Shown: positions 1 through 64,000 of the stretch, piece after piece | How positions within the stretch are numbered: position 1 is the stretch's first letter | Layout: each line of letters begins with the position of its first letter | NCBI GenBank assembly: GCA_964631415.1 | Contig: CAZVZC010000001.1 | Coordinates: forward strand, 80,260 to 144,259 | Length of the DNA stretch: 64,000 nt | Direction: 5' to 3' | Source of the DNA: an uncultured archaeon | GTDB taxonomy: Archaea > Asgardarchaeota > Thorarchaeia > Thorarchaeales > Thorarchaeaceae | Made by a program: the position numbers and the translations under genes | Notes under the pieces: generated by a model | Told to the model about the DNA's origin: nothing | What the model saw: only the letters and a program-made list of their open reading frames with translations | Database searches by the model: none

Positions 1-93
1 TTGATTACCAATGCTCTTCCGTCGTACTTGCTGCTATGGGTGGTTCTGTGGACTCTGTTCTATGCATTTGTGGTTCCAGTCGGTCTTCTTTAG
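1..93 (+). CDS. 3' end of an ORF truncated by the window edge; hydrophobic TM-like C-terminus
   Basis: Frame +1 is open from base 1 to TAG at 91-93 and translates to LITNALPSYLLLWVVLWTLFYAFVVPVGLL*. No family is assignable. Confidence 0.3.
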   Translation: MITNALPSYLLLWVVLWTLFYAFVVPVGLL

Positions 94-312
94 GGCCTGT
101 GTCCTGTCAGTTCGCTGGCATGAGTGATTTGTTGTGAGAGTATCACCGCCCCAGCGGAAAAGCCTTGTATGATTGATGAAGAGTGGGCCACTCTTCAAGG
201 TCATTTCATTTCACTGGTGGTTGTCACAACAAGTTTCATCTTCATTGCGAGCCTCACAAGCAGGAGAACGGTTGGAACCTCATCAAATCGCAATAAGGGG
301 TGACCCCTAGCC

Positions 313-798
313 ATGGACCAGCTTGACCGGGAACTCATTCGGCTGTTGCAGAAGGACTCTCGTTTGTCCTTCACTAGCATAGCGAAGGAGCTGAAGAAGC
401 CAGACACCACGGTCCATTTCAGAATGCGCAAACTGATCAAAGAAGGAATCGTATCGAGGTTCAGCGCACTTGTGAAACCGGAGGCCTTTGGCTATGGCTG
501 TGCCGGTCTGTTCAGGATTGAGATTGGCGGACACATTCTCCCTGAGATAAGCAAGGAAAGGACCTCCACATTTGCCAGAGAGATAGCTGAAGATGAGTCA
601 TACCTTCTCATAGCGGTTGACGAGGGGCCGATGACGATACACGCTGTCGTCATGGGCGCCAACGATGAGGACATTGAGAAGCGGGCGAATGCGCTCAGGA
701 AATCACCAGATGTAGTCAAGGTCACAGTGACCCGCCTCGATAAGGTAGTGAAGGGCTGGGAGGTCACCGGAAGCCCGTTGGCGGAGAGTAGAACATGA
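313..798 (+). CDS. Lrp/AsnC-family transcriptional regulator
   Basis: N-terminal HTH 'LDRELIRLLQKDSRLSFTSIAKELKKPDTTVHFRMRKLIKEGIV' followed by a RAM-like C-terminal half. 161 aa. The stop overlaps the next start (ATGA at 795-798). Confidence 0.85.
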   Translation: MDQLDRELIRLLQKDSRLSFTSIAKELKKPDTTVHFRMRKLIKEGIVSRFSALVKPEAFGYGCAGLFRIEIGGHILPEISKERTSTFAREIAEDESYLLIAVDEGPMTIHAVVMGANDEDIEKRANALRKSPDVVKVTVTRLDKVVKGWEVTGSPLAESRT

Positions 799-1553
799 CG
801 AGGACAAAGACAGGCATCCCGGGGCTGGATGATCTCATAGGTGGCGGATTTGTCGAGGGGAGTACAATCCTTCTGTCCGGCTGCACGGGCACGGGCAAGA
901 CAATCTTTGGCCTTCAGTTCCTGTACTGCGGGGCGAAACGTTTTGGGGAGCCGGGTATCTTCGTTACACTTGAAACTCGCGCAAGGGAGCTGAGAACCGA
1001 GGCACTCCAGTTTGGCTGGGACCTTCAGGATCTTGAGGATCAGAAGAAGGTCGTCATAATCGATGCTGCATCAAGCAAGGCCGGGCTGCCAACCTCGGAG
1101 AAGTACACTTTGCGGCGCGGGTTCGACATGAGCAGCCTTGCAGAGGAGGTATACCGTGCTGTAGAAGAGATAAAGGCACGGCGGCTGGTGATTGACAGTC
1201 TGTCAGGACTTGGCATCCGGTTCAGCGAGCCTTCAGAGGTCAGGAATGAGCTGTTCAGGATTGGAGCGCTGTTTGGAGAACTCAATGTCACATCTCTGTT
1301 CATAGGGGAAGTGAATGACCCCTCCACCCTCAGCAGGGCGGGGGTTGAGCAATTCGTTTTCCAAGGTCTGATTGTCCTCAGTCTGTCTGAGGTGGAAGGG
1401 ATCCTGCAGAGAGATCTTCTGATATGGAAGATGCGGCAGACCATTCATAGCATGAAGAAGCACCCGTTAGTCATCACAGACAAGGGCATTGAAATAGATG
1501 TTAGCAGATCGGAGCGAAAGAACCCCAGAGCTCATAGGACTGCAAGCAACTGA
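795..1553 (+). CDS. KaiC-like / RecA-superfamily single-domain ATPase
   Basis: 'TGIPGLDDLIGGGF', Walker A 'GCTGTGKT' and Walker B-like 'RRLVIDSLS'. Translationally coupled to the Lrp gene. Confidence 0.8.
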   Translation: MTRTKTGIPGLDDLIGGGFVEGSTILLSGCTGTGKTIFGLQFLYCGAKRFGEPGIFVTLETRARELRTEALQFGWDLQDLEDQKKVVIIDAASSKAGLPTSEKYTLRRGFDMSSLAEEVYRAVEEIKARRLVIDSLSGLGIRFSEPSEVRNELFRIGALFGELNVTSLFIGEVNDPSTLSRAGVEQFVFQGLIVLSLSEVEGILQRDLLIWKMRQTIHSMKKHPLVITDKGIEIDVSRSERKNPRAHRTASN

Positions 1554-2035
1554 GCTGCCGAGTATCCCACAAGCAGGAACGGGATCAAAGGCGGTCTGCT
1601 GCCGGTGGCTTTTCCATTCTTTTCTTGGTTTTTGGAGCGCTGCGAGCAGAGATACCCTCCCAACAACATGACTGACATCTGAAAGCCTGCTGACAACACA
1701 GCCTCGTACAAGGGGCTCCCGATGACTGAGAGTTCTGTGCCCGGACTGATGAGCGCCACTGCGCACAGGAGCTTCACATCCGCTCCTCCCAGTGCCCCGA
1801 GTCTAAAGAGGACATACGATAGCGAGGCAGCAAAGAGTACAGCAGACAGGTGCAGTACGGGCTCAATTAGGAGTCGGCCTGCGAGCAGCGCCACTGCCAG
1901 ACCGGTTATGCAGCACATCACAACGATCCGGTTTGTGACTCTCCGGCTACGGATGTCCATTATACTGCAGAACACAAGAAGAAGCATCATCGTGAGGAAC
2001 ACGACCAGCGATCCAATTGACAGGTCGAGCACCAT
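1532..2035 (-). CDS. A24-family prepilin/prearchaellin signal peptidase (PibD/FlaK-like)
   Basis: Polytopic membrane protein with two catalytic-Asp contexts, 'SIMDIRSRRV' and 'GALGGADVKLL'. Its 3' end overlaps the KaiC-like gene by 22 nt. Confidence 0.7.
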   Translation of the reverse strand: MVLDLSIGSLVVFLTMMLLLVFCSIMDIRSRRVTNRIVVMCCITGLAVALLAGRLLIEPVLHLSAVLFAASLSYVLFRLGALGGADVKLLCAVALISPGTELSVIGSPLYEAVLSAGFQMSVMLLGGYLCSQRSKNQEKNGKATGSRPPLIPFLLVGYSAAQLLAVL

Positions 2036-2232
2036 GTTTTGCTGAGATCTCCTTGTTTGTCTTCACATACAGGTCTTGCCAATATAATCATCCCCTAACT
2101 ACAAGTCTTGCGCTTGTCAGTCTTGGAACGGCAGACAGCAACACAGATTAGGTGGGTATTGAACGCGACAGACCTCGTGTGGGGACATGGCACCCTGAGT
2201 CCTCGCAGACCGACAGAACGGATCTGATCATC

Positions 2233-3117
2233 ATGAAAGACCCATTCCAAGTGATCCATGACTGCGCTGTACGACTGCTCAAGATGGCAGTGACCAAGCT
2301 CCCAAAGGATGTTGAAGCGGCTCTGAGAACTGCTGAGAAAAATGAGGATGACCCGACGGCAAAGACTCAGCTCTCGGCAATCCTATCGAATCTGGAGATT
2401 GCTGGAACTGGCGTACCAATGTGTCAAGACACTGGTGTCATCATCTACTATGTCAAGGTTGGGGACAAGTTTCCCTACTCAGGAATGATTCAAGACGCGC
2501 TCGTGAGAGCCACAAGAAAGGCCACGGAAGAGATACCTTTGCGGCCAAATGCGGTCCATCCAATCACCGGCACCAATTCGGGCGACAATACAGGTGAGAA
2601 GATTCCTTGGATCAACTGGGAGGTTGTGCCCGGCGACTCTGTTGAGATTACTGTGTTTCCGAAGGGTGGTGGCAGTGAGAACGTGTCAATCGTGGGGATG
2701 CTCAAACCTGGAGTTGGCCTGTCTGGAGTGAAGAAGCTGATAGTGGACAATGCGATGAAGTACATGGGTGAGGCCTGCTCGCCAAACATAATCGGTGTAG
2801 GAATAGGTGGGGGTGCCGATATAGCTATCAAGATTGCCAAGCAGCAGCTCCTCAGGCCTTTAGATGACACTCATCCCGAGCCCGCAGTCGCTAAGCTTGA
2901 GAAGGATCTGATGGAAGCTCTCAATATGACGGGGATTGGGCCTATGGGCCTAGGAGGCAAGACAACTGTGCTCGGCGTGAAGATTGGATATGCAATGCGT
3001 CACCCCGCAAGCCTCCCTGTTGGAATTGCAGTTCAATGTTGGGCTGCGCGAAGGAGCACAGCGGTCATCTCAAAAGACTTGAAGATTGAGTATCTGACAC
3101 ACCCAGGAGGCAAGTGA
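2233..3117 (+). CDS. fumA: Class I (Fe-S) fumarate hydratase, alpha subunit
   Basis: 'PMCQDTGV' and 'PKGGGSEN' motifs. I place the start at ATG 2233 (MKDPFQ). The tracked ORF begins at GTG 2152 with an unlikely Arg/Pro-rich extension. Confidence 0.85.
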   Translation: MKDPFQVIHDCAVRLLKMAVTKLPKDVEAALRTAEKNEDDPTAKTQLSAILSNLEIAGTGVPMCQDTGVIIYYVKVGDKFPYSGMIQDALVRATRKATEEIPLRPNAVHPITGTNSGDNTGEKIPWINWEVVPGDSVEITVFPKGGGSENVSIVGMLKPGVGLSGVKKLIVDNAMKYMGEACSPNIIGVGIGGGADIAIKIAKQQLLRPLDDTHPEPAVAKLEKDLMEALNMTGIGPMGLGGKTTVLGVKIGYAMRHPASLPVGIAVQCWAARRSTAVISKDLKIEYLTHPGGK

Positions 3118-3118
3118 A

Positions 3119-3727
3119 ATGGCCGAGTATCATCTCACCACACCCATCTCAGAGGCGGACGCCAGAAAACTGAAGGTCGGCGACATCGTATACGTCTCAG
3201 GTGAGCACGTCTACACTGCCCGTGACGCGGCACACGAGCGCGCCTTGGAACTTCTGAAGAAAGGCGAGAAGCCGCCTGTTGACTTCAATGGAAGCGTTGT
3301 ATATCATGTAGGCCCGGTCGCATGGAAGAAGGCAGGCAAGTGGCAGATCGTGTCGGCAGGTCCAACGACAAGCACCCGGATGGAGCTGTTTGAGGACGAG
3401 TTCCTGCGCGGGTACAAGGCTAGGATAATAGTTGGCAAGGGTGGAATGGGTCCGAAGACGCTTGCGGCGCTGAAAGAGGTCGGCGCTGTATACTGCAGCT
3501 ACACAGGTGGTTGTGGGGCACTTGCAGCCAAGGGTCTAAAGGAGGTCAGAGCTTACGAGTGGCAGGACCTAGGGATGCCCGAGGCTCTCTGGGTGATAAC
3601 TGCTCAGGATTTCGGTCCGCTCCTTGTGACAATGGACTCACATGGCAACAGCCTGCACGATGTGGTTTCAAAGAAGGTCGAGGCGAGGAAGGCCGAGGTC
3701 TATGCGAAAATCGGCGTCAAGCCCTAG
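3119..3727 (+). CDS. fumB: Class I fumarate hydratase, beta subunit
   Basis: 'IIVGKGGMG' and 'YSYTGGCGAL' type motifs. AGGAGG lies 8 nt upstream of the ATG and the gene starts 1 nt after the alpha-subunit stop. Confidence 0.85.
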   Translation: MAEYHLTTPISEADARKLKVGDIVYVSGEHVYTARDAAHERALELLKKGEKPPVDFNGSVVYHVGPVAWKKAGKWQIVSAGPTTSTRMELFEDEFLRGYKARIIVGKGGMGPKTLAALKEVGAVYCSYTGGCGALAAKGLKEVRAYEWQDLGMPEALWVITAQDFGPLLVTMDSHGNSLHDVVSKKVEARKAEVYAKIGVKP

Positions 3728-4149
3728 GCTGACTCTGCCTACAGTTCACGGTAACTAACTGGGTCGCCCTCATTCCCTCTGCAAGACGCAGAAGCCCTCT
3801 CAAACCCCATCTCAGACTAGTGACTCAGGTCCGTAGCGCACCTATGATTGGCACGGTTATGCCATAAACCGTGACGATGATCAAGACGAGTAGCGCTATG
3901 ACCATGAGGACATCCTCGGTGTCCATGGTTGAGCACCCCAAATTCTGTTTTTGCTTTTCTTCGAAGCCATTTAGAGGTAAGGTGTCTGTAATTTTCTCAC
4001 GAGAGTTTGGCGCCAAACGGCTAAAACCACGATGTTCTCCGCAATGGTGGGAGGCAGAGGACACCAAGTCACTGAACAGCAAGGTATAAACGGAGCCCAA
4101 CGAGCGACCCGGCGCAAGGCGAGGAAACCTCTCTTCAGGAGGACTGTGC

Positions 4150-5838
4150 TTGGACTACAAGACAATTGTCTGCGATGTTCTGGTTGTTGGCGCCGGCGGG
4201 GCAGGTTGTCGTGCTGCAATAGAGGCAGCCAAGAACAACCTAGACGTTGTGATGCTAAGTAAGGAGCTTCTCGGTAAGGCTCACACCTCCATGGCTGAGG
4301 GTGGCTACAATGTTGCCATCGGGAATGTAGACCCGGCAGACAACATCGACACCCACTTCAAGGACACAATTGTAGGTGGCAACTACCTCAACAACCAGCG
4401 ACTTGTTGAGGTTCTGGTGAGAGACGCGCCCGAGAGGATCTACGACCTCGAAGAGTTCGGTGCTGTCTTTGATAGGACTCCTGAGGGAAAAATCGCTCAG
4501 AGAGCCTTCGGCAAGCAGACGTGGCGCAGGACGGCTTATGCCTCGGACAGGACTGGGTCAGAGATAATGGTCACTCTGACTGAGGCAATCAGGAAAACCT
4601 CTGTGAGAGTGTTCGACGAGATTTTCGCCACAAGACTGCTCCTGACTGATGGCAGAGTTGCTGGTGTGGCTGCCATTGACTTGAAGTATGGCGACTACCT
4701 CATATTTCGAGCGAATTCGGTAGTGCTGGCCACAGGTGGAGCAGGCCGCATCTACAAGGTCACGAGCAATGCTCAGCTCGATGTAGGTGACGGGTATGCG
4801 ATGGCATACGAGGCAGGCTGTGAGATGGTGGACATGGAACATGTACAGTTCCACCCGACAGGCCAAGTCAAACCTGAGTCTGCCCGTGGGCGGCTTGTCA
4901 CAGAGGCAGTACGTGGAGAGGGCGGAATCCTGCTCAACAACCGTGGCGAGCGCTTCATGCTCAAGTATTATCCTGAAGTGATTGAGCTCGCTGGTCGTGA
5001 TCAGGTCACACGCTCCATCATGACCGAGATAATGCAAGGGAGAGGGACTCCTGACGGGGGTGTCTATCTGAGTCTTGCTCACCTCCCGCGGTCTATCATT
5101 GACTTCCGACTTGAGAGCATGGTCGAGCAGTTTGCAGACGCTGGTGTCGACATTCATGAGGAACCCATGGTGGTTTCTCCGACGGCCCACCATTTCATGG
5201 GTGGCATCAAGATTAACGAGGAGGCAGCAACGAACATCCCTGGCTTGTATGCAGCAGGTGAGTGTACTGGAGGCGTGCATGGCGGCAACAGGCTCGGTGG
5301 AAATGCCCTGGCAGACACTCAGGTCTTCGGCGCGATTGCCGGAGCGAACGCAGCAAAGTTCGCCAAGAGCAAGAGTCTGCCCGGTTTCAATAGGGACGAG
5401 GCCATGAAGGAGTTCGATCGGCTTGAGGCAATGCTGCACAGGAAAGAGGGGACCTCGCCCGCAGATGCTAGAGCGAAGCTCACTGAGCTGATGTGGGAGA
5501 AGGTACAGATATTCAGGAATGAGAAAGACATGGCCTACGCAGTCCAAGAGCTCAGGCGCATGGAAAAGGAGATCGTGCCGAAGATCAAGGTGGATGTGCA
5601 GGTGAAGAGGTTCAATCCTGGCTGGCATCAGGCTATCGAGTTTGGGCACATGGTGACGACAGCTAGGATGGTCGCCGAGGCCGCTCTCCTAAGAAAGGGC
5701 AGCAGAGGGGCGCACTTCCGGACTGACGCTGACCCCAATGATAAGGGCTATTACAATATAGTCATTCGCAAGGGCGCTGACGGGCAGATGGAGTTGAGAA
5801 AGGACCCGCTTGTGATAACCAAGATCACGCCACCATGA
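4150..5838 (+). CDS. tfrA: Fumarate reductase/succinate dehydrogenase flavoprotein subunit (TfrA-like)
   Basis: FAD fold 'DVLVVGAGGAGCRAAIEAA', 'VQFHPTG', 'RGEGGIL' and 'GECTGGVHGGNRLGGNAL'. The start must be TTG 4150 because the GxGxxG motif precedes the first ATG. Confidence 0.9.
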   Translation: MDYKTIVCDVLVVGAGGAGCRAAIEAAKNNLDVVMLSKELLGKAHTSMAEGGYNVAIGNVDPADNIDTHFKDTIVGGNYLNNQRLVEVLVRDAPERIYDLEEFGAVFDRTPEGKIAQRAFGKQTWRRTAYASDRTGSEIMVTLTEAIRKTSVRVFDEIFATRLLLTDGRVAGVAAIDLKYGDYLIFRANSVVLATGGAGRIYKVTSNAQLDVGDGYAMAYEAGCEMVDMEHVQFHPTGQVKPESARGRLVTEAVRGEGGILLNNRGERFMLKYYPEVIELAGRDQVTRSIMTEIMQGRGTPDGGVYLSLAHLPRSIIDFRLESMVEQFADAGVDIHEEPMVVSPTAHHFMGGIKINEEAATNIPGLYAAGECTGGVHGGNRLGGNALADTQVFGAIAGANAAKFAKSKSLPGFNRDEAMKEFDRLEAMLHRKEGTSPADARAKLTELMWEKVQIFRNEKDMAYAVQELRRMEKEIVPKIKVDVQVKRFNPGWHQAIEFGHMVTTARMVAEAALLRKGSRGAHFRTDADPNDKGYYNIVIRKGADGQMELRKDPLVITKITPP

Positions 5839-7430
5839 AGGAGGACACAACAATGGCGACCAAGACTTTCAAGACAAGCGTCCAGAGATACAACCCAGAC
5901 ATTGACGATGCCCCACACTCCCAAGAGTTTGACGTGGAGTATGAACCGGGCATGACAGTCCTCGACGCGCTCCTATACATACAGGACAAGTATGACTCTA
6001 GCCTTGCTTTCCGCTGGGAATGCAGAGGTGGTCAGTGTGGCTCTTGTGCGGTAAAGGTCAACGGGACTGCAAGAATCGCCTGCAGGACGAAGGTCGACCC
6101 TGACCAAACACTGAGCCTTGGACCGATGGAGAAGATGCCCATCATCAAGGACCTTGTTGTTGATCTTGCACAGACATCAATCAGGATTCGGCGGATTCGA
6201 CCCTATGTCGCTCGAGACAAGCCTGCGCCGAGACCGGAGATAATCCATGCAGAGGATATTGAGAAGCTCCGGGAAATCCGCAAGTGCATAGAGTGTTCGG
6301 CATGTCTGTCAAATTGCCCGATCGTCCACGAAACTTGGGATTATCCGGGTCCGATGATTATACGACAGATTGCCCGTCTGGAACTCGACCCACGTGATGT
6401 GGAAGACCGTGTCGCCATGGCGATGAACGAGTCTGTCTACAGCTGTACGACCTGCAAGATGTGCGAGGACATCTGTCCAAAGAAAATCAGAATCCCAAGT
6501 CTTGCTGTCGAGCTCCTTCGTGCAAAGGCTGTGGCAGCTGGTTATCCTCTGGCTGAGGGCCAGCAGGCGTTCATCGACGCGATCAAGGCCACGGGTAGGT
6601 CGGTGCCTGAGAAGGAGGCACCTCTACTGAAGAGCATAGGCACAGAGGAATTCCTGGTCAAGAAGTCACGCGGCCGTGTCGCCTTCTTCACCGGCTGTCT
6701 GATTGACTACAGGATGCAAAACACTGGGAGGGCACTCATCGAGGTTCTGAACCGAAACAACGTCGATGTCATCGTTCCGAAGGAGCAGTGGTGCTGCGCA
6801 AGCCCCGCTTTCAGGACTGGGGACCTTTATACCGCCAAGGAGGCAGCCAAGAGGGTCACAGAGATCTTTGAGAAGGTCATGGAAAAGTACAAGCTGGACA
6901 CAGTCGTAGTCGCTTGTGCGGGGTGTGGCAAGACACTGCGCGAGGATCATCGCCCAATGGTCGAGGAGATGCGCGGTGAGCCACCGAAATTCAAGGTCTA
7001 TGATCTCGCAGAGTACATGCTTGATGTGATTGGCAAGGACAGCATAGTCCGACCTAAGGGCGAACTGAGGATTAAGGTGACCTATCACGAGCCATGCCAT
7101 TTGGGCCGCGGGCAGGGAGTCGTGTGGCAGCCCATCGAACTGCTCAAGATGATTCCCGGGCTTGAGTACATTGACGACCCGTACAAGAACCGTTGCTGTG
7201 GTGCAGGCGGTGGCGTACGTGCCGGGAAGCGCGAATTGTCAATGAAGATTGCGACTACAAAGAGAGAGTACATCGAAGCGACGGGGGCCCAGATGGTTGC
7301 GACAGAGTGCCCGTTCTGTACTATTCAGATTACGGACATTCTGAAAGGTACACCTATAGAAACCAGATACATCCCCGATCTGTTGGCGGAGTCGTACAGG
7401 AAGGGCGACTCAAAGAAAGTGAAGAAGTAG
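5835..7430 (+). CDS. tfrB: Fumarate reductase Fe-S subunit fused to an HdrD/GlpC-like double CCG domain (TfrB-like)
   Basis: 2Fe-2S motif 'CRGGQCGSCAV', 'CIECSACLSNCP' and 'CTTCKMCEDICP'. These are followed by two CCG-type Cys motifs, 'WCCASP' and 'NRCCGAGGG...ECPFC'. ATGA overlap with tfrA. Confidence 0.8.
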   Translation: MKEDTTMATKTFKTSVQRYNPDIDDAPHSQEFDVEYEPGMTVLDALLYIQDKYDSSLAFRWECRGGQCGSCAVKVNGTARIACRTKVDPDQTLSLGPMEKMPIIKDLVVDLAQTSIRIRRIRPYVARDKPAPRPEIIHAEDIEKLREIRKCIECSACLSNCPIVHETWDYPGPMIIRQIARLELDPRDVEDRVAMAMNESVYSCTTCKMCEDICPKKIRIPSLAVELLRAKAVAAGYPLAEGQQAFIDAIKATGRSVPEKEAPLLKSIGTEEFLVKKSRGRVAFFTGCLIDYRMQNTGRALIEVLNRNNVDVIVPKEQWCCASPAFRTGDLYTAKEAAKRVTEIFEKVMEKYKLDTVVVACAGCGKTLREDHRPMVEEMRGEPPKFKVYDLAEYMLDVIGKDSIVRPKGELRIKVTYHEPCHLGRGQGVVWQPIELLKMIPGLEYIDDPYKNRCCGAGGGVRAGKRELSMKIATTKREYIEATGAQMVATECPFCTIQITDILKGTPIETRYIPDLLAESYRKGDSKKVKK

Positions 7431-7695
7431 CATCGTTTCCTTCCTGATTTGCTGACGACATCAGTCTGTGGCTTCCTGTGAGTCGCCAATCCTAGCTGGA
7501 CAGTGTAGTACGGGTTTTCGGATATCCATTGTCAATTAGATGGACTCATGGTTTCTCGAACCATCTAATACACAATCGGACCAAACCACCAACATATCGG
7601 TTTGACGCTTCAAAGAATCCATAAAACTTCAAACGGCCAAGAGAGGCCATGTAAAGGCAATTCACCATCATCAGGTTCCATCACAATCAAGTTTC

Positions 7696-7703
7696 ATTAT
7701 ATA
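7696..7703 (+). promoter_or_regulatory. TATA-box candidate for the 7738 gene
   Basis: ATTATATA lies about 38 nt upstream of the TTG start, which implies a very short leader. Confidence 0.45.
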
Positions 7704-7737
7704 CTCGCATTCCGCGAGCGGCAGTCGGCGATCTTCC

Positions 7738-8925
7738 TTGAAGACACGAACAACATTACTATTCGGAGCGTTTCTCCTTTCTGTGCTTTTGGGACCACTA
7801 ACGATTGCAGCGAATGCCCAGAACCTTGACTCGGGTTACCAGCAGAATCAAGGTTCACAAATGGGGCCGGGTGGACCACCAGAGCAGCACAGAGGTAGCG
7901 ACGGAAGCGTCTGGATAAACACGGACATAATCACGATAATGGCCAATGATGAGTTCCCAATGCTCCACTTCTGGTACACGTCTGATGACAATGGTACTCG
8001 TGCCAAGTTCATGATCTCCTATACCACAATTGTTGAGTTTCAAGACCTCAATGGCGATGGAGCCTTCCAGTCCGATGAGCGTCTTTACTTTGCTCCCCTC
8101 GCTGCATATGATTGGACTGTGACGACTGGTGCAGTCGAAGACAACGGTACTACAACTGAGGTCTGGCTGAAGTACACGAAGGGTGGCATACGCAGTGGAA
8201 ACATGATACCAGGGGCACCCATGTATGGCATGCATGATAATGACTCAGTCCAGCGGTTCGAGGATGTCACGCTGCAGATTTGGGCGCACATATACCTCAC
8301 AGACTACACCGGTAATGTCACGGACGATCATGGTGTAAAGGCCAACTACACCGTGGCTGGCGGGTCGGAGCTGAAGATGGACATTAAGATTGGCAATTTC
8401 CCATTCAGCACTGAAACCTCTGGTGTAGCGATTCAGACAATGCTGAGGGAAAACGAGGCTCCCGGCAACCACGACATGTACCATCACCGGTTCCAGACCC
8501 ACGAGAGGCTTCGTAACGTCAACATGACCTCCGACATGAACTGGAACACCGGGGACGGGAACGAGTCCATGTTCGAGAGGATGAATGGCACTGATGTTCA
8601 GCGCATTCAGTTCATGGATGACATGTCGGACGTTGCGCAGGGTTTCTTCAGCTGGGTGGATCAGGCAGTGATAACTTGGCCCGGAGGAGCAACCGAGGCG
8701 GTCAACGTTACAGCCTCCTACATGCCCACGGGAATGGGTGTGGCTGTCTACTTGGCCTACCCCAACTTCGACAACGGCACACTGACCCACGATCCATCGA
8801 TAGGCCTGTATGAGAGCGGAGTTCCCACTAATACACTGTCCATCGACATGCCCGTTGTCCTTGGGATTGGGTTGCTGGCTGCAGTTGCCATTGCCGTAGT
8901 CGTTCTCCGGAGAAAACAGTGGTGA
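7738..8925 (+). CDS. Secreted, C-terminally membrane-anchored protein with many N-glycosylation sequons (surface glycoprotein candidate)
   Basis: Signal peptide 'MKTRTTLLFGAFLLSVLLGPLTIAANAQ' and C-terminal TM plus basic stop-transfer 'VVLGIGLLAAVAIAVVVLRRKQW'. At least 9 N-x-S/T sequons and a 'DLNGDGAF' Ca-loop-like motif. TTG start. Confidence 0.6.
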   Translation: MKTRTTLLFGAFLLSVLLGPLTIAANAQNLDSGYQQNQGSQMGPGGPPEQHRGSDGSVWINTDIITIMANDEFPMLHFWYTSDDNGTRAKFMISYTTIVEFQDLNGDGAFQSDERLYFAPLAAYDWTVTTGAVEDNGTTTEVWLKYTKGGIRSGNMIPGAPMYGMHDNDSVQRFEDVTLQIWAHIYLTDYTGNVTDDHGVKANYTVAGGSELKMDIKIGNFPFSTETSGVAIQTMLRENEAPGNHDMYHHRFQTHERLRNVNMTSDMNWNTGDGNESMFERMNGTDVQRIQFMDDMSDVAQGFFSWVDQAVITWPGGATEAVNVTASYMPTGMGVAVYLAYPNFDNGTLTHDPSIGLYESGVPTNTLSIDMPVVLGIGLLAAVAIAVVVLRRKQW

Positions 8926-8930
8926 GTAGC

Positions 8931-8964
8931 GTAGTGGACACAGTCCACTACCATTTTTCTTCTT
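8931..8964 (+). terminator. Hairpin plus T-tract terminator candidate
   Basis: Perfect 9-bp stem GTAGTGGAC-ACA-GTCCACTAC starts 6 nt after the stop codon and is followed by CATTTTTCTTCTT. Confidence 0.6.
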
Positions 8965-9036
8965 AACAGAACAATCTTATGGACATAGCAAAATGGAAGG
9001 TACACCTCAGAACCAATAGACATGAAACGATGGTGA

Positions 9037-10038
9037 TTGACGGTGAAAGGTCTGCTGCTAGCTCTGGTAATCATATCACTAGCAGTTCCGATTGCTCTGC
9101 CCTTTCAGGTTCAGGCCGCCGATACTGATACTGTTGTGCTCAATCCTGTAGAAATCCGAGCCATCATGCATGAGAATACGACCAGTACACTGATAGTCGA
9201 TGCACAGGTGAACAACGTAGGTTTGTCATCCATGTCCTCACTCAGTTTCGGTGTTGATTCACTTCAGGTGAATGTCATTACCGCTCAGATTGGCAATGAA
9301 ACAACCGGTGGAGCGACAATCCTGAGAGATGGTTACACCGAAGTCACAGTCACCCTTCCAGACGTTCTGGAAGCAAATTCATCTGTCTGGCTCCATCTAG
9401 CACTCTTAGCCAGCGATCTTCAATCACCCCTCACTGTCGCGCAGGATGCCAGTCTTCTTCGTGGTGACTTCATCTTCTATGTCAGGCCTCTCTCCGTCTT
9501 CGCCAACTTCACGTTCACTGCGGTTCTTCCACCCTTTGCATCTCTATCCCTCGATTCTGTAGTACCCCTCTTTCCTGACTCTGAATCCAACTTCACTGAT
9601 GGCCATTCACTCATATTTGTCTGGGAAGTCCCGCTGCTCCTCCCCGGCCAAGAGCGAGTATTCATAGTCAAGTATCAACTTCCCAACACCTCTACGGTTC
9701 AAACACAGTCTTCACTTCTTGGAAGTCTCCTGTATGGAACACTGGGTGTCATAGCTGGGCTTGCCCTAGCATTCGGTGGGCCGAAGGTGATTGAACGATT
9801 GAGGCACCTCGGAGCCGTAAGATATGTTGGAGTCACAGCTGAAGAAGAGGAGGTCCTCGCGACCATCCGGGAGAAAGGCGGCTCATGTACTCAGAAAGAG
9901 CTCTACAGCCAGTTTGACATGTCGCAGTCGAAGATGAGCCTGATCCTTACTAACCTTGAACAGCGGGGTTTGATTCGAAGACTAAAGGAAGGACGGGAGA
10001 ATGTGGTCCACCTGATGGAGCCCAAGCAACCTGACTAA
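9037..10038 (+). CDS. Membrane-tethered winged-helix (MarR/TrmB-like) protein with a large extracytoplasmic N-terminal domain
   Basis: Signal peptide 'LLLALVIISLAVPIALPFQVQAAD', an extracellular region of about 200 aa, TM 'LLGSLLYGTLGVIAGLALAFGG', then wHTH 'EEEVLATIREKGGSCTQKELYSQFDMSQSKMSLILTNLEQRGLIRRLKEGRENVV'. Start is TTG 9037 or GTG 9043. Confidence 0.6.
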   Translation: MTVKGLLLALVIISLAVPIALPFQVQAADTDTVVLNPVEIRAIMHENTTSTLIVDAQVNNVGLSSMSSLSFGVDSLQVNVITAQIGNETTGGATILRDGYTEVTVTLPDVLEANSSVWLHLALLASDLQSPLTVAQDASLLRGDFIFYVRPLSVFANFTFTAVLPPFASLSLDSVVPLFPDSESNFTDGHSLIFVWEVPLLLPGQERVFIVKYQLPNTSTVQTQSSLLGSLLYGTLGVIAGLALAFGGPKVIERLRHLGAVRYVGVTAEEEEVLATIREKGGSCTQKELYSQFDMSQSKMSLILTNLEQRGLIRRLKEGRENVVHLMEPKQPD

Positions 10039-10048
10039 GAGTCTGACT

Positions 10049-10750
10049 TCACTCCTCGCCTTCTGGACCAAGCCTCTTTCCCGGGGGCAAATCATCCATC
10101 AATAGTCTTTCAGACTCTGCCTTTCTTACAGCCGCTGTGGCCTTCTCACCGCCGATATTCTCCAGTGCGCCGGCTGCAGTCTGCCTGACGAACATTGATT
10201 CATCATGCAAGACACTTATCAGTGGCTCAACAGCAGCGGTGTTCCTCCTTTCACCGAGCTGGGCAGCAGCGAGAATGCGCACCATGTATCTAGGATCTCT
10301 CAGGCAGCTGATGAGTTGTGCTGTTGCACGTGGGTCGTCCATACCCCCAAGACGTTCAATGGCACCAAGCGAAACCTGTTCGTCATCGCTCCGCACCTCA
10401 GCCGCAAGGTCGTCGATGATGGAACTCTGATCTGCCAGACTTCGAGGGACTCTTTCAGATATTACTACTCTGTGTGCAATCTCCTCTGGGGCCTTCTGCT
10501 TCTTGGCACGAGTCGGAGCAGTTCGGGGAGTCTTGGTCTTCTCTGCTTTCACCACTTTTCTAGCGGGACCTTTCTTCTTGCTTGCCGCAGGAGCCCTGCT
10601 TTTTGTTTCTCCTCTCTTCTCACCCTTATTGACGCTTGATGCCTTTGGCAACTCTCTATCTCCGGGCCTTGATGAGGACGCAATGCCGGTCCGCAGCTGC
10701 TCTAATAAAGAGTCTGAGTCCACTTCGTCACAGCAAAAACGCCTTAACAC
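10049..10750 (-). CDS. HEAT-repeat (PBS-lyase type) protein with a lysine-rich disordered N-terminal tail
   Basis: Repeats 'DPRATAQLISCLRDPRYMVRILAAAQLGE / AAVEPLISVLHDESMFVRQTAAGALENIG'. The N-terminal part is 'KKKGPARKVVKAEKTKTPRTAPTRAKKQKAPEE'. Confidence 0.6.
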   Translation of the reverse strand: MLRRFCCDEVDSDSLLEQLRTGIASSSRPGDRELPKASSVNKGEKRGETKSRAPAASKKKGPARKVVKAEKTKTPRTAPTRAKKQKAPEEIAHRVVISERVPRSLADQSSIIDDLAAEVRSDDEQVSLGAIERLGGMDDPRATAQLISCLRDPRYMVRILAAAQLGERRNTAAVEPLISVLHDESMFVRQTAAGALENIGGEKATAAVRKAESERLLMDDLPPGKRLGPEGEE

Positions 10751-10781
10751 ACTTCAGGATTTCGCTTCTCTGGTGACCTCC

Positions 10782-11201
10782 TTGCATGAGTTCTCTGCTG
10801 CCTGCTCCATCGTGGAAACTGTCCTAGAGGCAGCAAAGAGTTATGGCGTGACAAGGGTCAAGGCTGTGAACATTGAGGTCGGAGAGTTCACTTTCCTTCT
10901 GCCTGAACAGCTGCGTTTCAATTTTGAGATTGCAAGTCAGAAGACAATCGTTGAGGGTGCGGAGCTGAACATCAGGATGGTGAAAGGAAGGTTGATCTGT
11001 CGTGACTGCGGGCACGAGGGCGAGGCACAGAGTCCTGATGAGGCTCTGGGTCCTGCCGCCATGTTTGCGCCAATGAAGTGTACCAAGTGCGGCAGTAGCG
11101 CTACGACAATCACTGGTGGCAAGGATTTTCTGATAGCAGATATCGAGGCAGAAGTTGCAGCCCCTGCCAAGAAACAGGGACCTAGATCAAAACCGCATTG
11201 A
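10782..11201 (+). CDS. hypA: Hydrogenase nickel-insertion protein HypA
   Basis: '(M)HEFSAACSIVETVLE' N-terminus and Zn site 'CRDCGH...CTKCGS'. The start is placed at TTG 10782. The tracked ORF from 10503 runs antisense through the HEAT gene. Confidence 0.8.
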   Translation: MHEFSAACSIVETVLEAAKSYGVTRVKAVNIEVGEFTFLLPEQLRFNFEIASQKTIVEGAELNIRMVKGRLICRDCGHEGEAQSPDEALGPAAMFAPMKCTKCGSSATTITGGKDFLIADIEAEVAAPAKKQGPRSKPH

Positions 11202-11562
11202 GGATGCCGTCCTGACCCGGACGACTGGTGACCTTCGCCCGACCCTTGGCTGTCTTGATGATTGTGCCCCGAGTTATCACCTTGCGACGCTGGTAGTCTG
11301 TATTTGATGGGTTCTTCTCAACATCTTGAATCTCAACCCGGATTGTCTGGTTCTTCTTCGGGTCGGTGATGTTTGCCTCTTTCACACGCAATACTGGTCT
11401 CTTCTTGTTGTGGACGCCTTTGCTGTCGATTGTGCGTCTCTTCGGTTCACCGAGCAGTGTTTCTGTGGGGGAACGACCCATCTCCCACTTCCTCTTGCTC
11501 CTGAATTGCTTGACCTTTGCGCCAGTCGGCCTTCGACCAGACTTGCGATGCCATACGCCCAT
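11182..11562 (-). CDS. rps8e: 30S ribosomal protein S8e
   Basis: 'MGVWHRKSGRRPTGAKVKQFRSKRKWEMGR...' is a typical S8e N-terminus. 126 aa. Confidence 0.9.
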   Translation of the reverse strand: MGVWHRKSGRRPTGAKVKQFRSKRKWEMGRSPTETLLGEPKRRTIDSKGVHNKKRPVLRVKEANITDPKKNQTIRVEIQDVEKNPSNTDYQRRKVITRGTIIKTAKGRAKVTSRPGQDGILNAVLI

Positions 11563-11709
11563 ACTGACTACCTCTTGGCTTAGTCACTGACGCTCACTGT
11601 GAAGCAGTTTTAAGTCTTGCTCAGTGGCGGCGTTCAGGTCGTACGGAACATCTCCTTCAAATACGATGAACAGACAGATGACCATTGCAGTCTGGATGGA
11701 GGCCGTCAC

Positions 11710-12723
11710 ATGGCAAAGATAGAATCCGCCCACGGTGCTGGTGGGAGAATGATGCAGAGTCTGCTGCAAGAAGTGATCATCCCCTCCTTTGGGCTTAGGA
11801 AGATTGGGACCATAGGTCTAGACGAGATGGATGATGGAGCGACACTACAAGCGAATGGTGCAGGCCTCATAGTGACCGCAGATGCGCACACCGTCCAACC
11901 GCTCTTCTTTCCAGGTGGCAACATCGGAACTCTTGCTGCTTGTGGCACAGTCAATGACCTAGCTGTCATGGGCGCTAGACCTGTCGCAATGACAAACACG
12001 ATAGTGGTAGAGGAGGGCTTCGAGATTGAAACACTTCATGAGATCCTGAAGTCATTGAACGCCATCATAGAACCGCTTGAGGTCGCGATGATTGCAGGAG
12101 ACACGAAGGTCATGCCGAGAGGGACTCTTGATGGCCTCGTGATGTCAACATCTGGCATCGGCACACTGTATCTGGACTCTCCTGTTCCAGACAGTGGCGT
12201 CAAGGCCAGCGATGACATAATTGTCACTGGGCCGATAGGGGATCATGGGACGGCATTGCTGGCTCACAGAGAGGGACTCAAGTTTGAAACTGATTTAACA
12301 AGTGACGTGGCTCCTCTCTGGGAGCCGATACGTGGCTGTCTCGACGTTGGGGGTGTACACGCAATGAAAGACCCGACTCGTGGTGGGACTGCAGTCGCCC
12401 TGAATGAGTTCGCATCGAAGTCGAGGGTCGAGATTGAGCTAGATGAGGCCCGCGTGCCTGTTCGTCCTGCCGTGCAGTCCCTGTGCGACATTCTGGGTCT
12501 GGAACCCCTCCACATAAGCTGCGAAGGTCGGGCAGTCATGGCAGTAGACCCCTCCATGACCAACGACATTCTACGAGCCCTATCAGAGCACAAGACAACC
12601 CGAGATGCATGTGTCATTGGCAAGGCGCACAAGGGCGTGGGACGGGTGCTACTGAAGACGGCGATAGGGGGCAGGAAAGTCCTGCAGGTGCCCTATGGAG
12701 AACCGGTGCCTAGGGTCTGCTAG
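11710..12723 (+). CDS. hypE: Hydrogenase maturation protein HypE
   Basis: 'SAHGAGGRMM' N-terminus, PurM-like fold motifs and the invariant C-terminal Cys in '...PVPRVC*'. Start is placed at ATG 11710. Confidence 0.85.
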   Translation: MAKIESAHGAGGRMMQSLLQEVIIPSFGLRKIGTIGLDEMDDGATLQANGAGLIVTADAHTVQPLFFPGGNIGTLAACGTVNDLAVMGARPVAMTNTIVVEEGFEIETLHEILKSLNAIIEPLEVAMIAGDTKVMPRGTLDGLVMSTSGIGTLYLDSPVPDSGVKASDDIIVTGPIGDHGTALLAHREGLKFETDLTSDVAPLWEPIRGCLDVGGVHAMKDPTRGGTAVALNEFASKSRVEIELDEARVPVRPAVQSLCDILGLEPLHISCEGRAVMAVDPSMTNDILRALSEHKTTRDACVIGKAHKGVGRVLLKTAIGGRKVLQVPYGEPVPRVC

Positions 12724-12838
12724 GTCGTGTCCGAATCAGCTTCGGGTGGTACACTCGCCGAGTACTCTGAGGATTGGCAACGGTGAACCAACACAAAGCG
12801 AGAGTCCGCCAGTTCCATCTAGAGCATCTCATCCGGTC

Positions 12839-13396
12839 CTAGAGTGCCTCGGGGGTTTCCTCTCCTTCTTGGTCCCCAGAAAGAATACGCTTCAGTTGGA
12901 ATTTCAGCTGTGCCTTGAGTCTGACCTTGTCTGAATCAAGGCCAAAGTAGTCAGAGAAGAGCTGAGTTGTCGTGAGCATCTTGCTCCGGCCCTCTGCCAC
13001 AGCATCTACGAACTTCTTCTCCTCGAGTTCCTTCACATGATCATAGACATGAGTGCCCCTCTGGGCAACAAGGTCCGACTGTAAGATAGGCTGTTTGAGG
13101 GCAATGTACACCAAGGTCTGAAGAGTGCCAAATGAGAGGAGTCCACCAGGTATCAGTCTTCCTACCCGAGTGGTCAGTTCGGGTTTGAGCTGCAACACAT
13201 ACCTGTCCCTCGGCAAGTCCACAACCTCCAATGCCCCACCGCGCTGGTGATACTCGAAGTTCAGGTCATCCAGAAGCTTCTTTGCGGTAGACTCTGCCTT
13301 TCCAATAATGTCTGCCAGCTCCTGCAGTGTCATTGGTCTGCCCGCTACATAGAGCGCCGCCTCGAGTGTCACTAGGTCGTCATTCAAGCATATCAC
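12839..13396 (-). CDS. scpB: Segregation and condensation protein B (ScpB)
   Basis: 'LEAALYVAGRPMTLQELADII' wHTH repeats. ATGA-type overlap with scpA. Confidence 0.8.
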   Translation of the reverse strand: MICLNDDLVTLEAALYVAGRPMTLQELADIIGKAESTAKKLLDDLNFEYHQRGGALEVVDLPRDRYVLQLKPELTTRVGRLIPGGLLSFGTLQTLVYIALKQPILQSDLVAQRGTHVYDHVKELEEKKFVDAVAEGRSKMLTTTQLFSDYFGLDSDKVRLKAQLKFQLKRILSGDQEGEETPEAL

Positions 13397-14112
13397 CTAG
13401 CCCTCACATGCGGCTTGACCCCTTCTGAGGGCTTCTCCGTTTCTTCGGGCGGAGGCACTAGCTTGACCCATATCACGCTCTTCTTGTCCATCCAGAGGTC
13501 AATGAATGCTCTAGCATAGAGATGCAGCAATGAGAAGAAGATGCGAACTATCTCTCTTCGCGTGTTATTGACCAGTAGGTCAGTGAACCTGACGACTTCG
13601 CCCACTTTGACAATCTTCCAGATGTCCGCATACACCTCAGCGATGGTTTCCTCGATGTTCACCCGGGACGTATCCATGCTGAAAGATAGGGGTTCTGCCT
13701 CTGACCTTCTGTATCGCGACTGAGGAATTGGCCGCTCTCTTATGCCCTTGCTCAGGACTCGGTCCATTGCCATGAGTAGTTCCTGCAGGGTCACTCTTCT
13801 GTTTGTAAGTCTGAAAGGCGGTAGTATCTGGGGGATTGCAAGTTCCTCTTCCTCCTCGTCTACTTCGGGAGGAATCAGGCCGAGTTCCACGAGGTCTCTG
13901 GTCTTCTTCATGAAGATGACTGATGCAGAGTAGAGAGCATTTCCTGAAACTCGGAAGTCAATGTCCCCCATTCTTCTCATTTCTTGCAGAAAGCTTGCAA
14001 CGAGCTTCCCGACATCCACGTTCCAAGGTTCGATGTTGTCCAGCTGAAGGACATCGGTCAGGAGGATGTAGGGTGGCGAGGCCCAGAAAGGCGTATCATC
14101 ACTCGTGCTCAC
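13393..14112 (-). CDS. scpA: Segregation and condensation protein A (kleisin ScpA)
   Basis: 'PWNVDVGKLVASFLQEMRRM...FRVSGNALYSASVIFMKKTRDL'. Sits in an operon with smc and scpB. Confidence 0.8.
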   Translation of the reverse strand: MSTSDDTPFWASPPYILLTDVLQLDNIEPWNVDVGKLVASFLQEMRRMGDIDFRVSGNALYSASVIFMKKTRDLVELGLIPPEVDEEEEELAIPQILPPFRLTNRRVTLQELLMAMDRVLSKGIRERPIPQSRYRRSEAEPLSFSMDTSRVNIEETIAEVYADIWKIVKVGEVVRFTDLLVNNTRREIVRIFFSLLHLYARAFIDLWMDKKSVIWVKLVPPPEETEKPSEGVKPHVRAR

Positions 14113-17100
14113 GCTGACTCAGCCACCTCCTGAAGGTCCACTGAAACTATTCTGGATATGCCATCTTGGTTTGACACACCAATGAGCATGTCAGCTTTTC
14201 GTACTGTGGTATCCCTGAGCGACACAACTATGAACTGAGAGTTCTTGGACATCTCTGATATCAACAATGCAACGTTGTGCGCATTGACGTCGTCCAAGGC
14301 TGCATCTATCTCATCAAAGACATAGAAGCTTGCGGGGTTGTGCATCTGGATGGCGAAGATCAGTGCCAAGCCGGTGAGTGTCTTTTCCCCGCCGCTCATC
14401 GCATCAAGAGAAACCAGCTCTTTGCCTGCAGGCTTGGACCTGACAGTGATGCCTCCCATCAATGGATGTTCGGCGTTCTCTAGCATCAGGTTGGCCTCGC
14501 CGCCAGGTGATAGCTTGGTAAAAACCTTCGAGAAGTTGTCCGCTATGCTGTTGTATACCTGAAGGAACTTCTGAGTCTTCTCCTTCTCTAGCTCCTCCAT
14601 GAAGGACAGTATCTCTTTGTGTTCCTTCTCAAGCTGTGTCTTCTTCTCGACAATTTCGTCGTATCTTCCCTTTTCAGTGTCATAGTCTGTGAGCGACTTC
14701 AAGTTGACTGGACCCATTGCCTCGAGTTCTCTCTCAATCTCTTTGATATTCTCTTCGAGGTCCTCAATTGCTTTGGCAGTCAGCTCACGTTGTCCTGCTC
14801 TCTTCTCAAGCTCTGTTTCCACGTCGGTCACTGCACCAAGCTGAGCAGTTAGTCCGACCAGATCGGTTTCCAGACGTGAGCGTTCTACTTGGAGCCTGTA
14901 GACCGCTTTCTCATTTCCGGTCTGCGACTCCTTGATCTCTTCCTGCTTCAGCCTAAGGTTTCTGATGGTTTCCTTCAGTTTCAGCTGCCGTACTCGCTTA
15001 TCCTTGACTGCCGTGTCAATCTGTTCCCTCTCCGACTTCAGTTTGAGAAAATCGCTTTCTTTTGCCCTGAGGTCGGCCTCAATAGATGTAGCATCCTCTT
15101 CCAGACTCGGCAATACTGCCTCCAGTGACGCGATTCGGTGTTCCAGTTCTACTGACTTGGGCAAGTATCTCTCTTGAATCGAAACTCTCAGTGCGGAGGT
15201 CTCGGTCCGAATCCTCTCGTGGTTTCGCTTGTGCTGTTCCAGGACCTCCTTCAGATCTCTCAGGTCCTGATTCAGCTTGGCCGTACCTGACTTTGCCAGT
15301 ATTTCGTTGCACTGGTCTCTCTGTTCTCTGACTCTCTCTCTCTGAGCAGTGAGCTCCTCATCTCGAGTCCTGAGCTCAGATATCTGTCGCTCCAGTTCCT
15401 CAATCGTGACTCTTGCCTTGTCTATCTTCTCTTTCAGTTTCTGTGCTTTTTGCTCCCTGTCCCTGAGTTTCTCCTCCAAGCCCTTCAGTTCCAGCCCGTC
15501 CCTGTAATTCCGCTTAGAAATTTCTTCAATCTCACGGTCAAGTGCCTTTTTCCTGCCCAAGAACTCCTCCTGCTGTTCTTGCAGCTCAGACAGGATGTCC
15601 TCAAGGCCCTTGAGGCGTGAAATCACGTCTGGGCTCGTGTCCTCCTCTTGAAGTGAGAGACCCGTTGAATCTCTATGGAAGTGTCCTCCAGTGATCAGCC
15701 CCGAGCGTTCTACCAAGTCACCCTCCAACGAAACCGCTCTACAGTTGTCGAAACCCATGGCCTTTGCGGTATCGAAGTCCTTAGTCACAAGTGTGTCCGA
15801 GAATACGAATTCAAAGGCAGGACGCATCTTTGGGTCAAAGGTCACAAGGTCCAGTGCATAGCCTATCACACCCTCTTTCTGTGGCTTCCGACTCGGTCTT
15901 CGTGTCTTTATCCTGTTGAGTGGGATGAACGAGGCCCGTCCTACTCGCTCTTTCTTAAGCACATCAATACATCGAGTGGCCACATCCTCATTCTTTACGA
16001 CTATGTGGGACAGCCTGTTACCCGCCGCCACTTGCATGGCTGTAGCATAGTCGGGGTCTATTACTCCCAGTTCTGCTACTGTACCGTAGACCCCGTCAAT
16101 CTCTCCCTTGTCACGTAGTTCAAGCACTCTGGCCAAGGCTCTCCGGCGTTTCAAGAACGCCTCTTCGGCCTCTCTCAATGCATCCTGACGAGCCTGCAGC
16201 TTAATGAGTTCTTCCTTTGTCGAGGTAACGAGCTTGCTGCTCTCACTCACCTGCGCGTCCACTGTGGTAAGTTGCCTCTCAGTGTCCTCAAGTTCCTGCC
16301 GCCTTGCCACTTCGGACTCCTGTAGTCTTTGAAGGGCTGTAGTCTTTGCCGGAACGATGGAGCCGAGTTCTGACAGTTCCTCGTCTGTCTTCTTCAGGGA
16401 ATCCTCAGCATCGCGTAACTCCTCATATGTGAGCCCCAGTTCCTTACTATCTGATTTGATGGTAGACCTGATTTCAGTCACACCCTCATCGAGGTGCGCC
16501 ATCTGTGTGTTGAGGTCCTGAAGCCTTAGAGTGGCTTCATAGTATGCAGACTGCTCTCTTTCAAGAAGACCATCGAGTCGTGCGATGTCAGTTGAACATC
16601 CTAGGATCTCCTTGTCAAGACTCTCAAGACCGAGCTCCTTCTCCTTGATTGCATACTCCGCAGCGGTCATCTGGTCTTTCGTGGAACCTAGTTGCTTCTC
16701 AAGTGTGTCCCGTTCTTGTCTGGTTCTGTCATAATCACTCTTCGCACGATCCAGTTTGCTCCGGAAGTGTTCAACTTCTGCAGTCATGGTACCATACTGC
16801 TCAGAAACCCTTGAGGCGTTTCCACCGGTTATCAGGTCAATCTCCTGTTCTATCTCTTCAATCTCAGACTCGGTCTTGGCCATGTCTGCTTCGACCTTGG
16901 TCAGCTGCTTGGCAAACCTCTCAGCGTCTGCGGCTCGATCCGCAAGTGTTTCGTCTATCGTACTCGTCCGGTTCTTGGACTTGATGACTGTCCAAGTCAC
17001 GCTCTCGATCTTGGTCTGCTGTATCTGATCACGTAGACCCGTGTAGCGGAGGGCGTCCTTCCTTTCTGCTTCCAGCCGCTCCAGCTGGTGACGACGTTCT

Positions 17101-17699
17101 TGGAGCTGCGTTTCGACCTTGCCTAGGTTGGTTTCACTCTCTGCGAGCTTCTTGAGCGCCTTCTCTTTCTGCTCGTCATAGGCTGATATGCCTGCAATCT
17201 CCTCAATGAGCTTCCGTCGTTCGATCGGGCTGACTTTGACCATCTGGGCAATCTCGCCTTGGAGTACAAGATTGTAGCCATTTGGGTCAACGCCTATGCC
17301 GCCGAGGATATCTATCACGGCCGCACGGGTGACCATCTTGCCGTTTATCCTGCAGACTGACTTACCAGACTCGTCCAGCTCTCTCTCAACAACGACTCTG
17401 TCGGCATCGATTTGCAGTTTTCTGTCCCTGTTGTTGAAGCAAAGCTCTACAACGGCCGACTTGGCCTTTGGAGGCATGTCTGGCTTGGGAGGACTATAGA
17501 GCAGCTCCGAGAAGACATTCGCACGCAATGTCTTGGCACTCAGCTGCCCAAGCACAAAGAGAATCGCATCAATGACATTAGACTTGCCTGACCCGTTCGG
17601 CCCGACGATACAGGTGAAGCCAGGACTGAGGTTAATCGTGACGGTGTCCCGGCCAAATGACTTGAAGCCTTTGCATACTAGCTTCTCGATGTGGACCAA
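14109..17699 (-). CDS. smc: Chromosome segregation ATPase SMC
   Basis: 1196 aa with Walker A 'GPNGSGKSN', long coiled coils, a hinge, signature 'LSGGEKTL' and Walker B 'FYVFDEIDAALD'. Confidence 0.95.
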   Translation of the reverse strand: MVHIEKLVCKGFKSFGRDTVTINLSPGFTCIVGPNGSGKSNVIDAILFVLGQLSAKTLRANVFSELLYSPPKPDMPPKAKSAVVELCFNNRDRKLQIDADRVVVERELDESGKSVCRINGKMVTRAAVIDILGGIGVDPNGYNLVLQGEIAQMVKVSPIERRKLIEEIAGISAYDEQKEKALKKLAESETNLGKVETQLQERRHQLERLEAERKDALRYTGLRDQIQQTKIESVTWTVIKSKNRTSTIDETLADRAADAERFAKQLTKVEADMAKTESEIEEIEQEIDLITGGNASRVSEQYGTMTAEVEHFRSKLDRAKSDYDRTRQERDTLEKQLGSTKDQMTAAEYAIKEKELGLESLDKEILGCSTDIARLDGLLEREQSAYYEATLRLQDLNTQMAHLDEGVTEIRSTIKSDSKELGLTYEELRDAEDSLKKTDEELSELGSIVPAKTTALQRLQESEVARRQELEDTERQLTTVDAQVSESSKLVTSTKEELIKLQARQDALREAEEAFLKRRRALARVLELRDKGEIDGVYGTVAELGVIDPDYATAMQVAAGNRLSHIVVKNEDVATRCIDVLKKERVGRASFIPLNRIKTRRPSRKPQKEGVIGYALDLVTFDPKMRPAFEFVFSDTLVTKDFDTAKAMGFDNCRAVSLEGDLVERSGLITGGHFHRDSTGLSLQEEDTSPDVISRLKGLEDILSELQEQQEEFLGRKKALDREIEEISKRNYRDGLELKGLEEKLRDREQKAQKLKEKIDKARVTIEELERQISELRTRDEELTAQRERVREQRDQCNEILAKSGTAKLNQDLRDLKEVLEQHKRNHERIRTETSALRVSIQERYLPKSVELEHRIASLEAVLPSLEEDATSIEADLRAKESDFLKLKSEREQIDTAVKDKRVRQLKLKETIRNLRLKQEEIKESQTGNEKAVYRLQVERSRLETDLVGLTAQLGAVTDVETELEKRAGQRELTAKAIEDLEENIKEIERELEAMGPVNLKSLTDYDTEKGRYDEIVEKKTQLEKEHKEILSFMEELEKEKTQKFLQVYNSIADNFSKVFTKLSPGGEANLMLENAEHPLMGGITVRSKPAGKELVSLDAMSGGEKTLTGLALIFAIQMHNPASFYVFDEIDAALDDVNAHNVALLISEMSKNSQFIVVSLRDTTVRKADMLIGVSNQDGISRIVSVDLQEVAESA

Positions 17700-17893
17700 G
17701 GCACCATCCCTTCCGGCTCCCTAGATGGCCAGTTCTCGACAGAGGCGTGTCTGACTATTATCTGGGGAATACAGGACCCTAAATACGGTTGGTATGACGG
17801 TGGTAATACCATGAGTAATACCCAGGTATTCCCATCTGGGCGAACGCGCTTGCATAAAGCTACAAAAAGATAGCTCTGAAACCTACCTTCGCA

Positions 17894-18301
17894 CTATGAC
17901 TTGACCATCAACATGAGCGCGCGCTTGAGCGCGATTCTGAGAAGGCCCATTGACTCTTTCGCGCCTTCTCCGGCGATTGCAGCAAGGACGAGTTGGACAT
18001 CACCCAAGACTATGACATATCCCTTGTCCGACGCTATACTAATCTCCTTTAGAATGCCCTTGTCAACCGCCGTGACTAGTTGCGACGAGTTCGCAGATAT
18101 CTTGGCGATTAATGCTGCAACGTCTGTGTGTTTGATTCCAGCCGTAACGGTGTGACCGAACAACACCTTGCCCTTATCATCACAAACCACAATGCCCTGT
18201 ATGTCAGCATTTGCCGCCATGGTCTGTGCCACGACTGACTCTATCTTGGCCTTGTCCACCATCGTGACAGTCCTCCGAAGATTTTCACCCGCTGTCATCA
18301 T
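17894..18301 (-). CDS. Roadblock/LC7 (MglB-like) domain protein, paralogue 1
   Basis: 'IQGIVVCDDKGKVLFGHT...DVAALIAKISANSSQL...GYVIVLGDVQLVLAAIAGEGA' fits the Roadblock pattern. Start is placed at ATG 18301/18298 because the ATATAAA TATA box lies about 22 nt upstream, suggesting a leaderless transcript. Confidence 0.75.
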   Translation of the reverse strand: MMTAGENLRRTVTMVDKAKIESVVAQTMAANADIQGIVVCDDKGKVLFGHTVTAGIKHTDVAALIAKISANSSQLVTAVDKGILKEISIASDKGYVIVLGDVQLVLAAIAGEGAKESMGLLRIALKRALMLMVKS

Positions 18302-18319
18302 GTAGAGGTCTCTGAGATG

Positions 18320-18326
18320 TTTATAT
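18320..18326 (-). promoter_or_regulatory. TATA-box candidate for Roadblock paralogue 1
   Basis: The minus strand reads ATATAAA centred about 22-25 nt upstream of the tandem ATGs at 18301/18298. Confidence 0.45.
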
Positions 18327-18579
18327 CTTCTGTGCTGACATCTCGCTATGACAGAGTTATCCTCACACTCCACTTATGACGATGCTACGACCGTTCAGTG
18401 TGAGTTGGATGAAGTCGGACACAGGAGTTTTTCCATCCAGAGCCGGCACTTCGGCTGTACATCCTACTTGCCTGTTAAGTCCGTGGTTCCTCAGTGTACA
18501 GAAGCGGAAACATCAGCAATTGACTTAAAGCACAATGGGCCGCATCTGATTAGTGATAGTCTTCTGAGGGATAGTATCG

Positions 18580-20205
18580 ATGCCCATGCTTAGAACCAGT
18601 TCAGAGGCCTTTCCAGCCTCGAAAGACATGATCAGTGAAATTCCATATGTCCTGCGTGTTGAGTTTAGAGACCTCGCACGCGACGTAACAAGAATCACAG
18701 GAATGCCAATCGCATGCCACAAATGTAACGGCTTTCTGATGAGCGTCGACCAGATTGTTGAGGACAGGAAGATCGGGAAGCACTTTGTCTGCCCCTTCTG
18801 TGGCACCTTGAATGTGATTGCAGGTGAAGTGGTCTTTGCCGGCTCAGACACGGATTTCGTCATCAAGCCAGCTCCCGACAAGACCGAAACCACTACAGTC
18901 GCGTCTGCTGGCGGTAGGTCATTCTTGGCCGTGATTGATGTATCCGGCTCAATGGCTGGGGCCAATCTGGCAGCAGTGAAGAGGAGTCTGACCACCTCTG
19001 TTGAGAGCCTAGTCGCGAACACTCCCGATACGCTCTTCGGGTTGATCGAGTTTGAGAGTTCTGTTCTGTTTCGCAATATGGAAACGGGCGAAGCCGTGCA
19101 GCTTCCAAGAGAGTCCTTTGCGAGCTTCGAGGCTATCACTGAAGCCGCACGAAAACTCATGGACAGAATCAAGCTTGTCAAGGTGGGTGGAAATGCTGGC
19201 ACTCTAAAGCGTCACATCAATGCCCTGAGAGAGCAGGGTGGGACCGCTCTTGGCCCTGCGGTAGCCATGGCGTGTATGATTGCCAAGCACCGAGGTGTAG
19301 GCAGGGTGATTCTTCTTACTGACGGACTTGCGAACGAAGGCATTGGCGCTCTTGAGGGCTACCAAGTCACTCCTGGAAACAAGTACTATGAAGACCTAGG
19401 ACGTCTGTTCAAAGACAATGGCACAGCGATCGATGTAGTTGGAATCGCCACTGGTGCAGGAATGGAGCTGAGAACACTGGGCCTGATGCCAGAGGCCACC
19501 GGTGGCCAGATGTACTATGTCACGCCAAATGAACTCGACAAGAGCCTGTCAGAGCTAGCGGGAGCATCGCTGCTCGGTCGCGATGTTCAAGTCCGACTTC
19601 TTACTCCGGTAGGCGTGAAGGTCAAGGACGCTTCAGGAATATCAAGGGCCGTTGTGGAAGAACTCAGGACGAAGAGCGAGAGCAAGATAGGGGTCGTGGG
19701 TGAGAATCACGAGCTCTATTTTGAGGTGGAGCCCGAGAGCAAGCTCAAAGCCAAGGAAGTCCCCATCCAAGTGCAGGTGGAGTACACTGACCAAGATGGG
19801 TCCAGACGGATGCGTACTTTCACCAAGAAGCTGCGGGTCACTTCAGATGAGAAGGAGCTCGTGAAGACAATGGACCCGACCATCGGCGCCACTTTCGTTG
19901 TTCAGAAGGCTGGAGAGGAGGCCCTAGGCGGCGGTCGTGCCGCCGGCATGACTCGGATTGCCAGTTTCAGGGCTGCAATGAAGGAGAAGGCCAAGGCCGC
20001 ACCGGCGCCAGTACAGGCGAAGCTGCAGAGGGCCGATGATGCGCTTGCCTCCGAAGAGGAGAACATGGAACGCCAGGAAGCAGCAGTGGGCGGTGCGCGA
20101 CCGGGGGCACCATCAGCCGCAGCCGATCAAGCAGTCACCGAGAACTTGGCCCAAATGAGAAAAGCGTCCAAGGCGCTCTTTCACGACGAAGAGGATGAGA
20201 AGTAG
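18580..20205 (+). CDS. Sec23/24-like protein: Zn-finger, vWA 'trunk', beta-barrel, then a disordered acidic tail; no gelsolin domain
   Basis: Zn-finger 'CHKCNGFL-x17-CPFCGTLN'. Trunk/MIDAS 'SFLAVIDVSGSMAG...LFGLIEFESSV...GGTALGPAV...RVILLTDG...YYEDLGRLFKDNGTAIDVVGIA...ATGGQMYYV'. Barrel 'ELYFEVEPES...IQVQVEYTDQDGSRRMRTFT'. These are colinear with the human SEC23A motifs as I remember them. Confidence 0.65.
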   Translation: MPMLRTSSEAFPASKDMISEIPYVLRVEFRDLARDVTRITGMPIACHKCNGFLMSVDQIVEDRKIGKHFVCPFCGTLNVIAGEVVFAGSDTDFVIKPAPDKTETTTVASAGGRSFLAVIDVSGSMAGANLAAVKRSLTTSVESLVANTPDTLFGLIEFESSVLFRNMETGEAVQLPRESFASFEAITEAARKLMDRIKLVKVGGNAGTLKRHINALREQGGTALGPAVAMACMIAKHRGVGRVILLTDGLANEGIGALEGYQVTPGNKYYEDLGRLFKDNGTAIDVVGIATGAGMELRTLGLMPEATGGQMYYVTPNELDKSLSELAGASLLGRDVQVRLLTPVGVKVKDASGISRAVVEELRTKSESKIGVVGENHELYFEVEPESKLKAKEVPIQVQVEYTDQDGSRRMRTFTKKLRVTSDEKELVKTMDPTIGATFVVQKAGEEALGGGRAAGMTRIASFRAAMKEKAKAAPAPVQAKLQRADDALASEEENMERQEAAVGGARPGAPSAAADQAVTENLAQMRKASKALFHDEEDEK

Positions 20206-20393
20206 ATTCCGAATGAGTCCTCTCTTTCAGAGAACCGCGCACTTCATCGCGAGATGGGTTTGTCCGGATCCGTGAGGTGTGCGGCCCCTCTTGCCAGCCA
20301 GAACATTGGCGCGGTCCGTTATCAGAATGCGCAATTGGTCCGTTGAGAAGACCCTGTTGCCACAAGTCTCAAATACCCAAGCGTGGGGTAGGA

Positions 20394-20732
20394 ATGCTAA
20401 ATGCACAATTGACAGCAGCGGGGATTCTACAGTTGGTTAGCCAAGACAAGCTCCGGTCGATTCTCTCTAAGATCAAGGCGCAAGGAGGAGTCCGAGGAGT
20501 TGTGGTCACAAATATGGAGGGCTTGCCACTTAGCAGCGATCTAGACCCCGAAACGACTGAAGCTGTCGCCGCCATCATAACCTCCCTCGTGGGCAAGGCA
20601 CTTGATGCAGTGAGAGAACTCCGAGAGGGGTCTCTGTCATTCCTGACCCTCGACACATCTAAGGGTCAGATTAACATAGCACCCGATGTGAAAGAGGGGT
20701 TAATACTAGTAGTCCTGAAGAAACCGAGCTGA
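20394..20732 (+). CDS. Roadblock/LC7 domain protein, paralogue 2
   Basis: 'VRGVVVTNMEGLPLSSDLDPETTEAVAAIITSLVGKA...LSFLTLDTSKGQINIAP...LILVVL'. Start is placed at ATG 20394. The upstream part of the tracked ORF is Cys/Pro-rich and implausible. Confidence 0.75.
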   Translation: MLNAQLTAAGILQLVSQDKLRSILSKIKAQGGVRGVVVTNMEGLPLSSDLDPETTEAVAAIITSLVGKALDAVRELREGSLSFLTLDTSKGQINIAPDVKEGLILVVLKKPS

Positions 20733-20747
20733 AAGGAGAACGATGAC

Positions 20748-21215
20748 ATGAGCGATCCAAAGGTCTTCGACAAGATCCTCACTGAGATCATCCGCCAAGA
20801 CAAGGGCATAAAGAAGGTAATCCTTGTAGACAAGACTGGGCTGACAATCGCAAATGTCAGCAAGCTCAGCTACTTCCCGATTGACACAGATTCGATAGGC
20901 GCGATTGCGAGCGCGGTGTTTTGCGCCAGCGAGGAACAGGGGAAGAACCTACAGATCGGAGAGCTTGAGATTGTTACCTCTGAGTTCTCAGAAGGTAAGA
21001 TATTCGCCTCTGCATGCGGCAAGGGTGTCCTGTGTGTTGTTTCCGAGTCCGAGGTGAACATTGGCCTCATCCGGCTCATCATGAAGAAGCAGGGTGTTCA
21101 GCTCGCAGAAGAGTTGGAGAAGTTCTTGGCAGTCGAACCCACAGCACCGTCAAAGGGCAAGGAGCTGGACGAAGAGGATCTGAAGTCTGCTCTGGCAGAG
21201 CTCGAAAAGGTATGA
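20748..21215 (+). CDS. Roadblock/LC7 domain protein, paralogue 3, with an acidic C-terminal helix
   Basis: 'IKKVILVDKTGLTIANVS...IGAIASAVFCASEEQGKNL...GKIFASACGKGVLCVVSESEVNIGLI'. It starts 15 nt after paralogue 2. Confidence 0.75.
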   Translation: MSDPKVFDKILTEIIRQDKGIKKVILVDKTGLTIANVSKLSYFPIDTDSIGAIASAVFCASEEQGKNLQIGELEIVTSEFSEGKIFASACGKGVLCVVSESEVNIGLIRLIMKKQGVQLAEELEKFLAVEPTAPSKGKELDEEDLKSALAELEKV

Positions 21216-21462
21216 GCCCGCGCTGGTCGCCGGAACTGACCTGTCAACTCAGCTCTTGTCTACTTAACGGACAAAGGCTTTTATGAGAGTACAATGTTAC
21301 CACAGCCAGTTACCCGATTTGGGATGCCCGGCTCGGGGACTGATACTTGGCTCTCAGAGCATGAGAATTGCCCGGTGGTACGTACTCTCACACTGGTGGT
21401 GTTTCTGCGCCACCATGGCAGGGACAGTCCACAAGAACAACATAGCACCGAGGTGTTGAAAC

Positions 21463-22026
21463 GTGCGCAAGGATGACAAGGGCAGGATTCATCTCAAGCT
21501 GGTTTTCTATGGCCCGAGCCTAGGCGGCAAGACGACTGCGCTACGTTGGCTGTACGGAAAGGTTGAGGGTCTCCAGAAGGGAGAGTTTACAGCAATCGAA
21601 GATGAAACAAACCGAACCCTGTTCTTTGACTACGTACCTATGAGCGCGGGAGGTCGTGTCCTCTTTGACGTGTTCACCGTCGCAGGACAGAAGCGACACA
21701 GGCATCAGAGGAAGGTTGTGCTCCAAGGGACTGACGGGATACTGTTCGTTGCGGACTCATCTCCCGACCAGCGAGAGGAGAATGTTGAGAGCTTCGAGGA
21801 ATTGAAGCTGTTCTTAGGTGATGTATTGGGCCGTGATATTCCCATTGTAGTCATGCTGAACAAGCGTGACCTGCCCAACAGGATGTCTCGTGATGAGATG
21901 CTTGATCTACTGGGACTCGGTGGCAACGTACCGATCTACGAAACCATCGCCGTTCAGGGCGTAGGAGTTAAGAGAGCCTTCCAGGCCATAGCACGGGAAG
22001 TCATCCTTAAGAGAATGTACAAGTGA
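21463..22026 (+). CDS. MglA-type small Ras-superfamily GTPase
   Basis: G1 'GPSLGGKTT', switch-I Thr in 'NRTLFFDY', G3 'FTVAGQ' (Thr in place of the Ras Asp, as in MglA), G4 'NKRD' and G5-like 'ETIAVQG'. GTG start. Confidence 0.8.
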   Translation: MRKDDKGRIHLKLVFYGPSLGGKTTALRWLYGKVEGLQKGEFTAIEDETNRTLFFDYVPMSAGGRVLFDVFTVAGQKRHRHQRKVVLQGTDGILFVADSSPDQREENVESFEELKLFLGDVLGRDIPIVVMLNKRDLPNRMSRDEMLDLLGLGGNVPIYETIAVQGVGVKRAFQAIAREVILKRMYK

Positions 22027-22036
22027 ATGCACCTAG

Positions 22037-22417
22037 GTGAGTCTGATGAGCGAGTCGCGGGGCGATACACTCGAGGGAGTCCTGAACGAGCTGCAAGGCA
22101 GTATTCCTGAGATTGAGGCCTGTGCCATAGTGAGTGTTGAGGGGCTTCCGATAGTTTCAGCCCTGCCAACCGACGTTGATGAGGCGAAGCTCGCAGCGAT
22201 AACAGCAGCGATGTTGACACTGGGTGAAAAAGCAGCGGTCGAACTGGGAAAGGGCAATCTTGAACAGGTCAATGTGAAGGGTGTCAATGGTTGGATACTT
22301 GTGATTCAGGCGGGGATGAACGCATGCCTCACAGTGTCAACCACAGCCAATGCGAAGCTTGGTCTTGTATTCCTTGACATGAAACGAGCTGCAGAGAAGG
22401 TAGCCCAACTCATCTGA
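22037..22417 (+). CDS. Roadblock/LC7 (MglB-like) domain protein, paralogue 4
   Basis: 'IEACAIVSVEGLPIVSALPTDVDEAKLAAITAAMLTLGEKA...GWILVIQAGMNACLTVSTTANAKLGLVFLDM'. It starts 10 nt after the GTPase stop. Confidence 0.8.
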   Translation: MSLMSESRGDTLEGVLNELQGSIPEIEACAIVSVEGLPIVSALPTDVDEAKLAAITAAMLTLGEKAAVELGKGNLEQVNVKGVNGWILVIQAGMNACLTVSTTANAKLGLVFLDMKRAAEKVAQLI

Positions 22418-22506
22418 TTCCTTGGACACCTCAGCATCAAGCCTATTAGGCCATCCAATCTCTCACCTCACAGACAGGTCGTCCCATAAACAGGTCGTGG
22501 TGTTCG

Positions 22507-23274
22507 TTGAACTTCGCCGGGCCGGTGTACAGGCTCTATGAATACTGGCTGTACAAGCAGCTGAGTAAAGAGAAGGCGCCTCGACATGTAGGCATAATAC
22601 TCGACGGTAATCGTCGCTATGCTCGTGAGCATGGTTTCGACGTGCCATGGATGGGGCATCACAAGGGCGCACAGAAAGTCATGGAGGTCCTGCGGATTCT
22701 CTGGGAGGCCGGTGTTAAGGTGTGCACGCTCTATGCCTTCTCAGTTGAAAACTTCCAGAGGAGCAATGAAGAGGTCAAAGAGATAATGACAATCGCCCGG
22801 AAGAAGTTCGCTGATGTCATTGGCAACCCAGATGTTCACAAGCACAAGGTCCGTATCAAGGCCATTGGTCGGGTTGACCTCTTGCCCCCAGAGGTAGCGG
22901 AGGCAATCCACAAGGCCGAGGCCGAAACTGAGAAGTACACTGATCATATCCTGAATGTCGCCATTGGATACTCGGGGAGAGCTGAGCTGGTAGATGCAGT
23001 CAGGGCCATCGGCCAGATGATCAAGGCCGGAGAGATATCTCCCTCTGATGTGGACGAGCAAGTGATTGAGAGTCACCTGTACACTAATGGAGTCCCGGAC
23101 CCGGACCTCATAATCCGAACATCCGGCGAAGAAAGGCTCTCGGGCTTCCTTCTTTGGCAGTCTGCTTATTCAGAGCTGTACTTTGCACAGGTATACTGGC
23201 CTGCAGTGAGGCGCATTGACATCTGGCGGGCCTTGCGGTCATACGAACTACGTTCTCGCAGATTCGGCAAGTGA
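22507..23274 (+). CDS. uppS: cis-prenyltransferase (undecaprenyl/di-trans,poly-cis-polyprenyl diphosphate synthase)
   Basis: 'PRHVGIILDGNRRYAREHG' and 'IRTSGEERLSGFLLWQSAYSELYF'. TTG start; there is no ATG before the catalytic motif. Confidence 0.9.
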   Translation: MNFAGPVYRLYEYWLYKQLSKEKAPRHVGIILDGNRRYAREHGFDVPWMGHHKGAQKVMEVLRILWEAGVKVCTLYAFSVENFQRSNEEVKEIMTIARKKFADVIGNPDVHKHKVRIKAIGRVDLLPPEVAEAIHKAEAETEKYTDHILNVAIGYSGRAELVDAVRAIGQMIKAGEISPSDVDEQVIESHLYTNGVPDPDLIIRTSGEERLSGFLLWQSAYSELYFAQVYWPAVRRIDIWRALRSYELRSRRFGK

Positions 23275-23412
23275 GGCATGTATCGCGCTGTAGAACCATT
23301 GTTCTGACTGCAGGAGCAATCGAATGACACAGTGTTTTATATGTCCCGAGTTACCCGGTGGCCAGATGAGACAACGCTCAGTGAGAGCTGACACGACTAA
23401 CGAAGAGAGTGC

Positions 23413-24663
23413 ATGGCTTTGGTCAGGACTCCAATCGAAGTCTACAGAGGGCTGGTCCGGACGCATCTTGGTGACGAGTTGCCAACACACCTTAGGGCTG
23501 TCACTGATCGATTCTCAGAGGGAACATTCGCTGGTCAGAGCACATCAGGCCACTTGACGAGACTCCTGACATTGTTCTGTCGGTTCATGGCATACCTTGA
23601 CTCTAGAGAAGTCGCCAACTTATCCGATCTCACTCGCGCAGTAGACTTGCTTGATTACTTCGCATCGACCTCTAAGTGGTGGTCAATAACAAGAAAGGCG
23701 CCTGGGCTAGTGCTTAGGCCGCCATCACATGACCCGCATGAATTCATGGAATCTCTTGCCGCTGTCCAGCTTGGCAACGAAACGCTTAGTCGTATCGCTG
23801 GCTCTACCGAGAAAATGTCACAGTACCTAGAAGAGCATGGCATAGCTGAGTCACGCACTAAATCCGATTTGTGTGAGAGTTTCGCCTCAGTCTGGGCGGT
23901 CATGAGCGCAATCGTTTCGAAGAGTCAGGGACGCACTGTAACCTCAGAGAACGACTTCGAAGTGGGATATGATGTGATTCGGGTGCTGTTGTTCTACAGC
24001 TCAGTCGATGACTTCAAGGCGTTGACTGCCATCCGAACTGTGGGCACGAACCCCAAGATGCATCGAGCTGCGGGCGTGTCCTTGGCACCCGGTTTCGAAC
24101 GAAAGCTGGACTCTTCGGCGATAGCTCGACTCGAACGGCTACACGGCGAGAGTCTGTCGAAGCTCGCAGGATTGACGTCGGGAGCCGGCCGTTCCATTCT
24201 CACAAACTCCCTCCGGTTTCTTGCTCAGCAGCTGGCAGTAGAGCGGGCTTTCATGAAAGTTGAGGAGCAAAGCTATGAATCTACGATAGCAGCAGCATTA
24301 GTTGCGCTCAGGAATGTCGGCATTCCATCTGGGCTCTTTCAGGAGGAGTCTGCAGTAGTCAGCCTCTTCAAGAGCCTCAAACCCTCAGATGATATCGGGG
24401 AGCGAATCGGTTTCCTGATGAGACGTTTCGAAGGCCTGATTGCTGACTCCGCAGGCAGTCGTGAGTTTCTGCTGCAGCATTCTCGGCTGGTACCTCAGCT
24501 GGTTTCATTGCTGCTACTTCTCGCTTCTGGGACTAAGCCGAAGCTTGAGGGCGGGCTCCAAGATCCCGACCTAAAGAGAGGCCTGATTCTGCTTGAGCAA
24601 CTGCTCAACGACTTGGGCTCTGTGTCTTCTTTGTCTCCTCAATCAGAATTCTCGCATCGATGA
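23413..24663 (+). CDS. Hypothetical protein, predicted all-alpha, no recognisable motif
   Basis: 416-aa ORF with coding-like composition and helix-favouring Leu/Ala/Glu/Arg-rich sequence. No catalytic, TM or metal motifs. Its 3' end overlaps acdB by 59 nt. Confidence 0.5.
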   Translation: MALVRTPIEVYRGLVRTHLGDELPTHLRAVTDRFSEGTFAGQSTSGHLTRLLTLFCRFMAYLDSREVANLSDLTRAVDLLDYFASTSKWWSITRKAPGLVLRPPSHDPHEFMESLAAVQLGNETLSRIAGSTEKMSQYLEEHGIAESRTKSDLCESFASVWAVMSAIVSKSQGRTVTSENDFEVGYDVIRVLLFYSSVDDFKALTAIRTVGTNPKMHRAAGVSLAPGFERKLDSSAIARLERLHGESLSKLAGLTSGAGRSILTNSLRFLAQQLAVERAFMKVEEQSYESTIAAALVALRNVGIPSGLFQEESAVVSLFKSLKPSDDIGERIGFLMRRFEGLIADSAGSREFLLQHSRLVPQLVSLLLLLASGTKPKLEGGLQDPDLKRGLILLEQLLNDLGSVSSLSPQSEFSHR

Positions 24664-25378
24664 CAAGTGCACCTTTGCCTTTCTCATAGACGAAAGTGGG
24701 GTTGCAGTCGAGTTCAACTATCTCTGGGTTCTCCTTCACCATCTTCGAAACTGCCAAGATCACATTGACCAGTGCGTCCACGTCTCGAGGAGGTTGACCG
24801 CGGACTCCCTCAAGGATCTTCGCCGCTTTAATCTCACTGACCATTTCACGTGCATCGGACTCTGACATCGGTATGAGTCTGAAGGTGACATCCTTCAGCA
24901 CCTCCACGAATATGCCTCCGAGCCCAAACATCAGTGCATGACCAAACTGTGGGTCTCGCGTCACTCCAATGATGACTTCAGTGCCCATATCTGCGAAGTC
25001 AGAAATTAGCACACCACGGCTGAGATCCACTTTGACTCCTTTCTCCTTGCCATACTTCATTGCATTATCCACGATTTCCTGAAACGCCGTCTTGACTTCG
25101 CCCTCGTCTTTGAGGTTGATCTTAACACCCCCAGCATCCGACTTATGGAGGATGTCCTTGGACAGCACCTTGAGGACGACAGGAAATCCAATCTTCTTGG
25201 CCTTGGAGGCCGCATCATCCGCTGTCGTTGCAGTGTCATAAGCAGGAATCGGAATACCATAGGCCCTCATGATATCCTTCGCTTCATTCTCTAAGATGTA
25301 CGTCCGACCCTCCGCCAGGGCGGCTTCAAACACCTTCTTGGCAGTTTTCATTTGCATATCAGACCTCGTCAGTTCCAA
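24605..25378 (-). CDS. acdB: ADP-forming acetyl-CoA synthetase, beta (ATP-grasp) subunit
   Basis: 'ILENEAKDIMRAYGIPIP...GFPVVLKVLSKDILHKSDAGGVKINL' is an ATP-grasp domain. It lies downstream of the alpha subunit. Confidence 0.85.
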   Translation of the reverse strand: MELTRSDMQMKTAKKVFEAALAEGRTYILENEAKDIMRAYGIPIPAYDTATTADDAASKAKKIGFPVVLKVLSKDILHKSDAGGVKINLKDEGEVKTAFQEIVDNAMKYGKEKGVKVDLSRGVLISDFADMGTEVIIGVTRDPQFGHALMFGLGGIFVEVLKDVTFRLIPMSESDAREMVSEIKAAKILEGVRGQPPRDVDALVNVILAVSKMVKENPEIVELDCNPTFVYEKGKGALVIDARILIEETKKTQSPSR

Positions 25379-25509
25379 TCGGTGGCTCGTTTCCCGTTTT
25401 ATTCTTTCTCAGTCCTGAAACGTTGGCTTTACACAGCGTAGTTTCAAGGAGTAGGGCCTCAGTGCTGTTCTTGGGATAACAAGGGCTCCATTTCTCAACT
25501 TTGTACAAC

Positions 25510-26946
25510 TCATTCTGAACGGCTGAATTTCCCGCCATATCTGATTCTCCCATACTCCGCAAGTGCGCTTGCTGCGACCGCCGCCTTCTCACCTGTTGCA
25601 TAAGTAGGCGTACCCATAAGTTCCATTATTTCTCCTGCCTTCGTAGTGAATGCACCCCCCATTGAAACAACCACGAAGGGCTTTCCAGATTGGCGCTGGT
25701 AGTTCGATATCACATTCGTCACATCCATGCCCAATGAAGGCGTCTGCAACAGCATGCCAACCACGAAAATGTCGTACTCTCCACTCTTGATTGCCTCATC
25801 GAACACCGCATCATAGCGGCCAGCGTCAGTATCGCCGACGACATCGATTGGGTTGTGCCATGAGCAATAGGACGGTAGCCGCGATTTCATTTTTTCCTCC
25901 AATTCCGGGGACGGACTTGGCACCGCCAAGCCCAAGGCCTCGAGGGCGTCTGTGGTCATAACCCCCAGCCCTCCCCCATTAGTGACCATGAGAACCCTGT
26001 TTCCTCTTGCAGGCGGTTGCATAGCAAGGGCCTTAGCCATGTCAAACATGTGCTCGAAGTTGTCTGCTCTAATCACTCCTGACTGCTTGTAAGCTGCATC
26101 AGCAATCTGGTCTAGACCTGCGAGGGCCCCTGTGTGAGAGCTGGCGGCAGCGCGTGCCCGTTTTCCCCTGCCTGACTTCACGACCAGCACTGGTTTCCGT
26201 AGTACGGTGGTTTTTGCAGTTTCGAAGAAGGTACGTCCTTTGTCTGTGTCATAGCCTTCTATGTAGAAGCAGATAACCTGTGTCGACGGATCTTCCCCTA
26301 GATAGCAGAGCAGATCATCGTCGTCCACATCACATTTGTTTCCCAGACTGATGATTTTGCTAATCCCTATCCCGAGTTCAGATGTCCAGTCAGATATGGC
26401 CGCAGCAAATGCTCCTGACTGGGATACTAGAGAAATGTTTGCTACGTTGCTGGGTTTCGGTCGTCCGCACCTGTACTCTGGCAAGAAGAACGTGTCCACA
26501 CGAGTCTGGCTGTCTATCACGCCAACGCAATTGGGACCGATTATGCGTATACCGTGTGTTTTCGCTATCGCCACAATCTCGTCCTCAATCTCTGCTCCTG
26601 CAGGACCTGTTTCCGAGAACCCGCCAGAAATCACAATTGCCGCCTTCGTGCCCTTGGCCCCAATATCCTCGAACACTCTGGGCGTGATTCTTGCCGGGAC
26701 TGCGACAACTACTAGGTCCACCGGGTCCGGAATCTCCTGCAGAGTCGGAAAGCAAGGCACGCCGAGGACGCTGGAGTACTTTGGGTTGACTGCGTAGATC
26801 TTGCCTGTGTACTGTGGCTTTATGAAGTTCTGAATGATGGCCTGACCTACACTGTTAGGAGTTGCTGAGGCCCCGTAGACAGCAACACTTCTCGCATTGA
26901 AGAAGTGGTCAATGCCGGTCGTATCTACCCCCGACAATGTCATCAC
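25510..26946 (-). CDS. acdA: ADP-forming acetyl-CoA synthetase, alpha subunit
   Basis: CoA-binding 'SVAVYGAS', 'IIGPNCVG' and the phosphohistidine loop 'SSHTGALAG'. Confidence 0.85.
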   Translation of the reverse strand: MMTLSGVDTTGIDHFFNARSVAVYGASATPNSVGQAIIQNFIKPQYTGKIYAVNPKYSSVLGVPCFPTLQEIPDPVDLVVVAVPARITPRVFEDIGAKGTKAAIVISGGFSETGPAGAEIEDEIVAIAKTHGIRIIGPNCVGVIDSQTRVDTFFLPEYRCGRPKPSNVANISLVSQSGAFAAAISDWTSELGIGISKIISLGNKCDVDDDDLLCYLGEDPSTQVICFYIEGYDTDKGRTFFETAKTTVLRKPVLVVKSGRGKRARAAASSHTGALAGLDQIADAAYKQSGVIRADNFEHMFDMAKALAMQPPARGNRVLMVTNGGGLGVMTTDALEALGLAVPSPSPELEEKMKSRLPSYCSWHNPIDVVGDTDAGRYDAVFDEAIKSGEYDIFVVGMLLQTPSLGMDVTNVISNYQRQSGKPFVVVSMGGAFTTKAGEIMELMGTPTYATGEKAAVAASALAEYGRIRYGGKFSRSE

Positions 26947-27256
26947 CCAGACAGATGTTACGTTCTCTGCGGCTGCGACAAATGTGCCTGTCAGTTATAC
27001 TTGTGGGTGCGGAAAAGCCGCCGGGGGTAGAACCATCTTGTGGTCTCTCAAACACGGCCTCAGACGGCTCTTGACCCATTCATTCTCCGAGGTGGGTCGA
27101 ACGCGCATTGTCCTCAAGGAGCTCGGCTTAGTTCCCTTTCTGGTAGGGCAGCTACTCTTGTGTCCAACTTCACTCAAGCGATAATATACTGTCAGCATTC
27201 CAAGACGCATCACAAGCCTAATAGCACATGAGAGATTTCCGACCCCGGAAAGCTCC

Positions 27257-28279
27257 ATGACCTTCTCAATTCTCAGGGACGGCCCTGACATACTGAATGC
27301 ACCCGTAGAAGAGGCGGACCAGGCCGCGACAGAGGGGTTTGAGAGGAGAGTACAACACTTCGGTAGCAGTCTGCTGTGCTACAGTCCCACATCATATCCA
27401 TACAGAATCAGAGATCACAGGCAGACAACCCCTACGAATTTCATATCGCTGAGCGTCACAGGCAGAGCCTGTTCCCTGAACTGCGCTCACTGTAACGGAC
27501 GTCTTCTTAGAGGAATGGAACCAGTGCTCACCCCAGAGGCCCTCGTCAAAAGATGCAAGGAAATCAAAGCGCAAGGTGCTGAGGGCGTGCTCATCAGTGG
27601 TGGGTCTGACACTGAGGGTCATGTTCCACTCGCTCGTTTTGCTGAAGAGATCTCAACCATCAAGAAGGAGATTGGACTGAAGGTCGTCGTTCATACAGGT
27701 CTTGTGGATGACGACACTGCTAGGATTCTGGCCAAGGCGCAGGTAGATGCAGCGATGCTCGATGTGGTAGGTGACGAGCGTATAGCCAGAGAGGTATACC
27801 ACATTGAGAGCGGTCCCGCCAAGATGGACAAGTCACTTGAAGCCCTAGCAAGGAACGGTGTTCCTACCGTGCCACACGTCCTTGTCGGCCTCAACTACGG
27901 ACAACTCGGCGGCGAGCTTGAAGCGTTGCACTTGATCTCCAGGAGGGCCCCTGCTGCTGTGGTCATCATCATTCTCAGCCCTATCAAGAAAACAGCCATG
28001 GAGGGCGTCAAGCCGCCGGCACCTGCCATTGTCGGCCGTTTCATGACCATAGCTCGGCTCGGGCTGGAGAGAACTCCTCTCTTGCTGGGCTGTGCCCGAC
28101 CTATTGGAAAACACAAGATTGAGTCCGACAGGTTCGCTGTCAAGAGTGGCATGAACGGAATCGCGTACATCAGCCAAGAAGGAGTCGACCTTGCCAGAAG
28201 CATGGGCCTGAAGCCCGTGTTCAGGGATGTCTGCTGCTCACTTGTACCTCATGATCTGATACAGGCATCCTCCTCATGA
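27257..28279 (+). CDS. Radical SAM protein (BioB/LipA-like family, function unassigned)
   Basis: 'GRACSLNCAHCNG' (CxxxCxxC), 'GVLISGGS' and C-terminal 'LLLGCARP'. Confidence 0.7.
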   Translation: MTFSILRDGPDILNAPVEEADQAATEGFERRVQHFGSSLLCYSPTSYPYRIRDHRQTTPTNFISLSVTGRACSLNCAHCNGRLLRGMEPVLTPEALVKRCKEIKAQGAEGVLISGGSDTEGHVPLARFAEEISTIKKEIGLKVVVHTGLVDDDTARILAKAQVDAAMLDVVGDERIAREVYHIESGPAKMDKSLEALARNGVPTVPHVLVGLNYGQLGGELEALHLISRRAPAAVVIIILSPIKKTAMEGVKPPAPAIVGRFMTIARLGLERTPLLLGCARPIGKHKIESDRFAVKSGMNGIAYISQEGVDLARSMGLKPVFRDVCCSLVPHDLIQASSS

Positions 28280-28799
28280 TTCCGCCTGCCACTTCGTAGC
28301 CAAAGTCTAGAGCCCACATACCCAATGCAGTGGGAAAGAACGAGGGCCAAACCAAGGCGGAAAGCAGTACAGCACATTTCAGGGTGAAGCGGTACCTGAA
28401 GAAGAAATGTGCTCGGGAGTTCTGTTTCATGTCAGTCCAATCGTGACCCCGTTCATCGAATGCTGCTGCGAGCAGCAATGCCATGACCAAGACTAACCAG
28501 TTGACCCAGTTGATGACATTGGGAACTCCCCTGATAGCCAGCACGGCTCCAATGAGAAGAAAACCAATCACGAACTGTGGCTTGTTGACCTTGCCTGTGA
28601 GAAGCACGCCAATGACTATCGCGGTGAGCAAGGCCAAGTCCCATTCTGAGAGGCTCATGATCACGCCAAACAGCACGCCAGATAGGGCTAAGGGAAACCA
28701 AGCGAAACCGGGCCTGTCCAGCTCATCAAGCAGATCATCGCCCATCTTCAGAGTGAGGCCTGCCAACCAGTACATGACAAAGTAGACAATCCACCACAC
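28221..28799 (-). CDS. Polytopic membrane protein, unknown function
   Basis: About 6 hydrophobic segments. Its 3' end overlaps the radical SAM gene by 59 nt. Confidence 0.5.
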   Translation of the reverse strand: MWWIVYFVMYWLAGLTLKMGDDLLDELDRPGFAWFPLALSGVLFGVIMSLSEWDLALLTAIVIGVLLTGKVNKPQFVIGFLLIGAVLAIRGVPNVINWVNWLVLVMALLLAAAFDERGHDWTDMKQNSRAHFFFRYRFTLKCAVLLSALVWPSFFPTALGMWALDFGYEVAGGIMRRMPVSDHEVQVSSRHP

Positions 28800-28968
28800 C
28801 CTCTATCATCTCACAAGTGCCGAGATTGGAGTGGCTCCTCAGACTCACCTCAGCTTAACTATGACTCATCATTGGACTTACGTCCTAGGATAGCCTTTGG
28901 TCATCATTGGATAGTCCAAGGGACTCCTCCAAAGGAACTGAATATCCCGATAAAAGATGTTGTTGGAC

Positions 28969-29253
28969 TCAGAGAAGGGCCACGGGCGTACCCAATGCCT
29001 GTCCGGGTAGGTTAGTTCGGAACTTCGCACGGACCGCCCCACTGTTTCCATGCACGCCGAGCACCTTTCCAAGGAACTCGCTTCCTGATGCAGAAACCCA
29101 CTTGATGTCCCGACCAACAAGGACTGCGGCTCCACTCTTTGATTCGACACCATCAAACTGCAGAATGACTTGGCCATGGTGCTGGAGGTGCTTTCCTCTA
29201 CGATAGCTAATAACGACGCCCTTGCGGCCTTTCATCACATTGCTTGTAGACAT
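28969..29253 (-). CDS. rpl35ae: 50S ribosomal protein L35Ae
   Basis: 'GVVISYRRGKHLQHHGQVILQFDGVESKSGAAVLVGRDIKW...GKVLGVHGNSGAVRAKF'. Start is placed at ATG 29253. Confidence 0.85.
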   Translation of the reverse strand: MSTSNVMKGRKGVVISYRRGKHLQHHGQVILQFDGVESKSGAAVLVGRDIKWVSASGSEFLGKVLGVHGNSGAVRAKFRTNLPGQALGTPVALL

Positions 29254-29355
29254 GGCATCTCCTCGTATTGTGGGTTCCCGATGCTGCTCGCCAGACCACA
29301 TTTAAGACTTACTGAATGATAGCAGATGGCCTCTTGGCTCCACCCCTCTGCTTGA

Positions 29356-30006
29356 CTATTCGATGTCAGCACCCGCCTTCGACTTCTGACCGGTTCCCGG
29401 AGTCTTTCCACGAGCCCGTGCTTGTTCTGCGAGATGATCCAGCTCCTCACCCTTCTCCATGAGCACGTCACGTACTGACCAGCCTACGCTGTCCTCTTTC
29501 AGCGCGACTCTGAAGACTGCAAACCACTGTCGTCCATCCCGCATCGGTCCCTGCCTCAGAAGCTCATCGGTCAGTGTTCTCGCCCGGCCTATCTTGTCGA
29601 CCGATGCACTGATGTCATCGTAGATGGCTCTCTCAATCTTCGCAACGCCTGCAACACGTGAAGCTGTCTGGACTGTACTCAGGAAAGAGAGTACGACGAC
29701 AAACAGTAGGTAGGGCAGGTCTTGCACCAAGTAGTCGATAGTAGCCAAGACAATTGCTACTGCAAGGGCCAGCAGAACTAGAATGGTTTCGAGAATCAGC
29801 CCATCAAGAACGGCATTTCGTGTGGCTGACATTTGCCACCCGGAGTATTTCGAGAGTGGTGAAGATGGTTTGTGGTAGTGAGTAATGTCGTTGATGTAAC
29901 GATCGCGACCTTTCTTGGCCAACATGACCCATATTGTCTGAGCGATAAGACCCAACATGATAATGATAATGCCGAGATCCGAAACTGTCACCAGCGGCAT
30001 CTGCAT
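29356..30006 (-). CDS. Membrane protein (3 TM) with a cytoplasmic C-terminal helical domain, unknown function
   Basis: TM segments 'LGIIIIMLGLIAQTIWVML', 'LILETILVLLALAVAIVLATI' and 'LPYLLFVVVLSFLSTV'. Confidence 0.5.
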   Translation of the reverse strand: MQMPLVTVSDLGIIIIMLGLIAQTIWVMLAKKGRDRYINDITHYHKPSSPLSKYSGWQMSATRNAVLDGLILETILVLLALAVAIVLATIDYLVQDLPYLLFVVVLSFLSTVQTASRVAGVAKIERAIYDDISASVDKIGRARTLTDELLRQGPMRDGRQWFAVFRVALKEDSVGWSVRDVLMEKGEELDHLAEQARARGKTPGTGQKSKAGADIE

Positions 30007-30281
30007 GGGCTATCCGCCTCCATATCTCACGTTTAAGCGTATTGAAACACTTCAGTGGAAGATTACTTTCTGTGTTCCCTCTAGGCACCACACGTCCTCT
30101 CAGTTCCACATTGTACTCCCAGAAGGCTGAATCATGCTTAGTACACACGTTAAGACACTAGTTCTCTAGTGCGCAGGCCCGGGTTCAGCCCTCCCGGGAA
30201 GATACCCGGACCTGCGTATGCACCTGAGCCTCCACAGAATGCTTTATCACTGGTGACCGTGGCCAGACCTGATTGATCATC

Positions 30282-31217
30282 ATGGAGCGGGTACAGCACA
30301 TCGACCCCGAGAAAGACACATCCGTTGCAGGGCTTGTACGTGCCATGGAGCGGGTCGGGGTTCTTGGAGCAGGTCGACTTGGCAGGGCTGCAGCAATCAC
30401 TTCAAGAATGTTCAACGACCCCGACTGTTTCACATTCCTCTCCCTGTCTGGTCCCATGGTCCCCGGTGGGCTACGAAAGGTTGTGATGCACCTTGTCCGA
30501 AGTGGATACGTAGATGCGATTGTCACTAGCGGAGCAAACATAGTGCATGACATTGTAGAGGCATATGGCGGCGCACACTATAGAGCACAGAGTTCCACTG
30601 ATGACAAAGCTCTCCGGAGCAAGGGTCTTGGCAGGATAGGCGACATCTTGGTCCGTGAGAAGGACTTTGCGATATTCGAGAAGGGGATCTACGGCTTTCT
30701 AGACCAGCTGGACCCTCAGAAGACCGCCAGTATGGCTCCGAGCGAGTTCCTGAGAGATCTCGGGCTGACACTCTCTGATGATGAATCCATAGTGCGTCAA
30801 GCGGCCCTCAGGAGCGTGCCTATCTTCTCCCCAGGCATCATGGACTCGATGCTGGGCTTCCACATATACGCCTACAGCACAACCAAGAAGTTCACTCTGG
30901 ACTTTGTCAAAGATCTTAGAATACTCGGAGAGATAGTGCGGAAGGCGAAGAAGACTGGAGCCATTATACTGGGTGGTGGTCTCAGCAAGCACTTCACTAT
31001 GGGCTGCACAATCCTTAGGGGTGGTCTGGATCTCGCAGTTCAGATAACGCTTGACCGCCCTGAAGGAGGTAGCCTCAGTGGGGCTCCTCTTGTCGAGGGC
31101 ATTTCTTGGCAGAAGGTTCAGACAGATGCAAAGTGCGAAACGGTCATTGGTGATGCCACGATTGTCTTTCCTCTACTCGTTATAGCAGCGCTCGCCGGGC
31201 CGGAAAAGAGCACGTGA
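30282..31217 (+). CDS. dys: Deoxyhypusine synthase
   Basis: 'GAGRLGRAAAI...FLSLSGPMVPGGLRKVV...GYVDAIVTSGANIVHD...ILGGGLSKHF'. ATG at 30282; the tracked ORF starts at TTG 30273. Confidence 0.9.
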   Translation: MERVQHIDPEKDTSVAGLVRAMERVGVLGAGRLGRAAAITSRMFNDPDCFTFLSLSGPMVPGGLRKVVMHLVRSGYVDAIVTSGANIVHDIVEAYGGAHYRAQSSTDDKALRSKGLGRIGDILVREKDFAIFEKGIYGFLDQLDPQKTASMAPSEFLRDLGLTLSDDESIVRQAALRSVPIFSPGIMDSMLGFHIYAYSTTKKFTLDFVKDLRILGEIVRKAKKTGAIILGGGLSKHFTMGCTILRGGLDLAVQITLDRPEGGSLSGAPLVEGISWQKVQTDAKCETVIGDATIVFPLLVIAALAGPEKST

Positions 31218-31600
31218 AGGGTGCTACCCCTGACCACTTGGCCGCATAAAGGACAATCTCAGAGTGAGTTGAATCTGCAGGATAGCGGCCCGAGTCACTT
31301 GAAGAATCTTTGCGTTCTATTTCAATGATAAGAGGGCACCGACGGCCTCAATGTGATTTCGTACGAGTACCAAGAATACTCACAGTGTCGGGACGTCAGA
31401 CAGTCGCACTAACTGGGAGTCCTGTGTTCATATCCACATTGGAACTGACTGCCTACTCAAAGTCGGCGGACACTCATCTTCCCAGAGGCCGCCATCAAGA
31501 CGCCATCCACTCGTTCGTGCCACAACCCTTTTATTGAGTGCCAAGAGGCTCTCCCTGAGTCTGAGCAGAGAGGCCTATAGAACAGCCTCAGGTGAACGAT

Positions 31601-32143
31601 ATGGGTAAGCGTCCAGGCCGCTGTTATAGGGAATGCGATCGGCCCGCGTTTATGCGGACCCGGTATATCCACAGGCAACCAGCGTCAAAGATAGCCAGCT
31701 TTGACATGGGTGCTCCCGAGCTTGATTTTGAAGTGGAGATGTCGCTTGTCGGTATGGAGCGGTGTCAGATTAGAAACCAAGCGCTGGAGGCTGCGCGTGT
31801 AGCTGCTAACCGGTACATCACCAAGATGCTCCCTAGGGATAAGTTCCACTTGAGGGTACGTGTCAAGCCTTACCAGTGGCTTCGCGAGAACAAAATGGTC
31901 ACAGGTGCTGGGGCAGACAGAGTCCAAGACGGGATGCGAAAGGCATGGGGCAAGGTGATCGGTAGCGCGGCACGTATTCGACCCGGACAGGCCGTGATTA
32001 CGATACGAGTCGACAGAGGCCAAATCGACGTGGCTCGACTAGCACTTGAGAAGGCTGCACCAAAAATACCTACACCATGCAGGATAGTGTTTGACAAGAT
32101 CGATCCTGAGTTGAAACGCAAGCTCGGCTATGGTGCGGAGTAG
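31601..32143 (+). CDS. rpl10e: 50S ribosomal protein L10e (uL16)
   Basis: 'MGKRPGRCYRE...' N-terminus. ATG at 31601. Confidence 0.9.
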   Translation: MGKRPGRCYRECDRPAFMRTRYIHRQPASKIASFDMGAPELDFEVEMSLVGMERCQIRNQALEAARVAANRYITKMLPRDKFHLRVRVKPYQWLRENKMVTGAGADRVQDGMRKAWGKVIGSAARIRPGQAVITIRVDRGQIDVARLALEKAAPKIPTPCRIVFDKIDPELKRKLGYGAE

Positions 32144-32874
32144 TCCTCCTTCTGTTTCTCACACACGATATCCCTTAGCAGACGGGCGAAACCGGTCAGT
32201 GTGAATGCCTCCCTTCCTGTCAGATATGCCCGACCTAGCAGATTCCTGAAGACGCGCTTGGCTCTGGGTCTTCTGTGCTCCGGCATCGGCAGCCGGTCAC
32301 TCACTTCATCCATGAACTTGCAGATTTGTTCGCGCTCTTCTCTTGTCGCTGGTCGTGCCTCGCTCCGCGTTCTTTCTTTCTTGGGTGCATGTCTCATGAA
32401 GAGATCATACAGGGTGATAGCAACAGCGTGGCTCAGGTTGATACTCGGATACCTCGCAGAGGTGGGTATCGAAAAGGCCAGATCACATGCATCGACCTCC
32501 TTATTGTAGAGCCCGCAACTCTCTCTCCCAAAGACCAATGCTACACGCCCACCCAGTGATGTGGGGTCAGGCAGTTCCATCAGCGGCACGACCGCACGGG
32601 AAACGCTTAGGTTTCCGCCAGACCTTGCAGTTGCTGCCCATGCGACTTCTGAACCGGCGAGGGCCGAAGGTAAATCAGGGAAGATTTCAGCAGACTCAAG
32701 TATGTCCAAAGCGTGGACAGAGAACATCCGTGCCTGTTCATCTTGCCGGGGATCCGCACCGACTATCCGTAGGGTTGAAACCCCGTAGTTTGCCATGGCT
32801 CTCGCCACAAACCCAACGTTGCCGGGTGATTCCGGTTCGACAAGTACTATGAAGAGGCTTGGTAACTCTGTCAA
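32128..32874 (-). CDS. SpoU/TrmH-family RNA 2'-O-methyltransferase (TrmJ-like)
   Basis: 'LFIVLVEPESPGNVGFVARAMANYG' and 'FGRESCGL...IPT...PSINLSHAVAI'. Confidence 0.8.
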   Translation of the reverse strand: MTELPSLFIVLVEPESPGNVGFVARAMANYGVSTLRIVGADPRQDEQARMFSVHALDILESAEIFPDLPSALAGSEVAWAATARSGGNLSVSRAVVPLMELPDPTSLGGRVALVFGRESCGLYNKEVDACDLAFSIPTSARYPSINLSHAVAITLYDLFMRHAPKKERTRSEARPATREEREQICKFMDEVSDRLPMPEHRRPRAKRVFRNLLGRAYLTGREAFTLTGFARLLRDIVCEKQKEDYSAP

Positions 32875-32910
32875 GGCCTAGTGCCACCACAATCCAGTCT
32901 TCAAGAGGAG

Positions 32911-34086
32911 CTACCTGTGCAGAAGCTGCAGTACATCACCATCTTGAAGCGGGTAGTTCAGACCTACTTGTCTCCGCTTTATCTTGTCGTTCTCTCTCAG
33001 GATGATTGCAGAACGGAACCTCTCCACGAATAGCTGCTTGTGTATTTTCCTAGCGGCGTCTTCCACGATTGCACCCTCCGGAAGAACAATGGGCTTGGTT
33101 TCAGGCTTCTTGCCTGGAACTTTCGTGTAGATCCTTAGGATGTCAAGATGGTTGTACAGGGCCCACTTCATCGCCTCGAGGTTCTCTCCGCGGACTGCCG
33201 AAACGGGCACGATTTCAAACCTGCTGCCATACTTCGCCTTGAGCTCCTTGTATCGTGTGCTCGAATCCGTCATATCTCCCTTGGTTGCAACTATTAGTGC
33301 CCTGACATAGGCAACACTTGTATCCAAGGCGTCTATGAACTGCTGGAACGTCGCTGGTTTCTGGAATCGGACTATGACATTGACCACTTTGCGGGCCCTC
33401 AGGTACTCATACACCTCCAGTATGTCCCCTTGGTAGTTCTGAGCACCATAGACCATTTGGCCGCCCATCCCGACTCGCTCCACTCGTACTGCGGACTTCT
33501 CACGATTGAGACGAATTCTGGCCCGTTCAATCTCACCAAGAACCACATGCATTTGGGGCTCTACATCTTGAGATAGATTCACCAAGATGACAATGCAGTC
33601 CGCCCCTCGCGCCAGAGCTAATGATTGCCTGCCAATGCTTGTGTCATAGCTGCCCTCAAAGACGCCTGGCAGTTCAACCATCTGGATGTTGATGTTCTCA
33701 AACGTCATCATCGCAGGGGTCGGGACCGTTGTCACAAAGGGGTAGTCGCCGACTGCCAGACTCGCATTCGTGACTGCGTTGATTAGGGTGGACTTCCCGC
33801 TCTTGGTCATTCCAACAAGACAGACTTGTCCTGCCCCCTCTTTTCTGATGACTCCTTCCTCGCCGCCCGAGCTTCTTCGGACACGTTCAATCTCCTTCTT
33901 CTTCTCGAATTCGGCCTTGTGCCGCGCAAGCTTCTTCCTGTAGTCGGATACCATCTTCACTGCTCCCTTGTGGTGGGGAGCAAGAGCCAGAAGCTTCTCC
34001 AGTTCTATGATCCTCTGTTCTAGCGACTCTGCATCTTCATACCGTCGTCGTTGGGCCTCGAACTGGGGGGTCACATTGGTGGGCAC
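32911..34086 (-). CDS. DRG/Obg-family GTPase with a C-terminal TGS domain
   Basis: G1 'GMTKSGKSTL', 'DYPFVTT', 'ELPG' and 'ATKGD'. The C-terminal part 'VGLNYPLQDGDVLQLL' is TGS-like. Confidence 0.8.
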   Translation of the reverse strand: MPTNVTPQFEAQRRRYEDAESLEQRIIELEKLLALAPHHKGAVKMVSDYRKKLARHKAEFEKKKEIERVRRSSGGEEGVIRKEGAGQVCLVGMTKSGKSTLINAVTNASLAVGDYPFVTTVPTPAMMTFENINIQMVELPGVFEGSYDTSIGRQSLALARGADCIVILVNLSQDVEPQMHVVLGEIERARIRLNREKSAVRVERVGMGGQMVYGAQNYQGDILEVYEYLRARKVVNVIVRFQKPATFQQFIDALDTSVAYVRALIVATKGDMTDSSTRYKELKAKYGSRFEIVPVSAVRGENLEAMKWALYNHLDILRIYTKVPGKKPETKPIVLPEGAIVEDAARKIHKQLFVERFRSAIILRENDKIKRRQVGLNYPLQDGDVLQLLHR

Positions 34087-34115
34087 TCGAGGTCACACAC
34101 TCCCAAGCACGGCGT

Positions 34116-34736
34116 CTACGGATACCTCTCGCGGGGTGGTGTTATAGATGTTTCTTCTGGACTTTGCCCGACACTATCGCAATACAGGTTCACATCCAGA
34201 ATGAAGCGCTCCGGGTGAGGTGGGCGGGGAAGCAATACCATGTGGCGCTTCTCAAAGTACCGACTCAGCGTTCCTGAAACAACGTATACGAAGGTGCCGG
34301 TCTGAGAGATGCCGCTGCAGCCAGATGGCCTGTCCGACTGCGTTGCCGCGACTTGTATAGCACCTGATGGTCCCTGTTCGAGCATGTGTTCCAGATCGGT
34401 CCTCGAAACAGTAATCCCATTGTCTAGGACACGCGTGGTACCAGAGGTGACTCCTCTCAGGGCTTCTGCACCCTTCATGATGAAGAAGGAGATAGACCTC
34501 TCATCAGGTGAAACCCTCTTCATTCTGTCCCCCGGAAACGAGATAACACGAAGGTCCGTTGTATCACCCGCCAAGAGACTCATCTGGACATCTCTGCGTA
34601 TGCCATCAGATATGAAAAGTGCCACGTTCACGCATCTGCAGGCTGTCACCATCTCAGGGCAGTTAGATCCGGAAATCACCTGTGTTTGATCAACTTGCAG
34701 ATCCCCGAATCCAACAACAAAGTGGCGCTTGATCAT
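34116..34736 (-). CDS. trmY: tRNA (pseudouridine54-N1)-methyltransferase TrmY (DUF358/SPOUT)
   Basis: 'MVTACRCVNVALFISDGIRRD' matches the TrmY core as I remember it. About 200 aa. Confidence 0.65.
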   Translation of the reverse strand: MIKRHFVVGFGDLQVDQTQVISGSNCPEMVTACRCVNVALFISDGIRRDVQMSLLAGDTTDLRVISFPGDRMKRVSPDERSISFFIMKGAEALRGVTSGTTRVLDNGITVSRTDLEHMLEQGPSGAIQVAATQSDRPSGCSGISQTGTFVYVVSGTLSRYFEKRHMVLLPRPPHPERFILDVNLYCDSVGQSPEETSITPPRERYP

Positions 34737-34799
34737 CCAACCCCCTCCTTGATAGAGGGCCTGCGGCAGCTGCTCTTAGACTGGGCATCTGCATACACA

Positions 34800-36143
34800 T
34801 CAAACACCGGACAGACCCGGTATGCTTGGCAGGCCTCCTCTCCTGCCCCGCCGTGACTTCCCGAAAGCTTTCAGCATCCTCTTCATCTGTTCGTACTGCT
34901 TCAGCAGCTCTTTCACGTCACTCGCCCTTGTCCCGGATCCCATAGCAACCCGTCTGACGCGCGAGGACTTGATTAACTTCGGGTCATCGAGCTCATCTTT
35001 GGTCATCGAGTTCATGATGACTTCGAAACGTTTGAGATTCTCCTCCTGCAGCTCCGCGACATCTTCAGGCAGCTTGTACTTCAGTCCGAGCATCTCCATC
35101 ACCTTCCCTAGCGGCCCCATCTTTTTCAGCTGTTTGAGCTGTGCCATCATGTCGTTTAGGGAGAACTGCCCTTTCATGAGCCGCATCGCTGCGTCCTCAT
35201 CAACCTCTACTTGGGCCTCTTTGACCTTCTCGATTAGCCCCTTGATATCAGACATACCGAGGAGGCGACCGGCGAACTTAGTGGGGTTGAAGGGCTCAAT
35301 AGCATCTATGCCCTCTCCGACTCCTATGAATTTGATCGGAGCTTGTGTGGCTGCCACAGCTGAGAGTGCGCCACCGCCTTTCGCACTGCCGTCGAGCTTG
35401 GTGACAATGATTGAACCAATGTCAGTAGCCTTCTTGAAGGCCGAAGCTTGTACACCTGCTTGCTGCCCGAGCGTACCATCAACAACGAGGATGATCTCCT
35501 GTGGGTTGATAGCTTTCGCGATATCCTGCATCTCCTTGATCAGGCTGGTTTCCTCTCTATGTCGACCTGAAGTGTCTACGAGTATGAGTTCGACACCTCT
35601 CTTCACCATCTCCTCATAGCCGCGCTTCGCAAGCTTCACGGCATTCTTCTCGGTTTCATCGCCATAGAATGGCACGTTCGACTTCTCGGCCAGTTGCTTC
35701 AGCTGACTGAAGGCACCGAGTCGAAAGTTGTCTGCACATACCACGCCTGTCTTGATTCCCCTCTTCTGGTAGTAGCGGGCCAGCTTGCCTATAGTCGTTG
35801 TCTTCCCCGAACCTTGGATACCAACCATCATCACTAGGTTTGGCTTGCCTGGATTGATGGTCAACGGGACTGCCTTCTCTCCCAAGAAGTACGCAAGACT
35901 GTCCCAGACCACCCGAATGATGTGTTCCCTACGAGAAACGCCCCTTGGAAGCGACTCGTCCAGCGCCTGCTTCTGGACTCTTTCAGTTATCTGCATCACA
36001 AGCGCAACGTCCACATCTGCCTGCAAGAGAGCACGCTGGATGTCCTTCACCAGCTCCTTCACGAGTTCCTCGTCAATGACGCCCGCTCCAAACAGCTTCT
36101 TCAATGCCGAGTTCAGAGCCTTGCCTAGGCCGTCCAGGACCAT
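34800..36143 (-). CDS. srp54: Signal recognition particle protein SRP54
   Basis: 'GIQGSGKTTT', 'DTSGR', 'TKLDGSAKGG' and a Met-rich M domain. Confidence 0.95.
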   Translation of the reverse strand: MVLDGLGKALNSALKKLFGAGVIDEELVKELVKDIQRALLQADVDVALVMQITERVQKQALDESLPRGVSRREHIIRVVWDSLAYFLGEKAVPLTINPGKPNLVMMVGIQGSGKTTTIGKLARYYQKRGIKTGVVCADNFRLGAFSQLKQLAEKSNVPFYGDETEKNAVKLAKRGYEEMVKRGVELILVDTSGRHREETSLIKEMQDIAKAINPQEIILVVDGTLGQQAGVQASAFKKATDIGSIIVTKLDGSAKGGGALSAVAATQAPIKFIGVGEGIDAIEPFNPTKFAGRLLGMSDIKGLIEKVKEAQVEVDEDAAMRLMKGQFSLNDMMAQLKQLKKMGPLGKVMEMLGLKYKLPEDVAELQEENLKRFEVIMNSMTKDELDDPKLIKSSRVRRVAMGSGTRASDVKELLKQYEQMKRMLKAFGKSRRGRRGGLPSIPGLSGV

Positions 36144-36267
36144 CTGCTGTTCACCATTTCAGTTTCGACCACTCTGTGGGTTCAACATATCAAGCTTCGC
36201 CTCCATGTTTCGGGGCAATGCCTAAAACCCAGTGATGCTTGTCTTCGGACAGGGACAGGGTGAACAA

Positions 36268-36759
36268 ATGGCCGGAACCGAAACTGATGAGAAGCTAAGG
36301 ATTGACAAAATCAGGGATGGTACCGTGATAGATCACATCAGAGCGGGACACGCCCTTGAAGTGCTTCAAATCCTGGGTATCACGGGGAAGGAAGGAGCTA
36401 CCATAAGCCTCGCGATGAATGTCGGTAGCTCTAAGATTGGCCGCAAGGACATTCTGAAGATTGAAGCCAGAGTCCTCGGTGACGAAGAGGTTGCCAAGAT
36501 TGCACTCGTTGCTCCTGAAGCGACCATTAACATAATCCGAGAAACAAAGGTCGTGAAGAAGACCCGTGTAGAGCTTCCGGACATCATCACCAACGTTGTC
36601 AGATGCCCGAACACTCGGTGTATCACTAATCAAGAGCGCGAGCCTATCCATCCCAGATACAAAGTGGTTTCTCACTCACCGATTGAGCTGAAGTGCCTCT
36701 ACTGTTGGAGTCTTGTCAGCGGGGAAGAAATCATATCACAATTCACAGAGAAAAAATGA
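36268..36759 (+). CDS. pyrI: Aspartate carbamoyltransferase regulatory subunit PyrI
   Basis: 'LRIDKIRDGTVIDHI' and Zn domain 'CPNTRCITNQE...KCLYC'. No adjacent pyrB. Confidence 0.85.
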   Translation: MAGTETDEKLRIDKIRDGTVIDHIRAGHALEVLQILGITGKEGATISLAMNVGSSKIGRKDILKIEARVLGDEEVAKIALVAPEATINIIRETKVVKKTRVELPDIITNVVRCPNTRCITNQEREPIHPRYKVVSHSPIELKCLYCWSLVSGEEIISQFTEKK

Positions 36760-36917
36760 CCCCTTAGTATGGATGCAGACGTAGCCATCCTTGGGGACAT
36801 CCCAAGGTCCGAGGCACTGATGTGCTTCTTGGATGCATTACATCACGCGGGTGTCCCGAACCTTTTTAATGGACTGTCTGTGCAGACATGGCGTTTCCAA
36901 TGACAGAGTGAGTCCCC

Positions 36918-37241
36918 ATGGTCAGCGACAGAATCGCAATCATAGGCGACAGGGACACGGTCATCGGGTTCCGTATGGTCGGAGTCGGCGAGAGTTCGAT
37001 TCCTAGCTCTCCAGAGGAAACCAGAACAAAGCTGCTTGAGTACTTCAGAAACCCCCGTATGGGACTAATCCTCATAACGGAGCGTCTTGCCTCCGAAGTC
37101 GAAGACACAATCATCGAGCTCTCTCAGGCTCCAGTTCCTGTCATCCTGCTAATCCCGGATAGGCTGGGCCCCACGGGGACGCATGAGGTGGTTCTGAAGG
37201 AGCTGATACGTAGGGCCGTTGGTGTTGAGATCAACATGTAG
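36918..37241 (+). CDS. atpF: A/V-type ATP synthase subunit F
   Basis: 'RIAIIGDRDTVIGFRMVGV' N-terminus. 107 aa. Directly upstream of atpA. Confidence 0.8.
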   Translation: MVSDRIAIIGDRDTVIGFRMVGVGESSIPSSPEETRTKLLEYFRNPRMGLILITERLASEVEDTIIELSQAPVPVILLIPDRLGPTGTHEVVLKELIRRAVGVEINM

Positions 37242-37268
37242 TTGCGTGCCATGATAGGGTGAACGACT

Positions 37269-39074
37269 ATGAGCCAACAGACTGGGAGAATCGAGAACAT
37301 AGCTGGGCCGGTTGTGAAGTGCAGCGGAATCCGTGCTGTGCGTATGTATGAGGTGGTGCGGGTAGGCAAGGAGAAGCTGATCGGTGAGGTCATCGAGGTG
37401 GGAGAGAATGAGTTCACGGCGCAAGTATACGAGGAAACCTCCGGTCTCTGTCCAGGCGAGCCTGTGATTTCTACTGGGAATGCTCTCTCAGTGGAACTCG
37501 GACCTGGCTTGCTCGGCTCCATCTACGATGGAATCCAGCGACCGCTACCACAGCTACAGTTTCTTTCGGGTGACTTCATAACCCGCGGCTTAACAGTTGA
37601 GGGACTGAACAAGGAGAAGAAATGGACATTCACTCCTTTGATGAAGGTCGGTGATCATACCAAACCCGGAGATATCATCGGTGAGGTTCCTGAAAGCGGC
37701 ATAATAGTATCGAAGATAATGACCCCGCTTAGTGTTGAGGGTGACATAGTCAGCATTGTGCCCGCGGGCCAATACACAGTTCTTGAACCCGTCTGCAGAG
37801 TGAAAGATGGCCGAGGGGATGTACACGACATTATCATGATGCAGAAGACGCCTGTACGCGTAGGCCGTCCCTTCAAGGAACGTGTCGGAATGGACACGCC
37901 GCTGATTACTGGACAGAGAGTGATTGACACTTTCATGCCACTAGCGAAGGGTGGTACAGGTGCCATTCCTGGTGGGTTTGGCACAGGAAAGACAGTCACA
38001 CTCCACCAGTTTGCGAAGTGGGCCGATGCCCAAGTGATAGTATACGTTGGGTGCGGCGAACGTGGGAATGAGATGACTGAGGCTCTTGAAGAATGGCCGA
38101 AACTCAAGGATCCGAAGTCGGGCAGGCCGCTGATGGAGCGAACGGTACTAATTGCCAACACGTCAAACATGCCCGTGGCAGCACGAGAAGCCTCGATATA
38201 TGTAGCAGCCACAATAGCGGAATACTTCAGGGACCAAGGTTACGATGTCGCTCTCATGGCTGACTCGACCTCTCGCTGGGCCGAAGCCCTGCGTGAAATC
38301 TCAGGTCGACTAGGCCAGCTGCCTTCTGAGGAAGGCTATCCAGCCTACCTAGGTTCGCGCCTAGCACAGTTCTATGAGAGAGGTGGTCGAGTCAAGACTC
38401 TATGTTCTGGTGAGAGGTTCGGGTCGGTGACAATGTGTGGGGCGGTTTCACCGCCAGGTGGTGACTTCTCAGAGCCTGTGACACAGGCCACATTGCGCAT
38501 AGTGAAGGTCTTCTGGGCACTGGACAAGGACCTCGCGGCAAGGAGGTTCTTCCCGGCCATCAACACATTGACTAGCTACTCACTGTATCACGCGAATCTT
38601 GAGAAGTGGCATAGAGCGAACTTGGGACCTGACTGGCCTCAGCTCGTGACTGAAGCAATGGCGCTCTTGCAGAAGGATCAGGAACTGAGAGAGATAGTGC
38701 AGCTTGTCGGTCCGGATGCACTCCCCGAGTCCGAGCGCGCGGTTCTTGAGGCCGCAAGGATGATCAAGGAGGACTTTCTCACACAGAGTGCCGTGCACGA
38801 GATTGACACATACAGCCCGATTAGCAAGACCTATCGCATGTTGCGAATCATCATCATCTTCTCGCGAAAGATGGCCGAGGCAGTCAAAATGGGTGCGCAC
38901 GTTCGAAGGGTACTTGAGTTCAGCGTACTCGACAACATCGCCCGGATGAAGATTGCGCCTTGGGACACATACAGCAAGACCATGGATGCCATTGAGAGCA
39001 AGATGGAGCGAGAGTTTGATGCACTCTTCAAGGAGCTGACGGCATCCAGTGTGCCTTTGCCAACAGCACCTTGA
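37269..39074 (+). CDS. atpA: A/V-type ATP synthase catalytic subunit A
   Basis: Walker A 'PGGFGTGKTV', 'VYVGCGERGNEM', '[15 protein letters not shown]'. 601 aa. Confidence 0.95.
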   Translation: MSQQTGRIENIAGPVVKCSGIRAVRMYEVVRVGKEKLIGEVIEVGENEFTAQVYEETSGLCPGEPVISTGNALSVELGPGLLGSIYDGIQRPLPQLQFLSGDFITRGLTVEGLNKEKKWTFTPLMKVGDHTKPGDIIGEVPESGIIVSKIMTPLSVEGDIVSIVPAGQYTVLEPVCRVKDGRGDVHDIIMMQKTPVRVGRPFKERVGMDTPLITGQRVIDTFMPLAKGGTGAIPGGFGTGKTVTLHQFAKWADAQVIVYVGCGERGNEMTEALEEWPKLKDPKSGRPLMERTVLIANTSNMPVAAREASIYVAATIAEYFRDQGYDVALMADSTSRWAEALREISGRLGQLPSEEGYPAYLGSRLAQFYERGGRVKTLCSGERFGSVTMCGAVSPPGGDFSEPVTQATLRIVKVFWALDKDLAARRFFPAINTLTSYSLYHANLEKWHRANLGPDWPQLVTEAMALLQKDQELREIVQLVGPDALPESERAVLEAARMIKEDFLTQSAVHEIDTYSPISKTYRMLRIIIIFSRKMAEAVKMGAHVRRVLEFSVLDNIARMKIAPWDTYSKTMDAIESKMEREFDALFKELTASSVPLPTAP

Positions 39075-39153
39075 CAAGTCTTGCGGTCGGATGGAACCAT
39101 ACTCTGGTCTGAGTGGCCCTTATCAGACGATATGGATGGCAGACAGATGAGAT

Positions 39154-39744
39154 ATGACGCACCTAGATGAGATACTGGATCTGCATCGAGAGATAGAACG
39201 ATGCAGGCGATGCCCGCTTTGGAAGACTCGAAGGAATGCGGTCCCGGGCGAGGGTTCAGCAACAGCCAAAGTGATGTTCGTCGGCGAGGCTCCAGGTGCT
39301 AGAGAAGACGAGTCTGGTAGGCCGTTTGTAGGACGGTCTGGGGACCTTCTCACAGAGTTGCTCGCAGAGATAGGTCTCTCAAGGAGTGATGTCTTCATCA
39401 CATCCATCCTGAAATCGCGTCCACCGAGGAACCGTCTCCCGACCAAGTCAGAGATTGATGCCTGTTACCCCTATCTCCAGAAACAGTTCGAATTAATCGC
39501 GCCTTCAGTGATAGTCCTTCTTGGCGGCGTGGCTGTGTCAGCGGTCATAGGTCCGTGGAAGATGTCTGACTGTCATGGCAGATTCTACGAGGGGGCCGGC
39601 AGGGTCTTTTTCATGACCTATCATCCTGCTGCAGCACTCAGATTTCCTAGGGCCAGGGAAGTGATGAGGGCAGACTTCGCGGCCTTGAAGACGCACCTAG
39701 ACCAAGTGGCAGTTATATCCACAAGCAAAGACTCTCAATCGTGA
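39154..39744 (+). CDS. udg: Family-4 uracil-DNA glycosylase (Fe-S type)
   Basis: 'CRRCPLWKTRRNAVPGEG', 'VMFVGEAPGAREDESGRPFVGRSG' and 'YHPAAALR'. Confidence 0.85.
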   Translation: MTHLDEILDLHREIERCRRCPLWKTRRNAVPGEGSATAKVMFVGEAPGAREDESGRPFVGRSGDLLTELLAEIGLSRSDVFITSILKSRPPRNRLPTKSEIDACYPYLQKQFELIAPSVIVLLGGVAVSAVIGPWKMSDCHGRFYEGAGRVFFMTYHPAAALRFPRAREVMRADFAALKTHLDQVAVISTSKDSQS

Positions 39745-40265
39745 AACCCCTGGAAGTATTCCTAACGTCCGTTTCCATGATTCAAATCCCGCTTCAGTTT
39801 CAGCCCTTCCCATCATGGTGGTCTTCTGTGCTGGAAACGGTTCTGAATGCGGCATATGCTATTACCATCAGGGGATACCTGCTGATTGTCTTGATCGGGC
39901 TCATGCTCTATATGACCGGTCTGTGCGATGAACTTGGCAAGATACTCGTAGTCGGGGGTGTCGGTATCTACCTTGTCGGGCCTTATCTTGTTAGCCTCTT
40001 TGCGACTGTAGCTGGCATCGAACCCATCACGCTTGAGAGTGCCACTAGTGCGTGGCTGAGAGTCTTCGCAATGAGTGACAGTGAGCTAATCGCATTGATT
40101 GTGACCTTGGCTGAGGTTCTTGCAGCCATCTGTTGTCTGGCTGGAGCAATAATGTATTTCGTTCCGTCTTCAAACGAACTGAGGTCTAGGGGGCAGTCGT
40201 TGATCGTCAGGGCACTGATTCTTGCCCCGGTGTTAGTCTTCTTTCAAGTATCCCCTTGGATATAG
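39741..40265 (+). CDS. Polytopic membrane protein, unknown function
   Basis: Four or five hydrophobic segments. GTGA overlap with the udg stop. Confidence 0.5.
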   Translation: MKPLEVFLTSVSMIQIPLQFQPFPSWWSSVLETVLNAAYAITIRGYLLIVLIGLMLYMTGLCDELGKILVVGGVGIYLVGPYLVSLFATVAGIEPITLESATSAWLRVFAMSDSELIALIVTLAEVLAAICCLAGAIMYFVPSSNELRSRGQSLIVRALILAPVLVFFQVSPWI

Positions 40266-40350
40266 TACATTCACCTCGACATAACTCTTAAATGAATGCC
40301 ACCGCTCCGGCGGGACGTGGATTGACCGTGCACCTTGGGTGAGCACACCG

Positions 40351-41751
40351 ATGGCAGACAGGTCCTCTATCGAGTATCGAACGGTTTCTGACGTGAGTGG
40401 TCCCCTGCTCATTGTGCAGAACACACACAATGTAGGCTATAACGAAGTCGCGAGGATTCGATCCCCCTCAGGGGAGTTGCTGACAGGGACTGTGCTTGAA
40501 ACAGGTCACGGCAAGGCTATCATACAAGTCTTCGAGGGCACCAGCGGGTTGGACACCGACCTGACGTCCGTACGTTTCGTAGGAGAAACACTGAAACTGC
40601 CAGTGTCCACTGAGATTCTTGGACGCGTGTTGGATGGGTCGGGAAACCCACTGGACAAGGGTCCTCCCCTGACGGCAGAGGATCACTGGGACATAAACGG
40701 CTCGCCAATCAACCCCTACGCCCGTCAATACCCACGACAGCCGATCCAGACAGGTCTTTCAGTAATCGATGGGCTCAATACACTTGTCCGTGGTCAGAAG
40801 CTGCCGATCTTCTCAGGCTCTGGACTGCCTCACAACCGGATTGCTGCACAGATAGTCAGGCAAGCAAAGATCCCCGGTGAGGAGGGCCAGTTTGCTATAG
40901 TGTTTGCAGCGATGGGGATTACTGCAACTGAGGCCCAGTACTTCATGAACTCCTTTGAGGAAACAGGCGCACTCGAACACACAACTCTGTTCTTGAACCT
41001 AGCTAATGACCCTGCAATCGAACGCATCATCACACCTAGGGCTGCATTGACAGCGGCCGAGTACTTGGCATATCAAGCGGACATGCACATTCTGGTGATA
41101 CTGACTGACATGACGAATTACGCAGAGGCTCTACGTGAGATAAGCGCTGCAAGGTCTGAGGTTCCGGGCCGCCGCGGATACCCGGGGTACTTATACACGG
41201 ACCTCAGCCTGATCTATGAGCGCGCGGGTCGTATCCACGGCAGAAAGGGAACTATTACACAAATGCCTATACTGTCAATGCCACAGGACGACATGACACA
41301 TCCTATTCCTGACCTGTCCGGATACATCACCGAAGGTCAGCTTCCACTGAGTAGAGGACTGCACAGGCGAGGAATCTACCCGCCGATAGACCCCGGCCCG
41401 TCACTGAGTCGTCTGATGAAGGAGGGTATCGGCGAGGGGATGACTCGTTTCGACCACAAAGAGATACAGGCACAGCTCTACTACTGTTACTCTGAAGGCA
41501 GGGACTTGAGAGATCTCGTTGCCGTCGTCGGGTCAGAAGCCCTGACAGATCGTGACCAGAAGTACCTGAAGTTCGCTGACAGGTTCGAGCAGGAATTCAT
41601 AAACCAAGGAGAGTCTGAAGATAGGTCGTTCGAGCAGACCTTGGACCTAGGGTGGACCCTGCTCTGCGAGTTTCCTGAGAGAGAACTGAAGAGATGCGAC
41701 CCGCAAACCATCTCTTGGGCCAAGGAGAAAGGCGTCTACAAGCCTGCATGA
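40351..41751 (+). CDS. atpB: A/V-type ATP synthase subunit B
   Basis: '[16 protein letters not shown]', '[10 protein letters not shown]' and '[34 protein letters not shown]'. ATG at 40351; the tracked ORF starts at GTG 40339. Confidence 0.95.
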
Positions 41752-41797
41752 TCCTGTCAGATGAACATGACATGTCACACGACTAGGTTGCGACGGT

Positions 41798-42136
41798 TCA
41801 CTCAAGGCCAAAGCGCAAGTAGTGATCCTTTTCCTTCTTCGCCCCGAAGCTTCTGAGACCTTCTGCCCTCAGCTTCTTCTTGATCTCTGATGCTTCCGAC
41901 TCACTGATCTCTCTTCTCTTGACCATGAAGTCGATAATCTCAACTGCTTGGGACTCTGTGTCGCATCTCCGTATGTAGTCCACCACATCAGGCATGAATG
42001 TTGGTTCAGCACCTGATTCACCGGACTTGTCAGAAACGGTACGGGCTTCTTCCACTTTGTAGACCTTGGTCTTTCCTTCTTCCAGTTCCTCGCTGAGTGC
42101 AGGGAAGTCTTCGCCAAGTTCTTTCTTTCTAGCCAT
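41798..42136 (-). CDS. Small acidic/basic conserved-looking protein (possibly DUF2095-like), unknown function
   Basis: 112 aa with coding-like composition. The family call rests on memory only. Confidence 0.4.
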   Translation of the reverse strand: MARKKELGEDFPALSEELEEGKTKVYKVEEARTVSDKSGESGAEPTFMPDVVDYIRRCDTESQAVEIIDFMVKRREISESEASEIKKKLRAEGLRSFGAKKEKDHYLRFGLE

Positions 42137-42241
42137 GGTCCACCACCAGACCCTACGAGATGCTACTGATCCTGGCGTGTCTGAGAGAACAGTCTGTGAA
42201 ACGCCTTATGAACATTCGGCTGACGGCTCTCTGCGATTGTT

Positions 42242-43834
42242 TCACTGGTTCTTTATGAAGTTCCAAGGAAGATCCCCATCCAAGTGCTGTGCGTCACTGG
42301 CCATAGATAGGACCGGGACTCCAGTTTCGCTCTGTGCTCTCCTCCATCCGCCGTACCCTCCGTACCTTGCCGCCACTAGTATTGCTTTTCCCAGTGATCT
42401 GTTGCCGATGGACAGGGCCGCCTGAATGCGTGCGCTTCTGGGATCGAGTGTTTCAAACTCGACACGCTTGGCGCCGCGTAGCCCCCTCTCAACTATTCTG
42501 ATTTTGGCACGTATGCTTTCAATTGACGGCTGTGCTTCACGCTCCCAATCTGTGTGTGCCTTCGGTATGAATGGGTTCAAGCTAACCGTGACTCTCATAC
42601 CGCTCATCTTGACTAGGCGTTCTACCATCGTCGGGATGGTTCTCACGTCATCGTCAGTTTCACCGGGCAGTCCTATCATGAAGTAGAGTTTCAGGGCTCC
42701 AAAGCCGGCTTTGGCTGCCAGCTGCACCGTGTTCTCAATATCTTCGTCAGACAGCGTCTTCCCTGCTGATTTCCTCAGCTGCTGCGACCCTGTTTCAGGA
42801 GCGATTGTGAATGTCTTCTGTCCTCCTCTCACCAAGATGGATAGCAGTTCTCCACTGACTGAGTCTGCTCTTAGGGAGGGCACCGACAGCCCAAGGCCAC
42901 GGTCCACTATCCATGAGGCCAAGTCCCCCAAGCCGTCGATATCTCCCAGCGAGGAAGCAATGAGTGCAACCTTGTGCACTGGCGTTTCCTCGATTCCCTT
43001 TGTAATGATTTCCTTCAGACGCCCAAGTGATCTTGCTCTCTTGGGTCGGCAGATGTGACCAACTAGACAGAACTTGCAGGAATATCCGCATCCTCTTGTT
43101 GTTTCGACAAGCAAAGACCTGCCGAACACGGGCTCTAGACTAGAACCTTCCGGAACATCTGGGAGGATTTGAGCGGTTGGGTGAGGCAGAGAATCCAATT
43201 GGCTGAATCTGAGCCTGCGCACTTCGGACTGTCCGGCCGCAGGCACGTACACTCCCTCGATTCCGGCCAGTTCTTTGACAATCTCAGAACGCGACGCCAG
43301 CGAGGCCGCCGCATCCACAATCTGGCTGATGACAAGATCCCCCTCACCAATCACGAACGCATCCACAAAGTCTGCATAAGGTTCTGGATTGGCACTAGGT
43401 ACGGGTCCTCCCACGAGCACAATGGGGTCCGTTTCTGAACGTTGCGCTGCCATAACTGGTATGTTTCCACGGTCAAGCATCTGAAGGAGATTGAGAATGT
43501 CCTCTTCATAGGTAAGTGAGAAGCCCACGATATGATTCTCCTTCAATGGCCTTCCGCTTTCGACGGAGTGGCAGGGAGATGCGACATCGTACCTGAAGTA
43601 TCTCTCACACGAAGTGTCTTCTCTGTCGTTCAATATGGAGTAGAAAAGATGTGTTGCGAGACCTGTCATTCCTGCTCGATAGGTGGACGGATAGGCATAC
43701 CCAAAGAGCACGTCTACATTTCTCGTGTCCTTGAGAATCGAGTTGAACTCTTTTACACCAGTGGTGGGCAAGGCACAGTCCTCAGTCGTCTGTTTCGAGG
43801 CTAACAACTTTCTTCGGCTCATCGGACAGGACAA
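42242..43834 (-). CDS. B12-binding-domain radical SAM protein
   Basis: N-terminal 'LFGYAYPSTYRAGMTGLATHLFYSILN' (B12-like domain) and 'TTRGCGYSCKFCLVG' (CxxxCxxC). The start is uncertain because the ORF overlaps the upstream gene by about 50 nt. Confidence 0.75.
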   Translation of the reverse strand: MSCPMSRRKLLASKQTTEDCALPTTGVKEFNSILKDTRNVDVLFGYAYPSTYRAGMTGLATHLFYSILNDREDTSCERYFRYDVASPCHSVESGRPLKENHIVGFSLTYEEDILNLLQMLDRGNIPVMAAQRSETDPIVLVGGPVPSANPEPYADFVDAFVIGEGDLVISQIVDAAASLASRSEIVKELAGIEGVYVPAAGQSEVRRLRFSQLDSLPHPTAQILPDVPEGSSLEPVFGRSLLVETTRGCGYSCKFCLVGHICRPKRARSLGRLKEIITKGIEETPVHKVALIASSLGDIDGLGDLASWIVDRGLGLSVPSLRADSVSGELLSILVRGGQKTFTIAPETGSQQLRKSAGKTLSDEDIENTVQLAAKAGFGALKLYFMIGLPGETDDDVRTIPTMVERLVKMSGMRVTVSLNPFIPKAHTDWEREAQPSIESIRAKIRIVERGLRGAKRVEFETLDPRSARIQAALSIGNRSLGKAILVAARYGGYGGWRRAQSETGVPVLSMASDAQHLDGDLPWNFIKNQ

Positions 43835-45110
43835 GCCTCCCTGCCGGGATATCCCTGTCTACAATGACGCCAATACCTGTACGTGCACCTTGGTGAACCA
43901 CTACCCCCGGACTGAGTAGAGTGCCAATGCCAGTCTTCACGTTGTCCCCAATGATGGCCCCCATTTTGCGGCGGCCTGAGTTCACTCTTTCACCCTTGAC
44001 AGTCACGTGCACTGGCTGATCATCATGACGTAGATTCGCAGTGATAGTCCCTGCGCCGAAGTTCGACTTACGCCCTATGACTGAGTCGCCGACATAGGAT
44101 AGGTGTCCAATATGTGTGTCCTCCATTATGATGCTGTTCTTTATCTCGACCGCATTTCCAACTTTTACACCTCGACTGAGTGAAGTGCTCGGGCGAATGT
44201 AGCAGTTGGGTCCTACAACACAGTCCTCTCCTATACAGGCTGGTCCCTCGATGTATGCACCACTCTTGATGACAGCCCCTCTCTCCACGATGACATTTCC
44301 CTTGACGGTCGCACCATCCTCGACCTCGCCGTCAATCCTTCGTACGGCATCCGCTAAGACGAGTTCATTTGCTCTCAGGAGATCCCAAGGCTTTCCTATG
44401 TCGAGCCACCAGGAAGGCAGCAAATAGACTCCGACCATTCTCTGTTTTATCAGCATCATGATCGAGTCGGTTATCTCATATTCGCCGCGCGAAGACAGTC
44501 CAGTCTTGTCAATTGCGTGCCACATCTCAGGGCCAGTCGCATAGACTCCAGCATTGACGAGCTTGCTTGTTAGCTGGTCAGCTTTTGGCTTCTCTATCAA
44601 CCCCACGGCCCTGTCATCTTGAGCCATGACTATTCCATAAGGAGTGGGGTCTTCGACTGGGGTGACGGAAAGAATCGTCTTGAATCTGGCATTTTCATAG
44701 AGGCTGATTAGACCTGGAATGGTGTTTGGCCCTACCATCACGTCACCATACATCAGGATTAGTGGGTCCTGTTTGGCGAACTCGCGGGCGTGCGCTGCCG
44801 CGTGGGCAGTACCCTTTCTTTCCTTTTGGAGCACGTAAGAAACCTTCATCGGGTCCCAGTTCTGTGAGTCTATGGCCTCGCGAAGTTCTTCGCCATGGTA
44901 GCCGTAGACGACCAGTGTGTCTTGTATTCCTGCGTCCTTCAGGGCTCTAAGAGTATGGAAAATCAACGGCTGCCCCGCTACGGGCAAGAGGTGTTTGGGC
45001 AAGTTCGCAGACAGCGGCTGCATTCTTGTGGAGTCGCCTGCTGCCAGTAGGGCTGCCTTCGCTATCATATGTCGCTGCTGAAGTGCGAGGGGTGATAAAG
45101 AGTTCGCCAT
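43782..45110 (-). CDS. Bifunctional sugar-1-phosphate nucleotidylyltransferase/acetyltransferase (archaeal GlmU-like)
   Basis: 'AALLAAGDSTRMQPLSANLPKHLLPVAG' NTP-transferase domain plus C-terminal left-handed beta-helix hexapeptide repeats. Confidence 0.75.
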   Translation of the reverse strand: MANSLSPLALQQRHMIAKAALLAAGDSTRMQPLSANLPKHLLPVAGQPLIFHTLRALKDAGIQDTLVVYGYHGEELREAIDSQNWDPMKVSYVLQKERKGTAHAAAHAREFAKQDPLILMYGDVMVGPNTIPGLISLYENARFKTILSVTPVEDPTPYGIVMAQDDRAVGLIEKPKADQLTSKLVNAGVYATGPEMWHAIDKTGLSSRGEYEITDSIMMLIKQRMVGVYLLPSWWLDIGKPWDLLRANELVLADAVRRIDGEVEDGATVKGNVIVERGAVIKSGAYIEGPACIGEDCVVGPNCYIRPSTSLSRGVKVGNAVEIKNSIIMEDTHIGHLSYVGDSVIGRKSNFGAGTITANLRHDDQPVHVTVKGERVNSGRRKMGAIIGDNVKTGIGTLLSPGVVVHQGARTGIGVIVDRDIPAGRLVLSDEPKKVVSLETDD

Positions 45111-45245
45111 TTGGGACTACAGCGGGCCCAACGTCAAGGGATATGGTTTTAACTGGGTCACTGGGACTTATTTCACAGTATACGCGCTGGCAATGGGAGA
45201 ATATCGCGGGCTGCGACCGCGACATTAGTCCTCAGACGGCGATAA

Positions 45246-45271
45246 GTTAATAAACATTAACGTTAGTTAAG
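45246..45271. promoter_or_regulatory. AT-rich palindromic element in the promoter of the wHTH gene (operator/TATA candidate)
   Basis: GTTAAT-AAAC-ATTAAC overlaps the palindrome TAACGTTA and is followed by GTTAAG, 35-60 nt upstream of ATG 45305. Confidence 0.35.
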
Positions 45272-45304
45272 TACTCAATGTGGAACTGAATCTAGAGCAC
45301 AATA

Positions 45305-45586
45305 ATGGGTTCCGGATTCACAGCGAGGAGAATGATTGCAATGATGACTGATTCGGAACTGGCCGAAGAACTCAAGGAAATGAAGCTGACAAAGAGTCAA
45401 ATGATAGTGTTAGGCATCCTCAGAAAGAGCGGTCGGGATGGAGTTACGCCCAAGCAGCTCTTGGACAAGGTTTCATTTGCTCCAAGGACTGTGAGGTACG
45501 CACTCAGGAAACTACTGAAAAAGAACCTGATCAGACGAGTGCCTTGTCTGCAAGACATGCGTCAGTACATTTACACGCCAGCATAG
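45305..45586 (+). CDS. Small winged-helix (MarR-like) DNA-binding protein
   Basis: 'LTKSQMIVLGILRKSGRDGVTPKQLLDKVSFAPRTVRYALRKLLKKNLIRRV'. Confidence 0.65.
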   Translation: MGSGFTARRMIAMMTDSELAEELKEMKLTKSQMIVLGILRKSGRDGVTPKQLLDKVSFAPRTVRYALRKLLKKNLIRRVPCLQDMRQYIYTPA

Positions 45587-45756
45587 TGTTACCAACAGAC
45601 CCGTGTTTGTCCAGAGTGACTATCACCTGAGTTGGCGGGACTGAGAATGATGCGATCCAAAACATCTTGTTGTCAAACCATGCTTTGGCTTCAGGGCTGT
45701 TATGGACGCTGCAACTAGTCTTAGCAGAACGGCAAGCTGAGTGGAGCGAGAACAAG

Positions 45757-46410
45757 ATGAAGAGCCTAAAGGTCGTGACCGGCGAGAAAGCGGCTGCAGC
45801 AATACATGCGCTGAATGATGAATGCCGAAGGCGTATTCTCGATGCACTCAGGTCGAGAGAGATGCCCACACCAGAGATAGCTGAGCTACTCTCTGATCAG
45901 GGGCATGATCAAGTGAAGCCCCAGACGGTCCGATATCACTTGAAAGAGCTGGAACGCGCCGGACTGATAGAGCAGACAAGATGTATGCCTGCTGGTGACG
46001 ACGACACACACATAATGAAGAAGGTCTGGAGAGCAACAGCCGAGAGCATATTCATAGCCGCCGGGAAAGGAGCTGGGCCCCAGCAAGAAGGCACGAAAGA
46101 CCTTGACATACCCGCCGTGATGCGCAAACTGGGATTCGAGCCTCCTAGCGAAGACTTTGTGAAGGAAACCACGACGAGGTACCTAGAATGGGACTCACTC
46201 TGGCGAAGGGGAAAGGAACTCGCAGAGCAGAGTCTCAGTACAATCCCTGAACTCAGTCCGGCTGAGTACTTGGTGCTCAGGAGACTTCTGAGCGTTGTAC
46301 AGCTTCACAACGTGGATTATGCTCGCTACTGGGAAGTCAGCAAGGAAGTGGCTGACATGTTCAGGAAGGCTTACCTAGAGGGAATCGGGAAGAACCCGGA
46401 TGTCTACTAG
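45757..46410 (+). CDS. ArsR-family HTH regulator with a C-terminal helical extension
   Basis: 'LNDECRRRILDALRSREMPTPEIAELL...VKPQTVRYHLKELERAGLIEQ'. ATG at 45757. Confidence 0.7.
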   Translation: MKSLKVVTGEKAAAAIHALNDECRRRILDALRSREMPTPEIAELLSDQGHDQVKPQTVRYHLKELERAGLIEQTRCMPAGDDDTHIMKKVWRATAESIFIAAGKGAGPQQEGTKDLDIPAVMRKLGFEPPSEDFVKETTTRYLEWDSLWRRGKELAEQSLSTIPELSPAEYLVLRRLLSVVQLHNVDYARYWEVSKEVADMFRKAYLEGIGKNPDVY

Positions 46411-46415
46411 AGCCT

Positions 46416-48737
46416 CTAATCGGTCGTCTTCTCTTCTCGGTATGCTGGATACTCTAGCTCCAGCAGATGCCTTATTCTGCCGGCCGTCTTTGGTCCCACT
46501 CCCTTGACTCTCATCAGCTCGGTTTCATCTGCTGAGAACACCCTCTCCAAGGTGCCGAATTCTGCCAGAATTGCCCTTGATATCACAGTGTCAATGCCTG
46601 GAAACCCCGAGAGAATGTACTCAAGGGTTTCAGCATCAGTCCCCTTGGTTTCTGGCGATCGAGTACGCAAAATCCTCTTGGACTCCACCTGTTCAAGGTA
46701 TGCAATTCGGTAAAGCAGGTTTGCTGTTTCCTCTGCATTTCTGGTCCAGAGGGTTGGAATCCTAAGCCGTGTCGCTATGGATGCAAGAGCACCATATATC
46801 GACGCAGGATTCACTGCCCTTAGACCTGTCAGCTGCTCCCCCTCAATAATCAGCACAGGCCTGCGGTAGGTCGAACGCAACGCACTCAACTGTACGAACA
46901 GTCTGCCATCGATTAACGATTGGATGAAGTCGCCAGACTCTTTTCGTTCGATTGCAACCTCCTCAGAGGCAATGTAGTCGCCGACCTCAAGGCTCTCGCC
47001 TGATATCGCGACATCGAGTCTTGCCAGTTCGCGGGCGACGGCAGTGGGGAGTTCCCTTGAGTCAACAATCAGTCGTATGCCACCCCTTGGTACAGCGGTT
47101 TCTCTTCCTGCATCCCCTGCTGTTTTCAATGTGTGTCCTAGTTCTCCACCGAAGTCCTCTAGGCGCATCTGTTTCTTCTCTGGCTCCTTTTCTGCTTCTT
47201 TGAGGGCTGATGGCATCTTCTTCAATTTGCTGATCACACTCCAATGGTAGTACTCGTCATGTGTGGCTCTGGCCACAAATATGACGACGCGGCCAGGTGA
47301 TCTTCTGCCTGTTCGGCCGCGGCGCTGAATGTATGGGACCACAGATGGAACACAATCGTAGAAAATCACAAGGTTGCACTCAGGGATATCAAGCCCTTCT
47401 TCCCCGACCTGTGTAGCAACCAGTACGTTGAACTCATTGTTACGGAAACCATCCAAGACTTCGATCTGCTTTTTCTGACTGAAACCCCTGTCAGTCCCTT
47501 TCGACGCCTGCCCAACAAAGCGACTGACTCTGACGCCATCGAGTTGCTCAAGTACTTCAACGACTTCAGCAGCCGTATCGCGAAAACGCGTGAACACCAA
47601 TACACGCGAGTCGAGGTTCGTCGAAAGCTGTTCGCTTATGATCTCGAGCAATGCGTCAGCCTTTGGATGTCGGTAGCCCTTCGCAATAAGTGCTTGCAGC
47701 AGGTTCTCGAACTGAATGAACTCCGATCTAGAGATCAGGTCCTTGACACCTTTGGAACTCTTCTTGTTACGAGCCTCTTCGTACATACCTTGAATGTATC
47801 TCAGAGTGGGTGCCAGACCCTGTGTACCGACAAACTCAATCAGGTGAACCACTCTTAGGGCCGCTGTCAGATCGCGCACCAGCAGGTATAGATGGGGCGG
47901 CGGCTTGGTGAACGACCCTATCTCCTTCCTGACCTCACTCTGGACGCGAAGTATCTCCTTCCGGCTCAGTCGTCTACTATCTGGCAGAGAGTACCCATAG
48001 TTGAGCACACGGGAGGTGTAGTCATTCAATAACGCCTGCAGTATGTCTCTAAGTGCTTGGATTTCTGAAGGCAGACTGACATAGCGAATGTCTGTCGATA
48101 TAGCAACCACGTAGTCACGCACGTCAGGACTGCTCTCAGTCCTTACTTCGACTCGTTTGAGTCTCAGGTTTTCACACACTCTTCTAATGTGCTCAGAGTC
48201 GTGGCCTGGAGAAGCAGTGAGACCCATAGACAGCTGTCTCAATCCCTGCTTCTCATACAGCTCTGCAACGAAGGTGTATGCGTAGTTACCCACGCCACGA
48301 TGTGCCTCATCATATACCACCAATGAAACATCATTGAGACCATAGCTCCGCTGAACCAAGTCGTTCTGGAGTGCCTGTGGTGTCATGACGATTACGCGGG
48401 CCGCTGACCAGACAAGCCGTCTATGTTCTGGGGGATCGTTACCTGTCAGGCAAATCACCTGACTCTCGTCAATATCGAGTGCCTGTTTCAGAAAGCGTGC
48501 CTGTTGATCTGCAAGAGGACGTGATGGCGCAAGGAAGAGTATCTTCGAGTCGGGGTAATCAACCAACCGTCTGGCGGCTGTGAGGGCGGCAATCACAGTC
48601 TTTCCCAGACCTGTACTCAGCACAATCATAGTGCTCTCTTTGGCAGCGGCCTCTGAGAGATTCGCCTGATATTGCCTGTATTCTATTGTGTCCTTCCTGA
48701 TAAGCGGCATCTCAACGAAGGAAGGTGCTGCTGCCAT
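46416..48737 (-). CDS. hef: Hef: SF2 helicase fused to an ERCC4/XPF nuclease and (HhH)2
   Basis: 'LSTGLGKT', 'VYDEAH', 'RRGRTGR', nuclease 'VGDYI...VAIERKESGDF...D' and HhH 'VKGVGPKTAGRI'. Start is placed at ATG 48737. Confidence 0.9.
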   Translation of the reverse strand: MAAAPSFVEMPLIRKDTIEYRQYQANLSEAAAKESTMIVLSTGLGKTVIAALTAARRLVDYPDSKILFLAPSRPLADQQARFLKQALDIDESQVICLTGNDPPEHRRLVWSAARVIVMTPQALQNDLVQRSYGLNDVSLVVYDEAHRGVGNYAYTFVAELYEKQGLRQLSMGLTASPGHDSEHIRRVCENLRLKRVEVRTESSPDVRDYVVAISTDIRYVSLPSEIQALRDILQALLNDYTSRVLNYGYSLPDSRRLSRKEILRVQSEVRKEIGSFTKPPPHLYLLVRDLTAALRVVHLIEFVGTQGLAPTLRYIQGMYEEARNKKSSKGVKDLISRSEFIQFENLLQALIAKGYRHPKADALLEIISEQLSTNLDSRVLVFTRFRDTAAEVVEVLEQLDGVRVSRFVGQASKGTDRGFSQKKQIEVLDGFRNNEFNVLVATQVGEEGLDIPECNLVIFYDCVPSVVPYIQRRGRTGRRSPGRVVIFVARATHDEYYHWSVISKLKKMPSALKEAEKEPEKKQMRLEDFGGELGHTLKTAGDAGRETAVPRGGIRLIVDSRELPTAVARELARLDVAISGESLEVGDYIASEEVAIERKESGDFIQSLIDGRLFVQLSALRSTYRRPVLIIEGEQLTGLRAVNPASIYGALASIATRLRIPTLWTRNAEETANLLYRIAYLEQVESKRILRTRSPETKGTDAETLEYILSGFPGIDTVISRAILAEFGTLERVFSADETELMRVKGVGPKTAGRIRHLLELEYPAYREEKTTD

Positions 48738-48836
48738 TCCTCTTCTCGTCCGTTTTGACGTCTTGTCAACACACTTTGATAATACACACTGTAAAAAGCC
48801 TCCTACTTGGAATGAAGCGTAAGGAGTCAGAACCGG

Positions 48837-49172
48837 ATGACTGCGAAAGAGCCGTTGACGAGTGTCGAGGCAGAACTGTATGAACTCAGCATGCCTGGCC
48901 GCCTTCTGGGGAAAGAGGTGCTCGACAACCGAGCGAGGCGAATTGGCATAGTGCGTAGCATAAGAATCGGGCTCAACCCCACCCGTTCCGAGCTGATAAT
49001 CAAAGGTGCAGAGGTGGAGTTTCCGGTTGATTTCTCCAAGGTTGAAACTGTTGGCACTGTGGTGCAACTGAACTCCATGGTCAAGGATGCCGAAGAGATC
49101 GAAGTTCATGATGTGATCAGGCTTCAGAAGGAAGTACTAGACGACATACGCAGTTACTTGGGTGGACACTAG
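48837..49172 (+). CDS. PRC-barrel domain protein
   Basis: 'LLGKEVLDNRARRIGIVRSIRI...ELIIKG'. AAGGAG lies 12 nt upstream of the ATG. Confidence 0.6.
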   Translation: MTAKEPLTSVEAELYELSMPGRLLGKEVLDNRARRIGIVRSIRIGLNPTRSELIIKGAEVEFPVDFSKVETVGTVVQLNSMVKDAEEIEVHDVIRLQKEVLDDIRSYLGGH

Positions 49173-49225
49173 ACACTGTCGATAGGTCCCTTCGAAGACG
49201 TTAAGAGCATCAGTCGACGGACCCT

Positions 49226-50065
49226 ATGTCCGGAGCTGTTTTCATGGACCTCACAGTTGAGAAACTGGCCAAGATGATTGACCATACAGAGCTCAAGCCG
49301 GAGGCGAAACGAGAGAAGATCAAGCAACTCTGTGAGGAGGCGCTTGCTTATCATTTCGCAACAGTATGTATCAATCCAGTTCACGTTCAGTATGCCGCTG
49401 AGCTGCTCAAGGACTCAGATGTGAAAGTATGCTGCGTGATTGGATTTCCGTTCGGTGCCAGCATGTCGACCGTCAAGGCATTCGAAGCCCGAGAGGTTGT
49501 AAAACTGGGAGCTCAGGAGGTGGACATGGTAATGAACATCGGCGCTCTTCGTGACAAGAACAACGATCTTGTAAGGTCTGATATTGAAACTGTGGTCGGA
49601 GCGTCTGGGAGCGCCCACGTCAAGGTCATCTTGGAAACGGGCTTTCTCACTGATGATGAGAAGAAACAGGCCTGTATACTCGCCAAGGCGGCGGGAGCTC
49701 ACTTTGTCAAGACCTCCACAGGTTTCGGCCCTATGGGCGCGACTCCTTATGATGTGAAACTCATGCGTGAAACAGTGGGATCTTCTATGGGTGTCAAGGC
49801 GGCAGGCGGCATCCGAAGCTTCAAGGATGCTCTTCAGATGATTGAGGCCGGAGCTGATCGTCTGGGTTCAAGTTCGGGTGTTGCATTGATTGAGGACTTG
49901 CGATGGGCTCAATACAGTGATGCATGGACGCAGCCTGACAAACCCTGCTGGACCTGTCCCAGCCGGCAGGCCAATCTGGCGAAGCAGCCAAAGGAAGTAT
50001 ATCTCTACTACAAACAGCGCTGCCTGACATGCCCAGACCGGGACCAGAACATCTTCAATGACTAG
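49226..50065 (+). CDS. deoC: Deoxyribose-phosphate aldolase (DERA) with a C-terminal Cys4 extension
   Basis: 'IDHTELKPEA', 'TVCINP' and Schiff-base Lys context 'FVKTSTGF'. There is an extra tail of about 50 aa, '...CWTCPSRQ...CLTCPDRD...'. Confidence 0.85.
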   Translation: MSGAVFMDLTVEKLAKMIDHTELKPEAKREKIKQLCEEALAYHFATVCINPVHVQYAAELLKDSDVKVCCVIGFPFGASMSTVKAFEAREVVKLGAQEVDMVMNIGALRDKNNDLVRSDIETVVGASGSAHVKVILETGFLTDDEKKQACILAKAAGAHFVKTSTGFGPMGATPYDVKLMRETVGSSMGVKAAGGIRSFKDALQMIEAGADRLGSSSGVALIEDLRWAQYSDAWTQPDKPCWTCPSRQANLAKQPKEVYLYYKQRCLTCPDRDQNIFND

Positions 50066-50076
50066 AGGGAAACATC

Positions 50077-51873
50077 TTGTCGAAGTCATCGTCTGATCAG
50101 TACTCTGATGCTGGGATTCTGCATGTATCTCTGAGCGACAGAAGCATCCGGAGAGAACCCTTGCCCCCCAGTCTGTTCACTAACTTTCTTGGTGGTCGCG
50201 GCCTTGGTGTGAAGCTCCTGTATGACCGTCTTGCAGCTCGTGTCGATCCGCTGTCCCCGGACAACCTCTTGGTCTTCGCAGTGGGTCCTGTGACTGCAAC
50301 AGCTGTGCCCACTTCAGGGCGTTTTGCAGTCGTCACAAAGTCACCCCTGACGGGCACCATATTCGATTCTAATGCTGGAGGCTCGTTTGGGGCACACCTG
50401 AGGCGCGCAGGATATGCCGCGATCATGTTTGAGGGTCGCTCAACGTCTCCTGTATATCTCTGGCTCAATAACGATCATGCTGAGATACGCGATGCTTCAA
50501 ATGTGTGGGGAACTGATACCCGCATCGCGACCCGGCAGCTGCTTGAGGAAACTGACTCCCAAGCGCAGGTAGCCTGTATTGGTCCTGCGGGAGAAAACCG
50601 TGTGAAACTGGCTGCTATCATCACTGATGAACATCGCGCTGCGGGGAGGGGCGGAGTCGGTGCAGTCATGGGATCAAAGAACCTGAAGGCTGTAGTAGTG
50701 CACGGTACGGGCAATGCTGCAGTCAGCAACGAGCAGGCGTTGAACAAAGCAGTTGAACGCGCGCGTCGACTCATAAAGAAGAATGCAGTCACAGACAAGT
50801 CACTCCCTGTCTACGGCACAGCCGTGTTGGTGAGTGTCATCAACGAACACGGAATGCTGCCCACGCACAATTTTCAGGAGGGCACCTTCAATGATGCTGA
50901 AGGTGTGTCAGGAGAGAAACTGCTTGAGCGCCTGTTTGTCCGTCAGTATCATTGTCATGGTTGTCCAATTGGCTGTGGGCGCATCAGTCGTGTCCATAAC
51001 GAAGAAGTGGGCGGACCCGAATATGAAACCATATGGGCTCTCGGTCCTCAGTGTGGCATAAACGACTTGGAATGGATTGCCGCCGCAAATCATCGGTGTA
51101 ATCTGATGGGTATTGATACCATATCCATGGGGAGCACTATTGGCTGTGCAATGGAGCTGGTCCAGAAAGGTAAACTGAATGCGCCATTGAGATTCGGTCG
51201 GACCGATGGGATCCTCGAGCTTATAGATGATGTAGCACTGAATAGGGGCTTGGGAGCGGAACTAGGAGAGGGTTCTCGAGCAACTGCATCGCGTCATGGC
51301 GCACCAGAGCTGGCGATGCAGGTCAAGGGTCTTGAGATACCAGCCTATGATCCACGCGGTGTACAGGGCCATGCGCTTGGGTATGCGACCTCCAACCGTG
51401 GCGGCTGCCATTTGAGATCCTATCTCATCGGGCCAGAGATAATGGGTGTCCCCGTCATCGTGGACCGGGATCGGACAGATGGTAAGCCCGGTCTAGTGAT
51501 TCTCTACCAGAACCTGTCGGCCTCGATGGACTCTATGGTTCTTTGCCGATTCACCAATTTCGCTTGGGCAGTGGACGACTATGCTGACCTACTAGCTGGT
51601 TGTACCGGGCACCAGATTGACGGCCCTGGTCTACTCACACTTGGAGAACGTATCTGGAACTTGGAGCGCTTGTTCAACCTGCGTGAAGGCCTGTCATCTC
51701 GAGATGACAAGCTCCCACCACGCTTTTCGACACCACTACCTGAGGGCGGCTCACGCAATCGCGTTGTCAATCTCGAAGAGATGCTTCCGAAGTACTACGC
51801 TCTTCGGGGTTGGGACAAAGAAGGTCGACCCACGAAAGAGCGGCTCAAGCGCTTGGGTCTTGCTAAAGTCTAG
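50077..51873 (+). CDS. aor: Tungsten-type aldehyde:ferredoxin oxidoreductase
   Basis: 'GILHVSLSDRSI...GGRGLGVKLLYD', 'GPEYETIWALG', 'CHGCPIGC' and 'DSMVLCRF'. TTG start preceded by GAGGGA, 11 nt after deoC. Confidence 0.9.
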   Translation: MSKSSSDQYSDAGILHVSLSDRSIRREPLPPSLFTNFLGGRGLGVKLLYDRLAARVDPLSPDNLLVFAVGPVTATAVPTSGRFAVVTKSPLTGTIFDSNAGGSFGAHLRRAGYAAIMFEGRSTSPVYLWLNNDHAEIRDASNVWGTDTRIATRQLLEETDSQAQVACIGPAGENRVKLAAIITDEHRAAGRGGVGAVMGSKNLKAVVVHGTGNAAVSNEQALNKAVERARRLIKKNAVTDKSLPVYGTAVLVSVINEHGMLPTHNFQEGTFNDAEGVSGEKLLERLFVRQYHCHGCPIGCGRISRVHNEEVGGPEYETIWALGPQCGINDLEWIAAANHRCNLMGIDTISMGSTIGCAMELVQKGKLNAPLRFGRTDGILELIDDVALNRGLGAELGEGSRATASRHGAPELAMQVKGLEIPAYDPRGVQGHALGYATSNRGGCHLRSYLIGPEIMGVPVIVDRDRTDGKPGLVILYQNLSASMDSMVLCRFTNFAWAVDDYADLLAGCTGHQIDGPGLLTLGERIWNLERLFNLREGLSSRDDKLPPRFSTPLPEGGSRNRVVNLEEMLPKYYALRGWDKEGRPTKERLKRLGLAKV

Positions 51874-51927
51874 GCTGGAAAGGACTGCTCTCGCAAAACG
51901 GACAACAATGGAACTTCAGAACGAGGA

Positions 51928-53889
51928 TTGATTCAGCTGACAACAAGACCGGGTCGAGGAAGGAAGTTTCGGAGAGGGCACGCACCGTTCCTGACGAGAA
52001 TTAGGTTCTACTGGTGTGACAGGTGCAATGTGCCTCGAATCGCGAACAGCAAGTGTTCGGTATGCACAACCCTGCCAAGACCCGTTGGGTTGTCTCCTCC
52101 TGGCGATCCGTTCCCGGCAATGGACGGCCATCTCGATCAAGCCATAAGGGCTGTCAATCGGCAATTCGGAGAAGGTGTAGGTCAGGTACTACTACCTCGC
52201 AATAAGACGATAGTCATGAACAAGGTATCGTCTCTAGATGCCATGTATGAGGTGGTTGTGGATGGATGTGTGATAGGACGACTAAGATTTGACATTCCCA
52301 AGCTTGACTACACTTTTGTCCTGTCTCTGGAGGGCGGTAGGAGGATTGCCAGCGTCTGCAAGCAGAAGTGGGTTTCTTGTCATGAGGGGATTCTAGAGTA
52401 TCTCAAGAAGGGGTCGAACTTGCTGGTCCCGGGAATTGCAGACTGCGACATCGGCATTGATGTCGGTGATGATGTTTGGGTGATAGACTCCGAGAAGCAT
52501 GTGATTGCAGTTGGAGTGGCCCGCATGACAGGACCGGAAATGACCAAGTCAGAGAAAGGGTATGCAATCAAGATACGCGAGGTTGACGATCCACTGGAGG
52601 CGTCTGTGAACGACCAAGAGTCTTCTTGGAACAAAGCCGTGGAGGCGAACTCCAAGGACCTGCAGGCAATCGAAGCAGAGGCCATCGGATTCATCAGACA
52701 TACCATTGAAACCCACAGCGCTCAAGTGGTCGTGGGCTTCAGTGGCGGAAAGGACTCCCTTGTCACATATCTCCTGACTGAGAAGGCTCTGAACAGGAGT
52801 CCTCCCATCTTCTTCACAGACACGGGCTTGGAGCTCCCTGAAACAATCTCGTATGTGAGGGAGTTTGCACAGAGCCGTAATGTCGGGATAATCGGAAGAA
52901 GCGCTGGTGATCGGTTCTGGGAGTCAGTTGATGTCTTCGGCCCACCTGCTCGTGACTTCCGCTGGTGCTGCAAAGTATTGAAACTTGGCCCGGCTGCGAA
53001 GTCCATATCTGATGACTTGGGTGGAGATGCGCTGGTCCTCATGGGACAGAGGAGGCTGGAATCGTTTCAGCGTTCTCTTGAACCCAGGGTGACCTCCAAC
53101 CCGTGGGTCCCGGGGCAAGTTTCTGCGAGTCCGATTCAAAACTGGAATGCTCTTGAGGTGTGGCTCTACATATTCAGAGAGAGAGTTCAGTTCAACCCGA
53201 TGTACAACAGGGGGTATCACCGGATGGGCTGCTACCTCTGTCCCGCCACTCCACTCGCCGAGCTGGAAAGCCTGAAGGACACGCACCCAGTCCTCTATGA
53301 GCGATGGTATTCAAAACTGCTTGAGTGGACAGGAAGGTATGCCTATCCTGAGGAGTGGGCCAAGCTTGGATTCTGGCGGTGGAAAAAGCTGCCAAGTGGT
53401 CAGATGAGTCTGATTGAGGAGTTGGGTCTGAAGATCAAGACTGATCGAGAAGCGCCATCCGAAGCACTTGAGCTGAATGTTGTGAAGGGTGTATCGCCAT
53501 GCACATCTTCCGGATTCAGCATGGAAGGTCAGTTCTCCATGGGTTTGGACCTGAACAGGATTGCCAGGATCATGACAGTCTTTGGCAAGACACAAATGTC
53601 TGATGAACTGGGCGCATTGAGAACGCAAGCCGGTGGTATCAGTATTACCCTGTTCAGCTCAGGATCATTGGTGGTACGAGGAGAGAGCGAAGCCGCTGTC
53701 GACCGAGTCGTGAACCAGCTGCAGCGAGCAATCAGGCGGGTCGTCTTCTGTCAAGCATGTGGTTCTTGTGTCCCTCAATGTGAACAGGGGGCACTGGACT
53801 TGGAAGACGGCAGGATATCGGTTGATGAGAACAGATGCACTCACTGTCTTAAGTGTGATAACTGGCCCTGTCCCACATATCTTGAATGA
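51928..53889 (+). CDS. Zn-ribbon, PUA, PP-loop (PAPS-reductase-like) and 4Fe-4S ferredoxin fusion protein
   Basis: 'CDRCNVP...CSVC'. PUA-like 'LLVPGIADCDIGIDVGDDVWVIDSEKHVIAVGVARM...KGYAIKIREV'. PP-loop 'VVGFSGGKDSLV'. C-terminal 'CQACGSCVPQC...CTHCLKCDNWPC'. TTG start. Confidence 0.7.
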   Translation: MIQLTTRPGRGRKFRRGHAPFLTRIRFYWCDRCNVPRIANSKCSVCTTLPRPVGLSPPGDPFPAMDGHLDQAIRAVNRQFGEGVGQVLLPRNKTIVMNKVSSLDAMYEVVVDGCVIGRLRFDIPKLDYTFVLSLEGGRRIASVCKQKWVSCHEGILEYLKKGSNLLVPGIADCDIGIDVGDDVWVIDSEKHVIAVGVARMTGPEMTKSEKGYAIKIREVDDPLEASVNDQESSWNKAVEANSKDLQAIEAEAIGFIRHTIETHSAQVVVGFSGGKDSLVTYLLTEKALNRSPPIFFTDTGLELPETISYVREFAQSRNVGIIGRSAGDRFWESVDVFGPPARDFRWCCKVLKLGPAAKSISDDLGGDALVLMGQRRLESFQRSLEPRVTSNPWVPGQVSASPIQNWNALEVWLYIFRERVQFNPMYNRGYHRMGCYLCPATPLAELESLKDTHPVLYERWYSKLLEWTGRYAYPEEWAKLGFWRWKKLPSGQMSLIEELGLKIKTDREAPSEALELNVVKGVSPCTSSGFSMEGQFSMGLDLNRIARIMTVFGKTQMSDELGALRTQAGGISITLFSSGSLVVRGESEAAVDRVVNQLQRAIRRVVFCQACGSCVPQCEQGALDLEDGRISVDENRCTHCLKCDNWPCPTYLE

Positions 53890-54091
53890 TCGTGTGTCAT
53901 GCCTTCTCGATGAAGGAGAGGTTTGACTTCCCCCTCCTGCTACTACGCTTCGACCGCTTCTGTAACAACAGGATTTGACAAAAGGTTAATTACAGCGTCG
54001 GTTGTGGAAACGGACTCAGTGCTTTCTAGACAGCGGCGAAACATGGCGGTCTTTAGGAATGCTCACTGCTATCTCATACAAGATATACGAG

Positions 54092-55405
54092 ATGCGCAAG
54101 TATCTAGTCCTTAGTCTGCTTATCTCTATAATCGCCATACCTATCGCCGACTCCTTTGTCATTGAACGAGACCGCAATCGAAATGAGATGTATGGGGAGG
54201 CATTCTGGATCTACGGTTTCGGCATCTACAACATGACAGACTCTCAACTGGCCAATGCACTTCCTCCGGAGTGGGGGTTTAATGATGGTCTGCACACTCT
54301 ACCTGACTACTTGGGCAATATCACGTACGAATACCCTGTCTTCGGTCTCATATTCTTCGCAATCGCTGTATGGCTATACCCGGGCGTAGGTGGACTGCAA
54401 CACTGGTGGTTGAACTTCCTTCTTATTCTGGTGTTCAACCTCAATCTGATTCTAGTAGCCATCCTGTTGCGGGACAAGATCTACAAGGTGCCTTGGGCAC
54501 GTTTCCTGTTCGGTGGCTACTTTGTATATGGCCTCATAATGTCTGCTGGTGGGGGCAAGAACGAGCCTATCGCTGACTGCCTCATGCTGATGGCGCTCGT
54601 TCTCAGGAAGGAAGGTCAGATGAGAAAAGCCATGTTCACTCTCGGCTTGGCTGTGCAGGCCAAAATATACCCTGCAGTGATCTTTCCGATACTGTTTTTG
54701 GAGGCCCCTATTTCGGCTGTCTGGTTCTTAGTTTCCACACTCTTGACAGTGATACCATTTGCTTTTCTTGGGGCCAATTTCGGTTCACTGATCTCGCACT
54801 TCCTCAACGCTGCGAGCTATTCGCTCTACATAGTCAACCCAATGTACTACGAGCTCTTTTTCGCGACTCCAAACCTAGGTACCAACCCGCTCACGTACTA
54901 CATGTGGCCTCCTGCATTGGTTCCTCTTATTATCTACGTTACATTCATGGCCTATACAATACCACTGTACCTTCCATCGAGGCAGCAGTTCCAAGGTAGA
55001 ACAATAGTCCAGAAGCTGCTGGTCCTCAAGCCCTTGTATGTTTATCTTCTCCCTGCCATACTCTTCCTGTACCGCTGGGTCATGCCGTGGTACCTGTTTT
55101 GGCTCGGAATCACGATTTTCCTATTCGACGATGACAAACAGGCCATAGGGTATCTAAAGCAGCTTACCTTAGTCGGTGTGGTCTACACATATGGTTTGTT
55201 GTGCAATGCGCCCTATTTCCTGAACGGCCCACTTCCTGATTTCATGGGGAATTTCACGTCTGGCTGGTACACTCTACTAGGGCTGTCTCTCATGGTCGGA
55301 CTTACCGCTTTGTCGTACTTCGCGTGGAAGTGGACCTTTGAGCGTAGGGAACAAAAAGCGCGTTTCATCCGGGAGGCTGAGGCGCGCGGTGAGCTTGTGA
55401 TCTGA
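54092..55405 (+). CDS. Polytopic membrane protein, GT-C-type glycosyltransferase-like
   Basis: At least 10 hydrophobic segments with aromatic-rich loops. The family call is architectural only. ATG at 54092. Confidence 0.45.
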   Translation: MRKYLVLSLLISIIAIPIADSFVIERDRNRNEMYGEAFWIYGFGIYNMTDSQLANALPPEWGFNDGLHTLPDYLGNITYEYPVFGLIFFAIAVWLYPGVGGLQHWWLNFLLILVFNLNLILVAILLRDKIYKVPWARFLFGGYFVYGLIMSAGGGKNEPIADCLMLMALVLRKEGQMRKAMFTLGLAVQAKIYPAVIFPILFLEAPISAVWFLVSTLLTVIPFAFLGANFGSLISHFLNAASYSLYIVNPMYYELFFATPNLGTNPLTYYMWPPALVPLIIYVTFMAYTIPLYLPSRQQFQGRTIVQKLLVLKPLYVYLLPAILFLYRWVMPWYLFWLGITIFLFDDDKQAIGYLKQLTLVGVVYTYGLLCNAPYFLNGPLPDFMGNFTSGWYTLLGLSLMVGLTALSYFAWKWTFERREQKARFIREAEARGELVI

Positions 55406-55868
55406 CCTGACGTTCGCTGCCGTTGTTCCCATAGAAATCAATAATCCGCTTCCTTATCATTGTCGAGGAGTACAACCCCCCAACGTTCCCTTTTGCGAGC
55501 CTTACTATCTTCGTGCTCAAGCCATGTTCCCTGAGGCGTTTCTCAAGCCCCTCAATGTCGGTTTCTTGATCATAGCCCAGCGCTACTACATCAGGTCTAT
55601 TGTCAATCACAATCGATGTATGATCATCAGTGTCATAGCCCAAGATTGCTTTGTCGACGACTTTCAAGGACTCAATCAACCGCCGTCTCTGTTCCTCGGG
55701 GAAGACAGGAGGCGCTCCTCTCTCCCTCTCAATCGTCTTGTCAAGTGCGATTACGGCAATCAGTTCGCCATCTGGTCCGGCCAATGCCCTTGCCTGCTCC
55801 AGATATGCAATATGACCAAGGTGGAGAATGTCAAACTTGCCAGCCACTAGCACTCTCTTGCCGGTCAT
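55365..55868 (-). CDS. ribL: Archaeal FAD synthetase RibL (cytidylyltransferase fold)
   Basis: 'RVLVAGKFDILHLGHIAYLEQA' (HxGH) and 'YSSTMIRKRI' (ISSTxIR-like). Its 3' end overlaps the membrane gene by 41 nt. Confidence 0.8.
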   Translation of the reverse strand: MTGKRVLVAGKFDILHLGHIAYLEQARALAGPDGELIAVIALDKTIERERGAPPVFPEEQRRRLIESLKVVDKAILGYDTDDHTSIVIDNRPDVVALGYDQETDIEGLEKRLREHGLSTKIVRLAKGNVGGLYSSTMIRKRIIDFYGNNGSERQVRSQAHRAPQPPG

Positions 55869-55896
55869 CTGCCGCTTGCCTCCGCGTAGAACACAA

Positions 55897-56175
55897 CTAG
55901 TCCTCGTCCACTGCTAGGAATTCGCTACCCTCAGCGATCATCTCGATACGTCGCCTAGTCTTCGTTATCTGACTGACATGAATGATGCCATTGATCTCAA
56001 GCTGCATCAGGGCCGAGTTCAGTTCAGCCTCGCTCGGTTCACCACCAAGTTCCTTCTTCAGAGCGCGCAGCAGTTCGTCATCCAATGCCACACCGTGGCG
56101 CTTCTTCAGAATGTTGACTACAAGGTTCCTGAGCGGTACAGCACTCCAAGTTGACATCTCTTCAGCACTCTCCAC
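55897..56175 (-). CDS. Small protein (92 aa), winged-helix-like, acidic C-terminus; unknown
   Basis: It begins 3 nt after the cdc48 stop. 'LRNLVVNILKKRHGVALDDELLRALKKEL...LMQLEINGIIHVSQ'. Confidence 0.5.
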   Translation of the reverse strand: MESAEEMSTWSAVPLRNLVVNILKKRHGVALDDELLRALKKELGGEPSEAELNSALMQLEINGIIHVSQITKTRRRIEMIAEGSEFLAVDED

Positions 56176-56178
56176 TCT

Positions 56179-58371
56179 TCATATGTATCCAGGAGGTCCG
56201 ACCGAAACAACCGTGGTCCTGCGCATATCTTGGTTCAGCTTCTGGAAGCGTTCAAGGTCTTCGGCTCTGACCGATGGATGAATCGACTTCAATGCGTCCT
56301 CAAAATGCCTCCAAGACACCTTCTCGGCCTGCATGTTTTCTCTGAGTGCACGCATCCCAGCCTCCCTGCAGAGGGCTTCGATGTCACCTCCGACGAAGTA
56401 CGGAGTAGCTTGGACAAGCTTTTGGACGTCGACATCTGAATCAAGGGGCATGTTGGCCATGTAGATTCGGAAGATCTCCTCACGACTCTTTTCGTCGGGT
56501 GCACCGATGTAGACGAACCTGTCGAATCGGCCCGTGCGGAGCAGAGCAGGGTCAATCAGGTCTGGCCTGTTGGTTGCGGCCAATACGAGTATGTCCTTAG
56601 TGGTTTCAAGACCGTCCATTTCAGTCAGTAGCTGGCTGATGACTCTCTCAGTCACGTGACTGTCGCCAGCGGCCATGCCTCTGGTCGGAGCAAGAGCGTC
56701 AATCTCGTCGAAGAATATAATGGCAGGAGCCGCAGTCCTAGCCTTCCGGAAGACCTCGCGGATAGCTTTCTCGCTTTCGCCAACCCACTTCGACAAGAGT
56801 TCTGGTCCCTTCACGCTGATGAAGTTCGCTTCGCTCTCGGTGGCGACAGCCCTAGCAAGAAGAGTCTTTCCACAACCTGGGGGCCCAAAGATCAGGACTC
56901 CCTTGGGTGGAGTTATACCTATCCGACGGAACGCCTCGGGTTTCTTGAGCGGCCACTCGACAACCTCAATCAGTTCCTGTTTCTCATTTGCCAGCCCGCC
57001 AATCTCTTCCCATCTGACATTCGGTATCTCCACAAAGACCTCTCTGATTGCGGATGGCTGTACCTCCCTGAGTGCCCCAAGAAAGTCCTCCGCATTCACT
57101 TCCAGTTTGTCTAGAACCTCTTGAGGGATTTCTTCCTCCTCGAGGTTGATCTGGGGCAGATACCTTCTCAGTGCCTTCATTGCAGCCTCTCTGCACAATG
57201 CTTGGAGGTCTGCACCAACGAAGCCATGAGTGACTTTGGCAAGATACTGCAGGTCGACTATGTTATCTCCCTCGGTTGTCAGCGGCATGCCTCTGGAGTG
57301 GATATGAAGAACCTCCAATCTGCCTGCTTCGTTGGGGACACCAATCTCAATCTCGCGATCAAACCGTCCGGGTCGTCTCAGAGCAGGATCGAGTGCGTTC
57401 AGCCTGTTGGTGGCTCCAATCACGACGACCTGCCCTCTTGACTTGAGGCCGTCCATCGTAGCAAGAAGCTGGGCAACCACGCGTCGCTCGACCTCTCCTT
57501 GGACATCTTCACGCTTTGGTGCTATCGCATCTAGCTCGTCAATGAATATGATACTGGGGGCATTCTCTTCAGCATCCTCGAATATCTTCCGAAGCTTCTG
57601 CTCGGACTCGCCGTAGAACTTCGACATGATCTCTGGGCCGTTGATGTGAGTGAAGTTAGCCTCCGACTCGCTTGCCACCGCCTTGGCCAAGAGAGTCTTC
57701 CCTGTGCCAGGTGGTCCATGGAGTATCAGTCCCCGCGGGGGGTCAATCCCGAGCCGCTTGAAAATCTCGGGATGACGCATCGGCAGTTCTACCATCTCAC
57801 GAATCCTCTGAATTGGCTCTGCCAGCCCTCCAATCTCCTCGTATGTGACCTGAGAGGCACCGATGGTTTCGCCAGTGGGCTTCTCTGCTATCACCAGTAT
57901 GGTCGAGTGTTGGACCACTACCGTGCCCACAGGCTTGATTGCGGTGACCTTGAATGGTATCGCTCGTCCGAGGATGGGGATGAAGACAGTGTCTTGGACT
58001 GTGACCGGGCAGTTCAGAAGCTTCCTCTTCACGAATTCCTCGAACCTCGGTTCCGGACGGATTGGTACTGAGGTCGGGGCCAGTGTGACATTCCTAGCTG
58101 GCTCTTCATTCGCCTTCGTAACAGTGACCTTCTCACTGAGGCTGACGCCAGCATTTCTTCTTATCCTGCCATCCATCCGAATGATTTCGTGGCCCTTGTC
58201 CCCTTGATAAGCAGGCCATGCTATGGCTGCAGTGGCTCTCTTTCCCTTAATTTCTATGATGTCGCCGGTCCTGACACCAAGCTTCTCCATAGACACGGTG
58301 TCGATTCTTACGATGAACCTGCCTATGTCTCTGTGTTCGGCTTCGGCCACTTTGAGTATTATTTCGACCAC
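56179..58371 (-). CDS. cdc48: Cdc48/VCP/p97 AAA+ ATPase
   Basis: N-domain '[23 protein letters not shown]'. Two AAA modules with 'GPPGTGKT'/'IIFIDELD' and 'GPPGCGKT'/'IIFFDEID'. Penultimate Tyr in '...PPGYI*'. GTG start with GGAGGA upstream. Confidence 0.95.
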
Positions 58372-58584
58372 TGCCTAAACCCATCCTCCAGACTGGAAGT
58401 CCCATGGTTCAGAAACCGTAACGCCCCGCTTCTACGTCGTCAGACGCCCTGTTCCATGTTCTTTCGGTTTCCGCTCTTGAGCATTTCTCTACCTACAAAT
58501 GCTCACCTACATGCATGTGGCGTTCTCACTCGCCCCGACAGCAATCAGAATATAAACTCTCACTTGGAGAGCTGCTTGTTTCCA

Positions 58585-58851
58585 TCACACTCTGGAAACC
58601 ATCTCGACCTCGACCTGTGCAACCCCTTTCAGAGAGCTTATCGCCGTTTCTATGTCATCAGTTCCTCCGAGTGACTCATCTCTTACGACATTCATCCTGA
58701 GCGCCTTCAGGCCGAATGCCACTGGGATGATCTCTGTGGCTCTGATGTCAGTCCCCTTTGGAATAGCCTTCTTGATTCGCTTGAGAAGGCTGTCAAGGTT
58801 GACGTCGACATCCTCTGGCATGACTTTCAGTGTGACTATGACTCTAGCCAT
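58585..58851 (-). CDS. ef1b: Elongation factor aEF-1 beta
   Basis: 'MARVIVTLKVMPEDVDVNLDSLLKRIKKAIP...IPVAFGLKAL'. 88 aa. Confidence 0.9.
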   Translation of the reverse strand: MARVIVTLKVMPEDVDVNLDSLLKRIKKAIPKGTDIRATEIIPVAFGLKALRMNVVRDESLGGTDDIETAISSLKGVAQVEVEMVSRV

Positions 58852-58869
58852 TCTGTATAGCCCCCAAAT

Positions 58870-59037
58870 CTATGGTCCGTCAAACCCACAACTAGGGCAC
58901 TTGTACCTGTTTGAGAAACGCCTGCATGATTCGCAGCGCCAGATTGTGAATCCGCCGCAGGATGGACACTGGAACTTGACGCAGTTCTCTCTTGGCGAGA
59001 TAGAGCTGTGACACGAAGTACATCTGATTGCTTTCAT
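58870..59037 (-). CDS. Four-CxxC zinc-ribbon protein (COG2888-like partner of aEF-1beta)
   Basis: 'CTSCHS...CPSCG...CESCRR...CPSCG'. It occupies the conserved position upstream of ef1b. ATG at 59037. Confidence 0.7.
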
Positions 59038-59178
59038 GACGGCCAAGACTATCACCAAAGAATCTTAGAAGGTGCTGGTCTTGGGGGCCCATCGGGGGAC
59101 TTTTTATAAATCTACCGAACTGGAGCTGTCGTCTATTGTCCTACGACGCTGGATGTATAGTCCTGCATTGGCCAAGCC

Positions 59179-59185
59179 ATATATA
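59179..59185 (+). promoter_or_regulatory. TATA-box candidate for fen1
   Basis: ATATATA lies about 50 nt upstream of TTG 59231. Confidence 0.4.
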
Positions 59186-59230
59186 GACAGCCTGATGTAG
59201 ACATCTCAGAGCGATGCTGGGGATGGTCTG

Positions 59231-60265
59231 TTGGGAACAAAGCTCGGCGATATAGTGAAGGCAGAAACAATCTCGCTGGGTCAGCTGAAAGGGCGGGCGA
59301 TTGCCATAGATGCCTACAACACTCTCTATGCTTTCCTGTCGACCATACGCCAGCCTGACGGGACTCCATTGATGGACAAGAAAGGCCGTGTGACGAGTCA
59401 TCTCAGTGGGCTGTTCTACAGAAACCTAAACTTGCTTGAGGCCGGCGTGCGTCCTGTCTACGTCTTTGATGGCGCCCCTCCAGTGCTCAAGGCCGATGAG
59501 ATTCAGCGCCGACGAAGTCAGCGGGATGCCGCATTCAAAGCTTGGGAGATAGCCAGAGAAGAAGGCAGGATTGAAGATGCCCGACGAGCGGCTCAGGCAA
59601 GCTCACGACTCACATCAGAGATGGTTGAGGAGGGCAAGAAGGTGATTTCGGCGTTGGGGATTCCCATCGTCCAAGCGCCATCAGAGGGCGAGGCTGCTGC
59701 CGCGAAGATGGCGAGGGAAGGGCTTGTGTGGGCCAGCGCAAGTCAAGACAACGACTCGCTCCTCTATAACTGCCCTCGAATGATACGCAACCTTACGATT
59801 AGCGGCAGGCGTCGTGTGGCGCGTTCGAAGTCGTACAAGACCATTGAGCCGGAGCTGATAGATTTAGACCTGAACCTGAAGCACTTGGGTGTGACAAGGG
59901 AGCAGCTGATCGACATAGCCATCTTGGTGGGAACTGACTACAATCCCGGAGTAAAGGGTGTAGGTCAAAAGACTGCTCTGAAACTGGTTCTGAAGCACGG
60001 TTCACTGGAGGGCATAATTGCTCAGACAGATACAACCCTTGACTTCCCATTCCTAGAGATTCGCAGCATCTTCCTGAACCCACCTGCTGTAGACCTGAAG
60101 CCCTTGAAGTGGACTGTCTTGGATCCGGATCAGCTGACTCGGGTTCTGTGCGACGAGCATGACTTCAGTACGGAGAGAGTGCAGAGTTCAATCAAGAAGC
60201 TTCAGGAAAACCTAGAAGAAACTCTCGGTTCGACAGAGCAGAGTGCGTTGAGTGACTTCCTATGA
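59231..60265 (+). CDS. fen: Flap endonuclease FEN1
   Basis: '(M)GTKLGDIV', 'IAIDAYNTLYAFL', 'VYVFDG', 'APSEGEAAAA' and 'GTDYNPGVKGVGQKTALKL'. TTG start is forced by N-terminal conservation. Confidence 0.95.
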   Translation: MGTKLGDIVKAETISLGQLKGRAIAIDAYNTLYAFLSTIRQPDGTPLMDKKGRVTSHLSGLFYRNLNLLEAGVRPVYVFDGAPPVLKADEIQRRRSQRDAAFKAWEIAREEGRIEDARRAAQASSRLTSEMVEEGKKVISALGIPIVQAPSEGEAAAAKMAREGLVWASASQDNDSLLYNCPRMIRNLTISGRRRVARSKSYKTIEPELIDLDLNLKHLGVTREQLIDIAILVGTDYNPGVKGVGQKTALKLVLKHGSLEGIIAQTDTTLDFPFLEIRSIFLNPPAVDLKPLKWTVLDPDQLTRVLCDEHDFSTERVQSSIKKLQENLEETLGSTEQSALSDFL

Positions 60266-60364
60266 TTGTCTGGCCTGAAACCGAGTAGGTGTTTGCCTGA
60301 TAGTAGATTCCGAGAATGATAAATACCGACCTGTGCATCAAAAGATGCGGAAAGGGACCCACGA

Positions 60365-61054
60365 ATGCGTGACAGAATGACTGCAGTCCGTGCGTCTGTC
60401 GCTGACATAGTGAACGGTGAATACACCGAGGATGAGGGGGCTAAGGTGGTGTCTCCCTTCGGTGTTGAACTGAGGCGCGTGGTGCTGGTCGGCCTAGTGG
60501 TCAACAGGTACTCTGGACAGGGCTTTTCCAGTATCACCATAGATGATGGATCTCAGACGATTCGGGTAAAGGCCTGGCGAGAAGATGCTAGTTCCCTCGA
60601 GAAGATCAGTTCCGGTTCGCTTGTTCTTGTTGTCGGGAAGATACGGAAGTACAACGAAGAGATACACATTGCACCTGAGATCGTTCGTGAGCTGAACGAC
60701 CCAAACTCCATGACTCTTCACACACTCGAGCGTCTTAGGGGTGTCATGACTCTAAGCGGAGTGTCAACTCCAGAAAGCTCTGGTCTTGAGGACGAGGAGA
60801 TGGGCGCGGTCATCTCGGTGCAGAAGGAGTCAGGCCCTGTGGAAGATTCATCATCGGGGCTAAAGTTGAAACACATTCTGCAGTACATCCAGCAGAATGC
60901 ACGGCCTGATGGCGTGCCAATCGAAGACATTGTCACGTTCTTTGGGACAAGAGGTCATGCAAAGACTGACATTCAGCTCAAGGTCATTGACCTTCAGGGG
61001 GAAGAGAAGATCAGAGAGGTCAAGGCCGGGCGCTACGTTCTAACCGAGCCGTGA
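60365..61054 (+). CDS. RPA32/Stn1-like OB-fold protein with a C-terminal winged helix
   Basis: 'VVLVGLVVNRY...SSITIDDGSQTIRVKAW...GSLVLVVGKIRKYNEEIHIAPEIVRELNDPNSMTLHTLE' follows the RPA32 OB pattern. The C-terminal part 'LKHILQYIQQNARPDGVPIEDIV' is wH-like. Confidence 0.6.
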   Translation: MRDRMTAVRASVADIVNGEYTEDEGAKVVSPFGVELRRVVLVGLVVNRYSGQGFSSITIDDGSQTIRVKAWREDASSLEKISSGSLVLVVGKIRKYNEEIHIAPEIVRELNDPNSMTLHTLERLRGVMTLSGVSTPESSGLEDEEMGAVISVQKESGPVEDSSSGLKLKHILQYIQQNARPDGVPIEDIVTFFGTRGHAKTDIQLKVIDLQGEEKIREVKAGRYVLTEP

Positions 61055-61139
61055 CCAATGCCATAATTCCGAGTCCTTTGCCCGACAGATACACTGCCCG
61101 AGCAGAAGCTTCAATAGTGCAAGCAACTTGCCCTCAAGC

Positions 61140-61553
61140 ATGGACAACTACGAGGAGATGCTCCAGAGGGCAAGGTCTCAAGTCCCTGTTGATGCGTTCA
61201 AGAGATCCGGCGAGCGGTTTCAAGTGCCCAAGGCTCAGCTTATGGTTCAGGGCAACAGAAGCCTCTGGCAGAACTTCCACGAGATTGTCGGCGTTGTGAA
61301 TCGACCGGGAAAGGAGGTCCTCAAGTACATCTCCGGACAGCTTGCAACGGCAGGGACTTTCGAGGGCAGCAATGCCGTCTTCCAAGGCAAATTCACTTCC
61401 GATGCAGTCGATGATGTGCTGGCGCACTACATAGACTACTATGTCACGTGTCCTGTCTGCGGACGTCCTGACACAGCCGAAATCAAGGACGAGAATGCAT
61501 ACTGGCTCCAGTGTTCGGCATGTGGTGCACGGACTTCCATAAGACCCGTCTAG
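61140..61553 (+). CDS. eif2b: Translation initiation factor aIF2 beta
   Basis: 'MDNYEEMLQRA...RFQVPK' and Zn-ribbon 'CPVCGRPDT...CSACG'. Confidence 0.9.
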   Translation: MDNYEEMLQRARSQVPVDAFKRSGERFQVPKAQLMVQGNRSLWQNFHEIVGVVNRPGKEVLKYISGQLATAGTFEGSNAVFQGKFTSDAVDDVLAHYIDYYVTCPVCGRPDTAEIKDENAYWLQCSACGARTSIRPV

Positions 61554-61824
61554 ATCCCGTGTGGCACGGGCTGCTTGTTGCTCTGCAGACTCAGATGGTT
61601 TCTCGAAGCTGCGATGCAACGTGCGTCGTTGCTGAGTACGTCATTGCCGGTGCAATCCTTATGGCCACATAATCCTTTATAGCCCACAAGGGTACTGAGG
61701 GCTACTGGTGCTCTCAGAATCACAGTCATCAAAGAAACTCGAGGTCCACTTGCGAATTCCACAGCGGCAGTGTGAGTCGTTTCAGAGGTCTAAGCCTGGA
61801 GGTAATTGGTTGGTCGCCGTATAC

Positions 61825-62109
61825 ATGCGGGTGCGGAAAACACTCGAACACTACCTCGTGGCCATATGTGATGAGGCTCTGCTTGGTCAGACTCTAGTCC
61901 AAGGCAAGATTCGATTCAAGGTGAGCAAGGAGTTCTATGGGGGCGAACTCGTCGACATGGAGAAGTGTCTTGAACACCTAAAGAGAGCGACGATAGTGAA
62001 CATGATCGGAAACAACACAGTGAAGGCCGCAATCGAAGCCGGAATTGTCCACAAGGGGGCCGTGCTGTACATCGACGGCCATCCTCATGCACAGTGGGTC
62101 AGACTCTGA
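61825..62109 (+). CDS. DUF424-family protein
   Basis: 'YLVAICDEALLGQTL...FKVSKEFYGGELVD...IVNMIGNNTV'. The start is uncertain; the tracked ORF begins at 61708. Confidence 0.6.
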   Translation: MRVRKTLEHYLVAICDEALLGQTLVQGKIRFKVSKEFYGGELVDMEKCLEHLKRATIVNMIGNNTVKAAIEAGIVHKGAVLYIDGHPHAQWVRL

Positions 62110-62243
62110 TAGGCTGGTTCTTCTAGGCTGAGCCGGTCCGTGCGAACGACGGATGCCTTTCTCTCTGCTGACTCGAACTCGGACGGGCCGCATAATACGT
62201 CCACGTTTTAAGCAGAGTACATGATGGAGCACTGGCGATCGCC

Positions 62244-63350
62244 TTGAAGGCACCATGTTATCTCTGTGGCAAGGATGCCGTGTTAGATGGTCTGTGCGCC
62301 GAATGCTACGACAAAGAGCATCCTCTGATACGAGTTACTTCCCCATTGGAGATAGTTGCCTGTAAGCGATGCGGTTCCGTCAAGATACCCGGTGGCTGGA
62401 GGACAGTACCACTCTCGTCCTCGGAGTCAGACGAGCTAGTACGCAGACAGATAGATATTCTACTCTCGCGAGAGATTGAACGTTTCACGAATGACGTCGA
62501 AATCACTTATGATATCGAGAACCGGCTCGACAGGGTCGTGTACATCAGGGTCAAAGCCGCCGGTAGGTCTCATGCATCCCTAGAACCTCATACTGAAGAG
62601 TATCCTGTCGAGGTACGTCAGAGCTACCTGACATGTGACACCTGCGGCTTGATGAGTGGCGGCTATCACGAGGCCATTCTTCAGATCAGGGCGGACGGCC
62701 GCGATGTGACCGACATAGAGGAAGAGGAGATTCTTTCCATCGTCACCCAGATTGCTGAGAAGGAGTATGGAAAGGACGCCAAGGCCTTCGCAGCTGAAAC
62801 CAAGAGGACGAGGCTTGGTTTTGACTTCAAGATGGGCTCTGATCATATGTGCCGGCTCGTAGCAGACGAATTGCAGTCTAGATACCTTGCTGATAGGAAA
62901 GAGAACTACAAGCTGATCGGGCAAGAACATGGAGGGAAAGGAAAGTATCGCGTGACAATACTGCTAAGACTGCCGCGATGGGTCGTAGGTGATTTCGTGA
63001 GGGTTGCAGGCAGACCTTGCCAAGTGACATCAATCAACCGGAACGGTGCGACCTGTCAAGACCTGGCTGATGGTCAGAGATCCACAATAAACCCCAAGAG
63101 TTCGAAGTGGCGCACACTGGAATTCTTGGCACCCCAGTCTGTTAAACGCGAGTACATGGTTCTATCTCGAGCGTACGGGCAGTCTGTTCAGCTTATGGAT
63201 GCAAAGACATTCGCAATGGTAGAAGTTGAGGAAACCCCGCTGAGTTCGGAGTGGCGCTCAGGAATCAAGGTGTTTCTGGCTGAGATAGATGGTGCCCTCT
63301 ACCCCCTGCCCGAGTCGGCTGCCCTTGAATCCGACACCGGGGAGGAATGA
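62244..63350 (+). CDS. NMD3-family (60S export/maturation adaptor homologue) protein
   Basis: Cys clusters 'CYLCGK...CAECY' and 'CKRCGSVKIPGGW'. Also 'CDTCG'. TTG start. Confidence 0.85.
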   Translation: MKAPCYLCGKDAVLDGLCAECYDKEHPLIRVTSPLEIVACKRCGSVKIPGGWRTVPLSSSESDELVRRQIDILLSREIERFTNDVEITYDIENRLDRVVYIRVKAAGRSHASLEPHTEEYPVEVRQSYLTCDTCGLMSGGYHEAILQIRADGRDVTDIEEEEILSIVTQIAEKEYGKDAKAFAAETKRTRLGFDFKMGSDHMCRLVADELQSRYLADRKENYKLIGQEHGGKGKYRVTILLRLPRWVVGDFVRVAGRPCQVTSINRNGATCQDLADGQRSTINPKSSKWRTLEFLAPQSVKREYMVLSRAYGQSVQLMDAKTFAMVEVEETPLSSEWRSGIKVFLAEIDGALYPLPESAALESDTGEE

Positions 63351-63517
63351 TGGCTGTTCCCGTCGTACGAAATGTCTTAGCACGGATGTGACAGAAACCA
63401 CTCGACCAATCTCTGTGCGAGGCCTGAGCTGCCAAAGATGAATTGAATGGATTTGTGTCGCTACGCTTAAATGCCAACGGACCCACCCGATGAGAAAGGC
63501 CCCCGATACCCCACCGT

Positions 63518-63874
63518 ATGGCCGCTCAATGGATGATCACATTGTCTGACGACAAAGGCGTAGCTCATGACTCTGACTCCTCGTCTGAGGAACTGATAAG
63601 GGTGAGAGTACCCAAGCGGAACGAGGGAGAGATGTTTGGAGTAATAGTGCAGATGCTTGGCTTCGACAGGGTCAGAGTCAGGTGTGAAGACGGAGAAGTT
63701 CGCGTTGGCCGGATTCCGGGTCGTATGAAGAAGCGTGTCTGGATGCGAGTTGGGGACACGGTGTTGGTCGTGCCGTGGGACTTCCAGTCAGATCAGAAGT
63801 GTGACGTGATCTGGCGATACCGTGATAATGAGCTTGACTGGCTGAAGAAGAAAGGCATTCTCAAGATGTTCTGA
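63518..63874 (+). CDS. eif1a: Translation initiation factor aIF-1A
   Basis: 'IRVRVPKRNEGEMFGVIVQMLGFDRVRVRCEDGEVRVGRIPGRMKKRVWMRVGDTVLVVPWDFQ' is an S1-like OB domain. Confidence 0.9.
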   Translation: MAAQWMITLSDDKGVAHDSDSSSEELIRVRVPKRNEGEMFGVIVQMLGFDRVRVRCEDGEVRVGRIPGRMKKRVWMRVGDTVLVVPWDFQSDQKCDVIWRYRDNELDWLKKKGILKMF

Positions 63875-64000
63875 AGTCGTAACTTCTCATTCATCCGAAC
63901 CTTACGTGACATTGTGCAGGGCCCGGATTGCGAGGACTGAGCCGCGAGTTGAAACGTGTCGATACCAAATACAGGGAGATAGAGTCAGACATTGAGCGCC

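Follow-up and report, generated by a model that had tools for sequence, protein, structure and literature searches.

Genes for a Sec23/24-like protein, a small GTPase and four Roadblock paralogues (Rbl1 to Rbl4) lie side by side in the 64-kb stretch of DNA that we analyzed (the window). The question that this locus raises is whether they encode one self-contained GTPase switch coupled to a coat-adaptor-like protein, as proposed in a preliminary description of the DNA, or whether the Sec23-like gene joined an older GTPase module. Re-checking the coordinates on the window reproduced the six open reading frames of that description, their order and every gap size (Table 1), the gaps from Rbl1 to Rbl4 being 278, 188, 15, 247 and 10 nt. 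The window stems from a Thorarchaeota genome, and a MAG contig matches its proteins at 93-100% identity. Our analysis leads to the conclusion that the locus holds a genuine MglA/Roadblock switch module, beside which lies a lineage-specific, possibly coupled Sec23-like gene.

Table 1. Features of the locus and its flanks (window coordinates).
Feature	Position	Strand	Remarks
ScpA	13393-14112	-	flank
SMC	14109-17699	-	flank
Rbl1	17894-18301	-	Roadblock paralogue; 135 aa from ATG 18301
ATTGACTTAAAGC box	18518-18531	+	TATA-like; about 50 nt 5' of the Sec23-like ATG; putative own promoter
Sec23/24-like protein	18580-20205	+	541 aa; Pfam, AF2, Foldseek, BLASTP
N-terminus of Sec23-like protein			strands, before the zinc finger
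C4 zinc finger	18715-18801		C46, C49, C71, C74
VWA/trunk	about 18922-19524		intact MIDAS D120-x-S122-x-S124, T222, D248
Beta-sandwich	19582-19842		aa 335-421
C-terminus of Sec23-like protein			helical, acidic tail
Putative Rbl2-Rbl3 promoter region	20326-20380	+	AATGCGCAA 20326-20334; CCACAAGTCTCAAATACCCAA 20360-20380, BRE/TATA-like
Rbl2	20394-20732	+	short Roadblock, dynein-LC7 / 'RBLC7' / LAMTOR5-like type; Pfam, PDB
Rbl3	20748-21215	+	long MglB/LAMTOR2-3-like Roadblock with C-terminal extension; Pfam, NCBIfam, PDB
GACAAAGGCTTTTATGAGAG	21270-21289	+	conserved BRE/TATA-like box 5' of mglA; putative; long leader
MglA-type small GTPase	21463-22026	+	187 aa; GTG start preceded by GAGGTG Shine-Dalgarno
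Rbl4	22037-22417	+	Roadblock; Pfam Robl_LC7 61.5 bits (GA 23); 10 nt 3' of mglA
UPPS	22507-23274	+	undecaprenyl/cis-prenyl diphosphate synthase; housekeeping flank; orthologue has Pfam Prenyltransf

The GTPase belongs to the MglA type. A phmmer search of the PDB gave an E value of 1e-38 for MglA versus 1e-12 for Arf, and the protein carries a TxxGQ motif ('FTVAGQ'), a switch-I arginine ('ETNRTLFFD') and NKRD. TxxGQ and the switch-I arginine are hallmarks of MglA proteins. Its score against the Pfam family Gtr1_RagA is 14.9 bits, under the gathering cut-off (GA) of 22, and no amphipathic helix like that of Sar1/Arf is seen at its N-terminus. Given the phmmer result and the subthreshold Gtr1_RagA score, assignments to Sar1/Arf or to Rag were rejected. 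Across Thor species the median identity of MglA is 97%, that of SMC from the same species being 65%, and its orthologues are 59-65% identical across Asgard.

The four Roadblock proteins differ in type. Rbl1 scores slightly below the Robl_LC7 cut-off (22.4 bits, GA 23); its Roadblock fold is confirmed by the predicted AF2 model (pLDDT 74.5; Foldseek TM 0.75-0.84 to MK-D1 Roadblock2/3, MglB and LAMTOR2, and 0.77-0.84 when LAMTOR2 is left aside) together with a PDB profile match (9jq8, E 2e-10). Because its orthologues measure 121-123 aa, translation probably begins at Met 18262 instead; the protein would then have 122 aa and the divergent spacer 317 nt. Rbl2 scores 57.8 bits with Robl_LC7 (GA 23) and 29.4 bits with LAMTOR5 (GA 27), and matches the 94-aa archaeal 7f8f (1e-23) and dynein DYNLRB (1e-13) in the PDB. 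For Rbl3 the Pfam scores are 42.2 bits with Robl_LC7 (GA 23) and 31.8 bits with MAPKK1_Int (GA 25), the NCBIfam MglB match is weak, and the PDB matches are MglB (8e-7) and LAMTOR2 (4e-3). Rbl4 matches Thor-RB 7f8m (2.5e-24) and MK-D1 Roadblock3 9jue (1.7e-17). Thus, Rbl1 and Rbl4 resemble solved Asgard Roadblock homodimers, Rbl3 resembles MglB and LAMTOR2, and Rbl2 resembles dynein LC7; every solved close relative of these proteins is a homodimer.

The clustering of these genes is not due to chance, since they are the sole GTPase and Roadblock genes of the 64-kb window and their layout recurs across Asgard lineages. The conserved unit, Rbl1 / Rbl2-Rbl3, MglA-Rbl4, is present as one-to-one orthologues in Freyarchaeum L088 (in the order ScpA, SMC, Rbl1, Rbl2, Rbl3, MglA, Rbl4), in the Thor-level relative L093 and in the contigs L091 and L094, with the Rbl1 orthologue in the same position in all of them. 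Rbl1 adjoins SMC-ScpA in the same direction, an arrangement conserved in Thor, L093 and Freyarchaeum; the UPPS flank is likewise kept in the L088 and L093 clusters, and the L093 flanks are identical out to the ACD genes, with SMC 59% and MglA 92% identical to those of the window. Jordarchaeales L090 possesses Rbl2, Rbl3, MglA and Rbl4, missing only Rbl1, and in Heimdallarchaeota L089 the cluster is reduced to Rbl3, MglA and a displaced Rbl4. The Sec23-like gene is absent from all of these clusters; core Thorarchaeota, some 60 species, are the only group in which it lies inside. Moreover, neither a GTPase nor a Roadblock gene adjoins the Sec23-like homologues in seven other lineages (A361, L069, Hermod, Freya, Hod, P0131, P0138), the genomic context of the homologues varies, and in Freyarchaeota the gene and the MglA cluster are both present, yet unlinked. 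Hence, of the module proposed earlier, the GTPase and Roadblock part stands as a conserved cluster that recurs across Asgard, whereas the Sec23-like gene, found without the cluster and the cluster without it, is not integral. Insertion in Thor rather than loss elsewhere is favored on grounds of parsimony only. The A361 homologue adjoins a weak His-phosphatase match.

As to the Sec23-like protein itself, the family assignments made earlier proved right, and the protein is no generic bacterial vWA protein devoid of zinc finger and beta-sandwich. Pfam finds zf-Sec23_Sec24 (18.7 bits, below GA 25), Sec23_trunk (38.5, above GA 27) and Sec23_BS (33.3 versus GA 33.5) in the correct order; the zinc-finger cysteines and MIDAS residues of the family are invariant from Thor to eukaryotes; and when the AF2 model (pLDDT 69, pTM 0.65) was compared with the PDB by Foldseek, the best 44 matches were all Sec24/Sec23 (E 1e-20 to 1e-13). 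The predicted fold, zinc finger, trunk and beta-sandwich are thus like those of Sec23/24, but the gelsolin domain is missing: neither it nor Sec23_helical gave a Pfam match. The Arg finger of Sec23 sits in the gelsolin domain, so the Thor protein lacks one and, MglA having its own Arg finger, a GAP role like that of Sec23 is unlikely. Asgard Sec23-like proteins without a gelsolin domain have also been described in PMC11914678.

Judged by sequence comparison, the closest kin lie elsewhere. The protein resembles the GTPase-free half of the eukaryotic "circularly permuted Ras protein 1" (cpRAS1) far more than Sec23/24: in BLASTP the two align along about 500 residues, 25% of which are identical (E ~1e-41 to 9e-41), colinear with the C-terminal half of cpRAS1, and with the Sec23-like profile the eukaryotic cpRAS1/zf-VWA family reaches 110-155 bits versus 25-32 bits for true Sec24. 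Among the 149 family representatives with the best scores, 19 have a circularly permuted Ras domain at the N-terminus (in P0164 it is seen by Pfam); named members are from Diadema, Acanthaster, Dictyostelium and Pyxidicula. This fusion in some eukaryotes provides independent, if indirect, support for a GTPase link of the Sec23-like protein. Our literature search found no paper linking Asgard proteins with cpRAS.

Upstream sequences suggest that the Sec23-like gene, Rbl2-Rbl3 and MglA-Rbl4 form three transcription units with putative promoters and terminators, because unrelated genes have been inserted between Rbl3 and MglA (0.6-3.9 kb in 17 of 52 Thor loci) and distinct conserved boxes precede the Sec23-like gene, Rbl2 and MglA. 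The conservation of ATTGACTTAAAGC was read from aligned upstream regions of 13 Thor loci and the window. The candidate Rbl2-Rbl3 promoter region, whose AATGCGCAA element occurs only twice in the window, is conserved in Thor loci and in L093, the latter without the Sec23-like gene, and many loci have an oligo-T tract between that gene and Rbl2. Upstream of MglA, the motif CCACAAAGGCTTTTAT[GT]AGAC is kept even where 0.6-3.9 kb separates it from Rbl3, and mglA would therefore be a separate unit with a long leader. Since Rbl3 starts 15 nt after Rbl2 (also the median of 55 loci), these two genes are probably bicistronic, as probably are mglA and Rbl4 (median spacing 7 nt, 48 loci).

We consider it likely that the locus is composite, an old Asgard-wide MglA/Roadblock module into which a Sec23-like gene was later inserted. 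The old module consists of a single MglA-type GTPase with four Roadblock paralogues of ancient divergence, laid out as the tight pairs Rbl2-Rbl3 and MglA-Rbl4 with Rbl1 divergent; by inference, it operates in the manner of bacterial MglA/MglB. Both the Arg finger and the catalytic Gln are present in MglA itself, and Roadblock dimers would bind its switch face, setting its nucleotide state and location. The best GAP/GEF candidates would be Rbl4 and the MglB-like Rbl3 with its C-terminal extension, and the short LC7-like Rbl2 could serve as a helix-binding platform; several paralogues would allow layered regulation, comparable to Myxococcus MglB/MglC and to LAMTOR2-5 of Ragulator. The Sec23-like gene would have entered the spacer between the divergent Rbl1 and Rbl2 in the common ancestor of the core Thorarchaeota and be transcribed from its own putative promoter. 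Its predicted cytosolic product, with zinc finger, MIDAS-type VWA, beta-sandwich and helical region, most likely serves as an adaptor that binds proteins in a metal-dependent manner; if it is linked to MglA at all, it would be as an effector or adaptor.

It is possible, although we think it unlikely, that the Sec23-like protein is instead an ArnA/ArnB-type signaling scaffold of a phosphorylation- or metal-dependent pathway that lies beside the MglA cluster by chance. Such scaffolds are similarly built, with zinc finger plus VWA, beta-sandwich and helical bundle; ArnAB shares the Sec23/24 core arrangement (PMC12852372), and Foldseek also matches 8s05, the ArnAB complex (E 1e-11), and 5a8j, a paralogue of ArnB. 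The separate putative promoter and the variable context in other Asgard lineages would fit as well. However, the similarity to ArnB in sequence (16-18 bits for 8s05) is far weaker than that to cpRAS1, and the window contains no FHA, kinase or phosphatase partner, the weak match beside the A361 homologue being the only one of this kind.

Rather less probable is a MIDAS-dependent effector or adaptor of the adjacent MglA-Roadblock switch, doing in trans what cpRAS1 does in cis. Besides the Ras fusions and the colinearity with cpRAS1, the junction with Rbl2 speaks for it: in all 59 Thor loci having both genes, the Sec23-like gene adjoins Rbl2 with a gap of at most 609 nt and no intervening gene, unlike the Rbl3/MglA junction. 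Together with the eukaryotic fusions, this retained adjacency could mean real coupling, in which case the composite reading may understate how integral the adaptor is. On the other hand, the GTPase fused in cpRAS1 is of the Ras family, not MglA, and a fused or adjacent GTPase is missing in most eukaryotic family members and in all archaeal ones in the other lineages examined. The adjacency in Thor goes back to just one event in evolution, and synteny inside Thorarchaeota says little, because the housekeeping flanks are equally syntenic there: the Rbl4-UPPS gap (median 74 nt, never >250 nt) is held as tightly as the cluster genes among themselves. Nor is proximity to a small GTPase rare, since Asgard genomes encode many, with 5-13 Arf-like ones alone per genome (PMC11914678).

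That all six products form one machine, with the Sec23-like protein as coat adaptor and GAP on a four-Roadblock, Ragulator-like platform ancestral to COPII and Ragulator, is very improbable: the Sec23/24-like fold, the adjacency kept in about 60 Thor species and the above-threshold Pfam scores of Rbl2 with LAMTOR5 and of Rbl3 with LAMTOR3/MP1 fit it, but full clusters that lack the Sec23-like gene exist elsewhere, the homologues are unlinked, the Arg finger is absent from the Sec23-like protein (PMC11914678) and intrinsic to a GTPase that is neither Sar1/Arf nor Rag and has no Sar1/Arf-type helix, the units have separate putative promoters, and the locus has no LAMTOR1-like or outer-coat gene. 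A proto-COPII machine is thus not shown, because the Sec23-like gene entered the ancient Asgard-wide cluster only in core Thorarchaeota. The earlier statement that such proteins had been noted only bioinformatically is outdated: in 2025, three Asgard Sec23-like proteins were modelled and, in co-immunoprecipitation with an Asgard Arf, showed weak, nucleotide-independent binding (PMC11914678).

The genes for an MglA-type small GTPase (MglA) and for four distinct Roadblock/LC7 paralogues (Rbl1-Rbl4) form a conserved cluster, into which, in the window, the gene of the Sec23/24-like protein Sec23L is placed between Rbl1 and Rbl2. All six genes were reproduced by our ORF list at the positions and in the order that had been described for them, as were the successive gaps of 278, 188, 15, 247 and 10 nt from Rbl1 through Sec23L, Rbl2, Rbl3 and the GTPase to Rbl4, and the family identities proposed for the parts were borne out by Pfam, PDB searches and Foldseek. 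SMC, together with ScpA on the minus strand, lies on the upstream side, and the cis-prenyl diphosphate synthase (UPPS) gene forms the downstream flank; no GTPase or Roadblock genes besides these five were found elsewhere in the 64-kb window. The cluster proteins encoded on a contig of the Thorarchaeota MAG OWC3 (L001) are 93-100% identical to those of the window. An Rfam scan of 17600-22600 gave nothing meaningful, its one snoRNA match scoring 17.6 bits versus a gathering score of 90.

Features of the locus in window coordinates, with the median protein identity to the window across Thorarchaeota species (the six cluster genes are taken from the ORF list)
Feature	Position	Strand	Median identity (%)
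AATGCGCAA box, further copy	423-431		
Rbl1 with SMC-ScpA(-ScpB)	13393-18301	-	
SMC	14109-17699	-	65
Rbl1	17894-18301	-	66
Sec23L (541 aa)	18580-20205	+	69
Acidic tail of Sec23L	20160-20202		
AATGCGCAA box before Rbl2	20326-20334		
Rbl2	20394-20732	+	79
Rbl3	20748-21215	+	90
Spacer between Rbl3 and MglA	21216-21462		
mglA leader	21270-21462		
mglA start codon (GTG)	21463		
MglA-type GTPase (187 aa)	21463-22026	+	97
Rbl4	22037-22417	+	88
UPPS			78
416-aa ORF	23413-24663	+	

In about 60 species-level Thorarchaeota MAGs the gene order is ScpA, SMC and Rbl1 and, on the other side of the divergent spacer, Sec23L, Rbl2, Rbl3, MglA, Rbl4 and UPPS, followed by a 416-aa ORF and two ACD subunits. Because the housekeeping flanks are equally conserved, conservation within the class amounts to general synteny. 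The neighbourhood conservation that had been expected holds inside Thorarchaeota but not outside, where the cluster occurs without Sec23L. In the complete genome of Freyarchaeum deiterrae, ScpA, SMC and Rbl1 are separated by the divergent spacer from Rbl2, Rbl3, MglA and Rbl4, with UPPS nearby and Sec23L missing. Two further loci (L091 and L094) have Rbl1 divergent from Rbl2, Rbl3, MglA, Rbl4 and UPPS, Jordarchaeales have Rbl2, Rbl3, MglA and Rbl4, and a Heimdall genome has Rbl3 and MglA with a displaced Rbl4. In tblastn searches each Roadblock paralogue was one-to-one orthologous across these lineages. A further locus, L093, is as close to the window as the most divergent Sec23L-bearing Thorarchaeota genomes (SMC 59% and MglA 92% identical), and its syntenic block is complete from ScpB to ACD but for Sec23L, with just 282 nt separating Rbl1 and Rbl2. 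Conversely, no MglA or Roadblock gene was found in the flanks of Sec23L homologues from seven lineages (the MAG A361, L069, Hermod, Freya, Hod, P0131 and P0138); the homologue of A361, on L064, is 47% identical, and in Freyarchaeota a Sec23L homologue and the cluster are both present but not linked. The most parsimonious explanation is that Sec23L entered the spacer between Rbl1 and Rbl2 once, in the ancestor of the core Thorarchaeota, i.e., the clade with Sec23L inside the cluster. Thus, of the proposed GTPase switch module coupled to Sec23L, the GTPase/Roadblock module is supported, but Sec23L as its component is not, since the cluster is found without it; neighbourhood conservation inside one class can mislead, as this case shows.

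L093 and L064 resemble each other in composition (tetranucleotide r = 0.96; GC 0.537 and 0.550), and they may represent one lineage with both genes unlinked, although this similarity is not proof. The 416-aa ORF downstream of UPPS, present in all Thorarchaeota loci and in L093, has no Pfam match and evolves fast (median identity 49%).

The GTPase is of the MglA type, and by its sequence it is nearer to MglA than to any other branch of the Ras superfamily. In a phmmer search of the PDB it matched MglA at 1e-38 (136 bits), versus 1e-12 (51 bits) for the best Arf. Its G3 motif FTVAGQ aligns with YTVPGQ of Myxococcus xanthus MglA (TxxGQ, with Thr for Asp, and the catalytic Gln), its switch-I sequence ETNRTLFFD aligns with ETDRTLFFD, in which the Arg53 arginine-finger position is present, and it carries an NKRD motif. 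Arg53 of M. xanthus MglA is an intrinsic arginine finger (PMC3199381, as cited in PMC10933270). The protein is a single-domain MglA, scoring 14.9 bits against Gtr1_RagA, under the Pfam gathering score (GA) of 22. The constraint on MglA, given as median identity in the table, is exceptional. The Roadblock genes adjoin mglA, and their products are putative cognate regulators with a binding or GAP role; an AF3 model of a Thorarchaeota MglA-MglB pair is mentioned in PMC13408092.

The four Roadblock paralogues are, to judge from their comparison, anciently diverged and distinct from each other: pairwise phmmer gave E values of 1e-3 to 5e-5, and Rbl1 had no match to the other three. Against Pfam Robl_LC7 (PF03259, GA 23), Rbl2, Rbl3 and Rbl4 score 57.8, 42.2 and 61.5 bits. 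Rbl1 falls slightly under this cut-off (22.4 bits), and it was therefore modelled with AF2 from 20 orthologues. The model (pLDDT 74.5) shows the order H-E-E-H-E-E-E-H of the Roadblock alpha-beta-alpha sandwich, and Foldseek matched it to Roadblock2/3 of Prometheoarchaeum MK-D1, MglB and LAMTOR2 at TM 0.75-0.84; a profile search with Rbl1 retrieved PDB 9jq8 (E 2e-10). Since its orthologues measure 121-123 aa, the true start of Rbl1 is probably at 18262. Rbl2 has the short dynein-LC7/'RBLC7' design (DYNLRB, E 1e-13) and scores above the GA of LAMTOR5, while Rbl3 is a long MglB/LAMTOR2-3-like protein with a C-terminal extension, which has MglB as its best non-Asgard match (8e-7) and scores above threshold for MAPKK1_Int (LAMTOR3). 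Rbl4 resembles Thor-RB (7f8m) and MK-D1 Roadblock3. It should be noted that Rbl4 is a paralogue and not the orthologue of the crystallised Thor-RB, which it matches with 88.7 bits; with the orthologue in SMTZ1-45 its identity is 85%. Crystal structures exist for Roadblocks of Thor- and Lokiarchaeota and for a Thorarchaeota Rab (PMC10933270), and all solved Asgard Roadblock relatives are homodimers.

Rbl1 precedes SMC-ScpA(-ScpB) by about 190 nt and points in the same direction in the window, in L093, in Freyarchaeum (L088) and in Thorarchaeota, an arrangement that is not kept in Jordarchaeales, Heimdallarchaeota or L094. This adjacency may mean that the Roadblock/MglA module is linked to chromosome segregation.

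A known parallel is offered by the MglA/MglB polarity switch of M. xanthus and Thermus thermophilus, with which the window shares the TxxGQ, switch-I Arg and NKRD features of the GTPase, the adjacent Roadblock genes, and the MglB-like Rbl3, including its C-terminal extension. However, the bacterial system has one MglB (plus MglC) instead of four distinct Roadblock paralogues in an archaeal host, no RomR, RomX, RomY or Frz genes were seen with the window cluster, the gene order is different, and MglA is unusually conserved in the window's class, at 97%. The cluster also resembles Ragulator in having four Roadblock-fold proteins, short (Rbl2) and long (Rbl1, Rbl3 and Rbl4), beside a small GTPase, and in the Pfam matches of Rbl2 and Rbl3 to LAMTOR5 and LAMTOR3. 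Ragulator consists of LAMTOR2/3 and LAMTOR4/5 heterodimers; the Rbl proteins may pair in this manner or form homodimers, like their nearest archaeal relatives of known structure. Its GTPase, however, is a Rag heterodimer whose subunits carry C-terminal Roadblock domains, instead of a single-domain MglA. Nor is a LAMTOR1-like scaffold encoded in the cluster, which comprises Sec23L, MglA and the four Roadblocks only. By analogy with MglA/MglB biology (PMC3199381, PMC11016934, PMC13408092), dimers of Roadblock proteins would bind MglA at its switch face, where they could serve as its GAP, its GEF or both and provide platforms for localisation, and the presence of several paralogues would give layered control of MglA.

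The assignment of Sec23L to a Sec23/24-like fold is right, because the order of its Pfam domains and its structural matches agree. The zinc finger (zf-Sec23_Sec24, aa 43-80, 18.7 bits, below GA 25), the Sec23_trunk/VWA domain (aa 115-315, 38.5 bits, GA 27) and the beta-sandwich (Sec23_BS, aa 335-421, 33.3 bits, GA 33.5) stand in the canonical order. For the AF2 model (pLDDT 69, pTM 0.65), the top 44 Foldseek matches in the PDB were Sec24 and Sec23 chains only (E 1e-20, for Sec24b, to 1e-13; TM 0.40-0.53), followed by a bacterial VWA protein and the Sulfolobus ArnAB complex. Sec23L is thus not the generic bacterial vWA protein without a Sec23/24 match that had been considered as the alternative. 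With E values up to 1 allowed, Pfam gave no match to Sec23_helical (PF04815); four helices are present in the model at residues 433-527, and the Foldseek alignments cover 530-640 columns. In 23 Thorarchaeota orthologues the zinc-finger residues C46, C49, C71 and C74 are invariant, and the metal site (MIDAS) of the VWA domain is complete and invariant (D120-x-S122-x-S124, T222, D248), which suggests that an acidic ligand is bound through a metal. The orthologue in the SMTZ1-45 MAG is annotated as 'SEC24 family transport protein'. The candidate relatives on L072-L078 were rejected as generic VWA proteins, some of them bacterial, with 23-29% identity. Sec23L ends in a conserved acidic tail, …LFxDEEDEK, in a protein with an intact MIDAS; that this tail acts as an intramolecular pseudo-ligand is pure speculation.

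The analogy with COPII that was drawn in the preliminary description is nevertheless an over-reach, as is the inclusion of Sec23L in the module. Sec23L follows the order of Sec23/Sec24, with N-terminal strands, a C4 zinc finger that may be of their type, the VWA trunk, the beta-sandwich and a putative counterpart of the helical region, but it has an intact MIDAS and no Pfam match to a gelsolin domain, the protein stopping at residue 541 after the helical region. As the gelsolin domain, and hence the Arg finger, is missing, a Sec23-type GAP role is unlikely; moreover, the cluster is conserved without Sec23L, and no Sar1, Sec13/31 or Sec12 accompanies it. Modelled Asgard Sec23-like proteins have likewise been reported to have neither the gelsolin domain nor the residues that contact Sar1, and their co-immunoprecipitation with an Asgard Arf revealed weak, nucleotide-independent binding (PMC11914678); the string 'neighbo...' occurs nowhere in that paper, and a neighbourhood analysis is therefore absent from it. 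ArnA/ArnB of Sulfolobus (8s05; Foldseek E 1e-11) is an archaeal assembly of VWA, beta-sandwich, helical bundle and zinc-finger module that has been recognised as having a Sec23/24 core (PMC12852372). However, its zinc finger resides on a separate FHA protein, whereas Sec23L has its own, it is regulated by phosphorylation, the sequence similarity is marginal, and no ArnC/D-type kinase context was seen in the window.

By sequence, a different eukaryotic family, cpRAS1/zf-VWA, is nearer to Sec23L than Sec23/24. A profile of the Thorarchaeota Sec23L proteins, searched against 1.84 billion cluster representatives, retrieved about 40 full-length archaeal clusters, those named being from Hermod, Freya/Sigyn and Hod, and then many proteins of 550-950 aa (E 1e-28 to 1e-40). 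Exact look-ups showed that the latter come from eukaryotes, among them 'circularly permutated Ras protein 1-like' proteins of the echinoderms Diadema and Acanthaster and others from Dictyostelium, Pyxidicula, Entamoeba, Platysulcus and Chrysoparadoxa. With the same profile, cpRAS1/zf-VWA proteins score 110-155 bits, versus 25-32 bits for true Sec24 chains. The likeness is colinear over the full zinc-finger, MIDAS-VWA, beta-sandwich and helical module, with 25% identity in BLASTP to both a Diadema cpRas1-like protein (498 aa, E 9e-41) and an Entamoeba VWFA protein (512 aa, E 1e-43). The signature CxxC...CxxC, DxSGSM, TALGP and TDGxxNxGxG is invariant from Thorarchaeota to eukaryotes, the spacing CxxC-x21-CxxC is invariant in the Sec23L family, and the eukaryotic relatives P0163 and P0171 exceed the GA of zf-Sec23_Sec24. 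In 19 of the best 149 family representatives, phmmer with H-Ras detected, at the N-terminus, a Ras domain whose motifs stand in a permuted order (G3-G4-G5-G1-G2). Unlike cpRAS1, Sec23L has no fused GTPase but an MglA neighbour, and it opens with strands preceding the zinc finger. The eukaryotic family was described by Elias & Novotny in 2008, with no function assigned (PMC2430557), and our full-text literature search found no paper that treats Asgard and cpRAS together.

The Ras fusion in eukaryotes and the neighbouring MglA cluster in Thorarchaeota hint at GTPase coupling. A coupling of Sec23L to MglA is possible, because the adjacency of Sec23L to the cluster has been unbroken since the acquisition and because of the eukaryotic Ras fusion, but we regard it as doubtful; it is unlikely that Sec23L both corresponds, in archaea, to the half of cpRAS1 without the GTPase and acts as a MIDAS-dependent effector or adaptor of the MglA-Roadblock switch. 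If true, the pairing of small GTPases with zf-VWA-beta-sandwich proteins would be of ancient origin, reflected in neighbouring genes in Thorarchaeota, in the fused gene of cpRAS1 and in the Sar1-Sec23 pair of COPII, and the four-Roadblock/MglA cluster would be a pre-eukaryotic, Ragulator-like regulatory platform. The Arf used in earlier experiments may have been the wrong partner, and binding of MglA or another small GTPase to the zf-VWA protein would sharply raise the significance of the locus. The affinity to cpRAS1 also changes which eukaryotic protein counts as the descendant of the Asgard Sec23-like proteins, and tempers the "direct ancestor of Sec23" reading of PMC11914678. Separate descriptions already exist of MglA/MglB switches and of the Roadblocks and Sec23-like proteins of Asgard archaea. 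No description of the five-gene MglA-Roadblock cluster or of the cpRAS1 link was found in the searchable literature, outside which many subscription papers fall, including the 2017 Asgard paper; the clustering of a near-invariant MglA with four specific Roadblock paralogues in several Asgard lineages, often by SMC-ScpA, appears to be undescribed in the papers searched. The five-protein cluster is a defined target for reconstitution and an archaeal comparison for Ragulator and MglB/MglC.

The spacers differ in their tightness. Within the Thorarchaeota loci, the median gap is 15 nt between Rbl2 and Rbl3 and 74 nt between Rbl4 and UPPS, with no interruption of >600 nt at either junction. It is 7 nt between MglA and Rbl4 (interrupted by about 780 nt in 2 of 48 loci), 153 nt between Sec23L and Rbl2 (>600 nt in one of 59 loci, with a maximum of 609 nt), and 235 nt between Rbl3 and MglA, where 17 of 52 loci have 0.6-3.9 kb. 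Alignments revealed a conserved box, ATTGACTTAAA, before the Sec23L gene, two boxes, AATGCGCAA and CCACAAGTCTAAAATACCCAA, before Rbl2, both of which are also found in L093, and CCACAAAGGCTTTTAT[GT]AGAC before MglA, upstream of a leader and of the ribosome-binding site GAGGTG. Downstream of the Sec23L gene, the loci richer in AT show oligo-T runs. We infer three probable transcription units, Sec23L, Rbl2-Rbl3 and MglA-Rbl4, with Rbl1 apart. The AATGCGCAA box, which lies about 65 nt upstream of Rbl2 and has one further copy in the window, may be a regulator binding site. The mglA start codon varies, with ATT, TTG, ATA or ATG in its place in orthologues, but is always located 5-8 nt past the conserved GAGGTG, and the leader, of about 75-170 nt across orthologues, begins at a conserved TATA-like box; together, these features may mean that this very highly conserved protein is controlled at the level of translation.

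In Thorarchaeota, the spacer that separates Rbl3 from MglA is a hot-spot for insertions, with unrelated cargo: L017 (10605-14385) has genes for a TetR, a SAM methyltransferase and a Zn-ribbon protein there, L024 (10576-14505) one for a CLC chloride channel, and L013 (10604-12183) a 392-aa ORF without Pfam match. In the P0138 lineage (L096, 6601-10049), the Sec23L gene overlaps a WD40-protein gene by 14 nt; its signal peptide, Cys-rich region and C-terminal membrane anchor led us to reject this WD40 protein as an outer-coat analogue. Two genes upstream in L096 lies an AIM24-family gene, and AIM24 also follows the generic VWA gene of L072 (7845-9991).

Follow-up and report, generated by a model that had tools for sequence, protein, structure and literature searches.

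Homologs of the COPII proteins Sec23 and Sec24 in Asgard archaea are often cited as a hint that vesicle coats predate eukaryotes, and a gene of this kind in a 64,000-nucleotide stretch of Thorarchaeota DNA (here called the window) raises the question of what such a protein does. The initial annotation had read it as a minimal Sec23/24 in which zinc finger, trunk, and beta-barrel are retained and the helical and gelsolin domains are replaced by a disordered acidic tail, and had proposed that this core could represent the ancestral cargo-adaptor/GAP unit. We find that the gene product is almost certainly a cytosolic Thorarchaeota protein that belongs to the known Asgard Sec23/24-like family, with only the gelsolin domain missing. 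The window contributes a further Thorarchaeota copy but no architecture that is new; the refinements are that a helical domain is predicted to be present, that a metal site is kept that yeast Sec24 has incompletely, and that the nearest eukaryotic kin by sequence are cpRAS-VWA proteins.

The interval 18580 to 20205 on the forward strand is a complete open reading frame of 541 amino acids plus a stop codon, encoding a Sec23/24-like protein whose length and start are the same in more than 120 Thorarchaeota orthologs (68 to 94% identity). Its parts are as follows.

18580 to 20205, + strand: whole coding sequence of the Sec23/24-like protein (open reading frame list; Thorarchaeota orthologs)
18580 to 18699, + strand: residues 1 to 40, N-terminal beta-strands completing a split beta-sandwich (model)
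18700 to 18819, + strand: residues 41 to 80, Sec23/24-type zinc finger with C46, C49, C71, and C74 (Pfam, alignment)
18820 to 18918, + strand: residues 81 to 113, variable linker (pLDDT, conservation)
18919 to 19569, + strand: residues 114 to 330, vWA domain/Sec23 trunk with complete MIDAS (Pfam, alignment)
19570 to 19845, + strand: residues 331 to 422, Sec23/24 beta-sandwich (Pfam, model strands)
19846 to 20181, + strand: residues 423 to 534, folded Ala-rich helical domain (model)
20182 to 20205, + strand: residues 535 to 541 (HDEEDEK) and stop codon, short acidic low-confidence end (model)

Homology to Sec23/24 is significant for the zinc finger, the trunk, and the beta-sandwich. Pfam Sec23_trunk matched residues 115 to 315 above its cut-off (38.5 bits, cut-off 27; E = 1.3e-9), in a region additionally matched by VWA and VWA_2, while Sec23_BS just missed its cut-off over residues 335 to 421 (33.3 bits, cut-off 33.5; E = 7.5e-8) and zf-Sec23_Sec24 clearly did so over residues 43 to 80 (18.7 bits, cut-off 25; E = 0.0018). 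The latter two families were matched in 32 and 11 of 49 relatives, respectively, with a best E value of 2.9e-8 for the zinc finger. A family profile built from 28 members and searched against the PDB matched yeast Sec24 (E = 2.8e-24, 89 bits, profile positions 41 to 468), with the two zinc fingers aligned, and Sec23A (E = 3e-10; 43 bits for Sec23). The AlphaFold model of the whole protein has a pLDDT of 93.1 and a pTM of 0.92 and shows the split beta-sandwich with its N-terminal as well as its C-terminal strands; its best 46 Foldseek matches in the PDB were all Sec23 or Sec24 (E = 2e-30 to 2.5e-20, TM 0.60 to 0.73). The zinc finger, trunk, and beta-barrel that had been claimed are supported by all three approaches, and every peptide string quoted for them is present in the protein, including the 17-residue spacing between the Cys pairs.

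The N-terminal strands (E4-6, E10-12, E23-28, and E37-40) are modeled at pLDDT 91 to 97, and residues 1 to 40 are conserved among Thorarchaeota orthologs; the linker that follows the zinc finger is the least conserved segment of the whole protein and is partly disordered at residues 104 to 110 (pLDDT <50). COPII Sec24 and Sec23 share the order of zinc finger, trunk, beta-sandwich, and then helical domain, and the global fold matches, but the COPII proteins are ∼200 residues longer and only ∼15% identical. The gelsolin domain is absent, as had been claimed: there is no Pfam Gelsolin match, and the chain ends at residue 541, 7 residues past the helical domain. Compared with COPII Sec23, the protein consequently has neither the catalytic residue, which sits in the gelsolin domain (PMC11914678), nor the Sec31 docking site.

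The proposed loss of the helical domain fares differently. In the AlphaFold model, residues 423 to 534 are a conserved folded helical domain, one not proven to be homologous to that of Sec23/24. Six helices are predicted within residues 424 to 534 (H424-429, H433-449, H453-471, H476-504, H513-526, and H530-534), with ten-residue blocks at pLDDT 94 to 98 for 401 to 500, 81 for 501 to 510, and 91 to 97 for 511 to 530, and the segment modeled alone gave a pLDDT of 89 and a pTM of 0.81. It is conserved among Thorarchaeota (column majority frequency of 0.77, versus 0.83 for the whole protein), aligns with eukaryotic relatives out to profile position 518 to 528 of 533, and opens with two helices that line up with the beginning of the Sec24 helical domain (profile to 468). 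Pfam Sec23_helical had no match in the Thorarchaeota protein or its 49 relatives, and a Foldseek search of the PDB with the helical domain alone recovered only nonsignificant generic helix bundles (E ≥ 0.49). Nor are the last ∼110 residues of low complexity, as had been stated; they are Ala-rich (24%), with an entropy of 3.66 bits. An acidic disordered end is upheld only for residues 535 to 541, with pLDDT <50 at residues 538 to 541, and the helical domain, as a candidate counterpart, brings the count to four of the five Sec23/24 domains. The helices contain conserved Ser/Thr positions (S512, T520, and S530). The charge of the tail is not conserved, being acidic in the Thor and Hermod lineages and basic (K-rich) in others; the idea that the acidic tail serves family-wide as an internal MIDAS ligand was dropped, since many lineages have a basic tail or none.

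As an architecture this is not new: Asgard Sec23/24 homologs were first reported by Zaremba-Niedzwiedzka et al. in 2017, according to the citation in PMC9648965, and four of the five domains have already been published for Asgard Sec23-like proteins, which lack gelsolin domain, catalytic residue, and Sar1-contacting residues alike (Nat Commun 2025, PMC11914678). The Thorarchaeota protein has the same domain set, with nothing essential different, and shows the features of that family: Asgard origin, Sec23 trunk and beta-sandwich signatures, and no gelsolin domain. A genome scan, run with an alignment smaller than the 28-sequence family set, recovered 79 related loci, all Asgard and each with one gene copy. 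The nearest relative is a near-duplicate in Thorarchaeota isolate OWC3 (93% identity), and one Thorarchaeota ortholog is already named "SEC24 family transport protein." The passages on the Asgard family in the accounts cited here make no mention of a conserved MIDAS, of a Thorarchaeota Roadblock/MglA neighborhood, or of a relationship to cpRAS-VWA proteins; the closeness to cpRAS-VWA by sequence, together with the Thorarchaeota neighborhood of Roadblock and MglA-type GTPase genes, goes beyond the 2025 study.

The MIDAS DxSxS motif had been described as intact, and it is so throughout the family. All five MIDAS residues (D120, S122, S124, T222, and D248) are invariant in 49 diverse Asgard and eukaryotic homologs, as are the four zinc-finger cysteines, which implies selection for metal-dependent binding. 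The MIDAS of yeast Sec24 is incomplete, with Gly at the D248 position, whereas that of the Thorarchaeota protein is complete, and from its residues the metal site is predicted to be functional-looking.

As judged from sequence comparison, the nearest eukaryotic relatives are not COPII Sec24 or Sec23 but the cpRAS-VWA and zinc-finger-VWA proteins, the latter being GTPase-less paralogs of the former (Elias & Novotny 2008, PMC2430557). The Asgard profile scored 213 to 275 bits against these proteins over profile positions 8 to 528 of 533, compared with its 89 bits for COPII Sec24 and 43 bits for Sec23, and an hhalign comparison of the two families gave a probability of 100% (E = 1.4e-71, 455 columns). 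They are collinear with the Asgard protein, with a zinc finger followed by a vWA domain with MIDAS, a beta-sandwich, and C-terminal helices, and they share its intact MIDAS, its invariant Cys residues, and its lack of a gelsolin domain; these eukaryotic proteins are 22 to 28% identical to it, and the Entamoeba zinc-finger-VWA protein, at 547 amino acids, matches it in "minimal" length. In many of the eukaryotic proteins a circularly permuted Ras GTPase stands at the N terminus, and in others there are actin, Kelch, or ankyrin domains; the Thorarchaeota protein has no GTPase domain by Pfam or in the model and begins with sandwich strands, and GTPase-less paralogs such as Entamoeba protein P0163 likewise have no N-terminal GTPase. 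In a rough neighbor-joining tree the eukaryotic zinc-finger-VWA proteins were monophyletic in 72% of bootstraps and lay near the Asgard base; the very long branch of the outgroup, yeast Sec24, makes the rooting unreliable, and we take the tree as weak support. Examples of the family include "circularly permutated Ras protein 1-like" of sea urchin and EIN_474480 of Entamoeba invadens.

The genes around the Sec23-like gene in the window bear on how such a protein might be used. They are as follows.

17894 to 18262, − strand: Roadblock/LC7 gene A, divergent (Pfam Robl_LC7 and LAMTOR5, weak)
20394 to 20732, + strand: Roadblock/LC7 gene B, start codon uncertain (Pfam Robl_LC7, E = 2.2e-15)
20748 to 21215, + strand: Roadblock/LC7 gene C, MglB/LAMTOR3-like, with acidic C-terminal extension (Pfam Robl_LC7, MAPKK1_Int)
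21463 to 22026, + strand: MglA-type small GTPase (PDB MglA, E = 1e-38, versus Arf, 1e-12; Pfam Arf, Ras)
22037 to 22417, + strand: Roadblock/LC7 gene D, paired with the GTPase (Pfam Robl_LC7, E = 6.7e-17)

This arrangement recurs across Thorarchaeota. An ortholog of gene A is present in 37 of 43 Thor-type loci, the remainder mostly being cut by a contig end, and gene B always lies directly downstream of the Sec23-like gene (gap of ≤640 bp in 42 loci; ∼190 bp from the Sec23-like stop codon in the window). Gene C, which also has a weak NCBIfam MglB match, follows gene B within 30 bp or less in 39 loci, and gene D begins 10 bp past the GTPase (median gap of 11.5 bp in 34 loci). The block of Sec23-like gene, gene B, and gene C and the block of MglA-type GTPase and gene D neighbor each other in every long-enough Thor-type locus, with the GTPase more than 1 kb from gene C in 9 of 37 (insertions of 1 to 4 kb). 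Flanking SMC and UPP-synthase genes are likewise syntenic within Thorarchaeota, so that the Roadblock/GTPase linkage could be due to inheritance of gene order and nothing else. In 42 other Asgard loci searched with phmmer, custom HMMs, and a G1-G3-G4 motif scan, the Roadblock/GTPase neighborhood was absent apart from locus L073 of a non-Thor Asgard, where a small-GTPase open reading frame lies 33 bp upstream of the Sec23-like gene. The motif scan also placed a Rab-like gene 2.8 to 6.3 kb downstream in 4 loci of one Hod-like lineage, a proximity that is presumably at or below chance over 472 kb of flanks, given the density of GTPase genes that we assume for Asgard genomes.

Taken as a whole, the protein is best explained as an Asgard Sec23/24-like member acting as a MIDAS-dependent adaptor tied to a small-GTPase switch, a reading that we hold with moderate confidence. 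Its mechanism, as a protein-binding adaptor, we put forward more tentatively. Mg2+ bound at the MIDAS would catch hold of an acidic residue on a partner, and a second docking surface would be made up of beta-sandwich, zinc finger, and helical domain; in Thorarchaeota the protein would probably connect, as effector or scaffold, with the Roadblock pair next to it and the MglA-type GTPase close by. Sec23 binds Sar1. The closest eukaryotic homologs, the cpRAS-VWA proteins, carry a Ras-type GTPase in the same chain (PMC2430557), and ArnB offers a precedent for the docking scheme, with a cation in its MIDAS and with a beta-sandwich and helical domain that dock the zinc finger of a partner (PMC12852372). 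Counting against the GTPase link are the confinement of the neighborhood to Thorarchaeota (plus the L073 GTPase), the membership of MglA-type, cpRAS, and Sar1 GTPases in different families, the 1- to 4-kb insertions in 9 of 37 genomes, the ∼190-bp gap between the stop codon and gene B, and a yeast coimmunoprecipitation study in which three Asgard Sec23-like proteins bound Asgard Arf weakly and regardless of nucleotide state (PMC11914678).

This Asgard signature protein is usually read in another way, as a proto-COPII inner coat or cargo adaptor that an Arf/Sar-like GTPase recruits to the membrane, where it selects cargo and helps membrane bending. We consider this unlikely, and equally so the corollary that membrane contact is made through a basic face of the zinc finger and beta-sandwich. 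In its favor is the Sec23/24-like fold, with four of five domains in the same order (the helical domain being a candidate); the best COPII profile match is Sec24, the cargo-binding subunit, and the beta-sandwich segment 331 to 422 is basic (pI 9.35, net +3) in an otherwise acidic protein. Asgard archaea also encode membrane-binding Arf-like GTPases, the authors of PMC11914678 view the Asgard Sec23-like proteins as coat precursors, and the Sec23-like homolog of locus L006 shares its 3′ end with an overlapping WD40 propeller gene, an arrangement that recalls Sec13/31. However, the gelsolin domain and Sar1 contact residues are missing, the reported Arf binding is weak and nucleotide independent, the MIDAS is invariant here and incomplete in yeast Sec24, and the neighboring GTPase is MglA-type rather than Arf/Sar. 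COPII comprises Sec23 and Sec24 as paralogs, whereas no such pair was found here, with one copy per locus, and no outer-coat genes are linked in the Thorarchaeota loci. The role of ancestral cargo adaptor that had been proposed is not established, the sequence being far closer to cpRAS-VWA and zinc-finger-VWA proteins than to COPII, and with these little-studied proteins as the nearest eukaryotic kin, claims of a "proto-COPII" should be tempered.

Quite unlikely, in our view, is a signaling role like that of ArnB, in which phosphorylation or switching of the C-terminal helical domain would change its partners and what the protein controlled would be gene expression or a surface structure, not trafficking. 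In ArnB/ArnE of Sulfolobus and in bacterial vWA proteins of the ArnB type (PDB 8s05 and 4fx5; PMC12852372), a vWA domain with MIDAS sits in a split beta-sandwich, a helical domain follows, and a zinc finger packs against both sandwich and helical domain as it does here; ArnB itself is under phosphorylation control and acts as a regulator of the archaellum (PMC12852372). The model matches ArnB in Foldseek (E = 8e-16), as does the profile (E = 2e-12), and the conserved Ser/Thr positions noted above lie in the C-terminal helices. The similarity to Sec23/24 is nevertheless far stronger (Foldseek E = 2e-30 versus 8e-16; profile, 89 versus 50 bits), the zinc finger belongs to the same chain, as it does in Sec23/24, whereas in ArnAB it is on the separate FHA protein ArnA, and no FHA, kinase, or phosphatase gene was found nearby by Pfam analysis of the neighborhood.

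A further reading, improbable enough that we offer it as speculation, would place the protein, as a MIDAS-dependent adaptor, on the effector side of a switch made of a small GTPase and Roadblock proteins and would not see it as a stalled proto-COPII subunit, with the scattered eukaryotic cpRAS-VWA and zinc-finger-VWA proteins as its direct descendants and COPII Sec23/24 as an offshoot. Some descendants would then have had the GTPase fused in cis, and the fast-evolving COPII Sec23/24 would have lost the last MIDAS Asp and gained the gelsolin domain. Were this so, the signature protein would need relabeling, and the function of an uncharacterized eukaryotic family would become testable.

That the 541-residue core is a minimal ancestral GAP, activating GTP hydrolysis on a Sar/Arf-like GTPase by itself, is highly improbable: homology to Sec23 is the one point in its favor, the "GAP unit" of the initial annotation has neither the gelsolin domain that carries the Sec23 catalytic residue, on which account we do not take it for a GAP, nor the Sar1 contacts, and its kin bind Arf only weakly and irrespective of nucleotide (PMC11914678), while the sequence resembles Sec24, a non-GAP, more than it does Sec23, and the adjoining Roadblock (MglB-like) proteins are more obvious GAP candidates for the MglA-type GTPase.

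The open reading frame at 18580-20205 encodes a 541-aa product (the window protein) that is almost certainly an Asgard Sec23/24-like protein; every peptide string quoted by the initial annotation is present in it, including the 17-residue gap between the two cysteine pairs. In Pfam the window protein matched Sec23_trunk above the cut-off (38.5 bits versus 27, residues 115 to 315), Sec23_BS just below it (33.3 versus 33.5, residues 335 to 421), and zf-Sec23_Sec24 below it (18.7 versus 25, E value 0.0018, residues 43 to 80); generic VWA matches were also recovered, and neither Gelsolin nor Sec23_helical was matched. A single-sequence query of the PDB found Sec24C/Sec24D only weakly (E ~1e-3). 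A 28-member family profile recovered yeast Sec24 at 2.8e-24 (profile positions 41 to 468), human Sec24A at 1.4e-21, Sec24C/D at ~2e-15, ArnB at 2e-12, Sec23A at 3e-10, and yeast Sec23 at 4e-8, E values which indicate homology to Sec23/24 well beyond chance and point to a stronger resemblance to Sec24 than to Sec23. An AlphaFold2 model built on a 49-sequence alignment was very confident (mean pLDDT 93.1, pTM 0.92), and every one of its best 46 PDB matches in Foldseek was a chain of Sec23 or Sec24 (E 2e-30 to 2.5e-20, query TM 0.60 to 0.73); next in rank came a vWA protein of Catenulispora (4fx5, 4e-17) and the ArnAB complex from Sulfolobus (8s05, 8e-16). Together these searches bear out the zinc finger, trunk, and beta-barrel recognized initially, with the following layout in the model:

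18580-20205, + strand: Sec23/24-like CDS, 541 aa
Residues 1-40: beta-strands completing the sandwich
Residues 41-80: zinc finger (C46, C49, C71, C74)
Residues 81-113: variable linker, with 104-110 the sole internal low-confidence stretch
Residues 114-330: vWA/trunk
Residues 331-422: beta-sandwich
Residues 423-534: six helices
Residues 535-541: short acidic end

The gelsolin domain is truly absent, as had been proposed, since the helices are followed only by the short acidic end. The initial finding was real and mostly well observed, and its one structural error concerns the C terminus, where it described a missing helical domain replaced by a disordered acidic tail. The last ~110 residues are instead predicted to be ordered and of normal complexity: pLDDT in ten-residue blocks is 94 to 98 across 401-500, 81 at 501-510, and 91 to 97 across 511-530; the segment still folds when modelled alone (pLDDT 89, pTM 0.81); and it is 24% Ala, yet its sequence entropy is normal (3.66 bits). 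Among Thorarchaeota its column majority frequency is 0.77, versus 0.83 for the remainder of the protein, and R498, Q499, P511, S512, A515, D516, L523, Q525, M526, and S530 are among the invariant positions. In the profile alignment the first two helices match the opening part of the Sec24 helical domain, and eukaryotic relatives align through the entire segment, to profile position 518 to 528 of 533. Because Sec23_helical was unmatched and a Foldseek search of the PDB with this domain alone returned generic helix bundles without significance, specific homology to the Sec23/24 helical domain rests on position and partial alignment.

The MIDAS, the metal site of the vWA domain, was correctly reported as intact. 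Across 49 diverse homologues, D120, S122, and S124 (DxSxS), T222, D248, and the four zinc-finger cysteines never vary, and the intact MIDAS holds for the family as a whole; in the profile alignment, yeast Sec24 retains DxSxS and the Thr but carries Gly in place of D248. More than 120 database proteins of ~540 aa share 68 to 94% identity with the window protein, all from Thorarchaeota MAGs, and one already bears the name "SEC24 family transport protein [Thorarchaeota SMTZ1-45]." Scanning species-representative genomes yielded 79 loci, Asgard without exception, labelled as Thor-, Hermod-, Jord-, Frey-, Borr-, Hod-, and Odin- MAGs together with Lokiarchaeum ossiferum (24%); the closest was Thorarchaeota isolate OWC3 (93%). 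Asgard Sec23/24 homologues have been known since Zaremba-Niedzwiedzka et al. 2017 (as cited in PMC9648965) and were analysed directly in a 2025 Nature Communications study (PMC11914678). According to that study, the gelsolin domain, bearer of the catalytic residue, is missing from all of them and the Sar1 contact residues are missing too, Foldseek leads from them to Sec23, and three of them co-precipitate with an Asgard Arf in yeast only weakly and independently of nucleotide state. Because that study described homologues without gelsolin, the architecture flagged as new had already been published, and the window finding is known for both family and architecture.

Searching 1.84 billion cluster representatives exhaustively returned 993 matches at E ≤ 1e-3, of which 611 reached E ≤ 1e-10. 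Those of ~500 to 560 aa that were checked were Asgard, except one Entamoeba protein, and several of the longer matches looked up were eukaryotic. These relatives include "Circularly permutated Ras protein 1-like" proteins from a sea urchin, a nemertean, and an annelid, one amoebozoan protein, choanoflagellate proteins, and a 547-aa "VWFA domain-containing protein" of Entamoeba invadens; another is encoded on a compact eukaryote-like contig. They are the cpRAS-VWA family and its GTPase-less paralogues, for which a 2008 study describes a zinc finger with four Cys preceding a vWA/"Sec23 trunk" domain (PMC2430557), and like the window protein they keep the MIDAS and lack gelsolin. The sea-urchin protein aligned with residues 24 to 475 in pairwise BLASTP (E 9e-41), and profile-profile comparison of Asgard-only with eukaryote-only alignments gave a probability of 100% (E 1.4e-71, 455 columns). 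Eukaryotic relatives scored 213 to 275 bits across almost the entire Asgard-only profile, and yeast Sec24, human Sec24A, and Sec23A scored 89, 80, and 43 bits with the nearly identical 28-sequence profile, which argues for a kinship to cpRAS-VWA much closer than that to COPII. Rough neighbour-joining placed the eukaryotic relatives as a clade near the base of the Asgard sequences (72% bootstrap) with a very long Sec24 branch, a placement offering weak evidence only. Of the papers searched, none names both cpRAS and Asgard. Unusual fusions occur among eukaryotic and metagenomic relatives (P0286 from Acanthoeca spectabilis, 1094 aa; P0171 from a metagenome, 1089 aa; and the homologues P0159, P0169, and P0204), in which the zinc finger and vWA module is preceded by an actin domain or by a circularly permuted Ras GTPase, or is followed by Kelch plus ankyrin repeats.

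Four MglB/LAMTOR-like Roadblock genes and an MglA-type GTPase surround the gene (17894-22417):

12839-17699, - strand: SMC, ScpA, ScpB, complete set directly upstream
17894-18262, - strand: RoblA (Roadblock), divergent from the Sec23/24-like gene
20394-20732, + strand: RoblB (Roadblock), downstream
20748-21215, + strand: RoblC (Roadblock), downstream
21463-22026, + strand: small GTPase, MglA-type (PDB: MglA E 1e-38 versus Arf 1e-12)
22037-22417, + strand: RoblD, the fourth Roadblock gene

All Thor-type loci of sufficient length keep this block. Measured gaps define two tight units, [Sec23-like/RoblB/RoblC] (≤640 bp to RoblB in 42 loci; ≤30 bp between RoblB and RoblC in 39) and [GTPase/RoblD] (median 11.5 bp, 34 loci), with more than 1 kb and up to 3.9 kb of other DNA between RoblC and the GTPase in 9 of 37 loci. 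Since the SMC/ScpA/ScpB and UPP-synthase flanks are also syntenic in Thorarchaeota, gene order is broadly conserved here, and the linkage is suggestive rather than independent evidence of a functional link. Neighbourhoods outside Thorarchaeota differ: 1 of 42 loci, L073, has an adjacent small-GTPase ORF (Arf/Ras-type, 7102-7803, 33 bp upstream), and a Rab-like GTPase gene lies within a few kilobases downstream in a Hod-like lineage (L077 12407-13033 and seven sister loci). Such proximity is probably no more than chance expects, since Asgard genomes encode many GTPases. The cpRAS-VWA kinship and the Thorarchaeota-specific Roadblock/MglA neighbourhood are the most useful new angle.

The window protein is soluble and keeps four of the five domains of Sec23/24; it has a zinc finger and a MIDAS that is both complete and conserved. 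Our tentative preference is for an adaptor or scaffold that depends on the MIDAS and serves as the effector of a GTPase/Roadblock switch. Invariance of the MIDAS in an intracellular vWA domain suggests that bound Mg2+ would capture an acidic residue on a partner, and the sandwich and helical surface may dock a partner as the related ArnB does with the same architecture (PMC12852372). Small GTPases recur in four separate associations: Sar1-Sec23, cpRAS in cis in eukaryotes, the MglA/Roadblock neighbourhood of Thorarchaeota, and the GTPase adjacent at L073. Sec23/24 also binds Sec22, and 2nut/2nup are among the Foldseek matches; this contact engages Sec22 through its longin domain, whose fold is related to that of Roadblock, so the adjacent Roadblock pair is a plausible partner. 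That the protein is a genuine proto-coat or a cargo adaptor working at membranes seems rather unlikely; the basic beta-sandwich segment (pI 9.35, versus 5.8 for the entire protein) is weakly compatible with membrane apposition. We likewise doubt an ArnB-like phospho-regulated signalling module. The minimal GAP suggested initially is highly improbable, the domain that bears the Sec23 GAP residue being absent.

RoblC carries a ~45-residue C-terminal extension, acidic and helix-like at its end (KELDEEDLKSALAELEKV), which as pure speculation could be a ligand of the neighbouring MIDAS or GTPase. In a single lineage only (L006, JGI 3300009332, unclassified Asgard), a gene for a WD40 beta-propeller of 485 aa (7592-9049), reminiscent of Sec13/31 or Sec12 propellers, overlaps the 3' end of the homologue, whose last position is 7617. 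A 416-aa ORF at 23413-24663 (+) has no Pfam match, nor does the conserved 400-aa counterpart that another Thorarchaeota genome carries next to its UPP synthase gene (L001 9949-11151). The sampled remainder of the window (4150-7430, 34800-36143, 37269-39074, 46416-49109, 50077-51873, and 56179-58371) carries commonplace archaeal housekeeping genes, which encode succinate dehydrogenase/fumarate reductase-like subunits, SRP54, A-type ATPase subunit A, Hef helicase-nuclease, aldehyde ferredoxin oxidoreductase, and CDC48.

Follow-up and report, generated by a model that had tools for sequence, protein, structure and literature searches.

The window, a stretch of 64,000 nucleotides from a thorarchaeal genome, carries a gene for an MglA-family GTPase together with four Roadblock genes (RB1 to RB4), and this cluster is, judged by its recurrence and gene order in other genomes, a real Asgard regulatory module, partly described already, and not a quirk of a single genome. 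The reading preferred here, which we hold to be rather probable, is that it represents the version kept in Thorarchaeota of an ancient module spread across the Asgard archaea, with a single MglA switch at its centre, RB3 as the GAP and the other Roadblocks in accessory roles. The features of the cluster are collected in Table 1.

Table 1. Features of the mglA-Roadblock cluster and its neighbours (positions in the window)
Feature	Position	Strand	Remarks
RB1, divergent Roadblock	17894-18262	-	122 aa from conserved Met; ORF extends to 18373
Sec23/24-like protein (zinc finger, trunk/vWA, beta-sandwich)	18580-20205	+	between RB1 and RB2
RB2, short Roadblock of dynein-light-chain/LAMTOR5 type (RBLC7)	20394-20732	+	assigned by Pfam and PDB matches
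RB3, MglB-like Roadblock	20748-21215	+	155 aa; PDB top match MglB; AF2 model
BRE/TATA-like element ACAAAGGCTTTTATGAGA	21271-21288	+	conserved upstream of mglA
Predicted GC-rich stem-loop, putative mglA 5' leader	21307-21342	+	window MFE -19.5 kcal/mol
Shine-Dalgarno GAGGTG	21450-21455	+	7 nt before mglA GTG; kept in nearly all Thorarchaeota loci
mglA, MglA-family small GTPase	21463-22026	+	187 aa; GTG start; TGA stop 22024-22026
RB4, generic full-length Roadblock	22037-22417	+	GTG 22037; likelier ATG 22046, 123 aa
Undecaprenyl/dehydrodolichyl diphosphate synthase (UPPS)	22507-23274	+	Pfam Prenyltransf 6.5e-77

The feature that defines MglA is Thr in place of the Ras Asp in the G3 motif (TxxGQ) (PMC3000849). 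The original prediction had recognized this hallmark in the TVAGQ of the window GTPase, and the closer comparison bears it out. G1 (GPSLGGKT, residues 17-24), R51-T52 of switch I, G3 (T72-V-A-G-Q76) and G4 (NKRD, 133-136) are invariant across 16 Asgard orthologues, the invariant residues of G3 being T72, A74, G75 and Q76. Solved MglA structures (PDB 6hjh, 6h17, 5ymx, 3t12) matched the protein at 136 bits (E ~1e-38), compared with 51 bits for Arf4 (Arf E 1e-12) and about 35 bits for Rab7, Sar1 and KRas; the Arf/Sar1 matches lie 85-100 bits below the MglA match. The identity to Myxococcus xanthus MglA is 42 %; the pairwise alignment runs ungapped from G1 to G2, and R51 and Q76 align with the Arg53 finger and the catalytic Gln82 of the M. 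xanthus protein both in this alignment and in that made by phmmer to 6hjh. A single G domain makes up the whole of the protein. In the tree the window GTPase stands among Asgard TVAGQ sequences, apart from the Rab-like GTPases of the same genome, so the phylogenetic placement, proposed as a check, agrees with the PDB scores in pointing to MglA and not to Arf, Sar or Rab. By these sequence comparisons the window GTPase is a member of the MglA family.

By 2014, Group 1 MglA proteins had been reported from bacteria only (Wuichet & Sogaard-Andersen 2014). The bacterial TVPGQ sequences form a clade (support 99/96) beside the Asgard TVAGQ group, which falls outside it, and the window protein departs from the exact TVPGQ consensus in having TVAGQ. 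For these reasons it is assigned to a Group 1-like archaeal lineage outside the bacterial Group 1 clade. A survey of 1,611 genomes found coupling to a Roadblock gene for 390 of the 449 small members of the MglA family (PMC4316618); such coupling, counted within four genes, is found here on both sides of mglA, with RB3 ending 247 nt before the gene and RB4 beginning 10-19 nt after it. The gene is present in 270 of 301 Asgard genomes, and the median identity of its product over 76 Thorarchaeota loci is 96.8 %. MglA with an Arg finger, which in 2014 was considered exclusively bacterial, belongs to the core genes of the Asgard archaea. A single MglA-like protein, 49 % identical, was seen in Korarchaeota.

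Four distinct Roadblock paralogues within 4.5 kb had been predicted, and this description stands: RB1 to RB4 together span 17894-22417 (4524 nt) and share only 15-27 % pairwise identity. They are assigned by sequence to four distinct ancient orthologous groups; in the families with the full cluster the best HMM leads the runner-up by roughly 45-240 bits for the four Roadblocks. RB1, oriented divergently and adjoining the SMC gene, scored 22.4 bits with Pfam Robl_LC7 (cut-off 23; E 1e-4) and matched the Roadblock 9jq8_A in the PDB at 3.5e-8. Its orthologue in a close relative is called at 122 aa, and its orthogroup was detected in seven Asgard families (f2, f4, f8, f12, f15, f16 and f19). RB2 matched Robl_LC7 at 9e-16 and passed the cut-off of the LAMTOR5 model (29.4 bits vs 27), and its PDB matches were Odin-RBLC7 (7f8f, 1.2e-23) and human DYNLRB1 (~1e-13). 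RB4, with a Robl_LC7 match of 6.7e-17, resembled Thor-RB (7f8m, 2.5e-24), MK-D1 Roadblock3 (9jue, 1.7e-17) and CvnB5 (3leq, 1e-6), and matched MglB at E 0.1 only; it has no C-terminal extension.

The distance of 10 nt between the GTPase gene and the Roadblock gene that follows it was read correctly for the GTG codon at 22037. The true spacer is probably 19 nt, since ATG 22046 is preceded by AGGTGA (22035-22040) and the resulting protein of 123 aa has the length called in a close relative. In 69 of 73 Thorarchaeota loci the spacer after mglA is 18 nt or shorter, and RB2 and RB3 lie 10-32 nt apart. Median identities in Thorarchaeota are 89.7 % for RB3, 87.9 % for RB4 and 80.1 % for RB2, in comparison to 65 % for SMC; with these values and that of MglA, purifying selection on the four proteins is strong relative to SMC.

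The succession of a GTPase and a Roadblock gene had been taken for the classical mglA-mglB arrangement. This did not hold, because the operon order in M. xanthus is mglBA, the MglB partner being the ORF immediately upstream of mglA (PMC3000849), and it is RB3 that lies upstream of mglA on the same strand and is the most MglB-like of the four. The top PDB matches of RB3 were chains of M. xanthus MglB (6izw_B/6h5b_B, 8e-7, residues 13-149), and the alignment to 6izw_B extends to MglB residue 157. Pfam gave a Roadblock match at 6.8e-11 and the MAPKK1_Int (LAMTOR3) model 31.8 bits vs a cut-off of 25. The AF2 model (pLDDT 74.8) shows a Roadblock fold of alpha-beta-beta-alpha-beta4-alpha topology followed by a low-confidence or disordered linker (130-139) and a helix (142-154), and the C-terminal motif (E/D)LKxAL.ELE(K/R)(V/F) is kept across Asgard. 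The distance to mglA is close to the Thorarchaeota median of 242 nt and shrinks to 4-16 nt in f2, f8, f13, f15 and f16. The curated MglB model NF052242, a Thermus-type equivalog, gave 20.2 bits vs a cut-off of 200, and the NCBIfam scan returned no usable family call. On sequence and model RB3, not RB4, is the best MglB-like candidate, MglB-like by best match and not by a curated threshold; its match to MglB is modest (E ~1e-6), and by predicted fold it is no nearer to MglB than to LAMTOR2, since Foldseek placed LAMTOR2 (top), MglB and MK-D1 Roadblock3 all equal at ~1e-9. One MglA/MglB pair from Thorarchaeota is reported to have been modelled with AF3 (PMC13408092); for that pair, whose Roadblock may differ from RB3, no binding of the C-terminal helix to the GTPase was predicted.

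The 247 nt between RB3 and mglA (21216-21462) had been described as a gap with no obvious ORF, and nothing found in it contradicts this. Its sole mechanical ORF, of 60 aa (21294-21476), is not conserved and was rejected as a gene, the gap sequence being conserved only among very close relatives, and neither Rfam nor tRNA scans of the window gave a match inside it. Even with up to 3 mismatches allowed, the window contains no second copy of the BRE/TATA-like element ACAAAGGCTTTTATGAGA, for which 0.02 matches are expected. In about 50 of the roughly 75 Thorarchaeota loci the 12-mer at its core is found a single time, on the + strand and 70-260 nt before mglA, and it remains with mglA regardless of upstream insertions. 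A CCC-N3-10-GGG hairpin is present in 30 of 51 distinct leaders vs 3.2 in mononucleotide shuffles, which is weak evidence because the leaders are related. The order of the cluster survives frequent insertions at the RB3-mglA junction, and the gap appears to be a Thorarchaeota-specific operon break and acts as an insertion hotspot. Since it carries the conserved BRE/TATA-like motif, it is plausible that mglA-RB4 is transcribed separately from the upstream genes. This agrees with the suggestion that mglA may be regulated on its own, the motif marking a probable separate transcription unit.

The original prediction regarded four neighbouring Roadblock paralogues as unusual, and here it was mistaken: the order RB2-RB3-MglA-RB4, often with RB1 and a UPP synthase, is found again in at least 11 of the 30 Asgard families (f1, f2, f4, f7, f8, f12, f13, f15, f16, f18 and f19). 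Four further families (f5, f14, f25, f26) have an RB2-like Roadblock directly upstream of mglA and no RB3 nearby, and in about 12, among them Lokiarchaeia, mglA is on its own within 4.5 kb; the Roadblock partner of MglA may for this reason not be fixed across families. UPPS follows RB4 directly in f2, f8, f12, f13 and f15 and lies nearby in f4, f14, f19 and f25, the median RB4-UPPS spacer in Thorarchaeota being 74 nt. One locus labelled Thermoproteota (L086) falls within an Asgard family of the genome set and does not count as evidence for the cluster outside Asgard. The 416-aa neighbour encoded at 23413-24663 has a confident AF2 model with no PDB match, and it shows no homology to the TPR protein, likewise of 416 aa, that is encoded next to mglA in Heimdall and Hodarchaeales (E 1.0). 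'MglA bacterial-like GTPases' have been noted in Asgard archaea (PMC10933270, PMC13408092); no description of the conserved RB1|RB2-RB3-mglA-RB4 cluster was found in the literature searched.

What the genomes show directly is the family to which each protein belongs, the order of the genes, their conservation and the promoter motif, and around these a mechanism may be outlined. MglA would bind GTP and hydrolyse it through its own arginine finger (R51) and Gln76. By analogy with Thermus and Myxococcus, an RB3 dimer would bind MglA-GTP as a GAP, its conserved C-terminal helix being available for a second, allosteric contact. RB1, RB2 and RB4 could form accessory Roadblock dimers that attach to the MglA/RB3 core or connect it with partners, much as bacterial MglC docks onto MglB; layered Roadblock dimers under MglA-GTP control have a precedent (PMC10329633). 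The genes RB2-RB3-mglA-RB4(-UPPS) lie as close together in most Asgard families as those of one tight operon would, and in the Thorarchaeota family the RB3-mglA junction has opened, with mglA-RB4 carrying a promoter-like element of their own. The binding partners, the GAP or GEF activity and the cellular process, either polarity or membrane/envelope organisation, are what we infer.

A different division of labour among the same proteins, which takes up the heteromeric, Ragulator-like assembly suggested in the original prediction and in which the downstream RB4 is the MglB-equivalent GAP and RB1 to RB3 are obligate heterodimers building a Ragulator-like scaffold, is unlikely. RB4 is the gene most tightly linked to mglA by its short spacer, and the LAMTOR5 and MAPKK1_Int (LAMTOR3) cut-offs are passed by RB2 and RB3, respectively; both proteins score higher with the generic Robl_LC7 model. 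The short RB2 and the long RB3 stand side by side, mirroring the split of LAMTOR4/5 vs LAMTOR2/3, and LAMTOR2 is the top structural match of RB3. However, RB4 matches MglB at E 0.1 only and lacks the C-terminal extension, MglA has no C-terminal Roadblock domain of the kind found in Rag GTPases, and none of the called neighbours looked like a LAMTOR1-type wrapping subunit. The solved Asgard Roadblocks, MglB and MglC are moreover all homodimers (PMC10933270, PMC10329633), and the entry 9jue is titled as one. Still less probable is that the Roadblocks serve other cellular GTPases and remain near mglA only because the SMC...UPPS region is slow to rearrange. Spacers of 4-32 nt and the shared strand indicate co-transcription, the gene order is kept despite the frequent insertions at the RB3-mglA junction, and Roadblock coupling is the rule among small MglA proteins in the survey cited above. 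In favour of this reading, the genome codes for about 12 small GTPases along with about 11 Roadblock domains, the functionally unrelated SMC and UPPS are conserved neighbours as well, and MK-D1 GTPases generally lie outside operons with Roadblocks (PMC10933270).

The Sec23/24-like gene between RB1 and RB2 (Sec23_trunk 1.3e-9, Sec23_BS 7.5e-8, zf-Sec23_Sec24 1.8e-3) raises the prospect that this protein has its native GTPase system in the MglA-Roadblock module, with MglA in the role of Sar1 in a primitive coat/cargo machine. A Roadblock dimer would then supply the GAP activity that replaces the missing Sec23 gelsolin domain; were this so, the Sec23 gelsolin/Arg-finger domain would be unnecessary for a working pre-eukaryotic coat-recruitment switch. 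MglA does carry its own Arg finger, and in at least 34 genomes of the Thorarchaeota family in which both genes are on one contig the Sec23/24-like gene precedes mglA on the same strand at a distance of 2.4-6 kb. We nevertheless consider such a coat system very improbable, as the adjacency is a single evolutionary event in one family. The insertion at the RB1-RB2 site is patchy and confined to that family, the gene missing from the equivalent site in loci L010, L064, L080 and L083 and beyond the family; it is present in 48 of the 76 family genomes sampled and was not found in the other 28, several of them at least 96 % complete. In other Asgard families Sec23/24-like genes are not beside Roadblocks or MglA, and in f2, f9, f16, f19, f24 and f27 the gene is elsewhere with no Roadblock nearby. 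MglA, moreover, has just 9 residues and no amphipathic helix before its first strand, and Thr in G3 instead of the DxxG(Q/H) of Sar1/Arf. In one f9 genome a GTPGL-type GTPase gene lies directly upstream of the Sec23/24-like gene, and Rab-like GTPases occur 0.7-4 kb from it in f9 and f27; since there are many GTPases per genome, this proximity is compatible with chance.

The eukaryotic Ragulator-Rag, TRAPP and dynein light-chain assemblies have small GTPases and Roadblock dimers at their core, and the cluster bears on how such multi-Roadblock platforms arose. It is strongly conserved, with an mglA near-universal in Asgard, and allows one defined GTPase to be tested jointly with four defined candidates among the Roadblocks, for which the culturable model MK-D1 cannot serve because its mglA stands alone. 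Among the closest known counterparts is the bacterial MglA/MglB polarity switch of M. xanthus and Thermus thermophilus, with which the cluster shares a single-domain GTPase with G3 Thr, an intrinsic Arg finger and the catalytic Gln, an upstream Roadblock gene in the same orientation whose product has a C-terminal helix, and further Roadblock paralogues (cf. MglC). It differs in being archaeal and outside the bacterial clade, in TVAGQ vs TVPGQ, in having 4 fewer residues between G2 and G3 and three extra Roadblocks in the cluster, and in a host not known to glide. Among the Asgard proteins of Tran et al. 2024 (PMC10933270), RB2 is close to Odin-RBLC7 and RB4 is related to Thor-RB and MK-D1 Roadblock3, although that study and PMC13408092 treat the proteins singly and not as a cluster. 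Actinobacterial conservons (CvnA-D) and archaeal Group 4/5 MglA likewise combine a Roadblock and an MglA-family GTPase in one operon, and RB4 resembles CvnB5; their GTPases, however, have GTPGQ in G3 and no Arg finger, unlike the window MglA, and the window cluster contains no sensor kinase or DUF742 gene. With Ragulator (LAMTOR1-5)-Rag the cluster shares a grouping of several short (LAMTOR4/5-like) and long (LAMTOR2/3-like) Roadblocks around a small GTPase; it is set apart from that system by the absence of a LAMTOR1-like subunit among the called neighbours and by a GTPase that is of MglA type and carries no Roadblock domain of its own.

The GTPase gene (mglA), the Roadblock genes around it (RB1 to RB4) and the intergenic gap described in the original prediction were all present at the positions claimed, on a Thorarchaeota (Asgard) contig whose near-identical loci came from Thorarchaeota MAGs. 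The adjacency of RB4 to the GTPase gene also stood, but the 10-nt spacer probably did not: RB4 is likely to start at ATG 22046 behind the Shine-Dalgarno sequence AGGTGA, giving a spacer of 19 nt.

Features of the locus and of related loci (window positions unless a locus, L, or a contig, C, of the window's own genome G000 is named); identity is the median to the window protein over 69-76 Thorarchaeota loci (for the 416-aa gene, the median in Thorarchaeota)
Feature	Position	Strand	Identity (%)
SMC	14109-17699	-	65.4
RB1	17894-18262	-	65.8
Sec23/24-like	18580-20205	+	68.6
RB2	20394-20732	+	80.1
RB3	20748-21215	+	89.7
Gap of 247 nt	between RB3 and GTPase gene
Conserved element	21271-21288
Shine-Dalgarno region of mglA	21450-21465
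GTPase (MglA)	21463-22026	+	96.8
RB4 (start probably ATG 22046)	22037-22417	+	87.9
UPP synthase (UPPS)	22507-23274	+	77.6
416-aa gene without assigned family	23413-24663	+	49
ADP-forming acetyl-CoA synthetase, both subunits	after 416-aa gene	-
RB3-mglA insertions (also in other Thorarchaeota loci)	L014:4073-8000, L036:4222-8000, L051:457-3763, L067:2858-5923
Small GTPase near Sec23/24-like gene	L133:7261-7962
TPR protein copies	L092:7729-8979, L095:7628-8875	-
MglA paralogues and Roadblock proteins of G000	C11:20254-21174, C14:38614-39405, C14:40129-41088, C3:79041-79805

In a phmmer search of all PDB chains the top four matches of the GTPase were MglA entries from M. xanthus and T. thermophilus (E ~1e-38, 136 bits, residues 8-182), followed by Arf at 51 bits and by Rab7, Sar1 and KRas at ~35 bits. 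Pairwise alignment with M. xanthus MglA gave 42% identity, without gaps from G1 to G2 and with a 4-residue deletion between G2 and G3. Thr72 of G3, R51 (the intrinsic arginine finger) and Gln76 were invariant in 16 Asgard orthologues; changing Thr78 of MglA, the counterpart of Thr72, to Asp abolishes function (PMC3000849). In a maximum-likelihood tree of 48 sequences the bacterial TVPGQ proteins, M. xanthus MglA included, formed one clade (support 99/96), with the Asgard proteins and one labelled Korarchaeota outside it. The window GTPase was placed among Jordarchaeia and other Asgard sequences, distant from the Rab-like GTPases of its own genome. The PDB ranking, the invariant hallmarks and this placement bear out the predicted MglA type. 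Since the deep nodes are weak, Asgard MglA may have arisen either by vertical descent or by ancient transfer.

MglA also has two longer paralogues in the same genome, with open frames of 307 aa (51% identical) and 264 aa (39% identical). The 264-aa one lies 0.7 kb from a 320-aa protein with a Roadblock domain, and a 255-aa protein carries two tandem Roadblock matches. Most of the 50%-identity protein representatives with an MglA match at E<1e-30 (P0251-P0388) span 300-760 aa and combine a TVPGQ MglA domain at the N-terminus with long extensions at the C-terminus.

An MglA orthologue was detected in 270 of the 301 sampled Asgard genomes, in 29/30 families and in 82/90 high-quality genomes (profile search, E<=1e-45). 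One locus per family was then surveyed, the ORFs being scored with an HMM of each Roadblock orthogroup. RB2-RB3-mglA-RB4 was contiguous on the same strand in nine families (f1, f2, f7, f8, f12, f13, f15, f16 and f19) and present with RB4 inverted in f4; the f18 locus ends at a contig edge that cuts off the cluster. Among the families with this cluster, RB1 was divergent upstream in six and UPPS directly downstream in five. The f22 locus and those of Heimdall and Hodarchaeales had RB3-mglA-RB4, and mglA stood alone within 4.5 kb in ~12 families, Lokiarchaeia among them, which fits the statement that MK-D1 GTPases generally lie outside operons with Roadblocks (PMC10933270). The multi-Roadblock mglA cluster is ancient and no local oddity, and its recurrence speaks against the earlier view that four paralogues are unusual. 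By median identity mglA was by far the most constrained gene of the Thorarchaeota neighbourhood.

RB1 to RB4 share only 15-27% identity and their closest solved proteins differ. RB1 matched the Roadblock 9jq8 (3.5e-8), and RB2 matched Odin-RBLC7 (7f8f, 1.2e-23) and then eukaryotic dynein light chain roadblock (~1e-13); the RB2-type short architecture lacks a C-terminal helix (PMC10933270). RB4 matched Thor-RB (7f8m, 2.5e-24), MK-D1 Roadblock3 (9jue, 1.7e-17) and CvnB5, and MglB only at E 0.1. The best PDB matches of RB3 (155 aa) were M. xanthus MglB chains (6izw_B, 6h5b_B and 6hjm_A, at 8e-7), then LAMTOR2, with the MglB alignment extending into the C-terminal tail. In the AF2 model of RB3 (pLDDT 74.8) the Roadblock fold is followed by a disordered stretch (130-139) and a helix at the C-terminus (142-154), on which a motif is kept from Thorarchaeota to Heimdall and Hodarchaeales. 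The bacterial operon order is mglB then mglA (PMC3000849), and in families other than that of Thorarchaeota 4-16 nt separate the end of RB3 from mglA. Because of the MglB matches, the C-terminal helix and the gene order, RB3 is the best MglB candidate, fitting better than the downstream RB4 originally proposed. The assignment is not settled: MglB, LAMTOR2 and MK-D1 Roadblock3 were inseparable as Foldseek matches of the RB3 model (all ~1e-9), and in f5, f14, f25 and f26 an RB2-like gene, not RB3, lies directly upstream of mglA.

Within the Thorarchaeota family the RB3-mglA distance ranged from 51 to 3925 nt (median 242) and exceeded 400 nt in 23/69 loci. The inserted genes are unrelated and often on the opposite strand; among their products are a channel-like protein of the ClC type, a methyltransferase accompanied by a TetR-like regulator and a 390-aa protein without assigned family, a zinc-ribbon protein rich in Cys, and membrane proteins. 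The variable distance and unrelated inserts thus mark this junction as an insertion hotspot and operon break specific to the family. In L024 each end of the insert (positions 552 and 2611) carries a copy of the promoter, leader and first codons of mglA.

The conserved element (C/G)(C/G)ACAAAGGCTTTTAT(G/T)AGAC, which looks like a BRE/TATA promoter, stays with mglA. In ~50 of ~75 Thorarchaeota loci a single copy of the 12-mer core of this element lies on the + strand, 70-260 nt ahead of mglA, and in the window the element is unique at <=3 mismatches. A GC stem-loop often follows 3' (30/51 distinct leaders vs 3.2 in shuffles), evidence that is weak because the leaders are related sequences. The other Thorarchaeota junctions are tight (RB2-RB3 10-32 nt; mglA-RB4 median 7 nt; RB4-UPPS median 74 nt). 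Together with the junction break and the travelling element, this makes the predicted regulation of mglA apart from the upstream genes plausible, the likely transcription units being (Sec23/24-like)-RB2-RB3 and mglA-RB4(-UPPS). The Shine-Dalgarno sequence GAGGTG is conserved ahead of the mglA start (in the window and L010-L085), and the start codon is GTG in the window and ATT, ATA, TTG or ATG in other Thorarchaeota; start codons of this weak or unusual kind may limit the amount of MglA. An in-frame GTG within the Shine-Dalgarno sequence yields a 190-aa mglA call in many Thorarchaeota genomes.

At least five Asgard families have a cis-prenyltransferase (UPP/dehydrodolichyl-PP synthase) gene directly 3' of RB4, and others have one near RB4; it follows RB4 in the window and in L146, L148, L153, L154 and L159. 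With this placement, the GTPase module may be transcribed together with a gene of lipid-carrier synthesis. The 416-aa protein kept after UPPS in Thorarchaeota has a confident all-alpha predicted fold (pLDDT 87.9, pTM 0.87), with no match in Pfam and NCBIfam searches and no significant PDB structural match (Foldseek, best E 0.16). A TPR protein of 415-416 aa is a conserved neighbour of the RB3-mglA ... Roadblock locus in Heimdall and Hodarchaeales (two copies 55% identical to each other); it is not homologous to the 416-aa protein.

The Sec23/24-like gene encodes the known Thorarchaeota Sec23/24-like protein, with zinc finger, trunk and beta-sandwich domains (Pfam). Asgard versions are described as having no gelsolin domain and showing no GTP-dependent binding of an Asgard Arf (PMC11914678). 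The gene was found in only 48/76 genomes of the Thorarchaeota family, always between RB1 and RB2, and was missing from this site in L010, a close relative of the window; in other Asgard families its site is a different one, with no Roadblock genes around it. The adjacency, a single event specific to this lineage, gives a lead to a partner GTPase but does not amount to evidence of one. In f9 (L133, genome G030) the Sec23/24-like gene lies 33 nt past the end of a small GTPase gene whose product has GTPGL as its G3 motif and is extended at the C-terminus. Genomes of f27 have a Rab-like GTPase ~4 kb from the Sec23/24-like gene.

The locus most likely encodes an MglA/MglB-type switch, which would work with accessory Roadblock dimers. 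A Ragulator-like heteromeric Roadblock scaffold is a less likely alternative. MglA-like GTPases and Roadblocks are already known in Asgard (PMC10933270), and a model of one MglA/MglB pair from Thorarchaeota is available (PMC13408092). The searchable literature yielded no description of the conserved multi-Roadblock operon, of how nearly universal it is, or of the promoter split in Thorarchaeota. Arg in G2 with TVPGQ defines MglA Group 1, restricted to bacteria in the survey of Wuichet & Sogaard-Andersen, whose archaeal MglAs have GTPGQ without the Arg (PMC4316618). The Asgard protein, which has the Arg, is therefore Group 1-like, but its G3 is TVAGQ instead of the bacterial TVPGQ. The closest working precedent for MglA with several Roadblock dimers is the bacterial RomR/MglC/MglB complex, in which MglA-GTP makes two Roadblock homodimers lose contact (PMC10329633).
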